Positions 1-64,000 of a stretch of 64,000 nt of DNA are shown in pieces (the first letter of the stretch is position 1; each line of letters starts with the position of its first letter). The stretch spans positions 124,001 through 188,000 of the forward strand of contig NIVC01000028.1 in NCBI GenBank assembly GCA_002269645.1, given 5' to 3'. The position numbers and the translations under genes were made by a program. The stretch is from Macrostomum lignano (Eukaryota). The notes beneath the pieces are model-generated. The model was not told where the DNA came from, made no database searches, and saw only the letters and a list, made by a program, of their open reading frames with translations.

Positions 1-926
1 ATCACTGATAACTGGCTATTCTTTATCGGCGACTCAGTGGGTCAAAAAGATCAACTCGGGCCTGGAGGTCATGCTGATACTAATTAACAAATTAGGCGAG
101 AGTGAACAAGATCATTAATATCATCTTTGTTTGGGTGCCTTGTTTGAGCATGGATTTTAAGGAGGTAGGGTCTAGTGGTATTGTCTTCCATCATTCTCAG
201 TAACTCTCGTGCCAGGTGTGCAGTCAGATTGGACTCTCAAAGGCCTAAAAGAGTCCTGACTCTATCGATTACTTTAGCGAAATTATATTGTAGAACAAAG
301 CCAAGTCTTAAGGGATCCTGAGCCAAGATAGAAAAGACAAAGAAGTATTCCAACGACTCCTCACCCAAGAGAGCAGATTAAGCGCTTCGCTCCGTTTATA
401 ATATTTTCAAAACATTTCTACTTCGAAGCGGAGAGAAGCGCCTTCACAACGGTGGCAGAGTGAGGATTTTTTCCCATTCGTTGAATTAGATGCGGTTCTC
501 CCCCTTCTAAGGAGGAGACTGTGGAGGCATCTGTCCTACACAGTACTCTCAGTGTCTTACCATCAAGCAGTTACATTTTGTTTATTTTCACGGAGTGTCC
601 AGGCTCTCTAGGTTGTTCTCCGCGGGCCTGCCCTCCGATCCGGTTCTGGGCGGTTACCTCCGGGTCGGGCTGGCTGGCTGATATAGGGGGATGAGCTCAT
701 TACTCATGTTAGCGACCGTTTGCTCTTCCCTGTGCTATTTTAATCCTCAAGTTGCTCTGGGGCTCTCTAATTTCCATTCCGATTTCTAACTCTTATAATA
801 GATTAAACTATGTACAGTGTAAATAATACGCATAAAACTTGATATTTTTACCACGTTAATACAAGAACTTTGTTCTGTCACTGGACGCAGTGTTAGCAGC
901 TATAGGTGGTACCGCCGGGATGCCAG

Positions 927-1388
927 GGGTGGATTTCATGAAGCCACTTGTCAGACAAATTACAAGTGACAAGTGACAATTTGTCAAGCGCTATCCTGAT
1001 AAGTGACAATTTGTCAAGCGCTATCCTGACAAGTGACAATTTGTCAAGCGCTATCCTGATAAGTGACAATTTGTCAAGCGCTATCCTGACAAGTGACAAT
1101 TTGTCAAGCGCTATCCTGACAAGTGACAATTTGTCAAGCGCTATCCTGACAAGTGACAATTTGTCAAGCGCTATCCTGACAAGTGACAATTTGTCAAGCG
1201 CTATCCTGATAAGTGACAATTTGTCAAGCGCTATCCTGACAAGTGACAATTTGTCAAGCGCTATCCTGACAAGTGAAAATTTTCAAGCGTTTTGTAAAAG
1301 TTTCATGAAACAGAAATAACTGAAATTTGTCACTTGTCACTTGTCAAATTCTCACTTGTCGCTTGTAGTTTTCTCATGAAATCTGCCC
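927..1388. mobile_element. Non-autonomous TIR element (PIF/Harbinger-like MITE) carrying a minisatellite core
   Basis: Ends GGGTGGATTTCATGA... and ...TCATGAAATCTGCCC are imperfect inverted repeats. Both are flanked by CAG (924-926, 1389-1391), a 3-bp TSD. Subterminal GACAAGTGACAA / TTGTCACTTGTC are also inverted. Confidence 0.65.
965..1283. repeat. 30-bp minisatellite (GACAAGTGACAATTTGTCAAGCGCTATCCT) x ~10.5
   Basis: Near-perfect tandem units with an internal palindrome TGACA-ATT-TGTCA. ORFs 893-1249 and 948-1319 are translations of this repeat. Confidence 0.95.
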
Positions 1389-3531
1389 CAGGTGCGCGGC
1401 TCTGTCACCCGTCTTGTCAGATACCTTTCAAGCTCACACCAAGCTTGAATGATTACAAGAAACCTTCTTTTGAGCTACTAATCGAGTTCAAGAACAAAAT
1501 GAAACTATTTAAAATATTCTTTAACGCAGAAACCAGAATATATTGGGCAGGTATCAATCCGTTTGAATTTTATTAGAATTGAACAGTCGTTTCAGTGGAG
1601 AAAGAAACGCGTGTGTTATCAATAAGACGGTGACAGGTGTGTGTACCATTCCACAAATGAGTTATAGCCAACTGGATCTTCGATGCTTTGTTTCCAGAGA
1701 TTTTCGGGTGTCATACGAGTTTCTACAGTCAGTACAGTCTATATCTATGATTTACGAGTACATGTATCTATGCGTATAGCTGTTCAACATTAAAATGTAT
1801 TTCTATTGTACTTTTGTGCAGAAGACAAGAATCATAGTTGGCAACAAGAAGCCATTATTATTTAACAACGCACAGAGTTCATGTCGAAGCCACCAACCGA
1901 AAGTAAAATCATGGTCAACACGACGGGAATCCAGCACCAGGAGAAGCAATCAAAATTAAAGAAAATGCTAGGATGCTAGCGAGGGAGTGGTAGAAGCGTT
2001 AAAATTTACATGGAGAAAAAGCGACGTAGTAGTAATTTTTGAGTTGGAAATTTTGAATTGCAGTTTTTTGACAATCATATTTAGGCTGCCTCTAGTAAAC
2101 CTTCCGATGCTGCTCTGGCTTACGCCATCCAACCACTGAAGCTGAATGAACCGCCTTGCATCCTTGCAGCTGCACCAACGCGTCCAAGAGAGCGCCTTTG
2201 AACGGATTGAAGCTGCTCTACCGCCCGCCACCCGAACTGACAGGCAGAGTTCACTCTAGCCAAGTGATATGAGCAGGATACTGTAGGGTGAAGGTAAAGA
2301 CACAAAGCTACTTTAGTGGCCTTTAAAAACACTTCAATAATTCCGAGGCTCACTCCTCACGGCAAGTATGGGTCGCTTTGTAAATCAGCCATTAGATTTA
2401 TTGCGGGGCAAATGAACTTTTTTTCTAACAACTCATGTCTTTAGTCACAAGGTAAAGTCCTCAAGCATCGCTTTCTCTGTGCTCCAAAATGTTTTAGCGA
2501 CTGTCATGATATCATCGGCATTGAATTGCCTAATCTAAACGGATACAGAAATCAGGGGAGAATGTTTAACTGTGGGTTTTAGGGTAAACAGCTGCATTTT
2601 TAAATACAGCAAACTGTGTGCCTATGTTTGCATATGCATATGTTTGATCCCGGACTCGAGTGCGTGACTCACGGATGCTTGACTCACTTTAAGTACTCTT
2701 AAAATATTTATGCACTATTAACGCATCGGATCAACTATTGAATTTCTTCGAACTCCAAAATATAAAGAAGTTCCTCTCGGCTCTTCAGCTATTAATATAA
2801 ACTATGTTGCCCCTTCGCTAGCAGAAATTCGCTGGGACATTTAGTGTATACATGCAGCCGAGCAACTGATCTAAAATTTCTCGAATTCAATAACGTCCGC
2901 TCAGACGCCGCCAGGGGGGGAGTTGCCGGTGTGACTTCTACGAGGTTAAAGAGACTCGGCGCTACGAGTCCTCAGACGCCAGGCATGAGCACCTGTGTCT
3001 GATGAACGAAAGACTGCGTAGCCTTAAAACCAGATCGCTCACTTGGAGCAGAAATGCGAGCAAATCCGACAAGAATTGCATCAAGAGTTCCCACAAAAAC
3101 TATCGGAACCAGCTGGAACTCAAAGAACGAAAGCAGAGGCTGCATCATCTCGAGGAGCCTCACTATGAGTGCGTGATCTCCGTGTGGGAACTGAGCATCC
3201 CGGTACTGGTGACTGCGGACCCCGGCTGGCACAGCTGCCGCAAGCAGGAGTTCGTGTAAAGCATGGACATCCAGGCCCGCCTATTTGAGTTTCCGACCGG
3301 CGCCGCATGACGGAACTCTGCGTTGGTCGTTCCGGTCGACTGTCTGGGTCGATGTTTTTCCTCCGTACGGCCGCCGGCAGCTTCCAGAACCGATCTCAGC
3401 GATTCTGCTTCCAAACTAACTTCCGGCTGATCAGCTGCGGATGCTGAGGAGACACGGGACTGCTGATGATGGGGAACGGGAGTCGATGGAGTTTGGGGTT
3501 CCGGCTAGGATCAGCCTGGACGTTCCAGTTC

Positions 3532-3830
3532 CATTTCTCCCCCTCTGCCCTTCCAGTTCTCCCCCTCTGCCCTTCCAGTTCTCCCCCTCTGCCCTTCCAG
3601 TTCTCCCCCTCTGCCCTTCCAGTTCTCCCCCTCTGCCCTTCCAGTTCTCCCCCTCTGCCCTTCCAGTTCTCCCCCTCTGCCCTTCCAGTTCTCCCCCTCT
3701 GCCCTTCCAGTTCTCCCCTCTGCCCTTCCAGTTCTCCCCCTCTGCCCTTCCAGTTCTCCCCCTCTGCCCTTCCAGTTCTCCCCTTCTGCCCTTCCAGTTC
3801 TCCCCTCTGCCCTTCCAGTTGTCCCTCTAC
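3532..3830. repeat. ~22-bp pyrimidine-rich minisatellite (CTTCCAGTTCTCCCCCTCTGCC)
   Basis: Direct tandem copies seen in the sequence. Confidence 0.95.
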
Positions 3831-4654
3831 CCTTTTAGTTACCTACACTGACACCGCTCTCTCCTCTCACCACTGCTCTATCCTCTGCTGAGCCTGTCAA
3901 ACTTAATGAAAATTCAACACACGATTTCGAATGCGCCGAGAATAGGCTTCACTATATATTGATATTTAATTATCTAGTTGAAAAACTCCTAGTAATCTAA
4001 ATAAGTACTAGTAATCTAAATAAGGCAATAAAGATGAATCTATTATTAGGCACATACTTGCAATATATACTACGAGCACCTGGGCCAATACTGTATGTCG
4101 CAAAATTGTATAGGATAAGGGATAAATATAAAGAGTGCCCGGAAAACCATGCTTAATTATTTCTTATAAAGCGTGATGCAACTCTCATACAATTTCAGGG
4201 CACAATGACCCGGTCAAAGCCATAGACAAAAAGAGCATCCCGCCAATGGGCATAAAAATTGTTCAAAATCTGATTACTCTTATTTGTGTACAGAGCACAA
4301 GTTTGACTGGAGTAACAATTAGAACAGTTTTTATGGCGCAATCTATGACAGAAATTTATGGTAAAATATAAGTGTATCGAATTGGTGTTTAGAAACCAAT
4401 TATAAAAAAACCATTGAATTTTTTGATTTTTGCGTTTCAGAGAATTAAAAAGTACTTAATTTACTTTACATGAACCACTATACTTGCTGCTTACGAATGT
4501 GAGTCTGCTTAAACAAGGAAAGAGCACTTGAAACAAAAGACGAGGGAGCGGAAAGGAGAGGGAAAAAGTTAGAGTAGCAAAAATTTCATATAAAAATAGT
4601 TATTGTCGCTGCTACTGTTGTTGTGGTTTCGTCGTTAATATTGTTGTTATCCTT

Positions 4655-4738
4655 CTGCTTTTGTTGTTGTTATTTTTGATATTGATTTTAGTTGTTGTTT
4701 TGTTGTTTTCGGTGTTTTTGTTGTTGTTGTTGTTGTTT

Positions 4739-4770
<32 letters not shown>
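4655..4770. repeat. (GTT)n microsatellite
   Basis: Runs of gttgttgtt. Confidence 0.9.
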
Positions 4771-4771
<1 letters not shown>

Positions 4772-4832
4772 CAGACAAGGGTCAATCCATGCCTTATTCT
4801 GCGCGTTAAAGGTCCTTCTTATTGGCTCCTAA

Positions 4833-5252
4833 CTATTGAAAATATTCAGACCTGTCAATCAGAGCATGCATGACCTCGGCGTGAGCACCAGCCTGGCCTT
4901 CCTGCTGCATGGAGTTAACGAGATTTCTTCGCAGCCTAGCGGTTAATTGAGGATACCGAAACACATCATGTTTGAAGGTGTTCAGTCCGTACCGAAGTTC
5001 GTAGATCATCTTGGCTGCCACCAAAGTGACAACTGCCAGCTCAGAGTCTTTACTCTCCTTCGTCAGCTCAGAGTCTTTACTCTCCTTCGTCTCCTTCAAT
5101 CTGTCATCAGAATCTTCATCGCCCTCCGAGCTGCTAATTTTAAAAAAATCACTTGGCAACCATTTTGCAAAAACTTGTTCCAGTGTTGCTTTGCGCTCGC
5201 ACTCCAGCTCTTCCAAGCGGACTCGTTCTTCATCTTCTTCTTTAGTAACCAT
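4833..5252 (-). CDS. Intronless orphan ORF, 139 aa, with acidic/Ser-rich N-half and helical C-half
   Basis: ATG-to-stop ORF with protein-like composition. It contains an in-frame 27-bp duplication (KESKDSELT) and starts 18 nt after the stop of the upstream ORF. No family recognised. Confidence 0.5.
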   Translation of the reverse strand: MVTKEEDEERVRLEELECERKATLEQVFAKWLPSDFFKISSSEGDEDSDDRLKETKESKDSELTKESKDSELAVVTLVAAKMIYELRYGLNTFKHDVFRYPQLTARLRRNLVNSMQQEGQAGAHAEVMHALIDRSEYFQ

Positions 5253-5270
5253 TGACTGTCTGACTGTAAT

Positions 5271-6127
5271 TCACCGGAGCGGCTTCAGAGCGCAGTTCCG
5301 ACAGTCGCAGTTGTGCAGCAGCACGTTTTCACCCTCCGAGAGCCTAACAAATTTTTCAGTTTTGGGTTCGCGTGTCGTGTCCCAGATACCCTTTCTTATT
5401 GGGCTTTCAAAGTGTTGGACATTGCAAAACTGGACAGTTTTACAGACACGTTCGTCTCTTGCTGTCCGTTATGCACAGCGAAATCGAACTTATGTTCCAG
5501 GCAGCTGTACCCGAAGCCGGTACCAATGTACTTCTTCTCGAAGCACATGCCGTTCAGGGCCACATACTCTCCAACCAAGCCAGCAAAATTATTTTGGTTG
5601 TTGAGGCTGCTGCTAAGAAACATCTCAAGAAAGCAAGGAATTTCAATTTCTGATGTAGCGCGAACTGGAGGGTAGCGATATGAGAAGTACTCATGGATAT
5701 CTACGGCCATCAGGTACATGATGGCCGACTTAAATCCTTCCGCGTAGCTCTCCGGTATGTCCACTGACACACCTTCGTTCATCCAGGTGCAGAGACATCG
5801 CTCACCCATTTCTGTCGGTATTCGGCCCTGGTTTCTTCTAATTATTGGCCTCCCGAATACTCTACGCTCTTCCCCTTGTTGTTCTGACGTCACAGCCCTA
5901 AAAAGTCTTACCAGCTTCTCGTGAAACTGATAAAATTGTTCTCCTACATTCGTCTCGTAGGTGAGGACGACCATCAAAGCCAGACTGCGTTTTAGCGTTG
6001 GGTCGTTTTTACACTGGTCGATTTTCATCAGGCGTTCAATCTCCGAGACAGCACTTTCAGTTAGTTGCAGCTGAAATAGTTTATAGTTGTTAGAGTTCAT
6101 CTGCAAAATGATAGGTTCCATCTTCAT
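5271..6127 (-). CDS. Intronless orphan ORF (~285 aa if one frameshift near 5460 is corrected), ending in a CxCxxC motif
   Basis: The 243-aa ORF 5396-6127 is followed in another frame by an open, protein-like stretch (DERVCKTVQFCNVQHFESPIRKGIWDTTREPKTEKFVRLSEGENVLLHNCDCRNCALKPLR*) that stops at 5271-5273. No family recognised. Confidence 0.5.
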
Positions 6128-7128
6128 TACAATATTTTTAACATTACGGAATGAAAGCTAACATAACGTGATACAAAAAAAGAATTCAAAATCTAATAAT
6201 TTATTTCCAAAATTACCAGTAGCAAGACTACTAGTAAAAATTCAAGTGATGTTTGAAATTAAAATATCCTGCAATATTTTTTAAAACTTTTTTGCATTCC
6301 ACCAACCCAACATTGTGGGATAGGTAGTTGCAATCGCAACTACTTATATTTATAGATAAATATTCAATAACTGCTTCAGTTAATATATTGTGAAAAGTTT
6401 CACTCACCATGAAGTATGAAAAAGTGGCTTGGTGATGAACTATGGAGTATGACACAGTATGAAAGAATAGCTTCACAAGATCCTCAGGCAGCTCAATATA
6501 TTGATTTTAGAGTTTTATTTATTTTATTTACTAGTCTGCTTAAACACTGGAGACAGGAGAAATAAAACAACACTGGCACAAACATAATGCAATGCAATGC
6601 ATTGTGTGCCGAAACAATAAGGAGGGATGAGCGGCTGAAAGGGATGAGGGGCTGGGAGAGATGAGGGGGCTGGGAGGGATGAGGGGGCTGGGGAAGAAAA
6701 GTGGGACTGGGAATTTCTAACACACAGGCAGTCAGTAGCTGTACTACGTTTGTAGCTGCTCTCTCCCGCTGTGTCATGGCGGTACGGGCAGTACGGTGCG
6801 TCCTCACACTGAGCAGCTACAGCTAGGCTGGGCTGCATGTTTCTCCTCTCCAGATGCATATACTTGGCAGGAGAGAGGGTTTTCAGCTTATTATCGATCC
6901 TCTCTCTCTGCTCCCCGTTGCCATGGTTCACCCATTTTGCGGGAAAAATCATATAATGCAGCCCATTGTAATTAAAATGGCTGTTGAGGCATCTCTGTGA
7001 GAAACGCTGCTCAAATATTAAAGAACTACTGCGTGTACCAGACAAGACTATATTAGAATAACTAGTGGTCCTTGATTTTTAACAAGTCCTTCTTTACCGC
7101 CAACAAGAAAACAAAAGCGAAATAAAAT

Positions 7129-16164
<9,036 letters not shown>

Positions 16165-16279
16165 GTAAGTCTCTAATCGAGTAAATTGAAGAAAAAGTTT
16201 GAATATTTATGCTGAAATGGCAAAGTTGAAATGCCAAGTAGAAGGACGCAACACTCGAAATCTATGGTAAATGTTTTGA

Positions 16280-16623
16280 AGGCAACTTTTCACCGAAAAA
16301 TGCACTACAGAGATAGGAGGTTTTAATTTTTTCAGCACAAAAATTGTTATTGCTTTTGATAGAAGGCAGATCCAGTGTTCATCTTTTGATATGTTGTGCC
16401 TATTAGAAAATTGGTCTTATTAGAAAAAATATTTAAAATAATGACAAGACCAATTTAACATGAAAAATCGATTAATGCGTCTTTAGAGCAACATGTGAGG
16501 CACAAAATAGCTCGTAGTGTAAAAATACTGGATCTGCCTTCTAGCAAAAGTAATAACAATTTTTGTGCTGAAAAAATTAAAACCTTCTATCTCTGTAATG
16601 TATTTTTCGGCCTACAGTTGCCT
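16280..16623. mobile_element. MITE with ~120-bp inverted arms (Kolobok-like AGG...CCT ends)
   Basis: 16280-16400 pairs with 16500-16623 (e.g. ttttttcagcacaaaaattgttatt...gaaggcagatccagt). Flanks ttga/tgaa resemble a decayed TTAA TSD. The superfamily assignment is tentative. Confidence 0.65.
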
Positions 16624-16969
16624 TGAATATATATATTATTTTATATATATATTCATATATATTCATATATATGCTACTTGACTAGTCCTTGTGAAATGCT
16701 TGGTTCGTTGTGGGATGCTTCGAATCTTCGAAGCATTCGAATCTTCGAAGTTTCTTAAGCCAATCTATAAGCCAATGCTCATAGAGATTTTGATATCTTA
16801 TGCTAGATTCTAGCTCTACTTACATGTAGCAGGTTGTTTTTTGGTTTAAATATCATTTTCCTTTACGAAATACCTAAATGTTTATGTGCATGCAAAAACT
16901 AAATGTACCAGCCAAGACTATACTAGAACCGGTAGTGGTTCTCCATATTAAAAAAGTGCTTCTTTGCAG

Positions 16970-19537
16970 CAAAAAATAGAACGAAAGCAAGTACATGAAA
17001 CCAAAAGCAGTTTGAACATTTTGCAATCTGAAAACATCCAGCAAACCGTGCTCACCCTGTGCGATATTCTCGGATTGTCTCAGTCGACGCGTTACGCAGT
17101 AGCCAGATTATGAGACATGCCCAGCTCTGAGACTGAAAACTTCCAACAGCCAAGACGCCAACTGCGAGATCACGATTTCCAGTTTGGAAGCTGAGGATTC
17201 TGAAGACACGACCGGATCGAATCAAACTCGATATGCCGTGGTGTCTTCATTGCACTCGGTAAAAGTCACCTTCACGGGCTTACCGAATTTAAGCGAGCGA
17301 TTCAGTGCAACTTTTCCCCCAGTGCTCGGTGATCTGTGCAGACTTGTATCGCAACTGATCAAAGTGACTGGAGTCAAGCAGCTCAGGATTCAAGTCGATC
17401 CAAGCACTGCTGAGCGAATACTCCAATCCTCAGTCCAACCGCAGCTGCTTGATGACGTTTCAATCAGGCACTTCCTGTCATCAGCTTTTGTGTTCTGCCA
17501 TCTACTGAGGGTTCCGGGAGAAACCCGTCTCGAGTCACTTTTGGACTTGAATGCTGGCGATGCGCTGGTGACGATCGGAGATCAGCCCCAAAGCTCGATG
17601 AGACTTGCTGTGAGTTCCTGCTTAAACGGAGAAGATGAAGCAGTCAATGAAGAGTTGGAGCACTGCATCGCTGAGAGCTCAAAGCGTTCTACGCCAGTTT
17701 ATCTGTGCATTCTATTCAACGAGATCAGCACGTGCAAATGGTACCTGAGGACCAAAAAAAGAAGTTGAATGTCAACGTAAGCGGTTGCCCAACCATGACG
17801 TGACTCGAATTCGAGTGGAATCGGATTCTGGCCTGAAAATCCGAGTTATTCTATTCGATGTTCAACAAGGAGAATGCTATCAGGACACAGGAGCTCTGCC
17901 AGCGGAACAGGTACTAAACGAGTTCAGCGATGACCAGTTCCTGCGTGAGGCGGTTTCCAAGTATGAGCAGCTGGCTCAGGAGCACTCGTTTCAGCTGGAG
18001 TGCTTCACGGTGCCCTGCCGAAACACCGCTCACATGCTGCAGGCAGCAGCAAAAGTGTAAGACAGTTTTAACAGTGCATAATTATCTGCTTACGTTAGTG
18101 CTGACGCGATGTAGCTCGTACATATCTTGATTCCGCGTCACATTTCAGAGCTCAGGAAGCCCAAAAGCAGAGCGCTGATGCAGCATCTCACGCACATGTA
18201 AGTGGTCACAGAGCAGCACAATGCTTTATTATAGTTGTTATGAAAGGCTTTCAGAACAGAATTTTAAACTGCCCCCAAAATCGCATTCTGTCTGCACGAG
18301 CTATTATTTTATGTAGAAATCAGGAAAAGGGGCGTCGACTTACGCTCATGGAACATCCTTCCTCTTGGTACTCTTGATTGCTACGGTCTTATCCAATAAT
18401 TAGCTTTTACGAGAAAATTACAATAAAGTTTTACTCTCTAAACGTTGTCATGTCAAAATTTCAAAACATTTCAGCTCTTGAGTACACCTATGTCTTTCTC
18501 TAGAGCGAAAGTAAACAGATGAATATATTCCTGTTTAACATTTCAAACTGTTGCTGGCGGTCAGATACTTGTAGCAAAACCCTAACCAGAAAAGAGAGTT
18601 GTATTGAAAATCATAAGATTTTCTGCAGTTTGAGACTGAGGAAGGAGTGTAGGGAGGGATGTTCAAGATATGAAATCTTACAGTAGCTGCCTTATAATTC
18701 AAGCGAAGTTGTACTAGCTGTAATGATCATTAACTATTGCTCAATGCTGCAGTTACTCTATGCCTGATTTACATTTGGAAAGTTAATTTCCACACGAGGC
18801 CAGAACTCTTGCATATAGCTCGAATTTTAAATGAGGCTCGTGCTGAAAACTGCCAGCCATAATAATTTCACCATAGCCAGTTAAAGTACAAAAATTTGAT
18901 ATAAATATGCTTCACAATAAACTTTACAGACTCCCGGAGCTCTGCATCATCTCGCAGCCATCGGAGATGCATCACTGCTCGCTCAAATCCTTGAAGCCGA
19001 TCCGTCAGTGCTGCAACAACCACACAAATCGTTTCCTCATCGCACGGCCCTTCTCTGTGCCGCAGCAGCCTCAGTCGCGGACTTCTCTCAAGGCTCCGAG
19101 GCTCATGCCGAGTGTTTCGAAATCCTCATCAGCAGAGGAGCTGATCCGCAAGCTGCGGACAGCCGGAAGCACTCCGTCTGGCACTGCGCCGTCCTCTCCA
19201 ACAACATTCCTCTGCTAAACACTTTGCTGGCGAACCACAGGGCAGACATCAACAGCGCAGATGGAAGCTGCATGACGCCGTTGCTGCTGGCAGTAGAAGA
19301 GGAGAATGCTCCGGTAGCAGAGATGTTGTTGGACAACGGGGCCAACTCTCAGCTCACTGACAAGGCCGGTCAGTCTGCCCTGACCATGGCTGTTTCTGCT
19401 GGAAACCTGGAGCTGGTGAAGATTGTTCTGAAGCATGAGCCGGAGATTCTGCGTGACAGCGGCGCTGTGAAATACGCCAGCATCTACTGGTCTGCGTGGA
19501 AGCAGGGCTACGATGACATCTGCTTGCATCTTCTGCA
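16970..19537 (+). CDS. Ankyrin-repeat gene, unit 2 (tandem duplicate of unit-1 exons 1-3); two frameshifts as assembled
   Basis: Exons 16970-18056, 18149-18197 and 18930-19537 are homologous to 7129-8214, 8301-8340 and 13344-13951. Frameshifts at ~17108 and ~17757 (A7 run). No ATG; starts at a phase-0 acceptor compatible with exon 16119-16164. Confidence 0.7.
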
Positions 19538-20173
19538 GTGAGTAGAAATTTGAGAAGATCTGCAACAGCTGTTAAACTGCCAAATTTGAATTTTTGTAGA
19601 GCAAAAAGTAGCACGAACTTAGAATATTTTTGGTTCATTTTCACAGTAAAAAGTTATTATACTCGTAGGTTTAACTAATAAGTAATAATTTAGCTTGTAC
19701 AACGTAATTTTTCAGAAAGCTACGAGTTGTTTTTCTTTTATAATTCTAAGTCTACATTAAGTCTACATTATTTTTTGTTCGGGTATTTTTGTTCGGGCGT
19801 CAAGTAAAGTAAATAAGATAAACAAACTAATTAGAGTTTAACACCAAACACAAGCAAGTGGGGCGCAGGGCTCAACCGGGTATATTAATGTCATTAAACT
19901 AGAGGGGGTAAAGTGAAGATAAGAAAAAGAGGGGTGATGTTGGTGTGCAAGGCAAGAGGCGAGATTGAGGAGCCAATCAGAAGGCAGCGAGTGAGAGAGA
20001 GATAGATAAGAATAACAAGACTGAACTAGACAGAGAGGGAGAGAGAAAACAGTAAACAAGATACAAGTGCTGATGAACTAAGAAATGACTAATAAAATTG
20101 CGACAACCAAACTACCAGATTATAAAGATTGTCAATAAGATTCCAATTGATTTTAACTGTCACCTTTAAACAG

Positions 20174-20395
20174 GAGCCGCGAGTGCCAACACCCGACGAA
20201 AAGGCGCGCATCTGGCCGCCGTACAGCGAGCAGATGGAGCAGTTGGGCGACTACCGCAAGCCGGTACACAAGACCGTGTACACTCTAGCTAAGCGAGCTG
20301 ACACACCGCTGCTCAATTGGCATGTTGTGCTCAAGCCAGAGCTGCCGCACGACTACAATGATTCGCCCGACTTCGACTACAAGCTAAAAGAGTAG
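20174..20395 (+). CDS. Orphan terminal (or trans-spliced single) exon, 73 codons
   Basis: Acceptor aaacag| at 20173, open frame EPRVPTPDEK...DFDYKLKE*, GC-rich third codon positions, AATAAA at 20518. Confidence 0.55.
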   Translation, partial: EPRVPTPDEKARIWPPYSEQMEQLGDYRKPVHKTVYTLAKRADTPLLNWHVVLKPELPHDYNDSPDFDYKLKE

Positions 20396-20741
20396 TTGTT
20401 GTCAAACTTTAAGCCACCACTAACTTAGCGACTTTATAAGAAACAAATTGAGTCGGATGAATTAGTAGAGTTCATTTGACATGTGCATTTTGCTGTCACT
20501 TGGCCCCGAATGTTATTAATAAATGCATACTAATAACAAAGCAACGCGTCTATGTTGCTTTAGTAGCTGCTTTTCGTGTTATTAATTTATAAATTTCTCA
20601 TAGCTATCGGTCGTGTTAAGAAATTAGCAGCGGAAAATATTGCATGTTGTTCGGATGTCATTTTGTTATAAGTAAAATATTGTATATTATTTTACTATTC
20701 TTTAATATACTGTTGTCTAATATCTTGGCACTCACTCCCAG

Positions 20742-23700
20742 GCTGACGCAGAAGAGGCAGCAGCAAGCCTTCAGCCAACCCGCAGTCAGTCGGTTGTGCT
20801 CGTCTGCGACCCAAGCGACATCAGGCAGAGAATTCAGGCTGTTCTTGATTCCGAATCCTGCTATGTCGTTGGGACTCAATCACTTGAGGATGTCGAGAAC
20901 TCTGATAGACTCATTCTGGTTGTGTCGAAAGGACGGTCTTACCAATTTATCGACCATTTTGAGCGTCTTCTCGAGGTAATTGGTTTTGATTATCGTGTGT
21001 TTTTTGGAGTACTCAACATTATTCAGGCCCACACTAGTATCCCGTGTTATTATTGCGCATTCCAGCGAGCCAAAGACTGCAACAAGTGCGTCCTCATTGT
21101 CGAAGCGGAAAATCTTGCGGCAGAAAAGCTGCTAGAAAAAGTCGGACAACGCGAAGATGTCAGAAGAATATCAGCTGAGAACATGGAAGCCGAGTTGCAA
21201 ATATGGCTAAAAAAAGGTAGATAGGATTTACATGTAATTGAGTCTCAGATACTGTATGAACCGTATTGTAAGCAGCAATATTTCAGTAATTTTTATTTTC
21301 ATTTCAGACATTATCTTTGCGCTACCTGTTGGCAATACAGCAGCCAAACAGATGGATGATTTCGATTCGCTTATCAACTTCCTTCTGCACTGGGGATTTC
21401 GCTTGCGCCAACGAGATCTAATTCGCTTTGAATGGAATGACATTTCCGACAAAATGGCTGAGTGTGACAAAGTGATCGTTGTGTACTTCAAGCCACCAGG
21501 AGAAATCTCGAGCCACGCTCGCGGTCATCTGTACCAGATGGCTTTTGACAGGATGATTGCTCTGAGAAAGCCAGTCATGTACATCGTCAAGATGTACGCT
21601 GCCTCTGATGGATCTGACGGAGACACCGTGCTTAAAAACCACCGCATTCAGAGCTTTGTCCGTGCAGTTGGGCCCTGCAGTTTGGGCAAAATTCAAGAAG
21701 ATGTCAAAGCGTGGCTGACTAAAGAGACAGCTCTAGAAGTAAGCAAAAGTATGGTATTTGGGAGCCTTGGAAATGGTCTTGCTTGGCAGTATGCCACAGG
21801 TTTCTTGGCATATATTTTGCCTAATATCGGCAAGGTTTTGAGAGACCAAGTAACTGAGAGAAATCCTAATGACACTAGCCTCTTAAAAGCAGAATTGCTC
21901 GATCAATGTGGTCTTGGCAGCATTGATCAAAACAAAATATTCGTTTTGAAGAAGTACTTTGTGCTACTGAAGGAGGACGACATCGACAGTGACAGTCATG
22001 TGAAGCCAAATCCGGAGAGTCTTTCTGCTTCATGTTGCAAGATTCAACGCACACTGAGTGAACAGCCTATAACATTAGAGTTTGAAAGTCCAGGTTATTC
22101 CAAAACAATTCCTCTCTACCTTGTCAAATTTGGTGAAGAATTGAATATCCCTCAGTTTGAGCGCTACAGCCACGCAATAATCTTGGGAGGCTTCGCCCCT
22201 CCAGTCACAGTCATTCGCGAGCTTCGAGGAATAAAAGATTTAGATGTTTCAGAAGAAATGCTGCATAATGCCTACAAGCTCTTCAAGGAAGAGTTGCAGT
22301 TCATTTTGAACCACCCCAAAGCAAACGAGCTGCTTGCAAAATTCGGTTCTGTAGACGTCCTGCCTGACAAGTCTGCGAACAAGTCTGACAAAGCAGCTTG
22401 TATTGTTGAGCGTAAGAAGGGGGAGTCTGAGGATAACTGGGATAAACTCTTTCTTTCCCGCATCAAGGAGGAAATTTTTAATGATCGCCGCAATGAACCT
22501 ATCCGATCGATTGATAATCATCATCAAGTGGACAGTGACGTTTTAGTTGTCAAGTTTTCAAGGTCAGTCGAAGAGCTTCACGATGCTGTCGTCGAAAGGC
22601 TCGAGCAAGAAGAAGGCTTTCGTGTAGAAAATTTCCAGCTGTTAAACCACACGTTTGCCGAAGTTCTCGTCAAATGCCGGCGAATGATTTTGTTTGCATC
22701 TCTCCAAGACTTGGAGTGTTTCAACAAGGATTACAGCAGCTTTGACTACAGTGATAAAAAGCACAACCACTTGCTTCGAGACATGACATCAGCTGTGACT
22801 TACGTAAGTTTTCGTTTCTATAAGTGATAACGTTTCATCGTTTTATCATATAAAACTAATTGGTCAATTTCAGATTCACATGCGTCAGGAGTACAATCTG
22901 GTGGTCGTTGTCATCACCCAAAATGTCAATAAAGACATCTACAGCGTCCTACCGTCTTCATTGCAAATTCTTCCTGAGAATAATGTTGTGTCCATCCTAA
23001 ATCTAACAAACGACAGATTAGACAATATTCAGTTTGCTTTCTCCAAGGGCGAATCAAGGCATTGTTCATTCCACGAATTAATTGAACGTCTAAGTAAGGT
23101 TTTTTTGAGTACTTTTAAGTTTCTCTATTAATTAGTGAAACTTGGTCATAATGTTTTATAAGTATTTTACTGTCTACAATTGACAATTTTAGATCTTAGA
23201 GATCCTACTATCGGGGTCGATGAAAACCTTCCTCTGATGTCCATGGCTTATTCAATGGCTGCAAACTCCTGCTTTGGATTTGTTCATCATTTGGTTCAAC
23301 GTAAGTCTTAGTTTGTCGGCGGCAGTTGCAGCTACGGTACTGTGGCTCACCACCATATCAGTTACACTCCAATTCGGTGCGTGAAAATGATTTTTTAACA
23401 AAATTGCCTGAATCTTTACCCAGGTGAACAAGCCGGCAGACTGCCGTTCAAGCTGCCTTACAAGTACGTTGTACCACGCAGTGCGCGGTATCCTGAGTAT
23501 TCCGAACTGCAAGAGCAGCTCAGTAAGCTGGGAATCACTTTGAAGAAAGACAAGTTTCAAAGCGAGGGCAGAGAATATCAGTTCTGCTTGTACACTAGGA
23601 AGTTAAACTCGCGAGAGCTAAGCGTGGCCTTTGAGGTGCCGCTGTGCGTGCTGAACCTTCGCAAGCAAGCCAAGAGCGGCTTCGGAGGCGTGCGTCGGAC

Positions 23701-23923
23701 GAGACTGAAGCAGAATCTTGACGAGTACATCATGGCATTCAAGACCATGCTTGAGTGCATGGACTGGCAGAAATTCGTTCAAGTGCTGGTCTGGCCTGAC
23801 GACAAATTTCCTGTCGACACTTGGCGCCATCCGACGCGCGAGTACGCAGAGAGCCTGCTGGACCTCGTATTCGCTGATGTCGAAGCTGAACATGCCGATG
23901 TGGCAAATCTTCGCTTGGAGTAA
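20742..23923 (+). CDS. TIR-like x3 / STING cyclic-dinucleotide-binding domain x2 protein (TM-less tandem TIR-STING), ~932 aa
   Basis: Exons 20742-21216, 21308-22803, 22874-23093, 23193-23300 and 23424-23923 splice in frame (2799 nt, no internal stop). STING signatures: GNGLAWQYATGFLAYILP (cf. human HGLAWSYYIGYLRLILP) and, in copy 2, MAYSMAANSCFGF, GREYQFCLY, VAFEVPL, GFGGVRRTRLKQ. TIR-like motifs: DVENSDRLILVVS, WGFRLRQRD...ECDKVIVVY, RLEQEEGFRV...KCRRMILFAS. Confidence 0.8.
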
Positions 23924-24501
23924 AATGCTAGCCGACTTCAAGTACGACTGTTGTTAAAGGAGCGGGTTTCCTTATGTACCAAAAAGATTTTCACCATTTC
24001 CTTGAGACCCATCTGACGAACAGTCCTGCACGCGTCGATGCATCATCGGATTCATTATTATTTACAATAGTTTTAGATGCTAATTATGTCAAAGCTACTT
24101 TTAACTCTGGATTAAACAGTAGCTGTGATTTTGTGCTGTGCCTTTTTCTAATTCCTCACCTAACTTGTAATTATCGACCATGTCTGTTGCAGTCTTGTAT
24201 TCAGTTTGCCAAAAGTCGAATTTTTTTTTAGTTTGTTTCATTAAAAATTCATTAACCATCCAAATGAGTGCAAATTTCCTTATGTATACTTGCCACTAAA
24301 TTTCCACATACGATATGCGTGATGATCATTTTTGTCAGTAATTAGTAGGAAAAATGTTAAAGTGGTTTTCTTTAGTCAGTTTAATTAATTGTTAGATTTT
24401 TTAAATTATCTGCTAGCAGTATTTGCCTTCAGTTTGTTAACGTAAGTTTCTGCTTTTCCTTCTTAATTTTTAGTCTAACCTATCAGTGTTTCGTTCTAAG
24501 T

Positions 24502-24873
24502 CAGGGGTCGGCAAACTCCGACCCGCGAAGCCTCTCTATCCGGCCCTCGGGTCCTCTGAAACTTTACAAATAGCAATCCGGCCCGCTCAAGGTTTGTCTT
24601 TCTTCTCAGCTCTCTTCTCTCTTCCTCTCCTCTTGTCTCCTCTCTCCCCTCCCCTCTCTCCTCTTCCATCTCTTCTCTGCCCTCTTCTCTCCGTCTTTCT
24701 CCCCTCTCCTCTCTCCCTCCTCTCTTCCCTTCCCTCTCTCCCCGCATCTCTCGCCCCTCCTCTCCCCTCTTATCTCTCATTTCTATCCCCTCTCCTTTCC
24801 TCTCTCACCTGGTCCGCAGCCATGAGCTTGATTCTTTATCTGGCCTTGAGGTAGAAAAAATTGCAGACCCCTG
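24502..24873. mobile_element. hAT (Charlie-like) MITE with a CT-rich interior
   Basis: Ends CAGGGGTCGGCAA...TTGCAGACCCCTG with near-identical 8-bp flanks TTCTAAGT / TTCTAACT. Confidence 0.8.
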
Positions 24874-26038
24874 TTCTAACTGTGTTATTCCAATAATCGT
24901 TTAAAAGGTTTACAAAATTTATTTATCTAGAACAATGTCCAGTCAGCAGGCATGATTTGAACCTAACATCTAGCAGACATCGTTAACTTTAACACTTCAT
25001 TTTTTGTTTTGATATTGTCATGCATAACCAATGTCTTGCTGCCTAATCCTCTGTGAGGTTATAGACATGCTGTAATTCATTAATAATTCTCTGCGCCATT
25101 AAGAAGTCGTAGGCATGTGATGTTTAAAATCAAGTTCTGCGTGCCATGCCAGAAATAATTATTACGACGTGATTATAAATTTGATTCAGTCCTATTAATA
25201 AAATTCAGTAATCTACTCATTTTTTATTCATTAAAATTAGTCTACTATTTGGACAGTCTTGAAACATTTTTCTTACTTTAGCTTAGTAACCAAGCGGTTC
25301 TTATCTAGCTGCCTAGTGCAGCTACAGTTTGTCTCTTTCTGCTTCGAAGAGTAGAAAAAGCAGGCTGCCGGCTCAAAATGCTCGAGTAGCTTGTTGCTGT
25401 GCTGCACCGCACCGAGCACTCATCGGTTTTGTGCAATGCATACGTCTGCCGATAGTGACTAAAATGCCCCGGTCCTAGTATGTGTTTGCTTACTTGCACA
25501 ATTCATTAATTTATGAAAGTTGATAAAAACTGACACAAGCCTTGCAACGACGCTATTTTCTTCGCTTACATCCAGTTTTAGTTTGTCTGGTTGCTTACTG
25601 CATTGCCAGGGGTCTATTAGTGTCTACGAGCCATTCTAGGCACCTTTGGCCGGCGCTTTGAAAATGCAAATGCAAATTGCTATGCAAAAGCGTTGAAATG
25701 TGTTATTTTAACCATTCGAACTATATTGCCATAAAGGGTCCTACTTGCTTAATACTTTTTTCTCTGGGAAATTTGATCGCATCAAGAATGTTCGAGTAGT
25801 TGGAACTGACTTTAAACTTGTTCCAAGACCATGAAGTGATGACAAATCGTTTATAAGGGGCATCTAATTTCTTTTTGTATTAGATATTTTCGTCACAGGC
25901 TTCGCCAAAAATTTGTTTTGCATTGCTGGTTAGACAATTCTTCCAAAATCACTTCAATTTTTTATTTTGAGACATAAACACAACAGAACTGAATTTATCC
26001 CACTAGTGTTTTGCTAGCGGGGAATCTCAGTAAGTATT

Positions 26039-26478
26039 CTCCGCTGCCATAGACAGCACTCTCCATAGTCTCCGCTGCCATAGACAGCACTCTCCATAGT
26101 CTCCGCTGCCATAGACAGCACTCTCCATAGTCTCCGCTGCCATAGACAGCACTCTCCATAGTCTCCGCTGCCATAGACAGCACTCTCCATAGTCTCCGCT
26201 GCCATAGACAGCACTCTCCATAGTCTCCGCTGCCATAGACAGCACTCTCCATAGTCTCCACTGCCATAGACAGCACTCTCCATAGTCTTCGCTGCCATAG
26301 ACAGCACTCTCCATAGTCTTCGCTGCCATAGACAACACTCTCCATAGTCTCCACTGCCATAGACAGCATCTCCATAGTCTCCACTGCCATAGACAACACT
26401 CTCCATAGTCTCCGCTGCCATAGACAGCATCTCCATAGTCTCCGCTGCCATAGACAACACTCTTCATAGTCTTCGCTC
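26039..26478. repeat. 31-bp minisatellite (CCGCTGCCATAGACAGCACTCTCCATAGTCT) x ~14
   Basis: Tandem copies; the overlapping ORFs are repeat artefacts. Confidence 0.95.
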
Positions 26479-27409
26479 CTGGCTTGCGTAAGACATATTA
26501 TAAAAATAAATGCTTTTAGATAGAAAATTCTATAATATTCTATTTAATTAAATACTTGTAGTGCGTCGAAGAAATCATTTGATGATTCATTTTAAGAGTT
26601 CACAAAACAATGCATCTTTGGTTATTTCTAGAAATCTAGAGTGATTAAAATTTCTTGTTTATTAGTGGCATGCTTATTTGATTCCATTAAGCGGAACTTA
26701 AGTTTTATTTTATCGAATTGCAAATAATTCTCAACTTATGTACAAGTAATAGCTAAAAATAATTCCATTTGTGACTTCGCCACTCGACTGGGGTAGTCCA
26801 GGGCGCATCCGTGGAACCGTCGTGGAGATTCAGCGTATTTCTCTGCGCTTTTTGCCACAAATTTTGCTGCGATAGAGAGCAATTTACATAATTATGCAGG
26901 TTTGAATTGCTCCTTTCGAGTTGCCTATTCGGCAACTTACTTTGCAATACCAGCTTTCCAAAAAAGCAGTGTCTGATAGTTCCTGCCGCTTTAGCATCTT
27001 CATCACAAAGCATGTCGAGTCAGGTATGTATATCTAGGCTTCATTTTAAGTAAAATTTGTTTGACGCAACAAATCTAATGTGTTAGCGTCTAAAAATTTG
27101 CTGATTCTGGCACAAAACAGATCACCTATTCTCATTTCGGACATCTACGGATAAATTTCAGATCGAGCGTCTCTTGTTCGTGGCTAGATGATTTACATGT
27201 ACAAGTTGAAAAAGTTATTGAAGCCCGGGTTTCAGTTTCTAGTCAGATAAAATTGTGACTCAGTATCAGACAAACGACTATGGGGTGCTTAAATTACAGT
27301 TTGAAGGTGCAGATGGTGATTAAAAACTACAAGCTATTTAGCTTTTGTAATGTTTATAATCCCTTAGTGCTGCACAAGAAGTCAGATCCAGTCTATAGAC
27401 AATGCTGGA

Positions 27410-27612
27410 CTAGACTATAACTAGATAGACAAGACTAGATTAGACAATAGACTAGACTAGATTAGACAAGACTAGATTAGACAAGACTAGATTAGACAAT
27501 AGACTAGACTAGATTAGACTAGAATAGACTAGACTAGGCTAGACTAGAATAGAATAGGCTGGGCTAGAAGACTAGACATAAATTATACTAGATTAAAAAC
27601 TAGACTAGACTA
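27410..27612. repeat. Degenerate (CTAGA)n / TAGAC microsatellite
   Basis: Repeated ctagactagattagacaaga. Confidence 0.85.
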
Positions 27613-27623
27613 CATGTATATTT

Positions 27624-27852
27624 GCTGCGGGAAAATCTCGGCGGGAAAAACTCACGGGAAAACCTCGCTGCGGGAAAATCTCGGCGGGAAAAACTCACGG
27701 GAAAACCTCGCTGCGGGAAAATCTCGGCGGGAAAAACTCACGGGAAAACCTCGCTGCGGGAAAATCTCGGCGGGAAAAACTCACGGGAAAACCTCGCTGC
27801 GGGAAAAACTCACGGGAAAACCTCGCTGCGGGAAAATCTCGGCGGGAAAACT
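27624..27852. repeat. 43-bp minisatellite built from CGGGAAAA subunits
   Basis: GCTGCGGGAAAATCTCGGCGGGAAAAACTCACGGGAAAACCTC x ~5. Confidence 0.9.
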
Positions 27853-28484
27853 TCCTGCGAGAAATTCTCATAGACCCGATAAATGATCGTGTTTTGTAAT
27901 CTTGGCTCTCTCACCTCCTCCATCTACAGACGAAGTACAATAGCATCATCCGTTTAAAACCTTCATGCCGTCCAATGGCTCAGGATTTCTCAAGCGGTTG
28001 ACGCTGAAGCATGGAGCCATCTGCAAGTCTGCAGGTCCGTGTTGCTGACTTGCGAACCAGTCTGCTCTAGATCGAAATTTCGATGGTCTAATAATCTGCA
28101 ACAAATTGATGGGGCATTGCGACAAACTTCCACAAGTATTGCTGCATGTCTTAATGCATGATAACTTTAGGATGGGCTGATTTTCTATAACGGTAAAGAA
28201 ACTCTCAGAGTAGGGGTGGTAAGTTTTAATATTTTGGGTGTCCTTTTGCTTCCTTGAGGGGATGAGCAAGTGGCGAGTTCCAAATCTATACAGAACCACC
28301 AGAAATATAATTTAAGTTCGATCTATACGTACCGGACTTTCAGGTAGCAAGCAAGCAGTGCAGCGCCATCAATTTTGGCCTCTCATTGACGTTTCTCGGC
28401 AGCGTATCCGTTTCAAATTATCAGGACAATGTGCTGGTGTCAAAACAACATCACGGTCGATCATTCATTTGTACCAGTCCAAGT

Positions 28485-28825
28485 GAGCTTGGAGTCAGTT
28501 TGAAGAAAACTCGAACAGATATTACAGTTTCTGTTGTTACACACCAAAGGCAAATTTGCGCGGAGAGCTAAGCGTGGCTTTTGATGTGCCGGTGTGCGTG
28601 CTGAACCTTCGCGGGCAAGCCAATAGCTGCGTTGGAAACGTGTGTCGGACGAGGCTGAAGCAGAACCTTGACGAGTACATCATGGAATTCAAGACTATGC
28701 TGGAGTGCATGGACTGGCAGAACTTCGTTCAAGTGCTGGACTGGTCTGACGACAAGTTTCCTGTCGACACTTGGCGCCATCCCACGCGCGAGAGGGCCTT
28801 CATGACCTCGTCTTTGCTGAGATTC
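28485..28825 (+). pseudogene. Decayed copy of the last (STING CBD2) exon of the TIR-STING gene
   Basis: ELSVAFDVPVCVLNLRGQ...RTRLKQNLDEYIMEFKTMLECMDWQNFVQVLDWSDDKFPVDTWRHPTRE aligns with 23610-23835. There is a frameshift upstream and a 7-nt deletion near 28792, after which EGLHDLVFAEI matches ESLLDLVFADV. Confidence 0.85.
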
Positions 28826-29049
28826 TACACCCAGAATTCCATAGTGTTCCGGGTGAAAAATTCCGGAAAATCCAACCGGAACAGCTTTCCTTTTCCCGAA
28901 ATTGTACCGGATCATATTCCCGGATCTTTTTCCGGAAAAAGGGGCTGTTCCGGGCAAGAAAGCTAATCCGGGCGTTCACCCGGAAATCAATTAAAAAGCG
29001 GGCCCGGATCACAAAATTCTGGATAAAATTCCGGGTGAAAAGTTCGACG

Positions 29050-29725
29050 GGCAGGTGGCAGGCAGCTGCAGCAGGTCAGGTGGCAGGCAGCTGCAGCAGG
29101 TCAGGTGGCAGGCAGATGCAGCAGGTCAGGTGGCAGGCAGATGCAGCAGGTCAGGTGGCAGGCAGATGCAGCAGGTCAGGTGGCAGGCAGATGCAGCAGG
29201 TCAGGTGGCAGGCAGATGCAGCAGGTCAGGTGGCAGGCAGCTGCAGCAGGTCAGGTGGCAGGCAGCTGCAGCAGGTCAGGTGGCAGGCAGATGCAGCAGG
29301 TCAGGTGGCAGGCAGATGCAGCAGGTCAGGTGGCAGGCAGATGCAGCAGGTCAGGTGGCAGGCAGATGCAGCAGGTCAGGTGGCAGGCAGATGCAGCAGG
29401 TCAGGTGGCAGGCAGATGCAGCAGGTCAGGTGGCAGGCAGATGCAGCAGGTCAGGTGGCAGGCAGATGCAGCAGGTCAGGTGGCAGGCAGATGCAGCAGG
29501 TCAGGTGGCAGGCAGATGCAGCAGGTCAGGTGGCAGGCAGATGCAGCAGGTCAGGTGGCAGGCAGATGCAGCAGGTCAGGTGGCAGGCAGATGCAGCAGG
29601 TCAGGTGGCAGGCAGCTGCAGCAGGTCAGGTGGCAGGCAGATGCAGCAGGTCAGGTGGCAGGCAGCTGCAGCAGGTCAGGTGGCAGGCAGATGCAGCAGG
29701 TCAGGTGGCAGGCAGATGCAGCAGG
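29050..29725. repeat. 25-bp minisatellite (GCAGGTCAGGTGGCAGGCAGATGCA) x ~27
   Basis: Tandem copies, preceded by a CCGG/TTCCGG-rich low-complexity tract at 28840-29045. Confidence 0.95.
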
Positions 29726-30011
29726 AATTCGGGCCGCATCCAGGCGCCGCAGTCCCAGAGAAGTCCCAGAGAGGAACAGTGAGCTGAGCGACCACCCCAA
29801 GCCTAGCCGATACAATGAGGTGCAGAAAGGGCAGTCAGTAAGGAGGCACGAGCTGCTCAGAGCCCCTGCTATTAAATAATTAAGAGACATTAACTAGCAA
29901 TCTGCTCGACAGTTGTGAAGGCAACTAAGAAATGAAAAAATGGAATAAACTACTCGCATGTTTTGACCTTTTAAAACATTTTACAGCTGGGTGGACTGAA
30001 TTGCAATGCAG

Positions 30012-30125
30012 TTACATGTAAGTGTCTTGCTCAAGGACACAATTTGTTCCGAATCGGTCGAGGATCGAACCCCAGGACCTTTCAGTTGTGAGTTTGACGC
30101 TATAATCACTAGCCGACATCCGCAG
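30012..30125 (-). mobile_element. tRNA-derived SINE 5' fragment (Val-like head)
   Basis: Minus strand reads tagtgattatagcgtcaaactcacaactgaaaggtcctggggttcgatcc (A/B-box-like). The plus strand shows gtgtcttgctcaaggacac, a motif common in tRNA-SINE bodies. Confidence 0.5.
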
Positions 30126-30231
30126 AGTCTTACTGCGAATATTCAGTCTGACTTAATTCAAGACAATGATATTTGAGGCACAAAAGCATCACGCCTGAAA
30201 GCAAGCTGTAGCCTAAGATATCAGGTTCCCC

Positions 30232-30705
30232 GTGAGCTCCAAGCATCTGGGCAACCCCATGAGCTCCAAGCATCTGGGCAACCCCCGTGAGCTGCAAGCA
30301 TCTGGGCAACCCCCCATGAGCTCCAAGCATCTGAGCAACCCCATGAGCTGCAAGCATCTGGGCAACCCCCCATGAGCTCCAAGCATCTGAGCAACCCCAT
30401 GAGCTCCAAGCATCTGGGCAACCCCCGTGAGCTCCAAGCATCTGGGCAACCCCATGAGCTCCAAGCATCTGGGAAACCCCATGAGCTCCAAGAATCTGGG
30501 AAACCCTATGAGCTCCAAGCATCTGGGCAACCCCCATGAGCTCCAAGCATCTGAGCAACCCCCATGAGCTCCAAGCATCTGAGCAACCCCCATCTGCTCC
30601 AAGCATCTGGGCAACCCCATGAGCTCCAAGCATCTGAGCAACCCCATGAGCTCCAAGCATCTGGGCAACCCCATGAGCTCCAAGCATCTGGGCAACCCCA
30701 TGAGC
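30232..30705. repeat. 28-29-bp minisatellite (CATGAGCTCCAAGCATCTGGGCAACCCC)
   Basis: About 16 tandem copies. Confidence 0.95.
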
Positions 30706-31398
30706 TACGAGTCAGCGTTTCAGCGATTCCCCCACAAATAATTTATGGTTTGCAAGACGATTCTTCGATGTAGACCATATTTCCCCTCTGCCCTTCCAGT
30801 CCCCCGGCTCATCTGCTCTTTCTTCCATCAAAGAATAAGCCAGACTTTAAAAGCAACAGATTATTTGAGATAAGAGCGGCATTTCTGTGCCCAACTAAGA
30901 ACAGCAAGCGGCTCTTTAATGTGTATTTAACCGTTTACATGCGGATACTCTTGGACACCGCAGCTTCAGTCACTGATTACTGGGTGACTCAACGAGTGCA
31001 TGTAGAAATCTCCAAGACAAAATTGTCATGTCCGCCACTACTACTGACAGCTAGCAGTAGTGCAGAAGTTTAGTGAGAATTCATTAATAAACTGGATAGG
31101 CATAAAACAACACTGAAATAAAAGTGATCTCAAAAAAACTTCATTGGTCGAACAGTGTAAAAACACACAGAAGTTGATATAAAATTTCATTTGACTTGGG
31201 AATGTGGAATTTCACAAGCGATGCAGATGGGTAAAGCACAAGGACAACACGAAGCCAAGAATTTGGATTTTGCGAGTGAAAAATGGGAATGCAGGAAATC
31301 TGTGGAGCTCACAGCCTCAATAAAAACTGCTCAAAAAAATTTCTGTAGGGGAATTGCAGCAGGGCTCACAGCTGTGCCGATTGAGATTTTAATAATTG

Positions 31399-31444
<46 letters not shown>

Positions 31445-31455
31445 GAGACAGACAC

Positions 31456-31494
<39 letters not shown>

Positions 31495-31497
31495 GCC

Positions 31498-31556
<59 letters not shown>

Positions 31557-31563
31557 AAGACAG
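31399..31563. repeat. (CAGA)n microsatellite
   Basis: Starts just 3' of the SVOP-like stop codon. Confidence 0.95.
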
Positions 31564-31570
31564 GCAGAGG

Positions 31571-34500
31571 TCATTCAGTCTTGCTCTCCCCAAAGCCCCC
31601 TTCGTTGTCAGTCCGCTCGTGAACTCCATCAGCAGCTGAGGCACCATCAGCAGCTGAGGCCCCATCAGCAGCTGAAGCCCCATCGGCAGCAGCCCCATCA
31701 GAAGCTGAGGCCCCATCAGCAGCGGCTGAGAACTTCACATCCGGCAGCTCCAGGCTGTGCGCCAAGGCGCGGCCGCTGGTCTCGATGGGCAGCAGCACGC
31801 AGAGCCCAGCACAGCTGAGATCCACCATCAGGTAGATGATGAAGGCCAGCAGCACGCTCACATCCGGCATGATCACCTGGGCAACAAATGGCGTTGTCAT
31901 GGAGCCCAGGCGAGCCATGGCTGAGCAGATGCCCAGCCCGAGACTGCGAATCACCGTGGGGTACACCTGGATTGGAAAGCCGCTTTTGACATCACTGGGT
32001 GTGGTGGACAGCCCTGCAGTCTCACCGACCCTTCCAGTTTCTAACTTAGTAAGCTGCAGCAGTGGGCCGATATAAGCCAAACGGCGTGCTCCAAGTCTGC
32101 ACCAAGCTTGTCGCAATGTCTGCTCTCGCAATGTCCTGATCTCAAATCCATCTACCTTCTCTCCTATCAACCCTGTACCCCGTCTAACCTCTCTTCTATA
32201 CCCCTTCCTCCCTTCTACGACTCTGCTGTCTACCCCTCTCTGCTGTCTACCCTCTCTCCTGTCTCCCCCTCTCTCCTGTCTACCCCTCTCTCATGCCTAC
32301 TTCTCTCCTATCCACCCTCTCTCCTGTCTCCACCTCTCTCCTGTCTACCCATCTCTTCTGTCTACCTCTCTCTCCTGTCTACCCCTCTCTCCAGTCTACC
32401 TCTCTCTCCTGTCTACCTTTTTCTCCTGTCTCTCTTCTCGCTGCTTTCTAACCATCCCATCTTCCTCCTTCTGCCTTTTCCATCTAAAAAGCCGGAAACA
32501 AATGAGAAAATTCATTAATAACTTCGCATTCAGCTCAAACCGCACTACTCACCTCAGTAGTATAAATATAAATAGTATTGAATATGCCAGCAGAGTGGGC
32601 CCTGATCAGAAACAGAAAAGCGGTGGTGGCCGCCTTCGGCACGCACAGGTAGGTGAGGCCGAAGAACACGCCAGTGAGCAGGTAGTTGATGCCGAGGGTG
32701 GCCCGCCTGCCCAGGGCATCGATGGTGAGCATGTTCACCGGAATGATGACGAACTCTCCAAGTGAGGAGATCAGCATGGCTGTGTAATCGTCCGACTGCA
32801 GACCTCTGCAGCAGGAGTTGTCCACCACGGACTCCGTGGTGTTGTGGGCCACCGTAACCGACTGAGCGGTGCTGAAGCAGTCCTGGTGGAAGCGAAAGAT
32901 TTCAGTGCTCACCAGCACGATGCCGTAGTAGGAGAAGGCGACACCGAACCACAGGGAGAACAGGATGAAGCTGGTGCGGCGGTAGAACGGGTGGAAGAGC
33001 GCCTTGAGCTGCCCTCGGTCTGACTGCGGGAGGGTCAGGCAATCAGTCAGTCAGTCAGTCAAGTCAGTCAGTCAGTCAGTCAGTCAGTCAGTCAGTCAGT
33101 CAGTCAGTCACCCACTCACTCAAGTCAGTCAGTCAGTCAGTCAGTCAGTCAGTCAGTCAGTCAGTCAGTCAGTCAGTCAGTCAGTCAGTCAGTCAGTCAG
33201 TCAGTCAGTCAGTCAGTCAGTCAGTCAGTCAGTCAGTCAGTCAGTCAGTCAGTCAGTCAGTCAGTCAGTCAGTCAGTCAGTCAGTCAGTCAGTCAGTCAG
33301 TCAGTCAGTCAGTCAGTCAGTCAGTCAGTCAGTCAGTCAGTCAGTCAGTCAGTCAGTCAGTCAGTCAGTCAGTCAGTCAGTCAGTCAGTCAGTCAGTCAC
33401 CCACTCACTCAAGTCAGTCAGTCAGTCAGTCAGTCAGTCAGTCAGTCAGTCAGTCACCCACTCACTCAAGTCAGTCAGTCAGTCAGTCAGTCAGTCAGTC
33501 AGTCAGTCAGTCAGTCAGTCAGTCAGTCAGTCAGTCAGTCAGTCAGTCAGTCAGTCAGTCATTCAGTCAGTCAGTCACCCACTCACTCAAGTCAGTCAGT
33601 CAGTCAGTCAGTCAGTCAGTCAGTCAGTCAGTCAGTCAGTCAGTCAGTCACCCACTCACTCAAGTCAGTCAGTCAGTCAGTCAGTCAGTCAGTCAGTCAG
33701 TCAGTCAGTCAGTCAGTCAGTCAGTCAGTCGCTCACCTCGCTGACGGTGGCCACAGCAGGCAGGCCCTCCATCGCAGGCCTGCGGTTCTCCCTGGCGATC
33801 TGGTCAATGACGGCAGCCGCTTCCTCAGCGCGTCCTGAGGCCAGCAGGAACCTCGCAGACTCCGGCAGGTGCTGAGGAAGAAAAGAGACAGATGATGCAG
33901 CTCAGGCTACTCACCCCAAGCGTGAGCACACAGATGCAGCTCAGGCTACTCACCCCAAGCGTGAGCACACAGATGCAGCTCAGGCTACTCACCCCCAGAG
34001 TGAGCACACACAGATAGCTCAGGCTACTCACCCCAAGCGTGAGCACACACAGATAGCTCAGGCTACTCACCCCAAGCGTGAGCACACAGATGCAGCTCAG
34101 GCTACTCACCCCCAGAGTGAGCACACACAGATGCAGCTCAGGCTACTCATCCCCAGCGTGAGCACTCACAGATGCAGCTCAGGCTACTCACCCCAGCGTG
34201 AGCACACACAGATGCAGCTCAGGCTACTCACCCCCAGCGTGAGCACACACAGATGCAGCTCAGGCTACTCACCCCCAGCGTCAGCATGAACAGAAACAGC
34301 GGCAGTGAAGAGAAGGCCACCAGGTATCTCCAGCCCAAAGTGGGCAGCACCAGGTAAGCCAGCAGGATCTCGAAGGTGGATCCAAGACCCCAGAACAGGT
34401 TGTACAGGATTAGCACCTTGGCGCGGTGCTGCTGAGGCAGGTACTCGGACAGCAGGGTGAAGGAGGAGGCCGCACCGCCGATGTTGAAGCCCACGACACC

Positions 34501-37500
34501 ACGCAGGCTGACGAGCCAGAAGTAGTCAGGCGCGAACGAGCAGAGCAGGCCGAAGTAGGCCATGAGGCAGAGGCTGAGGGCGAACACGCTCCAGCGACCT
34601 CGCTTGTCTGACACGGCGCCCCAGCCAGGAGCTCCGAGCAGCATCCCAGCGAACACCACAGTGGTGATGCCGGCCACCTCGGTTGACGTCAGGCGCCAGT
34701 CGCAGCGGAGCGCGGGGCCCAGCACTGACAGCAGCAGCATCTCCATTGCGTCCGCTGCCTGCATTGAAATTGCAAAATGCCAGCTGCACTACTGACAGTC
34801 CGTGCGGCAGTAGCAATGTGCGAATATCGAGGCAATACTTGTGACATGGGATCAGAGAGCAGTGCTCAAATGGGATCAGAGAGCAGTGCTCAAATGGGAT
34901 CAGAGAGCAGTGCTCAAATGGGATCAGAGAGCAGTGCTCAAATGGGATCACAGAGCAGTGCTCAAATGGGATCAGAGAGCAGTGCTCAAATGGGATCACA
35001 GAGCAGTGCTCAAATGGCATCAGAGAGCAGTGCTCAAATGGGATCAGAGAGCAGTGCTCAAATGGGATCAGAGAGCAGTGCTCAAATGGGATCAGAGAGC
35101 AGTGCTCAAATGGCATCAGAGAGCAGTGCTCAACTGGGATCAGAGAGCAGTGCTCATATGGGATCAGAGAGCAGTGCTCAAATGGGATCAGAGAGCAGTG
35201 CTCAAATGGGATCAGAGAGCAGTGCTCAAATGGGATCAGAGAGCAGTACTCAAATGGGATCACAGAGCAGTGCTCAAGACTCCGCAAAAGCAGCAACCTA
35301 CAGACATGATGCCGGTGATGCAGAGGATTTTAATCTGGAACCTGCCGAACCCCAGCTTCTCAACCGCCTCCTCCACGGTGTACCGAACCTGCCGCTCGCC
35401 CTGAGAACTGTCGCTGCCTGCAGCAGCTGATGCAGCACCGGATGCTGAGCCAGAACTCAGCAGAACTCTGGCATCTGAAATCGAGAAGAGTGCATCAATG
35501 CAAATCGAGCTGTCAATCAAAATGACGCGCCAAGTTGAATGAGAAAATGCAAGGCACCCTGTTGAGTTGCTGAGTAGCTTTTTGAGCTTGCTGCGGCGGC
35601 TGCCAGACTCTGTCTACTAGAAGAAGAATAAGAGCTGCCGCGCTGCATTGCTGCAGCTGAGCAGTCAGTCAGCGCTCGGGCAGTTGAGGCAGGAATTGCT
35701 GAGGGTAGATTTCTGAGCAGCGCTGCTCAGGCCTCTGATAAATAAAATTTGACACGGCTGACTTGGCGCTGCCGCTTCCGGCTCAAGGAGCAGCGGGAGG
35801 AGAGGCGGCAGGGAGGGCTGGGGAGGGGATTTGAAGTGTGGGAAATTCCGGTGGGAGCGGACCGAGGCTGCTTCACCAGCGATTTAGCCTTGAAATGGGA
35901 TTTGTGGTCGGTGGGAATTCTGTGCAGTGGGGATCTAAGGGGAGTCAATGAGGATCAGGGATGGTGAATGAGGATCAGGGAGCGTGAATGAGAATCAGGG
36001 AGAGTAAATGAGGATCAGGGAGGGTGAATGAGAATCAGGGAGGGTGAATGAGGATCAGGGAGGGTGAATGAGAATCAGGGAGGGTGAATGAGAATCAGGG
36101 AGGGTGAATGAGGATCAGGGAGGGTGAATTAGAATCAGGGAGGGTGAATGGGGATCAGGGATGGTGAATGGGGATCAGGGATGATGAATGAGAATCAGGG
36201 AGGGTGAATGAGAATCAAAGAGGGTGAATGGGGATCAGGGAGGGTGAATGGGGATCAGGGAGGGTGAATGAGGATCAGGGAGAGTGAATGAGGGTCAGGG
36301 AGCGTGAATGAGGATCAGGGATGGTGAATGAGGATCAGGGAGCGTGAATGAGGATCAGGGATGGTGAATGAGGATCAAGGAGAGTGAATGAGAATCAGAG
36401 AGGGTGAATTGGGATCAGGGAGCGTGAGTGAGGATCAGGGAGGGTGAATGAGAATCAAAGAGGGTGATTGAGAATCAGAGGGTGAATTGGGATCAGAGAG
36501 GATGAATGGGGATCAAAGCCACAAAGTCCCCAAGGATCAGGTGACTCAGAGCCACCCCGGGCCAAATGCCTCAAGCAGCTGCAAGCACGACAGCACGCGA
36601 CCTACTTTTGGCTCGCGCCCGCGCGGCAGGGGAGGCGGCGACGATGAGCGACGGCGTAGCGGTGGCGACCCGAGGCTGCCGGCGAGGAGATGCAGCCCTG
36701 CTGAGATCACCTGGAAATGTTTGGCAGGAGCAGAAATGCTCTGAAACATTTGGCAGAAGCAGAAATGCCCTGAAACATTTAGCAGAAGCAGAAATGCCCT
36801 GAAACATTTGGCAGAAGCAGAAATGCCCTGAAACATTTAGCAGAACCAGAAATGCCCTGAAACATTTGGCAGAAGCAGAAATGCCCTGAAACATTTGGCA
36901 GAAGCAGAAATGCTCTGAAACATTTGGCAGGAGCAGAAATGCCCTAAAACATTTGGCAGAAGCAGAAATGCCCTGAAACATTTAGCAGAAGCAGAAATGC
37001 CCTAAAACATTTAGCAGAAGCAGAAATGCCCTAAAACATTTGGCAGAAGCAGAAATGCCCTGAAGCATTTGGCAGAAGCAGAAATGCCCTGAAACATTTA
37101 GCAGAAGCAGAAATGCTCTGAAACATTTGGCAGAAGCAGAAATGCCCTGAAACATTTGGCAGAAGCAGAAATGCCCTGAAACATTTGGCAGAAGCAGAAA
37201 TGCCCTGAAACATTTAGCAGAAGCAGAAATGCTCTGAAACATTTGGCAGAAGCAGAAATGCCCTGAAACATTTGGCAGAAGCAGAAATGCCCTGAAACAT
37301 TTGGCAGAAGCAGAAATGCCCTGAAACATTTGGCAGAAGCAGAAATGCCCTGAAACATTTGGCAGAAGCAGAAATTCCCTGAAACATTTGGCAGAACCAG
37401 AAATGCCCTGAAACATTTGGCAGAAGCAGAAATTCCCTGAAACATTTAGCAGAAGCAGAAATGCCCTGAAACATTTGGCAGAAGCAGAAATGTCCTAAAA

Positions 37501-38257
37501 CATTGGCAGAAGCAGAAATGCCCTGAAACATTTGGCAGAAGCAGAAATGCCCTGAAACATTTAGCAGAAGCAGAAATGCCCTGAAACATTTGGCAGAAGC
37601 AGAAATGCTCTGAAACATTTGGCAGAAGCAGAAATGCCCTGAAACATTTGGCAGAAGCAGAAATGCCCTGAAACATTTAGCAGAAGCAGAAATGCCCTGA
37701 AACATTTGGCAGAAGCAGAAATGCCCTGAAACATTTGGCAGAAGCAGAAATGCCCTGAAACATTTGGCAGAAGCAGAAATGCCCTGAAACATTTGGCAAA
37801 AGCAGAAATGCCCTGAAACATTTGGCAGAAGCAGAAATGCCCTGAAACATTTGGCAGAATCAGAGACCCTGCTCAGATCCCTGGCAGAAGCAGAAACAAC
37901 AAGCAGCCAAGAAGGAACACCCGCTGCTTTTCTCTACCCCTCTGCCCGCCCCAAAAATTTCTGCTCCCAGGCAATAAAAGCAGCAGAACCAGCCGATAAG
38001 CCGAAAAGATCGCTAATCAATACTGCACTGCTTTTTGAGAACAATCCGAGGCGCTGAGACCATAGCGGCCGAGTAGCTCAGTTGGTTAGAGCGTCGTGCT
38101 GATAACGCGAAGGTCGAGGGTTCGAGCCCCTCCCCGGCCAGGCAATTTTTTGTATTTTCTGCCCGATTAATTTTTCTGAGTACAGAAACTCACCATCTGC
38201 ATCCAGCGAGTCATCTTCCAGCCTGTAGCGACTGCGCCTGATGAAGCTGACAGACAT
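31571..38257 (-). CDS. SVOP: SVOP-like (synaptic vesicle 2-related) MFS transporter, ~574 aa
   Basis: Exons 38257-38194, 35474-35302, 34758-34273, 33871-33737, 33023-32553 and 31966-31571 splice in frame (1725 nt). Motifs: [66 protein letters not shown] possible alternative first exon is 35648-35558. Confidence 0.88.
33043..33730. repeat. Compound (TCAG)n microsatellite with TCACCCACTCACTCAAG interruptions
   Basis: Fills almost the whole SVOP-like intron 33736-33024. Confidence 0.95.
33890..34272. repeat. ~40-41-bp minisatellite containing the exon end and the 5' splice site
   Basis: About 10 copies of (minus strand) ctcacgctggggGTGAGTagcctgagctgcatctgtgtgtg. Confidence 0.9.
34845..35278. 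repeat. 24-bp minisatellite (GGGATCAGAGAGCAGTGCTCAAAT) x ~18
   Basis: Intronic; contains the palindrome GAGCA-G-TGCTC. Confidence 0.95.
35940..36510. repeat. 20-bp minisatellite (GAATGAGGATCAGGGAGGGT)
   Basis: Tandem, moderately diverged copies. Confidence 0.9.
36715..37860. repeat. 29-bp minisatellite (GCAGAAGCAGAAATGCCCTGAAACATTTG) x ~39
   Basis: Tandem copies; the overlapping ORFs are artefacts. Confidence 0.95.
38067..38140 (+). tRNA. tRNA-Ile, anticodon GAT
   Basis: 74-nt cloverleaf: GGCCGAG/CCCGGCC acceptor stem (one A-C mismatch), D arm GCTC/GAGC, anticodon arm TCGTG-CTGATAA-CGCGA, T arm GAGGG-TTCGAGC-CCCTC, discriminator A. T6 Pol III terminator at 38146-38151. Confidence 0.88.
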
Positions 38258-38349
38258 GCTTTGCAGCCTCACTGAGTGGCACTGAGGGCGAGCCTGGGCA
38301 GCCTGGGGGTCGCTGAGGGCTGCTGGCTCTGCAGTGATGAGGGAGCGGA

Positions 38350-39058
38350 ACTGACTGACTGACTGACTGACTGACTGACTGACTGCCTGACTGACTGCCT
38401 GACTGACTGACTGATTGACTGACTGACTGATTGACTGACTGACTGACTGACTGACTGACTGACTGACTGACTGACTGACTGACTTGAGTGAGTGGGTGAC
38501 TGACTGACTGACTGACTGACTGACTGACTGACTGACTGACTGACTTGAGTGAGTGGGTGACTGACTGACTGACTGACTGACTGACTGACTGACTGACTGA
38601 CTGACTGACTTGAGTGAGTGGGTGACTGACTGACTGACTGACTGACTGACTGACTGACTGACTGACTGACTGACTGACTGACTAACTGACTGACTGACTG
38701 ACTGCCTGACTGACTGACTGACTGCCTGACTGACTGACTGACTGCCTGACTGACTGACTGACTGACTGACTGACTGACTGACTGATTGACTGACTGACTG
38801 ACTGACTGACTGACTGCCTGACTGACTAACTGACTGACTGACTGACTAACTGACTGACTGACTGACTGACTGACTGACTGACTGACTGACTGCCTGACTG
38901 ACTGACTGACTGCCTGACTGACTGACTGACTGACTGACTGCCTGACTGACTAACTGACTGACTGACTGACTAACTGACTGACTTCCTGACTGACTGACTG
39001 ACTGACTGACTGACTGCCTGACTGACTGACTGACTGACTGACTGCCTGACTGACTACC
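38350..39058. repeat. Compound (CTGA)n microsatellite with CTTGAGTGAGTGGGTGA interruptions (reverse complement of 33043-33730)
   Basis: Same unit and same 17-nt interruption, in opposite orientation. Confidence 0.95.
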
Positions 39059-40194
39059 TGAGCACACAGCTGCTGAAATGACATTGGAAACAAGCAGAGC
39101 TCATCGCCCACCTGAGCCTCTCTGGAACTCCAAACCAGCTCACTTTCCGTAGCGAAGGCCTCATTTTATTTTTCATTAAAAAACAAACAATTTGAAAAAA
39201 ACAAAAGTTCAAATGTTGTTGGGGCTAATTATAAATATTCAGTACACAATATAAGCTAATTAAACTATGCACTCTGCAAAAACTGGGTGTCTCAGGTGCA
39301 CCAGAGAAACCAGAAAGTACACACTGTACTTTATCTCTTGAACCAGTTAGTCAGGGCACCAGGTGAGAGCAATTAACAAATGAATTAGAATTAACAAAAA
39401 CAGCCATTAGGCAGCTCCAGAATGCCTAGCACTGCAGAGCCACAGAAACTGAGAGATGGGGCACAAAATCCAGGTGCTGTAAAGTCAGCCTGTAAAAGTG
39501 CACACTGTAAGCCAGAAGTTAAAAATTTAATTAAAAACTTCAACACACAATATGATTCACTATTTATTCACTAATAAGTACCAAAGCAATAAAGTTGAAT
39601 TTATGAATAGGCACAAACTCGCAATAGATACTACTAAGGCCAGTAGGCAGTGAAAATGTATACAATAAGCGCTAAATATACTAATAAAAATCCTTCCAAG
39701 GCTGAGCACTGCTAATCTGTCTGTGTACGAAGCTCGCTTGAGAGACTGGGATCAGAAATTCCAACAGTTGCTGGCGGCAAACTTCAAAGACAATCAATTA
39801 GTGCGGGACAGACAGTTTTGAGGCAAATATCAGTTTGTACTTTTAGGCACCAGGTGATTGGCAGGTGGCAGTTCGATGGGGGCAGTAAAACATTAAAAGT
39901 TGGGAAAAATTCTGTGAAAATTTGTAATAAATTTTAGCCTCAGGGGAAATTCAGGCACTGAAGTATCTTTGCTCACAGAATCTGACAATAAAAACTTGGG
40001 GATGAAAGCTGATACACTGTGCTAGCAACAGAGAATCAACAAGTACTCAGTGTACTTTACAAGGAACCCGACAGCTTGCTGGTTGAGAATTTGGTTCTGC
40101 TGACAAACAAAAAAACAAACAAATAGCTTTACACAGGTGCTGCTGGTTTTACAGTGTTAGGGATTGTGCTGGGGAGAGAGGAGAGTAAGGAGAG

Positions 40195-41062
40195 GCTGAG
40201 GCGGGGAGAGGGGGCAGATCAGGCGGGGATAGGGGGAAGATGCGGGGAGAGGGGGCAGAGGCGGGGAGAGGGGGAAGATCAGGCGGGGAGAGGGGGCAGA
40301 GGCGGGGAGAGGGGCAGAGGCGGGGAGAGGGGGCAGAGGCGGGGAGAGGGGGCAGAGGCGGGGAGAGGGGGAAGATCAGGCGGGGAGAGGGGGCAGAGGC
40401 GGGGAGAGGGGGCAGAGGCGGGGAGAGGGGGCAGAGGCGGGAAGAGGGGGCAGAGGCGGGAAGAGGGGGCAGAGGCGGGGAGAGGGGGCAGAGGCGGGGA
40501 GAGGGGCAGAGGCGGGGAGAGGGGCAGAGGCGGGGAGAGGGGGAAGATCAGGCGGGGAGAGGGGACAGAGGCGGAGAGAGGGGGCAGAGGCGGGGAGAGG
40601 GGGCAGAGGCGGGAAGAGGGGGCAGAGGCGGGGAGAGGGGCAGAGGCGGGGAGAGGGGCAGAGGCGGGGAGAGGGGCAGAGGCGGGGAGAGGGGGCAGAG
40701 GCGGGGAGAGTGGCAGAGGCGGGGAGAGGGGGCAGAGGCGGGGAGAGGGGGCAGAGGCGGGGAGAGGGGGCAGAGGCGGGGAGAGGGGGGAGAGGCGGGG
40801 GAGAGGGGACAGAGGCGGGGAGAGGGGGCAGAGGCGGGGAGAGGGGGTAGAGGCGGGGAGAGGGGGCAGAGGCGGGGAGAAGGGGCAGAGGCGGGTAGAG
40901 GGGGCAGAGGCGGGGAGAGGGGGCAGAGGCAGGGAGAGGGGACAGAGGCGGGAGAGGGGGCAGAGGCGGGGAGAGGGGACAGAGGCGGGGAGAGGGGGCA
41001 GAGGCGGGGAGAGGGGGCAGAGGCGGGGAGAGGGGGCAGAGGCGGGGAGAGGGGCAGAGGCA
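40195..41062. repeat. ~20-bp G-rich minisatellite (GGCGGGGAGAGGGGGCAGAG)
   Basis: Tandem copies with G4-5 runs. Confidence 0.95.
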
Positions 41063-41854
41063 GTAAGAGCCCTGCACTGCAGATGCTGCATTTCCCAAAT
41101 CACCAAGCCATTCATGCTGTCTCAAGTAAGCCAAAGTAAGGCACTAAACTGACTGGATTAGTTAATCATCACTACTACTACAAGTAGGCACTGAACACTG
41201 AACCTGTGACAGTTCATATACTAAGCTAAAATTCATCCACTGCTCTCCATACAACTACCTAGCGAATGCAGAGATGGCACTCAGCTATAAACCACATCAC
41301 TGCATGCCTTGGCACGCAATACTCAGTCTGAATTTGCACGCATCATCAGATCGGGGATGCATATTTATTTAATATTTATATTTGCATTCATCTTGCAATT
41401 GCAAAAGAAAATTTATACCAGCGCGGGTTTCTTGAACAGCGATTCACATTTATGAATACAGAAAATTTACAGATTTGGGGTTGCACAAAAACAGGGAAAA
41501 ACAGTAAGAGACAGACAGACAGGCAGAAGCTGAAATTCGATCAAGTGTACTTCTGGCTCTGGGGATAAATTGGGATATTAATGCGCTCTCAGTGCCGCCT
41601 TGCAAATAGTTGTTATACAGAAGCTCGATCAGTTGAAAACAGTATAGAATAAATACCCGCAACTTGCTACTACTAACTGGCCAAGCGAGTAGTATTTGCT
41701 TACATTAAAAATCACACAGTTTATTTGCTAAGCTGACGCAGGGCCGATCGGCTTGAGAAATGAGTTTTTTATGAGAGACTGAAAACAGGACGCTGGCTCT
41801 CTGGGTGACAGCGGCTCGGGTTCTGCTGGCTGGATAAGCTCGCTTGAGACTGGG

Positions 41855-43635
41855 AGATGGGAGGAGAAGAAAGAGAGGAAGAGAGAGAGGGGAAGAGGGG
41901 AAGAGGAGAGGGGAAGAGGGGAAGAGGAGAGGGGAAGAGGAGAGGGGGAGAGGGGAAGAGATGAAAGGGGAAGAGGAAAGGGGAAGAGGAGAGGGGAAGA
42001 GGAGAGTGGGAGAGGGGAAGAGGGGAAGAGGAGAGGGGAAGAGGGGAAGAGGAGAGGGGAGAGGGGAAGAGGTGAAAGGGAAGAGGAAAGGGGAAGAGGA
42101 GAGGGGAAGAGGAGAGGGGAAGAGGAGAGGGGAAGAGGAGAGGGGAAGAGGAGAGGGGGAGAGGGGAAGAGGGGAAGAGGAGAGGGGAAGAGGGGAAGAG
42201 GAGAGGGGAAGAGGGGAAGAGGAGAGTGGGAGAGGGGAAGAGGGGAAGAGGGGAAGAAGAAAGGGGAAGAGGAAAGGGGAAGAGGAGAGGGGAAGAGAGG
42301 AAGAGGAGAGGGGAAGAGGGGAAGAGGGGAAGAGGGGAAGAGGAGAGTGGGAGAGGGGAAGAGGGGAAGAGGAGAGGGGAAGAGGGGAAGAGGAGAGGGG
42401 AAGAGGGGAAGAGGAGAGGGGAAGAGGGGAAGAGGAGAGTGGGAGAGGGGAAGAGGGGAAGAGGGGAAGAAGAAAGGGGAAGAGGAGAGGGGAAGAGGGA
42501 AGAGGAGAGGGGAAGAGGGGAAGAGGGGAAGAGGGGAAGAGGAGAGTGGGAGAGGGGAAGAGGGGAAGAGGGGAAGAAGAAAGGGGAAGAGGAAAGGGGA
42601 AGAGGAGAGGGGAAGAGGGGAAGAGGAGAGGGGAAGAGGGGAAGAGGAGAGGGGAAGAGGGGAAGAGGAGAGGGGAAGAGGGGAAGAGGGGAAGAGGAGA
42701 GTGGGAGAGGGGAAGAGGGGAAGAAGAAAGGGGAAGAGGAGAGGGGAAGAGGGGAAGAGGAGAGGGGAAGAGGAGAGGGGGAGAGGGGAAGAGATGAAAG
42801 GGGAAGAGGAAAGGGGAAGAGGAGAGGGGAAGAGGAGAGTGGGAGAGGGGAAGAGGGGAAGAGGAGAGGGGAAGAGGGGAAGAGGAGAGGGGGAGAGGGG
42901 AAGAGGTGAAAGGGGAAGAGGAAAGGGGAAGAGGAGAGGGGAAGAGGAGAGGGGAAGAGGAGAGGGGAAGAGGAGAGGGGAAGAGGAGAGGGGGAGAGGG
43001 GAAGAGGGGAAGAGGAGAGGGGAAGAGGGGAAGAGGAGAGGGGAAGAGGGGAAGAGGAGAGTGGGAGAGGGAAGAGGGAAGAGGGAAGAAGAAAGGGAAG
43101 AGGAAAGGGGAAGAGGAGAGGGGAAGAGAGGAAGAGGAGAGGGGAAGAGGGGAAGAGGGGAAGAGGGGAAGAGGAGAGTGGGAGAGGGGAAGAGGGGAAG
43201 AGGAGAGGGGAAGAGGGGAAGAGGAGAGGGGAAGAGGGGAAGAGGAGAGGGGAAGAGGGGAAGAGGAGAGTGGGAGAGGGGAAGAGGGGAAGAGGGGAAG
43301 AAGAAAGGGGAAGAGGAGAGGGGAAGAGGGGAAGAGGAGAGGGGAAGAGGGGAAGAGGGGAAGAGGGGAAGAGGAGAGTGGGAGAGGGGAAGAGGGGAAG
43401 AGGGGAAGAAGAAAGGGGAAGAGGAAAGGGGAAGAGGAGAGGGGAAGAGGGGAAGAGGAGAGGGGAAGAGGGGAAGAGGAGAGGGGAAGAGGGGAAGAGG
43501 AGAGGGGAAGAGGGGAAGAGGGGAAGAGGAGAGTGGGAGAGGGGAAGAGGGGAAGAAGAAAGGGGAAGAGGAGAGGGGAAGAGGAGAGAGGGGAAGAGGG
43601 GAAGAGAGACAGAGAGGGAGAGGGGAGGGGCAGGG
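41855..43635. repeat. ~1.8-kb polypurine tract (GAGGGGAA / GAGGA units)
   Basis: Almost exclusively A/G on the plus strand; the long ORFs in all frames are artefacts. Confidence 0.95.
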
Positions 43636-44172
43636 AGAAAAGACGAGGTATCAACGTAAATCTCGGAGACCTGCGCTGCCAAAAGATGAGCAAACGAAAA
43701 GAAAAAAAACACGAAAAACAAAATGAAAAGAAGAAAAACTATAAAAGATGAAATATTAAATTAGTAAGTTAATAAGCTCGCTTTGCTGTTGACATAACTT
43801 CCAAAAAAATTAGTTTAAACTATATAAACATACGCTAAACATGACAGTGTATGTGTTGTGTCTGTCTGTGTGGACTGTCCGCTACACACCTTCGCGCTGT
43901 GAGTTTCTACAGACACTGCATGCCATGTGGCAGCAGCAGCAACAGGTAAAGAACGGTTCTACAATACAAGTATGAAAACTGTGAACAATAGCAGACATAA
44001 TAGCGGTTGACACACGAGTTGAAAATCCAGCATTTGGGCATTTATAATTGTGTATAGATTATATATAATAATATAAATATAAAATCAGCATTGGTAATAA
44101 TAAAAAACAGCTTTGTACAGTCAAGGACAGAAAGCGAAGCTCGATTTCAGGTGAAACTATTCGGTAATTTTA

Positions 44173-47100
44173 TTAAACCTCTTCTGCTCCTGCTGACTGA
44201 GGCGGTGGCGACATCGGCTTGACAACCTCGGCCTCGATTTTGACTCCCGCAGAATGCACCTCTCGGGAGCAGCTCTCGGCTTCATCCTGATAGTCGCCAT
44301 AGTCTTCTTCATCAACTATGCCAGCCTCTGCAGCAGCCGTGGCCGCCGCCTCAGCCTCCCGGCTCTCGCTGGCGAAATCCGCAGAGTCGCACTGCTCAAA
44401 ACCAGCCTCAGCATCTTCCTCAGCCTCATCACCGTCGTCTCCATCATCATCGGAGTCATCATCGTCTAGCTGGTCCTCATCAGCTTCAGCATCTCTGATG
44501 AGGCGGCTGTCCAAGGGCCGGAATTTCTTCCTTGGCGGCTGCAGCTCAGGCTGGTCCTGATGAAGCTGCTGATGCTGGAGCTGGTGCAGCTGGTGCTGGT
44601 GCAGCTGGTGCATGAGCACCGCCGCTCCGACGCCAGAAGCGGCCATCGCGCCGCCGCCAGCGCCACCGAGAGCCGTCGCCGCAGTTGCCCCATCGTCAGA
44701 GTCGGGCGCGAACTTCACGCATTTCTTTTTCCGTTTGCAGGGCTTGCACCACAGCTCCTGCCGGTCCAGTCCGTACACCGCCCGGCACTTCTTGGCCGAT
44801 GCGCCCAGGTTCTTGGCGTCGCCGTCCAGACCGAGGCCCAGCTTCTTTTTCTTCTTCTTTCTCGACGCGCCGCCGTAGTTTTCTCTGGCCGACCAGTTCG
44901 GGTAGAGCTTGGAGTGCAGCTCCTTCTCTTTGCGGGCCAGCTCGTAGTATTTGGCCTGCTCATCCCGACTCAGCGAGTGCCACTTCCTGCCCAGGATCTG
45001 GTTGATCGCCGCAGACTCTTTCAGGGTGCACTCGGCCACCACCACGGGTCGCTGCTCCTTCATGAAGATCATGAAAGCGTTTAGCGGCTTCTTCACGTGA
45101 TTGGTTGGCTTGGAAGTGGGGCCGCCGCCGCCTCGACCTGCTGCGGCACTGCGGTACTGCGACTGCTGCTGGCTGGCAACTGGAGACAGCAGCCGGTTGC
45201 TTGGCGGTAAAGCCATCGAATGCTGCTGCGCCTGCGGCTGTGGATGCTGCTGTTGATGATGAGGCTGATAATGCCCATGGCCGCCGTTGCTGAGGGGACT
45301 GGAGACCGCTGCGGGGTTGTGCTGCTGGTGCGAACGGCCTGCGGTGCGGAATTGGGAGGGTTGGGGTTCAGTTTAGTTAGGGATCCTCGGTGGCTGGTCC
45401 AGCCTCCCATATCCTCAGTAGCTGGGCCAGCCTCCCAGATCCTCAGTTGCTGGTCCAGCCTCCCAGATCCTCAGTAGCTGGGCCAGCCTCCCAGATCCTC
45501 AGTTGCTGGTCCAGCCTCCCAGATCCTCAGTAGCTGGGCCAGCCTCCCAGATCCTCAGTTGCTGGGCCAGCCTCCCAGATCCTCAGTTGCTGGTCCAGCC
45601 TCCCAGATCCTCAGTAGCTGGGTCAGCCTCCCAGATCCTTAGTTGCTGGGCCACCAGCCTCCCAGATCCTCAGTTGCTGGGCCAGCCTCCCAGATCCTCA
45701 GTTGCTGGGCCAGCCTCCCAGATCCTCAGTTGCTGGGCCAGACTCCCAGATCCTCAGTTGCTGGGCCAGCCTCCCATAACCTGAGCTGCTGGGTCAGCCT
45801 CCCAGCTACTCAGACTGAGACACCCTCCCAGATCCCTAGACACTCCCAGAACGCAGAGCAAATAAACGCCTTTCTCGTTGGGCCCAAATTCCAGCTTATT
45901 AAAAAACACTTCACATTAACCATATTGAACCCAAGGCAATTAGGGTGTGAAGAAAGCGCACTCTCATATGCTCAATTCTAAGTTGCAGACCGACTCAAAG
46001 CCATCATTTAGTCGCTTAAAAAGCATCCCAGCAACAACAGGGTAATAATCAATCAATACTTCTATCAACTGATCCATTGTGCTCAACCTGAATAGTAGAC
46101 CTTCTATTAGACAGTATTTAAAGCTAAATGTTTTCAAATATCCGCACACGTGGAGCGACTCAATTATGGTCCGCCTCGCGCTCTAATAAAACACAGTGCG
46201 TGCTCGAGCACACCCCCATTCCCACCAGCCTGTTAGCAACACCTCAGGAGACTCGAGCGCACTTGTTGTTCAACCCAGCCTGTAGGCTGACACGCAACGC
46301 ACCCAGTGCATCGAAATCGATGGGCTATCAATCTGGCGGGGATCTGTCTATCTAGATCGCAGACCGTCGCCGTTCCCACGTTCATCTTGGCACCAGGTAA
46401 ATAGCATTGAGAGACAAAGCAGCACAAAGAGGCTGGATGGATGGAAAAATCAACACGCGTTTTATAAAATATAAAACTGACTTAAAGATTCGCTCATTGA
46501 TAACAGGCGAAAGAAATCAATGGAGTTGCAAAGCGAAAACTATGGGTGGAGCACCAATACGCCAAGAGCGAAGCACAGCGGGGTTGGCACGCATGCAATC
46601 TATTTTTTATATTTCTAATTATAATCAAACTGAACCTCAGTCACTTTTGTCTTTTTGCAATCGACGGTTAATGGATGAGATGCTTACATGCAACTGACTG
46701 AATTTCTGAGTCAGGAATTCTCTGAGCAGCTGAGCACCTGAATGCTGAGGTGTCCCATCAGACCTTAGACAGACACAAATAACAGCTGAGCACCTGAATG
46801 CTCAGGTGTCCCATCAGACCTTAGACAGACACAAATAACAGCTGAGCACCTGAATGCTCAGGTGTCCCATCAGACCTTAGACAGACACAAATAAAAGCTG
46901 AGCACCTGAATGCTGAGGTGTCCCATCAGACCTTAGACAGACACAAATAACAGCTGAGCACCTGAATGCTGAGGTGTCCCATCAGACCTTAGACAGACAC
47001 AAATAACAGCTGAGCACCTGAATGCTGAGGTGTCCCATCAGACCTTAGACAGACACAAATAACAGCTGAGCACCTGAATGCTCAGGTGTCCCATCAGACC

Positions 47101-50100
47101 TTAGACAGACACAAATAACAGCTGAGCAACTGAATGCTGAGGTGTCCCATCAGACCTTAGACAGACACAAATAACAGCTGAGCACCTGAATGCTCAGGTG
47201 TCCCATCAGACCTTAGACAGACACAAATAACAGCTGAGCAACTGAATGCTCAGGTGTCCCATCAGACCTTAGACAGACACAAATAACAGCTGAGCAACTG
47301 AATGCTCAGGTGTCCCATCAGACCTTAGACAGACACAAATAACAGCTGAGCACCTGAATGCTCAGGTGTCCCATCAGACCTTAGACAGACACAAATAACA
47401 GCTGAGCACCTGAATGCTGAGGTGTCCCATCAGACCTTAGACAGACACAAATAACAGCTGAGCACCTGAATGCTGAGGTGTCCCATCAGACCTTAGACAG
47501 ACACAGGACAGCTGAGTAGCGAAGTCATCTATCTCTACTGGAACAGTCAGTGAGAAGTCGCTAATATTGGAGAAGCCGGACGGACCCAGGAAGGACGCAG
47601 CGGGGCTCCCCCAAGGTGCCGAGGCGCCCTCACAGCAGTCCAACACTCAGCTCCCATCCCAGTCAATCAAACGCAGTCTACACAGGTGCTCTCAGCCTAA
47701 CAGAATAGAGAAGCGAGAGCGGCCGAGTCACGCAACCGGCCTCCTTTTCCCGCCGAAAGCCGAAAGCGAGTTGGCTGTCAGTCAGCGGGGAGACCCGCCT
47801 CCCAGCGTCCGCCCGACATCGGCCAAGTGGCCAAGTTTGGAAAAACTGCCCGCACACCGTCTCTCGCTCTCTCTCTCTCTCTCTCACTAGCTCCCCCGTC
47901 TCTTTTAAAAGCCGAAGCTACGGACGGACAGACGACTTGAAATTTCCCGGCAGAATTTATTAGTTGTTGCCAGCCCACGAAATTTCCTGCTTATTGAATC
48001 ACTCAGTGGCGCCATCGAGCATACGGGGAGGCTCACAGAAGCTTGCATTGGACTGCGGCTTTTCTCACACGTCCTGAACTCTTAGTAACACCTGCCAAGC
48101 ATAGGTGATTCTGATACCATTTTAGCAGTACGAATAGTTAGCGACACAAACGCGCAAGTAATTCCAATCCAACGCCAATGCCTCTCAATAAGCGCGCAAG
48201 TAATTCCAATCCAACACCAATGCCTCTCAATAAGCGCGCAAGAAATTCCAATCCAACGCCAATGCCTCTCAATAAGCGCGCAAGCAACTCCAATCCAACG
48301 CCAATGCCTCTCAATAAGCGCGCAAGTAATTCCAATCCAACGCCAATGCCTCTCAATAAGCGCGCAAGCAATTCCAATCCAACGCCAATGCCTCTCAATA
48401 AGCGCGCAAGTAATTCCAATCCAACGCCAATGCCTCTCAATAAGCGCGCAAGTAATTCCAATCCAACGCCATTGCCTCTCAATAAGCACGCAAGCAATTC
48501 CAATCCAACGCCAATGCCTCAAACGCGCAGCTGCAAACAAAAAAATCTAGTAGCTCCTCTGCACTGAGCCGGCCGCCACTTGTTCTCAACAAGGTTTCAA
48601 TATAAAAATGAGCAGCTCAATAGCTGGGCCGCTTTTATTTGGCGCCTTTTCCTCCCCGCCTCTCCTCTCAGACCCATGCGAGAGCTTCAGCTGCTTTTGC
48701 TACTCAAACTCTGCGCGGCCAACAGAAGCCAAGAAACTCAGTCGCTCAGAGCTCCGCCCCCCCCTTCTTGGCCGGTCCGCCTTCTCATTATCAACGCGTC
48801 AGTTAGGGGCTAAGACGGCCAAGCTCCCATTGTACTGCCAGCTGTCAATCACGCGTAACAGACAAGAGGGACAGCTCGGCTGCGGTATGCTGAGCCTCTT
48901 GGCGCTTTCTTTCTCCTCCCAATTTTTTTTCGCGCTTCCCTCCCCAGTTGTGTTGCCGATCCATGCAAGACTGCCGCCTTCAACTTCTTGCCCCCACGTC
49001 CTTCTGTGTTCAAGCTACTCCCCCCCTGAATTATTTGATTTTCAGTCATATTTTTCCGATATTCAGCAGTCGACTTTCGACTTTTGCTGTCGAATTTTAT
49101 AGTGAAATTACTTGCTACCTTAACCTTTTTACCTTAGCGCTCTTTATTTTTTACGTTTTACACACATTCAAGGTCGTAGTCGTAGGGCGAGGGGTCGAGA
49201 GGGGGACGGGCCCTCCTTTAAGCGGCTGTAAAAGTGCCACTTTGCATTGTTGCTTTGACGTCCTTGGCGCTAGCGCCCCTGGTACTTGGCGCCCCTGGTA
49301 CTGGCGCCCCTGGTACTGGCGCCCCCTGGTACTGGCGCCCCCTGGTACTGGCGCCCCCCCCCCCTGGTACTGGCTTCCCCTGGTTCTGGCGCCCCCTGGT
49401 TCTGGCGTCCCCTGGTACTGGTACTGGCGTCCCCTGGTACTGGCTTCCCCTGGTTCTGGCGCCCCCTGGTTCTGGCGTCCCCTGGTACTGGCTTCCCCTG
49501 GTTCTGGCGCCCCCTGGTACTGGCTTCCCCTGGTACTGGTGTCCACTGATACTGGCGTCCCCTGGTACTGGTGTCCACTGATACTGGCGTCCCCTGGTAC
49601 TGGCATCCCCTGGTTCTGGCGACCCTGGTACTGGTTTCCTGGTACTATTAACTAGCTATCCAGCAAATGAAATTAACTTTGAGCTAATACAAACACTCAC
49701 CACCCACACATACACACTTCTTGCTTCTGTTCACCATCCGCCTCTTTAGTTCTTCAATTAATTTTGGCTCTCATTTCAGCATTTAGAAATACAGGTGTAC
49801 TTAAACAGGTGTACCCAGTATTAATGCTAATTTATTCACAACAGCCATCGATTTTTTCGCATTTGTAGAGAGGCTTACTTGAAAATATGCGTTGATGCGT
49901 AGGGAATTTTTACGCGAGGGACTCAAAACTCAGAAATATTTCTTGTCCTGGAGGGAAGCTGACTTGAATAAAAGCGTGGAACGTGATTGAGAACAAACGA
50001 CTCAAGGTTTATTGACATTCCACAGGCCATAATTATAAAAAACCCAATTGACCTCATCGAATTCAATTGAGGAGACACACAGGTACGGCACATGCACCAC

Positions 50101-53100
50101 TCAGAAGACACCAGACTTGGGAGACTTTTTAACTGGCGGACAAAGATCTCGAGAGAACAAAGAGTGTCAAAAACAAGAGTCTGGACAGGACTCGATTATA
50201 GTCTGTCTCAGAATTGAGTCGACTGAAAAAATCAGAATTTTCCTCTTTCTTTCTTCTAAAGTAATAAAATTTAGAAAGTAAACAAAAGAAGCCTCGGTGA
50301 GATATCGATATTGGTTTTAATTTTCTTCTTTAACGATCGCAAATAAAGCAAATAACAGTAGAGAGCCAAGGCGAGATTCTTTTATTGTCTTTTATTGTCG
50401 CAAGCGTCGCATTCTCAGAGCCAGGCCTAGCCAAGTCAGTCACATAAAAAACTAGATCTTGAAGTATATAATAGCTATCGGAGGGCGAATCTCCTTCAAT
50501 TCACTTCCCCTGTTGTCTCCTGCAGTCTTTTGAAATATTCGCGTGAGCCATATAATATTTCTATTTTTCTAACTAACCCATTATTTAACCTCCGGGATAA
50601 GTATTGGAAGTACAGACAGACTTAACTAAACATTGATAAGAGGTGAGGGCTTGAGAAAGCGATTCTCAATCGAATGACGACCTACTTCAGTACTGACGAA
50701 GATTCTAAAGAAAGATTTACTAAAAGATTTATCAGCCCTACCCAGAGAAAAAGATTTGGAGAGTGGCGATTCTCTCATAGAGATCTCTGATCTCTGATTC
50801 TCATGATAAAATTCTTTGGGAGTGGTGATTCTCATGATGAGATTATCTGGAAGCAGCGATTCTCACTGGGAGTTTATCCCAAGAGTAGCCATTCTAATGG
50901 TGAGATTCTCTGAGAGAAGCGATTCTCACAGGAAGATTCCTTGAGAGTGGCGATTCGCACAGGGAGATTCCTTGAGAGTGGCGATTCACAATCACACAGG
51001 GAGATTCCTTGAGAGTGGCGATTCGCACAGGGAGTTTATCCCGAGAATGGCGATTCTCACAGGGAGATTTTCTAAGAGTGGCGATTCTCACAGGGGGTTT
51101 GTCCTGAGAATGGCGATTCTCACAGGGGGTTTGTCCTGAGAATGGCGATTCTCACAGGGAGATTCACTGAGAGTGGCAATTCTCACAGGGAGTTTATCCT
51201 GAGAATGGCGATTCTCACAGGGAGATTTTCTAACAGTGGAGATTCTCACGGTGAGATTTTTTAAGAGCGGCGGTTTTCCCATGGAAATCATTTGAATGGC
51301 GAATATTGAAACATTTTTTCACGAACAACTATTTCAAAAAAGCGTCCTAATTATATAACAATTCCACCAAATGTTCTGGCACTTATCCTCTTCGATTAAG
51401 ACTGACTGACACACGAATTGAAATCAGAATTGAAAGAAGCAATTGTAAACAGGGATGGGGGAGGCAAAACTGATAAACACAAAACAGCAGTGAAACTTCA
51501 TGGAAACGGGTCAGCTGGTTAGGAGAAGGCAATTCTGCTGGCTAAGCGATCGACTAGGGCCCGGTCACGCCTGAGAAGCGACGCAGGTTTTAACCAGTCT
51601 CTTTTTTGTCCAAGCAATATGAAAAAGACAAAAAAAAGGAGAAGAGAAACACAGATCGTAGAGAAAAAACCCCTCAGTTGCCGACACCAGATTTTCGGGA
51701 CCCCCCCCGCTGGGGTCATTAATTTCTTTCGCTTCATGGGGAAAATCTGCGAAGCGAAGCAATGCAGATGGGATCGAAAGGATGGGAGGAACGGGTGTGA
51801 AGGATAATCTGGTGCGTTAATCTAGGCAGACACGGAAGGCTGCAAGCAGGTGAAAAAACAGCAGTTATAATAATATAATAAAAAAGGAACACGCATCGAT
51901 ACAAGAAAAAGACGCAAGTAGGGGGGGGGGGAGAAAGAGTCGGAGATGAAGCAGGAGGCAGTATCGATCGATCGATTGATTGATTGATTTATAAAACAAC
52001 TTTATAGATTCAATAGTGTTAAGTATAGAGATATATTAGTTATATAGATGACAGGGCGCCCAAATTGGGGATTGTGAAGGGGCGCCCAAATTGGGGATTG
52101 TGAAGGGGCGCCTAAATTGGGGATTGTGAAGGGGCGCCCAAATTGGGGATTGTGAAGGGGCGCCCAAATTGGGGATTGTGAATTGGCGCCCAAATTGGGG
52201 ATTGTAAAGGGGCGCCCAAATCGGGTATTGTAAAAGGGCGCCCAAATTGGGTATTGTAAAGGGGCGCCCAAATCGGGTATCGTGAAGGGGCGCCCAAATT
52301 GGGGATTGTGAAGGGGCGCCCAAATTGGGGATTGTAAAGGGGCGCCAAATCGGGTATCGTGAAGGGGCGCCCAAATTGGGGATTGTAAAGGGGCGCCAAA
52401 TCGGGTATCGTGAAGGGGCGCCCAAAATTGGGGATTGTAAAGGAGCGCCTGAATCGGGTATTGTGAAGGGGCGCCAAATCGGGTATCGTGAAGGGGCGCC
52501 CAAAATTGGGGATTGTGAAGGGGCGCCTGAATCGGGTATTGTGAAGGAGCGCCAAATCAAGTAAAACTCCATCTTGAGACATCAAAAATAGGAGCCAAAA
52601 CAAGTTGAGGAGTTCAGTGCTCAGAAGTGTCTTTCTCACACCCCATTAAATTTGACCCCATCCCTAGGCTGCAGATTATCAATAATAGAGTGACAGCACC
52701 CGGCACGCACCAGATATTAAAGGATTAACGGAATGAAATAGTTTTTTTTCGCAGAAAATTGAGAAGCAAAAAGCTCCAGAAGAAGAAAAACTCTAGAGCT
52801 GATGATGATGACACGCTCTAAATGCCAGTAAATCACTGCTTAAATATCCTGTAGCAAAGTGAGTTGCCAAAAAAACAGATCCGCAAAATCGTCACTTCTT
52901 TCCCCTAAGCCTGACAAGCGGAAAGCAGGGGGGGGGATTAAGACTGTAACCAGATACTCGCTCTAACAAATCTTCCCCCAAAAAACCCGTGCCTAAAAGC
53001 TGTCAGGCTAAAATGGCAGCTCAGCTCATAAATCCATCACTGACTGCATGTATCAGTTCCTCCTCCGTGTCAATAAATAAATCAACAGAATCGAACTGTT

Positions 53101-56100
53101 TGACTTCAGTATGCTAAGAATCTTGATCCGCTTCTGAATCAGCATGGGTTTTGAATTTTTAATAAATAATAATAATTTTTCACTAAATTATTAACAATAA
53201 ATCTAAAGGAAAATCTTTACTGAAACAGCCGCCACTGACGCCGCCGCCGCAGCCGTCACATCCTCCCTCCGCCTTCTCTTCTCTTTATTAACTTCTTTTA
53301 ACACCAGCAACCCCGCAACCAAAAGAATACAGTTAGGAGTGAAGGCTTCCCGCGCGTATTATAATACCAAAAATAGGCTATAGGGTTGCGGCGCAGTAGC
53401 ACTGCCAGGGGCGGGGAGGTGGGGTAGCCATGGGGAAGAGCTACCCCAGTGGAGGAGAAAGGCCGCGGGGCTGGGGGGGGGCTGGGGGAGGGGCAGAGGA
53501 AGGAGTGAAAAGACAGACTGAAGTGGTCTCTTCACATTTGATTGACAGGCTCAAGGCCCTTTAGAAGCTACGTCCGTCAAAAAACCTCTGCAAATGTGCG
53601 AGAGCGAGCAGAGAGAGAGAGGGTGAGGAGAGAGCATTGCAGCCTTAGTGCAGTCAGTTTAATGCGGAACACAGCCACGGGGTCGGTCTCTCTATGCGCT
53701 CAGATCTACAGCATGGATGGATTGCTGCATCATCGACACTCTGACTCCCTAGCACACTTTCTCTCTCTCTGTATGTGACTTCAATGCTATCATTATATAC
53801 ATAGTTTATTAGGGAAAATTTTGGTGAGAACTATGCACACTCGTTGTATAATGACACTGTCTTCATCTAGCTTAAAGAGTCAGTCTTGCGGGCACACAGA
53901 CAGAACAAACACCCAAAATGAAAAAAATGAAACTTCTCTTACTGATGAAGATAACCTATGCGAAACTGACACACACACACGGACACACGGATCACTTTGT
54001 GAATATTTGAGTTGACTTGACGCAAGACAGCACACACAGAGGGGGGCGGGGCAGCAGCGTTATGCAGTTAATTAAATTCCGTTTGAAATTGAAGTCACAC
54101 ACACAGCACACACACACACAGCACACACACCACACAGAGGCCAGGCACTTGACTGCTCCGCCCACCGTCTCTCTCGGTCTCGCTTCTTGAAATGAAACGG
54201 CATGGCACACACACACGCTCACTGTGCTCACACAACTGCTCCAAGTCATCTCACGTGCTCTAAACTGACACTATATATACTCTAGCTAATTTTCTATATA
54301 GAGTGAAATAGAAAGTAGAATTAAGATGCCACAATTAGTTTAAAGACTCTCAAAACACTCCTTTAACCGTGATTTCTCGCTCTCACTTCACTTTTCAAGT
54401 TGAGTTCAAGTTTCAAGCCCGTATTTCCAGACCTGAAGTTGTTGGCGATTTCATTTCAATTTATTGAGATGCTTCATAGCCGCTGGATAGCTATATAAGG
54501 CTAATTTAATAATTCTCAGAGCCATGAACAAAGGTTGAGTCTAGGAGGAGGAGGAGCCTGCGAGGTGCCGGGAGTCAGTTCAGCTTCTCTGGGCACATAT
54601 AAATTAAGGATGAGCAAACATAACGAATAACCACTTTTTTACCTCTGCGGACAAAGGATTGGGATAGCAAGATTCTGACAGACAATGGATAGATTCGCAT
54701 TCCTACACAAGAAAAAAGAAAACTAAAACCGTATTATGCAAAGACGCCAGTGTGACACACGAAAGTAAAAAAACTTTTGTTCAGGGAGAAATTCTTTTAT
54801 GGGCAAAGGATTCAGGTGAGAAAGTAGAAACCCCCCCCCCCCAATACAGCACAGTCGGACGAATGTCAGAATAAATAAGTCTAATAGCAACGCTAACAAT
54901 AACCCGAGGGAGTGACTTTTTCCCATGGCAGGTGTGCTGAGCTTCTTCTCACCGTGCACAGACTCTCGCAAACTTGATGGCGCCACAAATATGAATGAGC
55001 TGAGAACACTACTCAGTTTTTTATATTTATTTCGCTACCCTGTGGCGATTTCACAACGTGAGAAAAAATGGATTTGCACCCCAGTTTTTCTACGCCTTTG
55101 TTGCGGATTGTTTCATTTTTAGTAAACCGCTGCTTTGGCACGTATTGGCTTTACACTGAGCTTTGGAATCTCTGAGGAATCTAAACTGCGGAACCTTTGG
55201 TATCTCTGAGGAATCTAAACTGCGGAACCTTTGGAGTCTCTGAGGAATCTAAACTGCGGAACCTTTGGCATCTCTGAGGAATCTAAACTGCGGAACCTTT
55301 GGTATCTCTGAGGAATCTAAACTGCGGAACCTTTGGTATCTCTGAGGAATCTAAACTGCGGAACCTTTGGTATCTCTGAGGAATCTAAACTGCGGAACCT
55401 TTGGAATCTCTGAGGAATCTAAACTGCGGAACCTTTGGAGTCTCTGAGGAATCTAAACTGCGGAACCTTTGGAGTCTCTGAGGAATCTAAACTGCGGAAC
55501 CTTTGGAGTCTCTGAGGAATCTAAACTGCGGAACCTTTGGAGTCTCTGAGGAATCTAAACTGCGGAACATTTGGAGTCTCTGAGGAAACTAAACTGCGGA
55601 ACCTTTGGAGTCTCTGAGGAATCTAAACTGCGGAACCTTTGGAGTCTCTGAGGAATCTAAACTGCGGAACATTTGGAGTCTCTGAGGAAACTAAACTGCG
55701 GAACCTTTGGAAACTTTACTGTAAAATGGGAACTTAAAATCGATAAACATTTCTTTCTGTCAATACAACAGCAGATATCGATCTACTCTATACAATATAT
55801 CAGCATCAATCAAAGGGAACGCATTCGAAAAAGGATTCAATTCACAGACTGGTCAAGACACACAGATTAGAGAGACTAGCGGCTATAGTCTAGCAGATAA
55901 AGGCCATGAAATCTGAGCACACTCTCGGTTCCCCGCCAGACCACTCCAGCATGACCCCTCCACCCCTCTGATAGCTGATAAAACCGCGGCGATGGGTCTC
56001 AGACGAGGCGGGGATCTATAGAGATGTTGATCCCCGATGCCTGTCGCCGCCGCTGCTGCAGTTGTTTGCTGGCTATGCAAGCATGCAACCCGATACCCCT

Positions 56101-58403
56101 TTCCGAGTGAATTGAGACTCGACCAATGAGTAAGTAGAGACTATAGCTAAACCTTGAGTTCAGTTAATATGGAACGGATCTCAAAGGACACAGTCAAAGT
56201 GAATAGAAATTGCGTCTCCTTCAAACTCTGGCGCTTTATATTTCCTTTGGCACCATTTCTAACGCCTGATATTTCCTTTGGCGCCATTTCTAGCGCCCGA
56301 TATTTACCTTGGCGCCATTTCTAGCGCCATGATTCCCCATGGCGCCATTTCTAGAACCCTATATTTCTTTTGGCGCCATTTCTAGCGCCCGATATTTACC
56401 TTGGCGCCATTTCTAGCGCCATGATTCCCCATGGCGCTATTTCTAGAACCCTATATTTCTTTTGGCGCCATTTATAGCGCCCGATAGTTCCTTTGGCGCC
56501 ATTCCTAGCACCCGATATTTCCCTCGGCGGCATATCTAATGCTCGATATTTCCTTTGGCGCCATTTCTAGCGCCATATGTCTTCTTTGGCGCCATTTCTA
56601 GCGCTCCATATTTTCTTTTACGCCATTTCTAGCATCCTATATTTCCTTTGGCGCCATTTCTAGCACCCGATATTTCCTTTGGCGCCATTTCTTGTGCACA
56701 ACATTCTCTTTAGCGCCATATAATCATTTTGGCATTACTTGCCAAAACCGATAGCAAAGGGAGCCCACGACTGCCTTAAAGGCTGACCCAATAAGTGACG
56801 CAATGGACACACTTCTACAAAATCTAAAAATGAACTCAGACAACTTACCGGAACTCGAGGGGGACGCGTGCGGCTGCAGGTTGTCAAACAGTCGCATGCC
56901 CGAAGCCGCCGCTGCTGCCGCCGCAGCTGCCGCAGCCGCCGCCGCAGCCGCTGAAGGCACCGAAGGAAGCATGGGATGGCTGGGAAACAGCGCCTGCGAC
57001 TGCGGCTGCTGCTGCTGCGACTGGGACTGAGACTGAGACGGGTGACGATGAAGCTGCTGACGTAATGCGGTTTTACTCAATGATTGCTGATGATGCTGGA
57101 TTCGATGCTGAGAACTGGTCCCGCTGCCGGACACCCGACTAATTGTCGGCGGGACAACCGCGGCGGCACTCGACGAAGAAGTCGACGATGCAGCAGTCGC
57201 GCAGCTCAGTGGCGACACCGGAGGCGGAGGCGACCTGTGCAGGTGCTGCTTGTGATAATGCTGCTGCTGCTGATGCCTCTGAGGCTGCTGCTGATGCTGC
57301 TGATGAGGCGCAGGGAAGGGAGACGGCCGCTGAGGGGCAGCCGGATGATGCATGAAGGAGGCCAGAGCGGCGTACTGGTTGAAGAACTGGTGCAGCTGCG
57401 GCATGCTGTGATGGCTCGGATAGCCGAGTGGAGGCTGCGGCGACGGGGAGCCGGTGAACAGGGAGTGATGAGGCTGCTGGTGCTGCTGCTGGTGCACGTG
57501 AGGATGATACGGCGTCGGCGGCGGCATAAAAGCGGCAGCGGCGGCGGCAGCTGCGGCCATGTCGATCCGATGCTGCTGCTGGGAGGCGGAGCTTCCGGCG
57601 CTGCTGCCAAACGGCCGGTGCAGCGGCGGAGGCGGCAGGTGCCCGATGGAATGCGGCAGCTGATGATGCGGCAGCTGAGGCTGCACCGGAGCCGCGGCGG
57701 CCACCGCAGTGGTCTCATACGGCCGCCACAGAGCGGCTTTCTCGCCCTCCTCGACCAGGTCGGTTTTGTCCTGCTTCAGATTCTCGGCCGGATCGGCGCC
57801 GCCTCCAGACGAGTCTCCGCTGCAGCCGACGCCGCCAACATCGATCTCTTCGTCGTCTTCGTTGTTGTAGTTCTTCACCTCGTCTGAGGCTGCCAGATCG
57901 TCATTGTTGTTGTTGTTGTTATTGCTGCTGCTGTTGCTGCTGCTGCTGCGAACCGCCCCTGCCGCGGATGATGACGAAGCCGGCTTTCCCTGGATGCTGC
58001 AGACGGCGGCCAGCGGAGCGGCTTTCCTTGTCGACGCGGACACCGCCGGGAGCGGCTTGCGTCGCCGGGCCGCCTCCTCGTCTTCCTCTTCCTCCAGCTC
58101 GTCCTGATCCACAGAATCGTCGCAGAACCGGTGGGACAGGAGCACCTCGTCTGCTGAGCTCACACCGGGCGGCTCGCGTTTCAACAAATGCTGATGCTGC
58201 TGCTGCTGCTGAGCCGCAGCCGCCACCGCAGCCGCCGCCGCCGCCCGACACAGCAGCATCTGGCGAGCTGAGGACGCCGCCGGTGCAGCAGCTGTTGAGC
58301 CGCTTGCAGTGGTCGCCGCCGAAGATGCCGAAGCTGAAGCGCCGCCCCCACTGGCGCTGCCGCTTTTAGCAGCCTCAACCAGAGCTTGGGCCGCTGTTGC
58401 CAT
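44173..58403 (-). CDS. TCF: TCF/LEF (pangolin-like) HMG-box transcription factor with C-clamp, ~906 aa
   Basis: Exons 58403-56849 and 45338-44173 join in phase 1 (2721 nt). HMG box [43 protein letters not shown]...WSARENYG, basic tail RKKKKKK, C-clamp [25 protein letters not shown]. Beta-catenin-binding-like motifs [12 protein letters not shown] and [14 protein letters not shown]. Extra exons in the 11.5-kb intron cannot be excluded. Confidence 0.92.
45385..45800. repeat. 28-bp minisatellite (GCTGGGCCAGCCTCCCAGATCCTCAGTA)
   Basis: Tandem copies next to the TCF intron branch point/acceptor. Confidence 0.95.
46728..47515. repeat. 56-bp minisatellite x ~14
   Basis: Unit GCTGAGCACCTGAATGCTGAGGTGTCCCATCAGACCTTAGACAGACACAAATAACA. 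Confidence 0.95.
48150..48520. repeat. 42-bp minisatellite x ~9
   Basis: Unit GCGCGCAAGTAATTCCAATCCAACGCCAATGCCTCTCAATAA. Confidence 0.95.
49270..49645. repeat. ~16-bp-based GGCGCC/CCCTGGTAC repeat
   Basis: Degenerate tandem ctggcgccccctggta. Confidence 0.9.
50880..51290. repeat. ~31-bp minisatellite (GAGAGTGGCGATTCTCACAGGGAGATTCCTT)
   Basis: Diverged tandem copies. Confidence 0.85.
52055..52560. repeat. 26-bp minisatellite (GGGGCGCCCAAATTGGGGATTGTGAA)
   Basis: About 19 tandem copies. Confidence 0.95.
55165..55710. repeat. 34-bp minisatellite (TCTCTGAGGAATCTAAACTGCGGAACCTTTGGAG) x ~16
   Basis: Tandem copies. Confidence 0.95.
56240..56715. repeat. ~31-bp minisatellite (TTTGGCGCCATTTCTAGCGCCCGATATTTCC)
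   Basis: Diverged tandem copies ending ~130 nt from the TCF exon-1 donor. Confidence 0.9.
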
Positions 58404-59511
58404 CTTCTTGCTGCTGCTGCTGAGTCTCCCGCGTTGCCAGCAAACGGGTGCGGGCCAGCGCCTGAAATTGGCCAATAGTTATTGAATCAGGATAGTTGCC
58501 TCACTTTGCCTATTATATCAGAGTCTACCTGATCTGTGTATAGCTTGTCAGAACCTTGCCTCTCTCTCTATTAACTTGCATTCTTCATCTCTCAACTAAC
58601 CGGCTATTTATATACCGTACAGACACAAAGAGAGCGCAACTAAAACAGTTACGAGAACAGTGAAATTTTGCAGAGAGAGAGAGAGAGACAGAAACTGTGT
58701 AAGAGAACTCAAGAAAAAAGAATCTCAAACCAGACTTGAAAGCAGACTCGCGCATACAAAAGATAAAGACAGCGAATGGCATTTTGACATTACCCAACCG
58801 AACTGGGGAGGGGAGAAATGGCAGCTTCAATATATGATAAGACTCGATAAAATGCCTTGGCAGCGTTTCACCCCCCCACCCTCTCAAATATGGCGGGCCA
58901 CGCGGATGAGGAATTAAGATGATGAATTTGTACAGACTCGCAGAGATTTCCAGGAACAAGAGTTTGAACAGGGTAGGCAGGAGAGCAAACACACACACAC
59001 ACAGACACACACACAAGCTCACCAGCAAAGATGACAGAACAGTCAGAGCGGAGCTTAAATAGGCCAAGCAGAGAGATAGATAAAAAGAAGAAATGCGGAT
59101 AATGTAAGAGAAATCAGTTCTGTACCAAACACTGTTGAGAGCATCGCCATCCTCTCTGATACAAATCTAAGCCCGTGTGTGCTGAGATACAGATCCCCAG
59201 AGAGGAATAGCCTTAACCAAACAGAGAAGCGCTTTGCCATGCAAACAGCTGCAAACTGCGCAGCAAGGAATTGCATGTGTACTCAAGGACTGATTAAATC
59301 CATTTTTATAAGCGTCAATATCTATTAGCAGCAGGTTTTTACTAATGAGATTCATTCTTTCTGGCGATAAATAACAAATCCACAGGTGTTTTTTAAAAGC
59401 GTCACCACTTGCAGAGGCCTCGCCATTGTGGGGGGGGGGGACATGTCCCCTATAGTCCCTTGGTCCCCACACATTATGACTCGTCTTGGAAATTAAAAAT
59501 CTTGCTTTAGG

Positions 59512-60240
59512 GCGGCGCCAAAATGAGTGCCTGTCTGTGGCGCCAAAATTAGTGCCTGTCTGTGGCGCCAAAGTGAGTGCCTGTTTGTGGCGCCAAAGTG
59601 AGTGCCTGTCTGTGGCGCCAAAATTAGTGCCTGTCTGTGGCGCCAAAGTGAGTGCCTGTTTGTGGCGCCAAAGTGAGTGCCTGTCTGTGGCGCCAAAATG
59701 AGTGCCTGTCTGTGGCGCCAAAGTGAGTGTCTGTTTGTGGCGCCAAAGTGAGTGCCTGTCTGTGGCGCCAAAATGAGTGCCTGTTTATGGCGCCAAAGTG
59801 AGTGTCTGTTTGTGGCGCCAAAGTGAGTGCCTGTCTGTGGCGCCAAAATGAGTGCCTGTTTATGGCGCCAAAATTAGTGCCTGTCTGTAGTACCAAAATG
59901 AGTGCCTGTCTGTGGCGCCAAAATGAGTGCTTGTCGGCGGCGCCAAAATGAGTTCCTGTCAGTGGCGCCAAAATGAGTGCCTGTCTGTGGCGCCAAAATT
60001 AGTGCCTGTCTGTGGCGCCAAAATGAGTGCCTGTCTGTGGCGCCAAAATGAGTGCCTGTTTATGGCGCCAAAATGAGTGCCTGTTTATGGCGCCAAAATT
60101 AGTGCCTGTCTGTGGCGCCAAAATTAGTGCCTGTCTGTGGCGCCAAAATGAGTGCTTGTCGGTGGCGCCAAAGTGAGTGCCTGTCTGTGGCGCCAAAATG
60201 AGTGCCCGTAACGCCAAAATGAATGCCTGCGGCGCCTAAA
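59512..60240. repeat. 25-bp minisatellite (GTGGCGCCAAAATGAGTGCCTGTCT) x ~29
   Basis: Tandem copies ~1.1-1.8 kb upstream of the TCF ATG. Confidence 0.95.
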
Positions 60241-61324
60241 ATCGGTACTAATTACACCAATTCCTATAGGATTCCCGGCTTTGTTCCCTCAGCCCATCAT
60301 AAAATCCATGGGAACAGCGCTAACCAGTTGGATAGTTGAGATAGACAAAGTGCAATACAGGTGCAACAGGAAATAACAGACTTAAATACTAGTTAATATA
60401 TTTCAACAATGCTAATAATATACAAAGACAAGGCTGCGCTGTCTAATAAAAAACATAATATATATAAATTTAATAATAACACACGACACAAGCGTGGGCA
60501 GGGAGACTCTAAAGCCATTATATCTATTTAAGCTTGATTGACAGGGCCAAAACTCTGTAACTAAGCCCTATTCCAACGCGTTGGCTCTTAAACGGGCCCG
60601 CTTATTTAAAGATAAAGCGGCAGCATATATGGAATACAGATACTGCCACCGTCAGTGCGGTGCGGGGTGCCGGCATGGTGTCTTCTTACACACAATAGCA
60701 GAGAGAGAGAAGAGATCTGCTGCAACCTACCGCCTTCTCTTATGACCCACCTCCACTGTCCACCCCTCCTTGGCCCTTATACCCTTCCTTGCCATTTCTT
60801 CTTTTTCAAAAAAGGAAAGCATTATTATTATTAAGAAGCCACTTTACCACCGCTGCCAAGGCTCCCTGCACACTCTGCGAAACTGAACAAAAAACCTCCA
60901 TTCCTTCACAAAAGACCAACGCCAAGTACTAGCAAAAGCAAAGCCGCTTGAGCCTTGAAGCCAGCACAGTTTTTTAGAGAATGATTCAAGACCTGTCCTC
61001 AGCTTCGTGCTCCGCCCTCGTATAATATCATTTTTTGCTAGAGAGTCCGACAGCTCAGGCACTACCATATTAATATATTGCTTAGCTACCAAACTGAAGC
61101 ATAAATCACGCGCCAGCAAGGCAGGGGGGCCCGCGAACTGTTGAAGGCCAGTTAAGTAGGCGCCAACTACCAGAATATATATTGCTAGTTATCATCTATT
61201 TTTCTATCCCATTATCGTAATCAATTGATCAATTATTAACTGAAAAAATATTCCCAAAACAACTTGTAATAGCAGTGTTCGCCTATGTCATATAGCGCCT
61301 AATATTTATTGGTAATGTTTGCAA

Positions 61325-61510
61325 ATTGTGGCGCCATCCATTTCTCTTCGTTGTAGCGCCAATCATATGATGTTACAATTGTGGCGCCTTTTCTCTTTGT
61401 TGTGGCGCCATTTCTCTTTGTTGTGGGCGCCATTTCTCTTTGTTGTGGCGCCATTTCACTTTGTTGTAGCGCCAATCATATGATGTTAGTTACACTTGTG
61501 GCGCCAACCT
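61325..61510. repeat. ~21-bp repeat (GGCGCCATTTCTCTTTGTTGT)
   Basis: Four to five tandem copies plus flanking partial copies. Confidence 0.8.
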
Positions 61511-62659
61511 TTCCAGAGCAGTAGCGCATTTTTTTCCTTTGAAAATTCACAGTGCTCAGGTAAGAAATTATATAGACCAATCCTAGTACTAAATACTATC
61601 AATACGCAATGCTGCTCAGATTAAATAGCAACTTTTCTGGCGCCAACTAACACTTGACAAGCCTCCACAACAGCCACTTCATCTTCATCGAAGTCTGCCC
61701 ACAGAATCCAGTTCAGCAGACTCGGTCGGTCAGAAAGAAGTTCGAATTAAAAAAAACAGAAAAAATAGACTAACTGACGCCAATGGTGAAGTTCCAACAC
61801 CACCTGGTCCTGAACAATGCCTCCCTATAGGATATTTCATTTCCCAGAACTGCGCTTCCTATTCCCACTCGTCCCGCACTAAGTTGACAAGTCTGTGAAG
61901 TTTCCATCTGATATCCATACATATGCGAACCAAGACTAGAGGGGCCGGTTAATGCGGGACAGGGCCAAGTCTCATTTCATAGCTCATTCAGACAGTCCAC
62001 GATGATTTTCTATCAATTTTTTATCTATATCTGAACGGAATTTCACTCATTCATTGATTAGACAAGCCGCTGATTAACGGTCTAGAAAAAAATCTGAGTT
62101 CTTCACTACAGTTAAAATCGGTTATGCAGATAGTAAGGTTTTTCTGCCATGTGAAGATTTCCTTGCCCTGACCAAGTCACCAAGGACAAATATGCTGGCA
62201 TGATAAAGACCGACAGTATAATAAGGTTTAGAAAAGGACAAAGATATCGTATGGGTTTCTGACAAAGAATACTTCAACAAGCTGTCAAGTGACCCAAGCA
62301 ATGCATCAGTTATATTTTTCAAACTTTAACAAAAGTGTGTCTACTGAAGCACATCCTGCAGGTACATACGAATAAGAAACTCTGTATATAAACCTACCAT
62401 ATATAGACTTAAATGCACCAGGGAGATGCTTCAATAGATTATAGATAAAGGCCCACATCCACTCTACTAAAATCCATTCTGTAAATGAAATACCCTCATT
62501 ATACATCAATCAGTTCTACTTACTTTAACGGGACTAGATACAAAGCACAAAGATGTCTAGAAGTGGGGCTCCTTTCCAGCTTCCTTTTTTTATAATCCTA
62601 ACAAAATTTGCCTGCCTTAAAGTCGCAATCAAATTTTACATAAAATTGAAATCCCAAAA

Positions 62660-63640
62660 AGACAAAAATCGCCCCTGAAGAATCGCCTCTCTCACTCACT
62701 GAAATCCCAAGCTACAGAAAAAAATCGCCCCAGAAGAATCGCCCCTCACTCACTCACTGAAATCCCAAGCTACAGACAAAAATCGCCCCTGAAGAATCGC
62801 CCCTCTCTCACTCACTGAAATCACAAAAAGACAAAAATCGCCCCTGAAGAATCGCCCCTCTCTCACTCACTGAAATCACAAGCTACAGACAAAAATCGCC
62901 CCTGAAGAATCGCCCCTCTCTCACTCACTGAAATCACAAAAAGACAAAAATCGCCCCTGAAGAATCGCCCCTCTCTCACTCACTGAAATCACAAGCTACA
63001 GACAAAAATCGCCCCTGAAGAATCGCCCATCTCTCACTCACTGAAATCCCAAGCTAAAGACAAAAATCGCCCCTGAAGAATCGCCCCTCACTCACTCACT
63101 GAAATCCCAAGCTAAAGACAAAAATCGCCCCAGAAGAATCGCCTCTCACTCACTCACTGAAATCACAAGCTACAGACAAAAATCGCCCCTGAAGAATCGC
63201 CCCTCTCTCACTCACTGAAATCCCAAGCTACAGACAAAAATCGCCCCTGAAGAATCGCCCCTCACTCACTCACTGAAATCCCAAGCTAAAGACAAAAATC
63301 GCCCCAGAAGAATCGCCTCTCACTCACTCACTGAAATCCCAAGCTACAGACAAAAATCGCCCCTGAAGAATCGCCCCTCTCTCACTCACTGAAATCCCAA
63401 GCTACAGACAAAAATCGCCCCTGAAGAATCGCCCCTCACTCACTCACTGAAATCCCAAGCTAAAGACAAAAATCGCCCCAGAAGAATCGCCTCTCACTCA
63501 CTCACTGAAATCCCAAGCTACAGAAAAAAATCGCCCCTGAAGAATCGCCCCTCTCACTCACTGAAATCACAAGCTACAGACAAAAATCGCCCCTGAAGAA
63601 TCGCCCCTCACTCACTCACTGAAATGCCAAACTACAGACA
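62660..63640. repeat. ~58-bp minisatellite x ~17
   Basis: Unit AAAAATCGCCCCTGAAGAATCGCCCCTCTCTCACTCACTGAAATCCCAAGCTACAGAC. Confidence 0.95.
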
Positions 63641-64000
63641 AGAATCTCCCTCTGAACGAATCTTAGACACAAAAATGCAGTTAACACACAGAAAACTAAC
63701 AGTAGTGGTAGTGTCACATTACCTACCTTTAACCAATATGAAACAATTAACAAGATGAATCGAGCTACTGTTTTGGCCTTTCTTCTTAAACAAAAAGACA
63801 GTATTTTTGTTTTCGAATCTCTTCTAAAACTTAGCTGATTTTTTGAGAGAGAAAATATCGCAAACTATACTTGTCCCGCCGATTCTTATTATTGATTCGT
63901 TCTGGCGAGCTTTCGGGGTGGGGAGGCCGCCGCTCCGCTTTTTGAGATTGACAGGAGCAGAGAGAGGGGAGGGGGAGAGGAGGCGGCAGAGGAGGGACAG

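What the first reader, a model, noticed from the sequence alone, without database searches (positions are those of the whole stretch)
20742..23923. Single-chain double-STING receptor: TIR-TIR-STING-TIR-STING with no transmembrane segment
Seen: five exons splice into an uninterrupted ~932-aa ORF with two separate STING ligand-binding-domain signatures (GLAWQYATGFLAYILP at ~21775-21822; MAYSMAANSCFGF...GREYQFCLY...FEVPL...GFGGVRRTRL at 23240-23710), three alpha/beta TIR-like units, and no hydrophobic TM block. Established: STING binds cyclic dinucleotides at the interface of two CBDs from separate chains; TM-less TIR-STING fusions with one CBD are known in bacterial CBASS and in some molluscs and annelids. 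Inference: two CBDs in one chain could build an intramolecular pocket or a pre-linked filament unit that drives TIR clustering. I do not recall this architecture being described, but I could not search.
Basis: partly seen in the sequence, partly recalled or inferred. Interest (0 to 1): 0.92.

Follow-up and report, generated by a model that had tools for sequence, protein, structure and literature searches.

The report
Flatworm soluble protein with two STING domains
This is a real, intact gene of the flatworm Macrostomum lignano (or a very close relative) for a membrane-free immune-receptor-like protein that carries two very different STING-type domains in one chain, an arrangement so far only noted in passing in oyster annotations and not described in flatworms, a phylum reported to have lost STING.

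Summary
The gene is real, with corrections. It has six exons, not five (20742-23923, + strand), and encodes 902 aa. There is no ATG. Exon 1 starts at an AG acceptor 346 bp after the MRP-S34 stop, and the M. lignano spliced leader ends in ATG, in frame.

The exon model, mapped onto a 93-94% identical M. lignano locus, translates exactly to the annotated paralog. No TM segment exists.

- **STING domain 1:** a true STING homolog by profile comparison (hhalign E about 2e-5 to 6e-5, z about 10 against shuffles).
- **STING domain 2:** only marginal sequence similarity, but the paralog's AlphaFold model is confident there. Foldseek gives 190 PDB hits; all 50 listed are STING, led by oyster TIR-STING (E 9e-10).
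- **The three alpha/beta units:** only "TIR-like". There is no Pfam TIR hit and structural support is moderate to weak.

All homologs found are M. lignano proteins, in three subfamilies that all keep both STING domains. [quoted passage not shown] I therefore rate this a new variant of a known kind. The intramolecular-pocket idea could not be tested here.

The parts
20129..20395 (+). Last coding exon of the upstream gene MRP-S34. Its stop is at 20393-20395 and an AATAAA lies at 20518. It is the probable upstream cistron of an operon-like unit.
   Evidence: ORF translation. It matches the N-terminal part of the fused UniProt model P0003, which carries PF16053. The same gene order is seen at the M. 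lignano paralog locus L001. The poly(A) signal comes.
20740..20741 (+). AG acceptor directly in front of the ORF. It is the proposed spliced-leader trans-splice site. The SL ends in ATG, which would give M-ADAEE... in frame.
   Evidence: Sequence. Upstream in frame there are only stops. The paralog gene model starts at the homologous base and is flagged 'partial'. The SL sequence is given in PMC8629364. The flatworm SL 3' AUG can serve as an initiator (PMC12582326). This part is inferred, not shown.
20742..20975 (+). Exon 1 (aa 1-78): the N-terminal tail and the first half of alpha/beta unit 1.
   Evidence: GT donor at 20976. The exon maps onto L001 with AG/GT kept, and the mapped CDS translates exactly to P0001.
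21066..21216 (+). Exon 2 (aa 79-128): the second half of alpha/beta unit 1, a flavodoxin-like 5x beta-alpha unit. An alternative acceptor at 21027 would add 13 aa.
   Evidence: Junction ERLLE|RAKDC as in P0001 and P0002. Secondary structure of the paralog model. Weak Pfam FleQ/receiver hit, E 0.04.
21308..21735 (+). Alpha/beta unit 2 ('TIR-like 2', aa 129-271), the first part of exon 3.
   Evidence: Beta-alpha repeats at pLDDT about 50-57 in model 2. The weak Foldseek hits (E 3e-3 to 0.2) are enriched in TIR-APAZ, oyster TIR-STING, plant and animal TIRs and DNPH1. No Pfam TIR hit.
21736..22482 (+). STING-like domain 1 (S1, aa 272-520). It carries the canonical alpha1 motif GLAWQYATGFLAYILP at 21775-21822.
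   Evidence: Pfam STING_LBD E 0.007 for the window protein and 0.001 for P0001, both below the gathering score. A PDB profile search gave 69 hits; all 60 listed are STING. hhalign against a deuterostome STING alignment gave E 6e-5 to 2e-5 over about 140 columns, z about 10 against shuffles.
22483..23089 (+). Alpha/beta unit 3 ('TIR-like 3', aa 521-699). It is encoded by the end of exon 3 (to 22803) and by exon 4 (22874-23093), and is interrupted by intron 3 (22804-22873).
   Evidence: Paralog model pLDDT about 46-65. Whole-chain Foldseek alignments to oyster TIR-STING 6wt7 (392 columns, E 9.4e-10) and bacterial TIR-STING 9lmq (E 3.9e-8) score better than alignments to the STING domain alone. 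No sequence-level TIR signal.
23090..23923 (+). STING-like domain 2 (S2, aa 700-902) plus the stop codon. It is encoded by the last bases of exon 4, exon 5 (23193-23300, the alpha1 helix MAYSMAANSCFGF) and exon 6 (23424-23923).
   Evidence: pLDDT is 65-86 across nearly all 10-residue blocks of residues 751-910 in the model of paralog P0001 (one block at 53), with the STING order of helices and strands. Foldseek gave 190 PDB hits with E <= 1e-3; all 50 listed are STING, and LBD-only targets give TM-score 0.52-0.64. hhalign gave a collinear 143-column alignment, E 0.03-0.07.
28482..28820 (+). Orphan fragment of the last exon (the C-terminal half of S2), about 75% aa identity. Probable pseudogene remnant of a further copy.
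   Evidence: tblastn of the spliced protein against the window. ORF 28556-28966. The same fragment is present at the paralog locus L001.

Best explanation
**What it is (well supported).**
- The gene is intact and lies downstream of MRP-S34. It probably receives its start codon from the spliced leader.
- It belongs to a STING-related family found so far only in Macrostomum lignano.
- The 902-aa product is soluble.
- Its order of units is: alpha/beta unit, TIR-like unit, STING domain 1, TIR-like unit, STING domain 2.
- S1 keeps the canonical alpha1 helix motif. In the alignment it has lost the lid arginines (human R232 becomes S, R238 becomes T).
- S2 has lost the alpha1 motif. It keeps the equivalents of R238, Y240 and E260, and an aromatic residue at Y167. 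These positions are invariant across the three subfamilies.

**How it most likely works (inferred).**
- It is a cytosolic receptor for a cyclic dinucleotide made by one of the M. lignano cGAS-like receptors.
- The two diverged STING domains of one chain pair with each other. They form one asymmetric, pseudo-dimeric pocket in place of the usual symmetric homodimer pocket.
- Ligand-induced closure then drives side-by-side oligomerisation. This clusters the TIR-like units for downstream signalling, either NAD+ cleavage or adaptor scaffolding.

**Rough likelihoods.**
- Two STING-fold domains in one chain: about 0.8.
- Cyclic-dinucleotide sensing: about 0.5.
- Intra-chain S1:S2 pairing: about 0.35.
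- The confidence value of 0.45 is for the explanation taken as a whole.
For: **Gene model.**
- The exon model is identical to the annotated paralog.
- Synteny with MRP-S34 is kept at the paralog locus.
- The SL ends in ATG.
- All four CDS indels against the paralog are multiples of 3, and there are no stops. This holds although non-synonymous divergence (0.030) equals intron divergence (0.032).

**S1.**
- hhalign E 2e-5 to 6e-5, z about 10 against shuffles.
- All 60 listed PDB profile hits are STING.

**S2.**
- The confident AlphaFold region gives 190 Foldseek hits with E <= 1e-3; all 50 listed are STING.
- Foldseek sequence identity to human STING is 10-14%. This fits the 13% of the S2 alignment, not the 26% of the S1 alignment.
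- The S1-only model gave no strong STING hits. The strong hits of model 1 therefore come from S2.

**Both domains are maintained.**
- Both are conserved in three subfamilies that share 28-34% identity.
- One subfamily has S1 joined to S2 by only about 20 residues.

**Complementary retention of residues.** Read from the alignments and the invariant columns.

**A ligand source exists.** Five M. lignano cGLRs are listed in the screen of Li et al. (PMC9980059, supplementary file 3).

**Mechanistic precedent.** Oyster TIR-STING has been solved bound to 2'3'-cGAMP (PDB 6wt7). Bacterial TIR-STING forms ligand-induced filaments that activate the TIR NADase (PMC9402430).
Against: - No ligand, oligomer or expression data exist for this protein.
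- S2 has no significant sequence match to STING.
- S1 could not be modelled with confidence (pLDDT about 25-45).
- No TIR sequence signature was found, and no catalytic glutamate can be assigned.
- The residue mapping in the S1 lid depends on an uncertain alignment register. An invariant lysine sits next to the R238 position.
- Inter-domain packing could not be examined.
- The window copy and its paralog differ by 64 non-synonymous and 11 synonymous changes. Relaxed constraint would also produce this pattern.
Confidence: 0.45

Rival explanations
1. Same protein, different pairing. Each STING domain dimerises with its own kind in a second chain (S1:S1' and S2:S2'). This gives a parallel dimer with two separate pockets, possibly with different ligand specificities, or with S1 as a ligand-dead structural dimeriser.
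For: All solved STING receptors are homodimers, which is established knowledge; the hits are such structures. S2 alone keeps the R238, Y240, E260 and Y167-type residues needed for a symmetric pocket. In the window-type protein a whole alpha/beta unit separates S1 from S2.
Against: In the alignment, an S1:S1' pocket would lack both lid arginines. Yet S1 is conserved in all three subfamilies. The P0005 subfamily joins S1 to S2 by a short linker, which favours intra-chain contact. The high local concentration of the two domains in one chain also favours intra-chain contact.
Confidence: 0.3
2. The window copy is a decaying or neofunctionalised paralog that no longer senses nucleotides. The STING folds would be structural relics in a rapidly evolving multi-copy family.
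For: pN (0.030) is about equal to intron divergence (0.032) and exceeds pS (0.019). In S2 there are 18 non-synonymous changes against 1 synonymous. A pseudogene fragment of the same exon lies 4.5 kb downstream. Canonical contact residues are partly lost in both domains.
Against: The ORF of 902 codons is intact. All four indels are in frame, and all ten cis splice sites plus the 5' acceptor are conserved against the paralog. Many positions are invariant across subfamilies that share only about 30% identity. Five of the S2 replacements fall in the 23-residue lid hairpin. That pattern looks more like diversifying selection on a contact surface than like decay.
Confidence: 0.12
3. The alpha/beta units are not TIR domains but other flavodoxin-like modules (receiver-like, or nucleoside 2-deoxyribosyltransferase/DNPH1-like). 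Output would then not be TIR-type signalling.
For: No TIR, TIR_2 or SEFIR hit in Pfam and nothing in PADLOC or NCBIfam. The units show no detectable similarity to each other. Model 2 hits DNPH1 and flavodoxins about as well as TIRs. Unit 1 has a weak receiver-like hit.
Against: Whole-chain alignments to oyster and bacterial TIR-STING score better than alignments to STING alone. TIR-containing chains are frequent among the weak hits of model 2. The position directly N-terminal to each STING domain matches the known TIR-STING layout.
Confidence: 0.3
4. Gene-model artefact: two neighbouring genes (alpha/beta-alpha/beta-STING and alpha/beta-STING) have been wrongly joined.
For: Only in-silico splicing was done for the window. 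P0003 shows that automatic models at this locus can be wrong, since it is fused to MRP-S34.
Against: Exon 3 is one 1496-nt open frame that covers unit 2, all of S1 and the first half of unit 3. The remaining introns are 70-123 nt with conserved GT/AG and matching phases. There is no stop or plausible start between the halves. The NCBI paralog models have the same structure, and a subfamily has S1 abutting S2.
Confidence: 0.03

Closest known systems
Crassostrea gigas TIR-STING (PDB 6WT6/6WT7), a soluble metazoan TIR-STING fusion solved bound to 2'3'-cGAMP
   Same: No TM segment, and a TIR-type alpha/beta domain directly N-terminal to a STING domain. It is the best structural match of the paralog model (E 9.4e-10 over 392 columns). 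It is also the best PDB sequence hit of the window protein.
   Different: The oyster protein has one TIR and one STING domain (CgSTING is 396 aa), and it is recognisable as TIR plus STING by sequence-based domain tools (SMART). The flatworm protein has two STING domains that are unrecognisably different from each other, three alpha/beta units with no TIR sequence signal, and only 14-15% identity.
[quoted passage not shown]
   Same: The tandem TIR-STING-TIR-STING idea in one TM-less chain of a lophotrochozoan.
   Different: It is known only from a sentence and a table in an annotation survey. No sequences were available to me, so neither orthology nor the degree of divergence between the two oyster STING domains could be tested. 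The flatworm family has an extra N-terminal unit and a subfamily without the middle unit. Its two STING domains are strongly asymmetric.
Bacterial CBASS TIR-STING (Sphingobacterium faecium SfSTING; PDB 9LMQ is a TIR-STING/c-di-GMP complex)
   Same: The same two-domain module by fold (E 3.9e-8). It provides the only worked-out mechanism for such a module: ligand-induced filaments activate the TIR NADase (PMC9402430; summarised).
   Different: The window gene is eukaryotic and intron-containing, sits next to MRP-S34, and has no CD-NTase operon. No PADLOC hit was found. The module is duplicated in tandem, and the catalytic glutamate cannot be identified.
Canonical metazoan transmembrane STING (TMEM173, Pfam PF15009 plus PF23417)
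   Same: S1 aligns over about 140 columns of the ligand-binding domain, with the G-L-A-W-x-Y-x-x-G-[YF]-L-x-x-x-L-P helix nearly intact. S2 has the same fold.
   Different: There are no TM helices and no C-terminal TBK1/IRF3-recruiting tail. Pfam scores are below the gathering threshold. There are two ligand-binding-type domains per chain.

Membership tests
STING ligand-binding domain (Pfam PF15009) | Score above the Pfam gathering threshold (27 bits) | tested here: not met
   S1 scores 16.2 bits (E 0.007) in the window protein and 18.7 bits (E 0.0011) in P0001, on the alpha1 helix only. S2 gives no hit.
STING ligand-binding domain (Pfam PF15009) | Homology of S1 to bona fide STING domains at profile-profile level | tested here: met
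   hhalign of the S1 family alignment against 18 deuterostome STINGs gave E 6.1e-5 (2.2e-5 after cropping) over 138-141 columns, score 40. Shuffles gave 14.2 +/- 2.5, max 23.1. All 60 listed PDB profile hits are STING.
STING ligand-binding domain (Pfam PF15009) | Homology of S2 to bona fide STING domains at sequence level | tested here: inconclusive
   hhalign gave E 0.03-0.07, score 20.1, and 2 of 150 shuffles were as high. The alignment is collinear over the whole domain. phmmer and hmmsearch against PDB sequences found nothing.
STING ligand-binding domain (Pfam PF15009) | STING alpha/beta fold | tested here: met
   This holds for S2, tested on the 89%-identical paralog P0001. pLDDT is 65-86 across nearly all of residues 751-910. 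Foldseek gave 190 hits with E <= 1e-3; all 50 listed are STING, and LBD-only targets give TM-score 0.52-0.64. For S1 the fold test is inconclusive because the models have pLDDT below 50.
STING ligand-binding domain (Pfam PF15009) | Conserved cyclic-dinucleotide contact residues (human S162, Y167, R232, R238, Y240, E260, T263) | tested here: inconclusive
   By the hhalign alignments, S2 keeps R238, Y240 and E260, has F at Y167 and K at R232. S1 keeps F at Y167 but has S and T at R232 and R238, and G at E260. The register in the lid region is uncertain.
STING ligand-binding domain (Pfam PF15009) | Dimer that binds a cyclic dinucleotide at its interface | not testable with these tools
   No multimer prediction, coordinates or binding assay were available.
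TIR-STING fusion receptors (bacterial CBASS effector, oyster TIR-STING) | No transmembrane segment | tested here: met
   The maximum 19-residue Kyte-Doolittle mean is 1.15.
TIR-STING fusion receptors (bacterial CBASS effector, oyster TIR-STING) | Recognisable TIR domain N-terminal to STING (sequence level) | tested here: not met
   No TIR, TIR_2 or SEFIR hit in Pfam at E <= 10. Nothing in PADLOC or NCBIfam. No TIR among the PDB profile hits of unit 3.
TIR-STING fusion receptors (bacterial CBASS effector, oyster TIR-STING) | TIR fold N-terminal to STING (structure level) | tested here: inconclusive
   Unit 3 plus S2 aligns over 349-392 columns to 6wt7 and 9lmq, with better E-values than STING alone, but at pLDDT 46-65 and global TM-score about 0.35. 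Unit 2 gives only hits with E > 1e-3 to TIR-APAZ, 6wt6, plant TIRs and DNPH1, from a model with mean pLDDT 38.
TIR-STING fusion receptors (bacterial CBASS effector, oyster TIR-STING) | Catalytic glutamate and NADase activity; ligand-induced filament | not testable with these tools
   No reliable TIR alignment exists from which to place the residue. Biochemistry is needed.
Canonical transmembrane STING (TMEM173) | N-terminal four-helix TM domain | tested here: not met
   There is no hydrophobic block. The N-terminal 270 residues are alpha/beta units.
Oyster tandem class (two STING domains plus two TIR superfamily domains) | Two STING and at least two TIR-type domains in one TM-less chain | tested here: inconclusive
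   The architecture matches at fold level. The TIR identity is unproven, and the oyster sequences could not be retrieved for comparison.

The most novel reading that the evidence does not exclude
Macrostomum has turned the obligate STING homodimer into a single-chain pseudo-heterodimer.
- Two ligand-binding domains have diverged beyond sequence recognition.
- Each retains a complementary half of the canonical pocket, so together they build one asymmetric nucleotide-binding site per chain.
- The family has expanded and is diversifying, especially in the lid hairpins.
- All this occurs in a phylum reported to have lost cGAS-STING.
- It would be a natural 'linked-dimer' STING with built-in asymmetry for asymmetric ligands such as 2'3'- or 3'2'-linked dinucleotides.
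Probability: 0.3. Interest if true: 0.8.

Novelty: new variant of a known kind. Interest (0 to 1): 0.6.

Why it matters
- **STING in flatworms.** STING is reported as lost in flatworms (Wu et al. 2014, based on Schistosoma). Most platyhelminths are reported to lack immune cGLRs (Li et al. 2023).
- **What this gene shows.** A free-living flatworm keeps a diversified, TM-less STING family alongside cGLRs.
- **Mechanistic interest.** Every STING mechanism known so far depends on a symmetric homodimer. A chain with two very unequal STING domains is a natural experiment on three questions:
  - how the pocket and the oligomerisation interface can be split between two different domains;
  - how TIR-type outputs are coupled to the receptor in animals;
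  - how fast such receptors evolve.
- **A practical target.** The compact subfamily (about 580 aa: alpha/beta unit, S1, S2) is a tractable target for structural and binding studies.

Tried and rejected
**Searches that added nothing**
- phmmer of S2 and of the whole protein against PDB sequences gave nothing useful for S2. The S2 family profile against PDB gave nothing either.
- hhalign of S1 against S2 and of alpha/beta unit 3 against units 1 and 2 found no detectable similarity. An internal duplication cannot be shown from sequence.
- The unit 3 profile against PDB gave no TIR.
- PADLOC and NCBIfam scans gave nothing relevant.
- A word-indexed search with the family profile found no protein beyond the three first hits.
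- The exhaustive representative search with P0001 found only M. lignano proteins. No ortholog from another species is available.

**Models and look-ups that failed**
- AlphaFold of the window's own unit 2 plus S1 gave mean pLDDT 37.9. Its Foldseek hits are too weak to count as proof.
The spliced protein could not be handed to the structure or representative tools either. The 89%-identical paralog P0001 and single-exon translations were used instead.
- The primary TIR-STING paper (Morehouse et al. 2020) is not held.

**Readings rejected**
It has GT..AG ends and the paralog models splice it out.
- Fusion with MRP-S34 as in UniProt model P0003. MRP-S34 has its own stop and poly(A) signal, and NCBI annotates it as a separate gene.
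- Upstream ankyrin exons as part of this gene. The MRP-S34 exon lies between them and exon 1.
Full report
**Observation and gene model**

The + strand between 20742 and 23923 carries a spliced open reading frame. I find six exons:
- 20742-20975
- 21066-21216
- 21308-22803
- 22874-23093
- 23193-23300
- 23424-23923 (TAA at 23921-23923)

All introns have GT..AG ends and the phases match. The product is 902 aa.

That intron is 90 nt, in frame and stop-free (ORF 20796-21224). An alternative acceptor at 21027 would add 13 aa.

I mapped the six exons onto a Macrostomum lignano locus (L001, GCA_002269645.1 contig NIVC01000001.1). Every splice site is kept there. The mapped CDS translates exactly to the NCBI protein P0001 (PAA94788.1, 'BOX15_Mlig027466g3, partial'). 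The model is therefore the same as the annotated model of a close paralog.

The window is 93-94% identical to L001 in genes and spacers alike, and the gene order is the same. It is therefore a paralogous or homeologous M. lignano segment, or comes from a very close relative.

**Missing start codon**

- In frame upstream of 20742 there are only stops.
- Exon 1 begins directly after an AG.
- The paralog model starts at the homologous base and is flagged partial.
- The last exon of MRP-S34 ends at 20395, and an AATAAA lies at 20518.
- The 35-nt M. lignano spliced leader ends in ...TTGCATG. Genes less than 1 kb apart with an SL acceptor are treated as operons in this species (PMC8629364).
- All reported flatworm spliced leaders end in ATG, which can provide a start codon (PMC12582326, citing Cheng et al. 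2006).

Trans-splicing at 20741|20742 would give ATG-GCT-GAC..., that is M-A-D-A-E-E, in frame. This is an inference, because no reads were available.

**No membrane anchor**

The highest 19-residue Kyte-Doolittle mean is 1.15, well below what TM helices give.

**Relatives**

- A word-indexed search returned only M. lignano proteins.
- An exhaustive HMMER search of 1.84 billion cluster representatives did the same.
- The relatives fall into three subfamilies that share 28-34% identity:
  - (i) the window type, about 920 aa (P0001 89% identical, P0002 84%);
  - (ii) about 710 aa (P0007): one alpha/beta unit, S1, an alpha/beta unit, S2;
  - (iii) about 580 aa (P0005, P0010): one alpha/beta unit, then S1 followed after about 20 residues by S2.
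- Both STING-like blocks have many invariant positions across all three subfamilies.
- UniProt names two family members 'Stimulator of interferon genes protein'. NCBI calls them hypothetical.

**STING domain 1 (21736-22482)**

- Pfam STING_LBD matches only the alpha1 helix and stays below threshold: E 0.007 for the window protein and 0.001 for P0001.
- A profile of the five S1 sequences hits 69 PDB sequences. All 60 listed are STING, with best E 0.013.
- Against an alignment of 18 deuterostome STINGs, hhalign gives E 6e-5 over 141 columns, running from alpha1 to alpha4.
- After cropping, the score is 40.0. The 150 column-shuffled controls gave 14.2 +/- 2.5 with a maximum of 23.1.

S1 is a diverged but genuine STING ligand-binding-type domain. 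It could not be modelled with confidence.

**STING domain 2 (23090-23920)**

- Sequence methods alone do not establish it.
- hhalign gives E 0.03-0.07, and 2 of 150 shuffles scored as high. The alignment is collinear over the whole domain.
- The AlphaFold model of P0001 is poor overall (mean pLDDT 44.8). Across residues 751-910 the 10-residue blocks score 65-86, apart from one block at 53.
- In that region the order of helices and strands is the STING order.
- Foldseek against the PDB gives 190 hits with E <= 1e-3, and all 50 listed are STING. The leaders are:
  - oyster TIR-STING 6wt7 (E 9.4e-10, 392 columns);
  - a bacterial TIR-STING (9lmq, E 3.9e-8);
  - human and anemone ligand-binding domains, with TM-scores of 0.52-0.64 normalised to the target.
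- These hits must come from S2 for two reasons.
  - The S1 region has pLDDT 25-45, and when modelled alone it gives no hit with E <= 1e-3; oyster TIR-STING 6wt6 appears only at E 0.012.
  - The reported identity to human STING (10-14%) fits the S2 alignment (13%), not the S1 alignment (26%).

**Alpha/beta units**

- None has a Pfam TIR, TIR_2 or SEFIR hit. PADLOC, NCBIfam and PDB profile searches gave nothing.
- The units show no detectable similarity to one another.
- Unit 3 is TIR-like by the whole-chain alignments to the two TIR-STING structures.
- Unit 2 gives only weak hits (E 3e-3 to 0.2), enriched in TIR-APAZ, oyster TIR-STING, plant and animal TIRs and the related DNPH1 fold. These come from a low-confidence model.
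- Unit 1 is a short five-fold beta-alpha unit with a faint receiver-like hit.

'TIR-TIR-STING-TIR-STING' is therefore better written as 'alpha/beta - TIR-like - STING - TIR-like - STING'.

**Asymmetry of the two STING domains**

S1 and S2 show no similarity to each other. The alignments to human STING give the following mapping.

| Human residue | S1 | S2 |
|---|---|---|
| alpha1 motif | kept (GLAWQY..GFL...ILP) | replaced (MAYSMAANSCFGF) |
| Y167 | F | F |
| R232 | S | K |
| R238 | T | R (in an invariant GR) |
| Y240 | aligned to a gap | Y |
| E260 | G | E |

The register in the S1 lid is uncertain, and an invariant lysine lies next to the R238 position. This complementary retention is what one would expect if the two domains of a chain pair with each other. 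It does not prove that they do.

**Selection**

- Against the paralog, the CDS has 64 non-synonymous and 11 synonymous differences (pN 0.030, pS 0.019). Introns differ by 0.032.
- S2 has 18 non-synonymous changes against 1 synonymous.
- Five replacements fall in the 23-residue lid hairpin of S2.
- A 69-nt indel and four replacements lie just before the S1 lid.
- There are no stops, all four indels are multiples of three, and all splice sites are kept.

This argues for a functional, fast-evolving gene rather than a pseudogene. The counts are too small for a formal claim of positive selection.

**Mechanism**

Shown:
- the architecture;
- the absence of a membrane anchor;
- the conservation of both STING domains.

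Inferred from established knowledge of STING and TIR-STING:
- Oyster TIR-STING has been solved bound to 2'3'-cGAMP (PDB 6wt7).
- Bacterial TIR-STING forms ligand-induced filaments that switch on the TIR NADase (PMC9402430).
- By analogy, this protein is a cytosolic cyclic-dinucleotide receptor whose ligand-induced oligomerisation clusters the TIR-like units.

A plausible ligand source exists. Five M. lignano cGLRs are listed in the screen of Li et al. (PMC9980059, supplementary file 3).

I favour intra-chain S1:S2 pairing, at about 0.35. The alternative of S1:S1' plus S2:S2' dimers is about as likely. Neither could be tested here.

**Comparison with what is known, and novelty**

- The closest solved relative is the oyster TIR-STING.
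- A tandem arrangement has been reported in passing.
- I found no description of STING in Macrostomum in the held literature.
- Earlier work reports loss of STING in flatworms and absence of immune cGLRs from most platyhelminths.
- Three features are not described in what I could read:
  - the strong asymmetry of the two domains;
  - the extra N-terminal unit;
  - the subfamily in which the two STING domains abut.
- I therefore rate it a new variant of a known kind.

**Limits**

- The structural evidence for S2 and unit 3 comes from the 89%-identical paralog, not from the window protein itself.
- The alignments used for modelling contain only eight or nine sequences from one species.
- No expression or binding data were available.

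Noticed in passing
window 28482-28820 (+): An isolated fragment of the gene's last exon (the C-terminal half of STING domain 2, about 75% aa identity) lies with no upstream exons nearby. The same fragment exists at the paralog locus L001 (16937-17178). It is probably an old pseudogene remnant of a tandem copy.
   Followed up: partly
window 20976-21065 and 21027: Intron 1 is 90 nt, in frame and free of stops, so intron retention would insert 30 aa into alpha/beta unit 1. A second AG at 21026 could serve as an alternative acceptor and add 13 aa. Whether either isoform exists is unknown.
   Followed up: partly
window 20742-23923 vs L001 10001-13244: Non-synonymous divergence (0.030) exceeds synonymous divergence (0.019) and equals intron divergence (0.032). 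S2 has 18 non-synonymous changes against 1 synonymous, with a cluster of replacements in the lid hairpin. Synonymous sites diverge less than introns, which is odd and unexplained. Gene conversion or codon constraint are possible causes.
   Followed up: partly
window 20129-20741 (+): The MRP-S34 last exon, its poly(A) signal and the acceptor of the STING-like gene lie within about 350 bp, an operon-like arrangement. The paralog's name (Mlig027466.g3) suggests it is the third gene of one transcriptional unit. A UniProt model (P0003) wrongly fuses the two genes.
   Followed up: partly
L002 (M. lignano NIVC01000486.1): Two compact family members (P0005 at 582 aa and P0009 at 605 aa) lie in tandem about 6 kb apart. 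P0002, a window-type copy, appears to be on the same contig, since the longest contig listed for it has the identical length of 454,326 bp. The family therefore looks partly clustered.
   Followed up: no
window 8824-12795 (+): Open reading frames of a Ty1/copia-type LTR retrotransposon: gag (Retrotran_gag_2), integrase (rve, gag_pre-integrs) and reverse transcriptase (RVT_2). The ORFs look largely intact.
   Followed up: no
window 13267-13963 and 18859-19549 (+): Two copies of an ankyrin-repeat exon, 95.7% identical over 697 bp and about 5.6 kb apart. This is a local segmental duplication within or next to an ankyrin-repeat gene.
   Followed up: no
window 44173-45216 (-): A 347-aa ORF with an HMG-box domain (E 1e-21), flanked by repeat arrays.
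   Followed up: no
window 26000-63700, e.g. 41861-43638, 36720-37864, 29052-29725: Very dense minisatellite content: Tandem Repeats Finder reported 39 rows with score >= 200, some of which describe the same array. It includes a 1.8-kb purine-only array (GAGGGGAAGAGGA-like) with GC skew 0.88. Many long 'ORFs' in this half of the window are repeat artefacts.
   Followed up: no

What the first reader, a model, noticed from the sequence alone, without database searches (positions are those of the whole stretch)
21770..23720. The two STING domains have lost complementary halves of the ligand-binding signature
By-eye alignment to human STING. CBD1 keeps the dimer helix almost intact (GLAW-x-Y163...G166-F167...ILP) but lacks the lid Arg/Tyr (PGYSKTIPLY where R238-V-Y240 is expected) and has GGFAPP where E260-Y-A-T263-P264 is expected. 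CBD2 has a degenerate dimer helix (W161 and Y163 lost, G166-F167 kept) but keeps R-E-Y-x4-Y (R238, Y240, Y245). Inference: the two domains may form an obligate asymmetric pocket suited to an asymmetric or non-canonical nucleotide signal, or one may be a pseudo-receptor that acts as scaffold or inhibitor.
Basis: partly seen in the sequence, partly recalled or inferred. Interest (0 to 1): 0.75.

Follow-up and report, generated by a model that had tools for sequence, protein, structure and literature searches.

The report
Flatworm protein with two STING domains
A gene of the flatworm Macrostomum lignano (or a very close relative) encodes a soluble immune-type protein with two very different STING sensor domains: the first keeps only the pairing helix, while the second keeps the three residues that all known STINGs use to grip their nucleotide signal.

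Summary
All the quoted motifs are at the stated coordinates. They lie in one six-exon gene (20742-23923, + strand; 902 codons, 5' end open). Its layout is TIR-like, TIR-like, STING-1, TIR-like, STING-2, with no membrane helix.

- **STING-1 (CBD1):** a STING domain by profile-profile comparison (hhalign E 4e-5, 142 columns). AlphaFold could not fold it.
- **STING-2 (CBD2):** no significant sequence similarity to STING. It folds confidently (pLDDT about 80), and Foldseek matches it with its preceding domain to oyster and bacterial TIR-STING (E 1e-8).
- **"Complementary halves" is overstated.** CBD2 keeps the universal STING triad: helix aromatic F730, lid R786 and lid Y788. It also has an invariant pocket-facing Glu. 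CBD1 keeps the dimer helix and F294 but replaces every polar contact with another motif that is itself conserved.
- **Family:** three paralog groups, found only in M. lignano and clustered in tandem. All keep both domain types.
- **Window copy:** 43 nonsynonymous to 9 synonymous changes on its own branch, clustered in the CBD2 lid.

Bivalves are already recorded as having proteins with two STING and two TIR domains. An asymmetric pocket formed within one chain remains possible but untested.

The parts
20742..23923 (+). Whole gene as modelled. Exons: 20742-20975, 21066-21216, 21308-22803, 22874-23093, 23193-23300, 23424-23923 (stop TAA). 902 codons. The 5' end is open: exon 1 begins at an acceptor (cag|GCT) with no in-frame ATG.
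   Evidence: All introns are GT-AG. The same six-exon structure in loci L001 and L002 reproduces the database proteins P0001 and P0002 exactly. The window protein is 94% and 88% identical to them.
20790..21215 (+). TIR-like domain 1 (aa 17-128; spans the intron 20976-21065). Present only in this paralog group.
   Evidence: Alternating strand/helix pattern aligns with the other TIR-like domains. No Pfam hit. Fold not modelled.
21216..21726 (+). TIR-like domain 2 (aa 129-268; spans the intron 21217-21307). It is the domain directly before CBD1 and is present in all three paralog groups.
   Evidence: Alignment A8. No Pfam hit. Fold not modelled.
21748..22485 (+). STING-type domain 1 (CBD1, aa 276-521).
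   Evidence: hhalign against a STING profile: E 4.1e-5, 142 columns. PDB profile search: all 60 sequences shown are STING. AlphaFold models have low confidence (pLDDT 47-50) and Foldseek found nothing.
21775..21822 (+). CBD1 helix alpha1, GLAWQYATGFLAYILP. This is the canonical dimer-helix motif. Q289 stands at S162 and F294 at Y167.
   Evidence: AWQ...GFL...LP is invariant in all paralogs.
22075..22122 (+). CBD1 lid-hairpin equivalent, LEFESPGYSKTIPLYL. It has no Arg. The family motif is LEF[ED]SPG[YF]xK, with K394 invariant.
   Evidence: The register relative to R238/Y240 is ambiguous: hhalign puts T395 at R238, while an internal alignment to CBD2 puts Y392 at R238 and K394 at Y240.
22186..22203 (+). 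CBD1 GGFAPP, at the position of E260-Y-A-T263-P264 (G423 at E260, P426 at T263, P427 at P264).
   Evidence: HMMER and hhalign agree. G-[FY]-A-x-P is conserved in all paralogs.
22522..23197 (+). TIR-like domain 3 (aa 534-702; spans the introns 22804-22873 and 23094-23192). An invariant D-L-E (aa 596-598, 22708-22716) sits at the start of the helix after strand C.
   Evidence: Foldseek aligns 402 columns to oyster TIR-STING 6wt7 and about 350 columns to bacterial TIR-STING 9lmq, which is more than a STING domain alone. pLDDT is 45-65. No sequence hit to TIR. D-L-E is invariant in A7.
23213..23920 (+). STING-type domain 2 (CBD2, aa 708-902; spans the intron 23301-23423).
   Evidence: AlphaFold pLDDT about 80, with the STING element order a1-b1-a2-b2-b3-b4-a3-a3'-b5-a4. 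Foldseek: 163 PDB matches at E<=0.001, and all top 50 are STING.
23228..23281 (+). CBD2 helix alpha1, LPLMSMAYSMAANSCFGF. Small residues stand where W161 and Y163 are expected. N725 stands at S162 and G729-F730 at G166-Y167.
   Evidence: LPLxSMxxxMAANxxxGF is invariant in all paralogs. Helix in the model.
23567..23599 (+). CBD2 start of strand beta3, GREYQFCLYTR. R786 stands at R238 and Y788 at Y240. R795 replaces a Trp that is invariant in every other copy.
   Evidence: GRx[YF]xF is invariant. The distance from the Arg to the end of the strand is 12 residues, as I recall it for human STING (for the model). W795R is a change on the window branch.
23627..23644 (+). CBD2 AFEVPL, at the end of strand beta4. 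E807 is invariant and in register to face the pocket, either at E260 (hhalign) or at A262 (if P809 is aligned to P264). V808 or L810 stands at T263.
23666..23695 (+). CBD2 QAKSGFGGVR. The family-invariant motif is QAxxxxGG[VI]R, in the alpha3-alpha3' loop. It is colinear with the human STING AGFS loop.
   Evidence: Its role is not known.
28499..28798 (+). Orphan relic of the last CBD2 exon (75% amino-acid identity to aa 782-878). No upstream exons accompany it.
   Evidence: tblastn. A similar relic lies in L002 at 17362-17535.

Best explanation
The region encodes the two ligand-binding-type domains of a soluble, multi-domain TIR-STING-type immune protein (TIR-like, TIR-like, STING-1, TIR-like, STING-2). 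It belongs to a small, fast-evolving, tandemly clustered family found only in Macrostomum lignano.

Shown:
- The gene model.
- STING homology of CBD1 by profile comparison.
- The STING fold of CBD2, and the TIR-STING-like arrangement of TIR-like domain 3 with CBD2.
- Conservation of both domain types in all paralog groups.

Inferred:
- CBD2 with its preceding TIR-like domain is the signal-sensing module. It keeps the helix aromatic (F730), lid Arg (R786), lid aromatic (Y788), an Asn at S162 and an invariant pocket-facing Glu (E807). It probably binds a cyclic-dinucleotide-like ligand.
- CBD1 keeps the canonical dimer helix and the stacking Phe but none of the polar contacts, so it does not bind a canonical cyclic dinucleotide. 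It serves as a pairing or oligomerisation partner for CBD2, either in trans or in cis.
- Ligand binding drives higher-order assembly that brings the TIR-like domains together as the output, as in bacterial TIR-STING.
For: - Gene model and organism.
- No membrane helix: the highest Kyte-Doolittle mean over 19 residues is 1.15.
- CBD1 is STING-related: with negative controls.
- CBD2 fold, and the match of TIR-like domain 3 plus CBD2 to 6wt7 and 9lmq.
- Li et al. name the helix aromatic, lid aromatic and lid Arg as shared by all known STINGs (PMC9980059). CBD2 has all three and they are conserved across paralogs as G-F and G-R-x-[YF]. CBD1 has only the first.
- Both domain-specific motif sets survive at about 30% identity in three paralog groups.
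- The P0001-P0002 comparison shows purifying selection on CBD1 (dN/dS 0.28) and CBD2 (0.50).
- Bacterial TIR-STING works by ligand-induced filament formation that activates the TIR domain (PMC9402430).
- TIR-like domain 3 has an invariant Glu at the start of the helix after strand C, where TIR NADases carry their catalytic Glu.
Against: - There are no binding or assembly data.
- The residue equivalences for CBD2 rest on a predicted model and on a sequence alignment no better than the controls.
- CBD2 lacks equivalents of T263 and R232.
- The CBD1 fold could not be confirmed.
- The conserved G-[YF]-x-K and G-[FY]-A-x-P motifs of CBD1 could form a ligand site of their own.
- Most platyhelminths are reported to lack cGLR enzymes (PMC9980059), so the source of any cyclic dinucleotide is unknown.
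- No TIR sequence signature is detectable.
- The window copy itself shows no purifying selection on its own branch and has lost an otherwise invariant Trp (W795R).
Confidence: 0.5

Rival explanations
1. Single-chain pseudo-dimer. CBD1 and CBD2 pack helix-on-helix within one polypeptide and form one asymmetric pocket per chain. It would have two stacking Phe, one Arg/Tyr lid from CBD2 and one Tyr/Phe-x-Lys lid from CBD1. Such a pocket would suit an asymmetric or non-canonical nucleotide.
For: - The two domain types always occur together and in the same order in all three paralog groups.
- Group B (P0004) joins them with only about 22 residues and no middle domain.
- The CBD1 helix is bulky (AWQYxxGF), while the CBD2 helix has invariant small residues at the same positions (MAANxxxGF). 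That pattern would suit heterotypic packing.
- Precedent from my own knowledge: SAVED domains are fused CARF-like halves that read asymmetric oligonucleotides.
Against: - The two-domain AlphaFold model gave no confident inter-domain packing (pTM 0.39, CBD1 below pLDDT 50).
- CBD2 has a complete universal contact set and structurally resembles homodimeric TIR-STINGs.
- In groups A and C a 170-residue domain separates the two STING domains.
- No covariation test is possible with three lineages.
Confidence: 0.25
2. Two independent receptors in one chain. Each domain homodimerises in trans and binds its own ligand. CBD1 uses its alternative conserved motif for a non-cyclic-dinucleotide ligand, so the protein integrates two signals or cross-links into networks.
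For: - The replacement residues in CBD1 are conserved, not random: K394, G423 and F294 are invariant, and position 392 is aromatic.
- CBD1 is under purifying selection between P0001 and P0002 (dN/dS 0.28).
- CBD1 keeps the canonical homodimer helix.
Against: - CBD1 lacks the lid Arg and lid aromatic in the arrangement described as universal for STING ligand binding.
- Gly-Gly stands at the E260 position.
- There is no structural model of the CBD1 pocket.
Confidence: 0.15
3. Copy-level rival. The family is functional, but this window copy is a redundant paralog drifting towards loss. Its particular residues, such as R-E-Y, would then carry little functional meaning.
For: - The window branch has 43 nonsynonymous to 9 synonymous codon changes, against 54:46 on the P0002 branch (Fisher p = 6e-4). 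The ratio is indistinguishable from neutral (p = 0.23).
- Radical changes occur at conserved sites (W795R, W65R, D859V).
- The neighbouring group-B gene present in L001 and L002 is missing here.
Against: - The 902-codon reading frame is open, and all four indels relative to P0001 are in frame.
- Splice sites are intact.
- The universal contact residues and all family-invariant pocket motifs except W795 are kept.
- Eight of the 12 CBD2 changes cluster in the lid hairpin (p = 4e-4, chosen post hoc). That pattern looks more like diversifying selection on a binding surface.
Confidence: 0.2
4. Artefact. One of the two regions is not a STING domain at all: either a chance helix motif in CBD1, or an AlphaFold model of CBD2 pulled towards a known fold.
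For: - CBD1 scores below the Pfam cut-off (18 bits against 27) and its fold is unconfirmed.
- CBD2 has no significant sequence signal.
Against: - The CBD1 hhalign alignment covers 142 colinear columns, including the LYILLP, EYATP and alpha3' regions, at E 4e-5.
- CBD2 has pLDDT about 80 from the family's own alignment, without templates. Foldseek probability is 1.00 for more than 50 STING structures from animals and bacteria.
Confidence: 0.05

Closest known systems
Metazoan TIR-STING fusion of the oyster Crassostrea gigas (PDB 6wt6/6wt7)
   Same: A soluble protein with a TIR-type domain directly N-terminal to a STING ligand-binding domain. It is the best Foldseek match of the TIR-like domain 3 plus CBD2 model (E 1.7e-8, 402 aligned columns). 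The CBD1 helix also matches its helix by sequence.
   Different: Sequence identity is only about 12%. The flatworm TIR-like domains have no detectable TIR sequence signature. The flatworm protein has a second, degenerate STING domain and extra TIR-like domains. The oyster protein is a homodimer solved with 2'3'-cGAMP bound (title of PDB entry 6wt7).
[quoted passage not shown]
   Same: The same kind of architecture, a tandem repeat of TIR and STING units without a transmembrane domain.
   Different: These are known only from domain annotation. Whether their two STING domains are unequal has not been described in what I could read. The flatworm domains are too diverged for Pfam to call.
Bacterial TIR-STING (Sphingobacterium faecium; PDB 9lmq and PMC9402430)
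   Same: The second-best structural match (E 5.6e-8, about 350 columns). It has a compact STING domain with a stacking Phe and a lid Arg. It provides the mechanism proposed here: ligand binding leads to filament formation and TIR activation.
   Different: It has one STING domain per chain and forms a symmetric homodimer that binds c-di-GMP. Its TIR domain is a proven NADase with catalytic Glu E84. No relative of CBD2 was found in bacterial genomes.
Canonical transmembrane STING (human, Nematostella, coral)
   Same: The CBD1 helix motif GLAWxYxxG[YF]LxxILP, and colinear similarity through to helix alpha3'. The CBD2 fold has TM-score about 0.6 to the ligand-binding domains.
   Different: The flatworm protein has no 4-helix membrane domain and no C-terminal tail motif. 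CBD1 lacks R232, R238, Y240, E260 and T263. CBD2 lacks W161, Y163, R232 and T263.
SAVED domains of CBASS effectors (functional analogy only; from my own knowledge)
   Same: Two homologous ligand-binding halves fused in one chain, so that the pocket need not be symmetric.
   Different: An unrelated fold (CARF-like). For the flatworm protein, cis pairing is only a hypothesis.

Membership tests
STING ligand-binding domain (Pfam PF15009 and solved STING structures) | Significant match to the family sequence profile | tested here: inconclusive
   CBD1: Pfam 18 bits against a cut-off of 27, E 0.002, helix only. hhalign against a 19-sequence STING profile gives E 4.1e-5 and probability 70% over 142 columns; controls give E 0.09-0.56. 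CBD2: no Pfam or PDB hit, and hhalign E 0.07 is at control level.
STING ligand-binding domain (Pfam PF15009 and solved STING structures) | STING alpha/beta fold (a1-b1-a2-b2-b3-b4-a3-b5-a4) | tested here: met
   Met for CBD2: pLDDT about 80 with the right element order. Foldseek gives 163 PDB hits at E<=0.001, all top 50 are STING, and TM-score to the target is 0.57-0.66. Not confirmed for CBD1: pLDDT 47-50 and no Foldseek hit.
STING ligand-binding domain (Pfam PF15009 and solved STING structures) | Dimer-helix motif GLAWSYYxGYLxxxLP | tested here: met
   Met for CBD1 (GLAWQYATGFLAYILP, 21775-21822). Not met for CBD2, which keeps only G729-F730.
STING ligand-binding domain (Pfam PF15009 and solved STING structures) | Universal ligand contacts: helix stacking aromatic, lid aromatic, lid Arg (PMC9980059) | tested here: inconclusive
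   CBD2 has F730, Y788 (Y/Y/F across paralogs) and R786 (invariant) at the expected positions of the model, but the alignment is not statistically secured. CBD1 has only F294. Its lid has no Arg and carries G-[YF]-x-K instead.
STING ligand-binding domain (Pfam PF15009 and solved STING structures) | Homodimer that binds a cyclic dinucleotide | not testable with these tools
   Needs protein biochemistry or multimer/ligand structure prediction.
Canonical transmembrane STING | N-terminal four-helix membrane domain | tested here: not met
   No segment reaches a Kyte-Doolittle mean of 1.6 over 19 residues (maximum 1.15). The N-terminal part consists of TIR-like alpha/beta domains. [quoted passage not shown]
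TIR-STING fusion proteins (oyster, bacteria) | TIR-fold domain directly N-terminal to the STING domain | tested here: met
   At fold level only. Foldseek aligns 402 columns to 6wt7 and 348-361 columns to 9lmq chains, against about 180 columns for STING domains alone. The model confidence for TIR-like domain 3 is moderate (pLDDT 45-65). No TIR or SEFIR sequence match was found.
TIR-STING fusion proteins (oyster, bacteria) | Catalytic Glu in helix C of the TIR domain and NADase activity | tested here: inconclusive
   D-L-E (aa 596-598) is invariant at the start of the helix after strand C in TIR-like domain 3, which is the expected place. No residue-level structural alignment and no enzyme assay were possible.
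TIR-STING fusion proteins (oyster, bacteria) | Ligand-induced filament formation | not testable with these tools
   Needs experiment.
Bivalve double TIR-STING proteins | Two STING and two TIR domains in one chain without a membrane domain | tested here: met
   The architecture matches the description in PMC11103948. Common descent with the bivalve genes was not tested.

The most novel reading that the evidence does not exclude
The two unequal STING domains pair within one chain into a pseudo-heterodimer with a single asymmetric pocket. This would be a STING counterpart of the SAVED principle. It would let a flatworm lineage that may lack ordinary cGLR enzymes read an asymmetric, possibly non-cyclic-dinucleotide signal and answer through TIR-like domains.
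Probability: 0.2. Interest if true: 0.8.

Novelty: new variant of a known kind. Interest (0 to 1): 0.55.

Why it matters
- **A gap in the phylogeny.** Flatworms are usually listed among animals without cGAS-STING. STING is reported absent from Schistosoma, and most platyhelminths are reported to lack cGLRs. Here a free-living flatworm carries a private, clustered and rapidly changing family of soluble STING-type proteins. It is so diverged that one domain is visible only to profile methods and the other only to structure prediction.
- **A natural experiment on the STING pocket.** The family keeps two unequal STING domains side by side. This shows which parts of the pocket and dimer interface can be separated.
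- **If cis pairing is real.** It would show how a symmetric receptor becomes an asymmetric one.
- **A warning for surveys.** Surveys of STING across animals based on Pfam will miss such genes.

Tried and rejected
- **Pfam on all domains.** Only the CBD1 helix scored, and below the cut-off. There was no TIR, SEFIR, Death or Prok_STING hit, even for paralogs that UniRef names that way.
- **PDB sequence searches.** Single sequences and profiles found nothing for CBD2 or TIR-like domain 3.
- **hhalign of CBD1 against CBD2, and of TIR-like domain 3 against domain 2.** No similarity.
- **hhalign of CBD2 against STING.** The alignment is colinear, but its score equals that of a negative control. I do not use it as evidence of homology.
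- **AlphaFold on CBD1.** Low confidence both alone and in the two-domain construct. Foldseek on the CBD1 model gave only noise.
- **Search for more family members.**
  - A full HMMER scan of 1.84 billion representatives found only three clusters, all from M. lignano.
  - The word-indexed search with the widened alignment added nothing.
  - Scans of bacterial genomes, IMG/VR and JGI metagenomes for CBD2 found nothing.
- **Start codon.** I found none in frame in exon 1 and no consistent upstream exon. The likeliest explanation is SL trans-splicing at the 20742 acceptor, 347 bp after the MRPS34 stop. That spacing fits the operon criteria for this species. Whether the leader supplies the AUG is my recollection and was not checked.
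- **Upstream exons.** I considered whether the ANK-repeat exon (18910-19541) or the MRPS34 exon belong to the gene. I rejected this because MRPS34 ends in a stop, and in L001 and L002 they are called as separate genes.
- **Gene conversion from the 28.5 kb relic.** I considered it as the source of the lid changes and rejected it, because the variant residues differ.


Full report
**What is at the coordinates**

The window is eukaryotic DNA. The long open frame 21238-22827 and the frames after it belong to one gene on the + strand. Its closest database relatives are two "hypothetical proteins" of the flatworm Macrostomum lignano. By BLASTP, P0001 is 91% and P0002 84% identical to the first, shorter model. 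In the alignment of the final 902-residue model they are 94% and 88% identical.

I modelled six exons with GT-AG introns: 20742-20975, 21066-21216, 21308-22803, 22874-23093, 23193-23300 and 23424-23923. They give 902 codons. The same exon structure, applied to the two M. lignano loci L001 and L002 (assembly GCA_002269645.1), reproduces P0001 and P0002 exactly. That supports the model.

The 5' end is open. Exon 1 starts at a splice acceptor and has no in-frame ATG, and the database proteins are also marked partial. The acceptor lies 347 bp after the stop of an MRPS34 gene. That spacing fits the criteria for operons and spliced-leader trans-splicing in this species (PMC8629364).

**Architecture**

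The protein has no membrane helix. It consists of five parts:
- two alpha/beta domains that look TIR-like (aa 17-128 and 129-268);
- CBD1 (aa 276-521);
- a third TIR-like domain (aa 534-702);
- CBD2 (aa 708-902).

Pfam recognises none of the TIR-like domains.

**Is CBD1 a STING domain?**

With single sequences, only the helix GLAWQYATGFLAYILP matches. Pfam STING_LBD scores 18 bits against a cut-off of 27, and the match to PDB STING chains is about 13 bits.

After I found diverged paralogs (see the family section), the evidence improved:
- A five-sequence CBD1 profile hit 69 PDB sequences; all 60 shown are STING.
- hhalign against a profile of 19 deuterostome STINGs gave E 4.1e-5 and probability 70% over 142 colinear columns. 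The alignment runs through KYFVLL (LYILLP in human), GFAPP (EYATP) and the following helices.
- Controls with the TIR-like domains gave E 0.09 and 0.56.

It was validated by a 100% match to a PDB-derived entry and by its residue numbering.

AlphaFold did not fold CBD1 with confidence, either alone or in a larger construct (pLDDT 47-50). Foldseek on that model returned noise. CBD1 is therefore a STING homologue by sequence profile, but its fold is unconfirmed.

**Is CBD2 a STING domain?**

Sequence methods say nothing here. There is no Pfam or PDB hit, and the hhalign score is no better than the controls.

The AlphaFold model of the segment from CBD1 to the C-terminus gave pLDDT about 80 for CBD2. 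It was built from the family's own seven-row alignment without templates. The order of elements was a1-b1-a2-b2-b3-b4-a3-a3'-b5-a4.

Foldseek against the PDB found 163 matches at E<=0.001, and all top 50 are STING:
- oyster TIR-STING 6wt7 was first (E 1.7e-8, 402 aligned columns);
- bacterial TIR-STING 9lmq came next (5.6e-8, about 350 columns);
- then came human, rat, anemone and coral ligand-binding domains (TM-score to target 0.57-0.66).

The long alignments to the two TIR-STING structures show that the preceding domain is TIR-like in fold. They also show that TIR-like domain 3 plus CBD2 form a TIR-STING unit. The CBD1 part of that model was unfolded, and the CBD1-only model gave no hits. 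The matches must therefore come from TIR-like domain 3 and CBD2.

**Which contact residues are kept?**

CBD1, by hhalign and HMMER:

| CBD1 residue | Human STING position |
|---|---|
| Q289 | S162 |
| F294 | Y167 |
| G423 | E260 |
| P426 | T263 |
| P427 | P264 |

- The CBD1 lid hairpin (LEFESPGYSKTIPLYL) contains no Arg.
- Its register is ambiguous. hhalign places T395 at R238 and leaves Y240 in a gap. An internal alignment to CBD2, anchored on the hairpin Gly, places Y392 at R238 and K394 at Y240.

CBD2, from the element positions in the model and the colinear alignment:

| CBD2 residue | Human STING position |
|---|---|
| N725 | S162 |
| G729-F730 | G166-Y167 |
| R786 | R238 |
| Y788 | Y240 |

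- The 12 residues from R786 to the end of the strand equal the human R238-E249 span as I recall that strand (own knowledge).
- The hairpin tip is about ten residues shorter than in human STING by that same recollection, so there is no R232 equivalent.
- E807 is invariant. It is either at E260 (hhalign) or two residues later (if P809 is aligned with P264). In both registers it faces the same side of the strand as E260.
- T263 is replaced by a hydrophobic residue in both registers.

Li et al. state that a helix aromatic, a lid aromatic and a lid Arg are shared by all known bacterial and animal STINGs (PMC9980059). CBD2 has all three, and CBD1 has one. The two domains have therefore lost different things, but they are not complementary halves. 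CBD2 looks like a plausible receptor, and CBD1 looks like a degenerate partner that kept the pairing helix.

**The family**

A full HMMER scan of 1.84 billion representative proteins found only three clusters, all from M. lignano:
- the window type;
- group B (P0004, 582 aa: TIR-like, CBD1, about 22 residues, CBD2);
- group C (P0010, 712 aa: TIR-like, CBD1, TIR-like, CBD2).

Other points about the family:
- Some members carry automatic UniRef names such as "Stimulator of interferon genes protein".
- At about 30% identity, all groups keep both domain types and their separate motif sets.
  - CBD1 type: AWQxxxGFLxxxLP, KYFxLL, LEFxSPG[YF]xK, HAxxxxG[FY]AxP.
  - CBD2 type: LPLxSMxxxMAANxxxGF, PYxxVxPxS, GRx[YF]xF, AFE[VI]P, QAxxxxGG[VI]R.
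- CBD1 and CBD2 have no detectable similarity to each other.
- No relative of CBD2 exists in the bacterial, viral or metagenome collections scanned.
- In L001 and L002 a group-B gene lies 6-7 kb downstream of the group-A gene. The window has only a relic of a CBD2 exon there (28499-28798).

**Selection**

Between P0001 and P0002, dN/dS is 0.36 overall, 0.28 in CBD1 and 0.50 in CBD2.

The window copy is different:
- Its own branch carries 43 nonsynonymous and 9 synonymous codon changes, against 54:46 on the P0002 branch (Fisher p = 6e-4). The ratio is not distinguishable from neutral (p = 0.23).
- In CBD2 the count is 12:1. Eight of the 12 lie in the lid stretch aa 774-810 (p = 4e-4, a region chosen post hoc).
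- These include N787E and R789Q next to the Arg and Tyr, and W795R at a Trp invariant in all other copies.
- All four indels relative to P0001 are in frame, and the reading frame is open.

This may be diversifying selection on a binding surface or early decay of a redundant copy. I cannot decide between them.

**How it most likely works**

- *Shown:* domain identities and architecture as described above.
- *Established for relatives:* bacterial TIR-STING binds c-di-GMP as a homodimer, assembles into filaments and thereby activates its TIR NADase, whose catalytic Glu lies in helix C (PMC9402430). Oyster TIR-STING has been solved with 2'3'-cGAMP bound (PDB 6wt7).
- *Inferred for this protein:* CBD2 senses a cyclic-dinucleotide-like ligand. 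CBD1 contributes pairing or oligomerisation through its canonical helix. The TIR-like domains are the output. TIR-like domain 3 has an invariant D-L-E at the start of the helix after strand C, the expected site of a catalytic Glu.

The cis pseudo-dimer with one asymmetric pocket remains possible:
- the domain order is fixed;
- group B has only a short linker;
- the CBD1 helix is bulky, and the CBD2 helix has small residues at the same positions.

No tool available here could test it. The source of a ligand is also open, since most platyhelminths are reported to lack cGLRs.

**Comparison with what is known**

- Soluble TIR-STING fusions are known from oysters and bacteria.
[quoted passage not shown] The architecture is therefore not new in kind.
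- In the library searched I found no description of STING in Macrostomum or of unequal tandem STING domains.
- STING is described as absent from the flatworm Schistosoma mansoni (PMC10855445).

I therefore rate this a new variant of a known kind, of moderate interest. The asymmetric-pocket reading is the more exciting possibility but is unproven.

Noticed in passing
window 28499-28798 (+); L002 17362-17535: An orphan relic of the last CBD2 exon (75% amino-acid identity to aa 782-878 of the gene). It has no upstream exons and diverges after RHPTRE. A similar relic sits between the group-A and group-B genes in locus L002, so the partial duplication predates the split of these loci.
   Followed up: partly
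window 8824-12795 (+): Ty1/copia-type LTR retroelement with intact-looking ORFs: gag (8824-9426), protease/integrase (9505-11376) and reverse transcriptase (11398-12795).
   Followed up: partly
window 7129-8218 and 13338-13955 versus 17184-17768 and 18910-19541: A segmental duplication flanks the retroelement. The ankyrin-repeat exon and an upstream exon both occur twice, with near-identical translations.
   Followed up: no
window 20129-20395 (+) and acceptor at 20742: The last exon of an MRPS34-like gene ends 347 bp before exon 1 of the STING-type gene. This is operon-like spacing for M. lignano. A UniRef model (P0003) fuses the two genes and skips parts of both STING domains.
   Followed up: partly
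L001 20074-21698 and 22809-23243; L002 20597-21907; absent from window 23924-64000: In the two database loci a group-B tandem-STING gene (89-93% identical to P0004) lies 6-7 kb downstream, and L001 has the start of a further copy. The window has no such gene in the 40 kb downstream.
   Followed up: partly
window 21308-22803 (exon 3), between aa 380 and 381, and aa 312-315: Relative to P0001 and P0002, the window copy lacks a 23-residue low-complexity insert in CBD1 (PVMTSNSSPADNEELCAPPQHCA). It has an extra ERNP after the dimer helix. Groups B and C also lack the 23-residue insert.
   Followed up: partly
dS by domain among window, L001 and L002 copies: Synonymous divergence is mosaic. It is 0.27-0.28 in TIR-like domain 3 between P0002 and the other two copies, but about 0.05 in CBD2 and the N-terminal domains. 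This suggests gene conversion between the copies.
   Followed up: no
window 44173-45216 (-) and 34228-34764 (-): An HMG-box protein ORF and an exon of a major-facilitator transporter. Both are unrelated to the finding.
   Followed up: no
window 29055-29879, 33004-33744, 36571-37792, 40154-43751: Long tandem or low-complexity tracts. The 42-44 kb tract is extremely purine-rich on the + strand (GC skew 0.88, AT skew 0.78).
   Followed up: no
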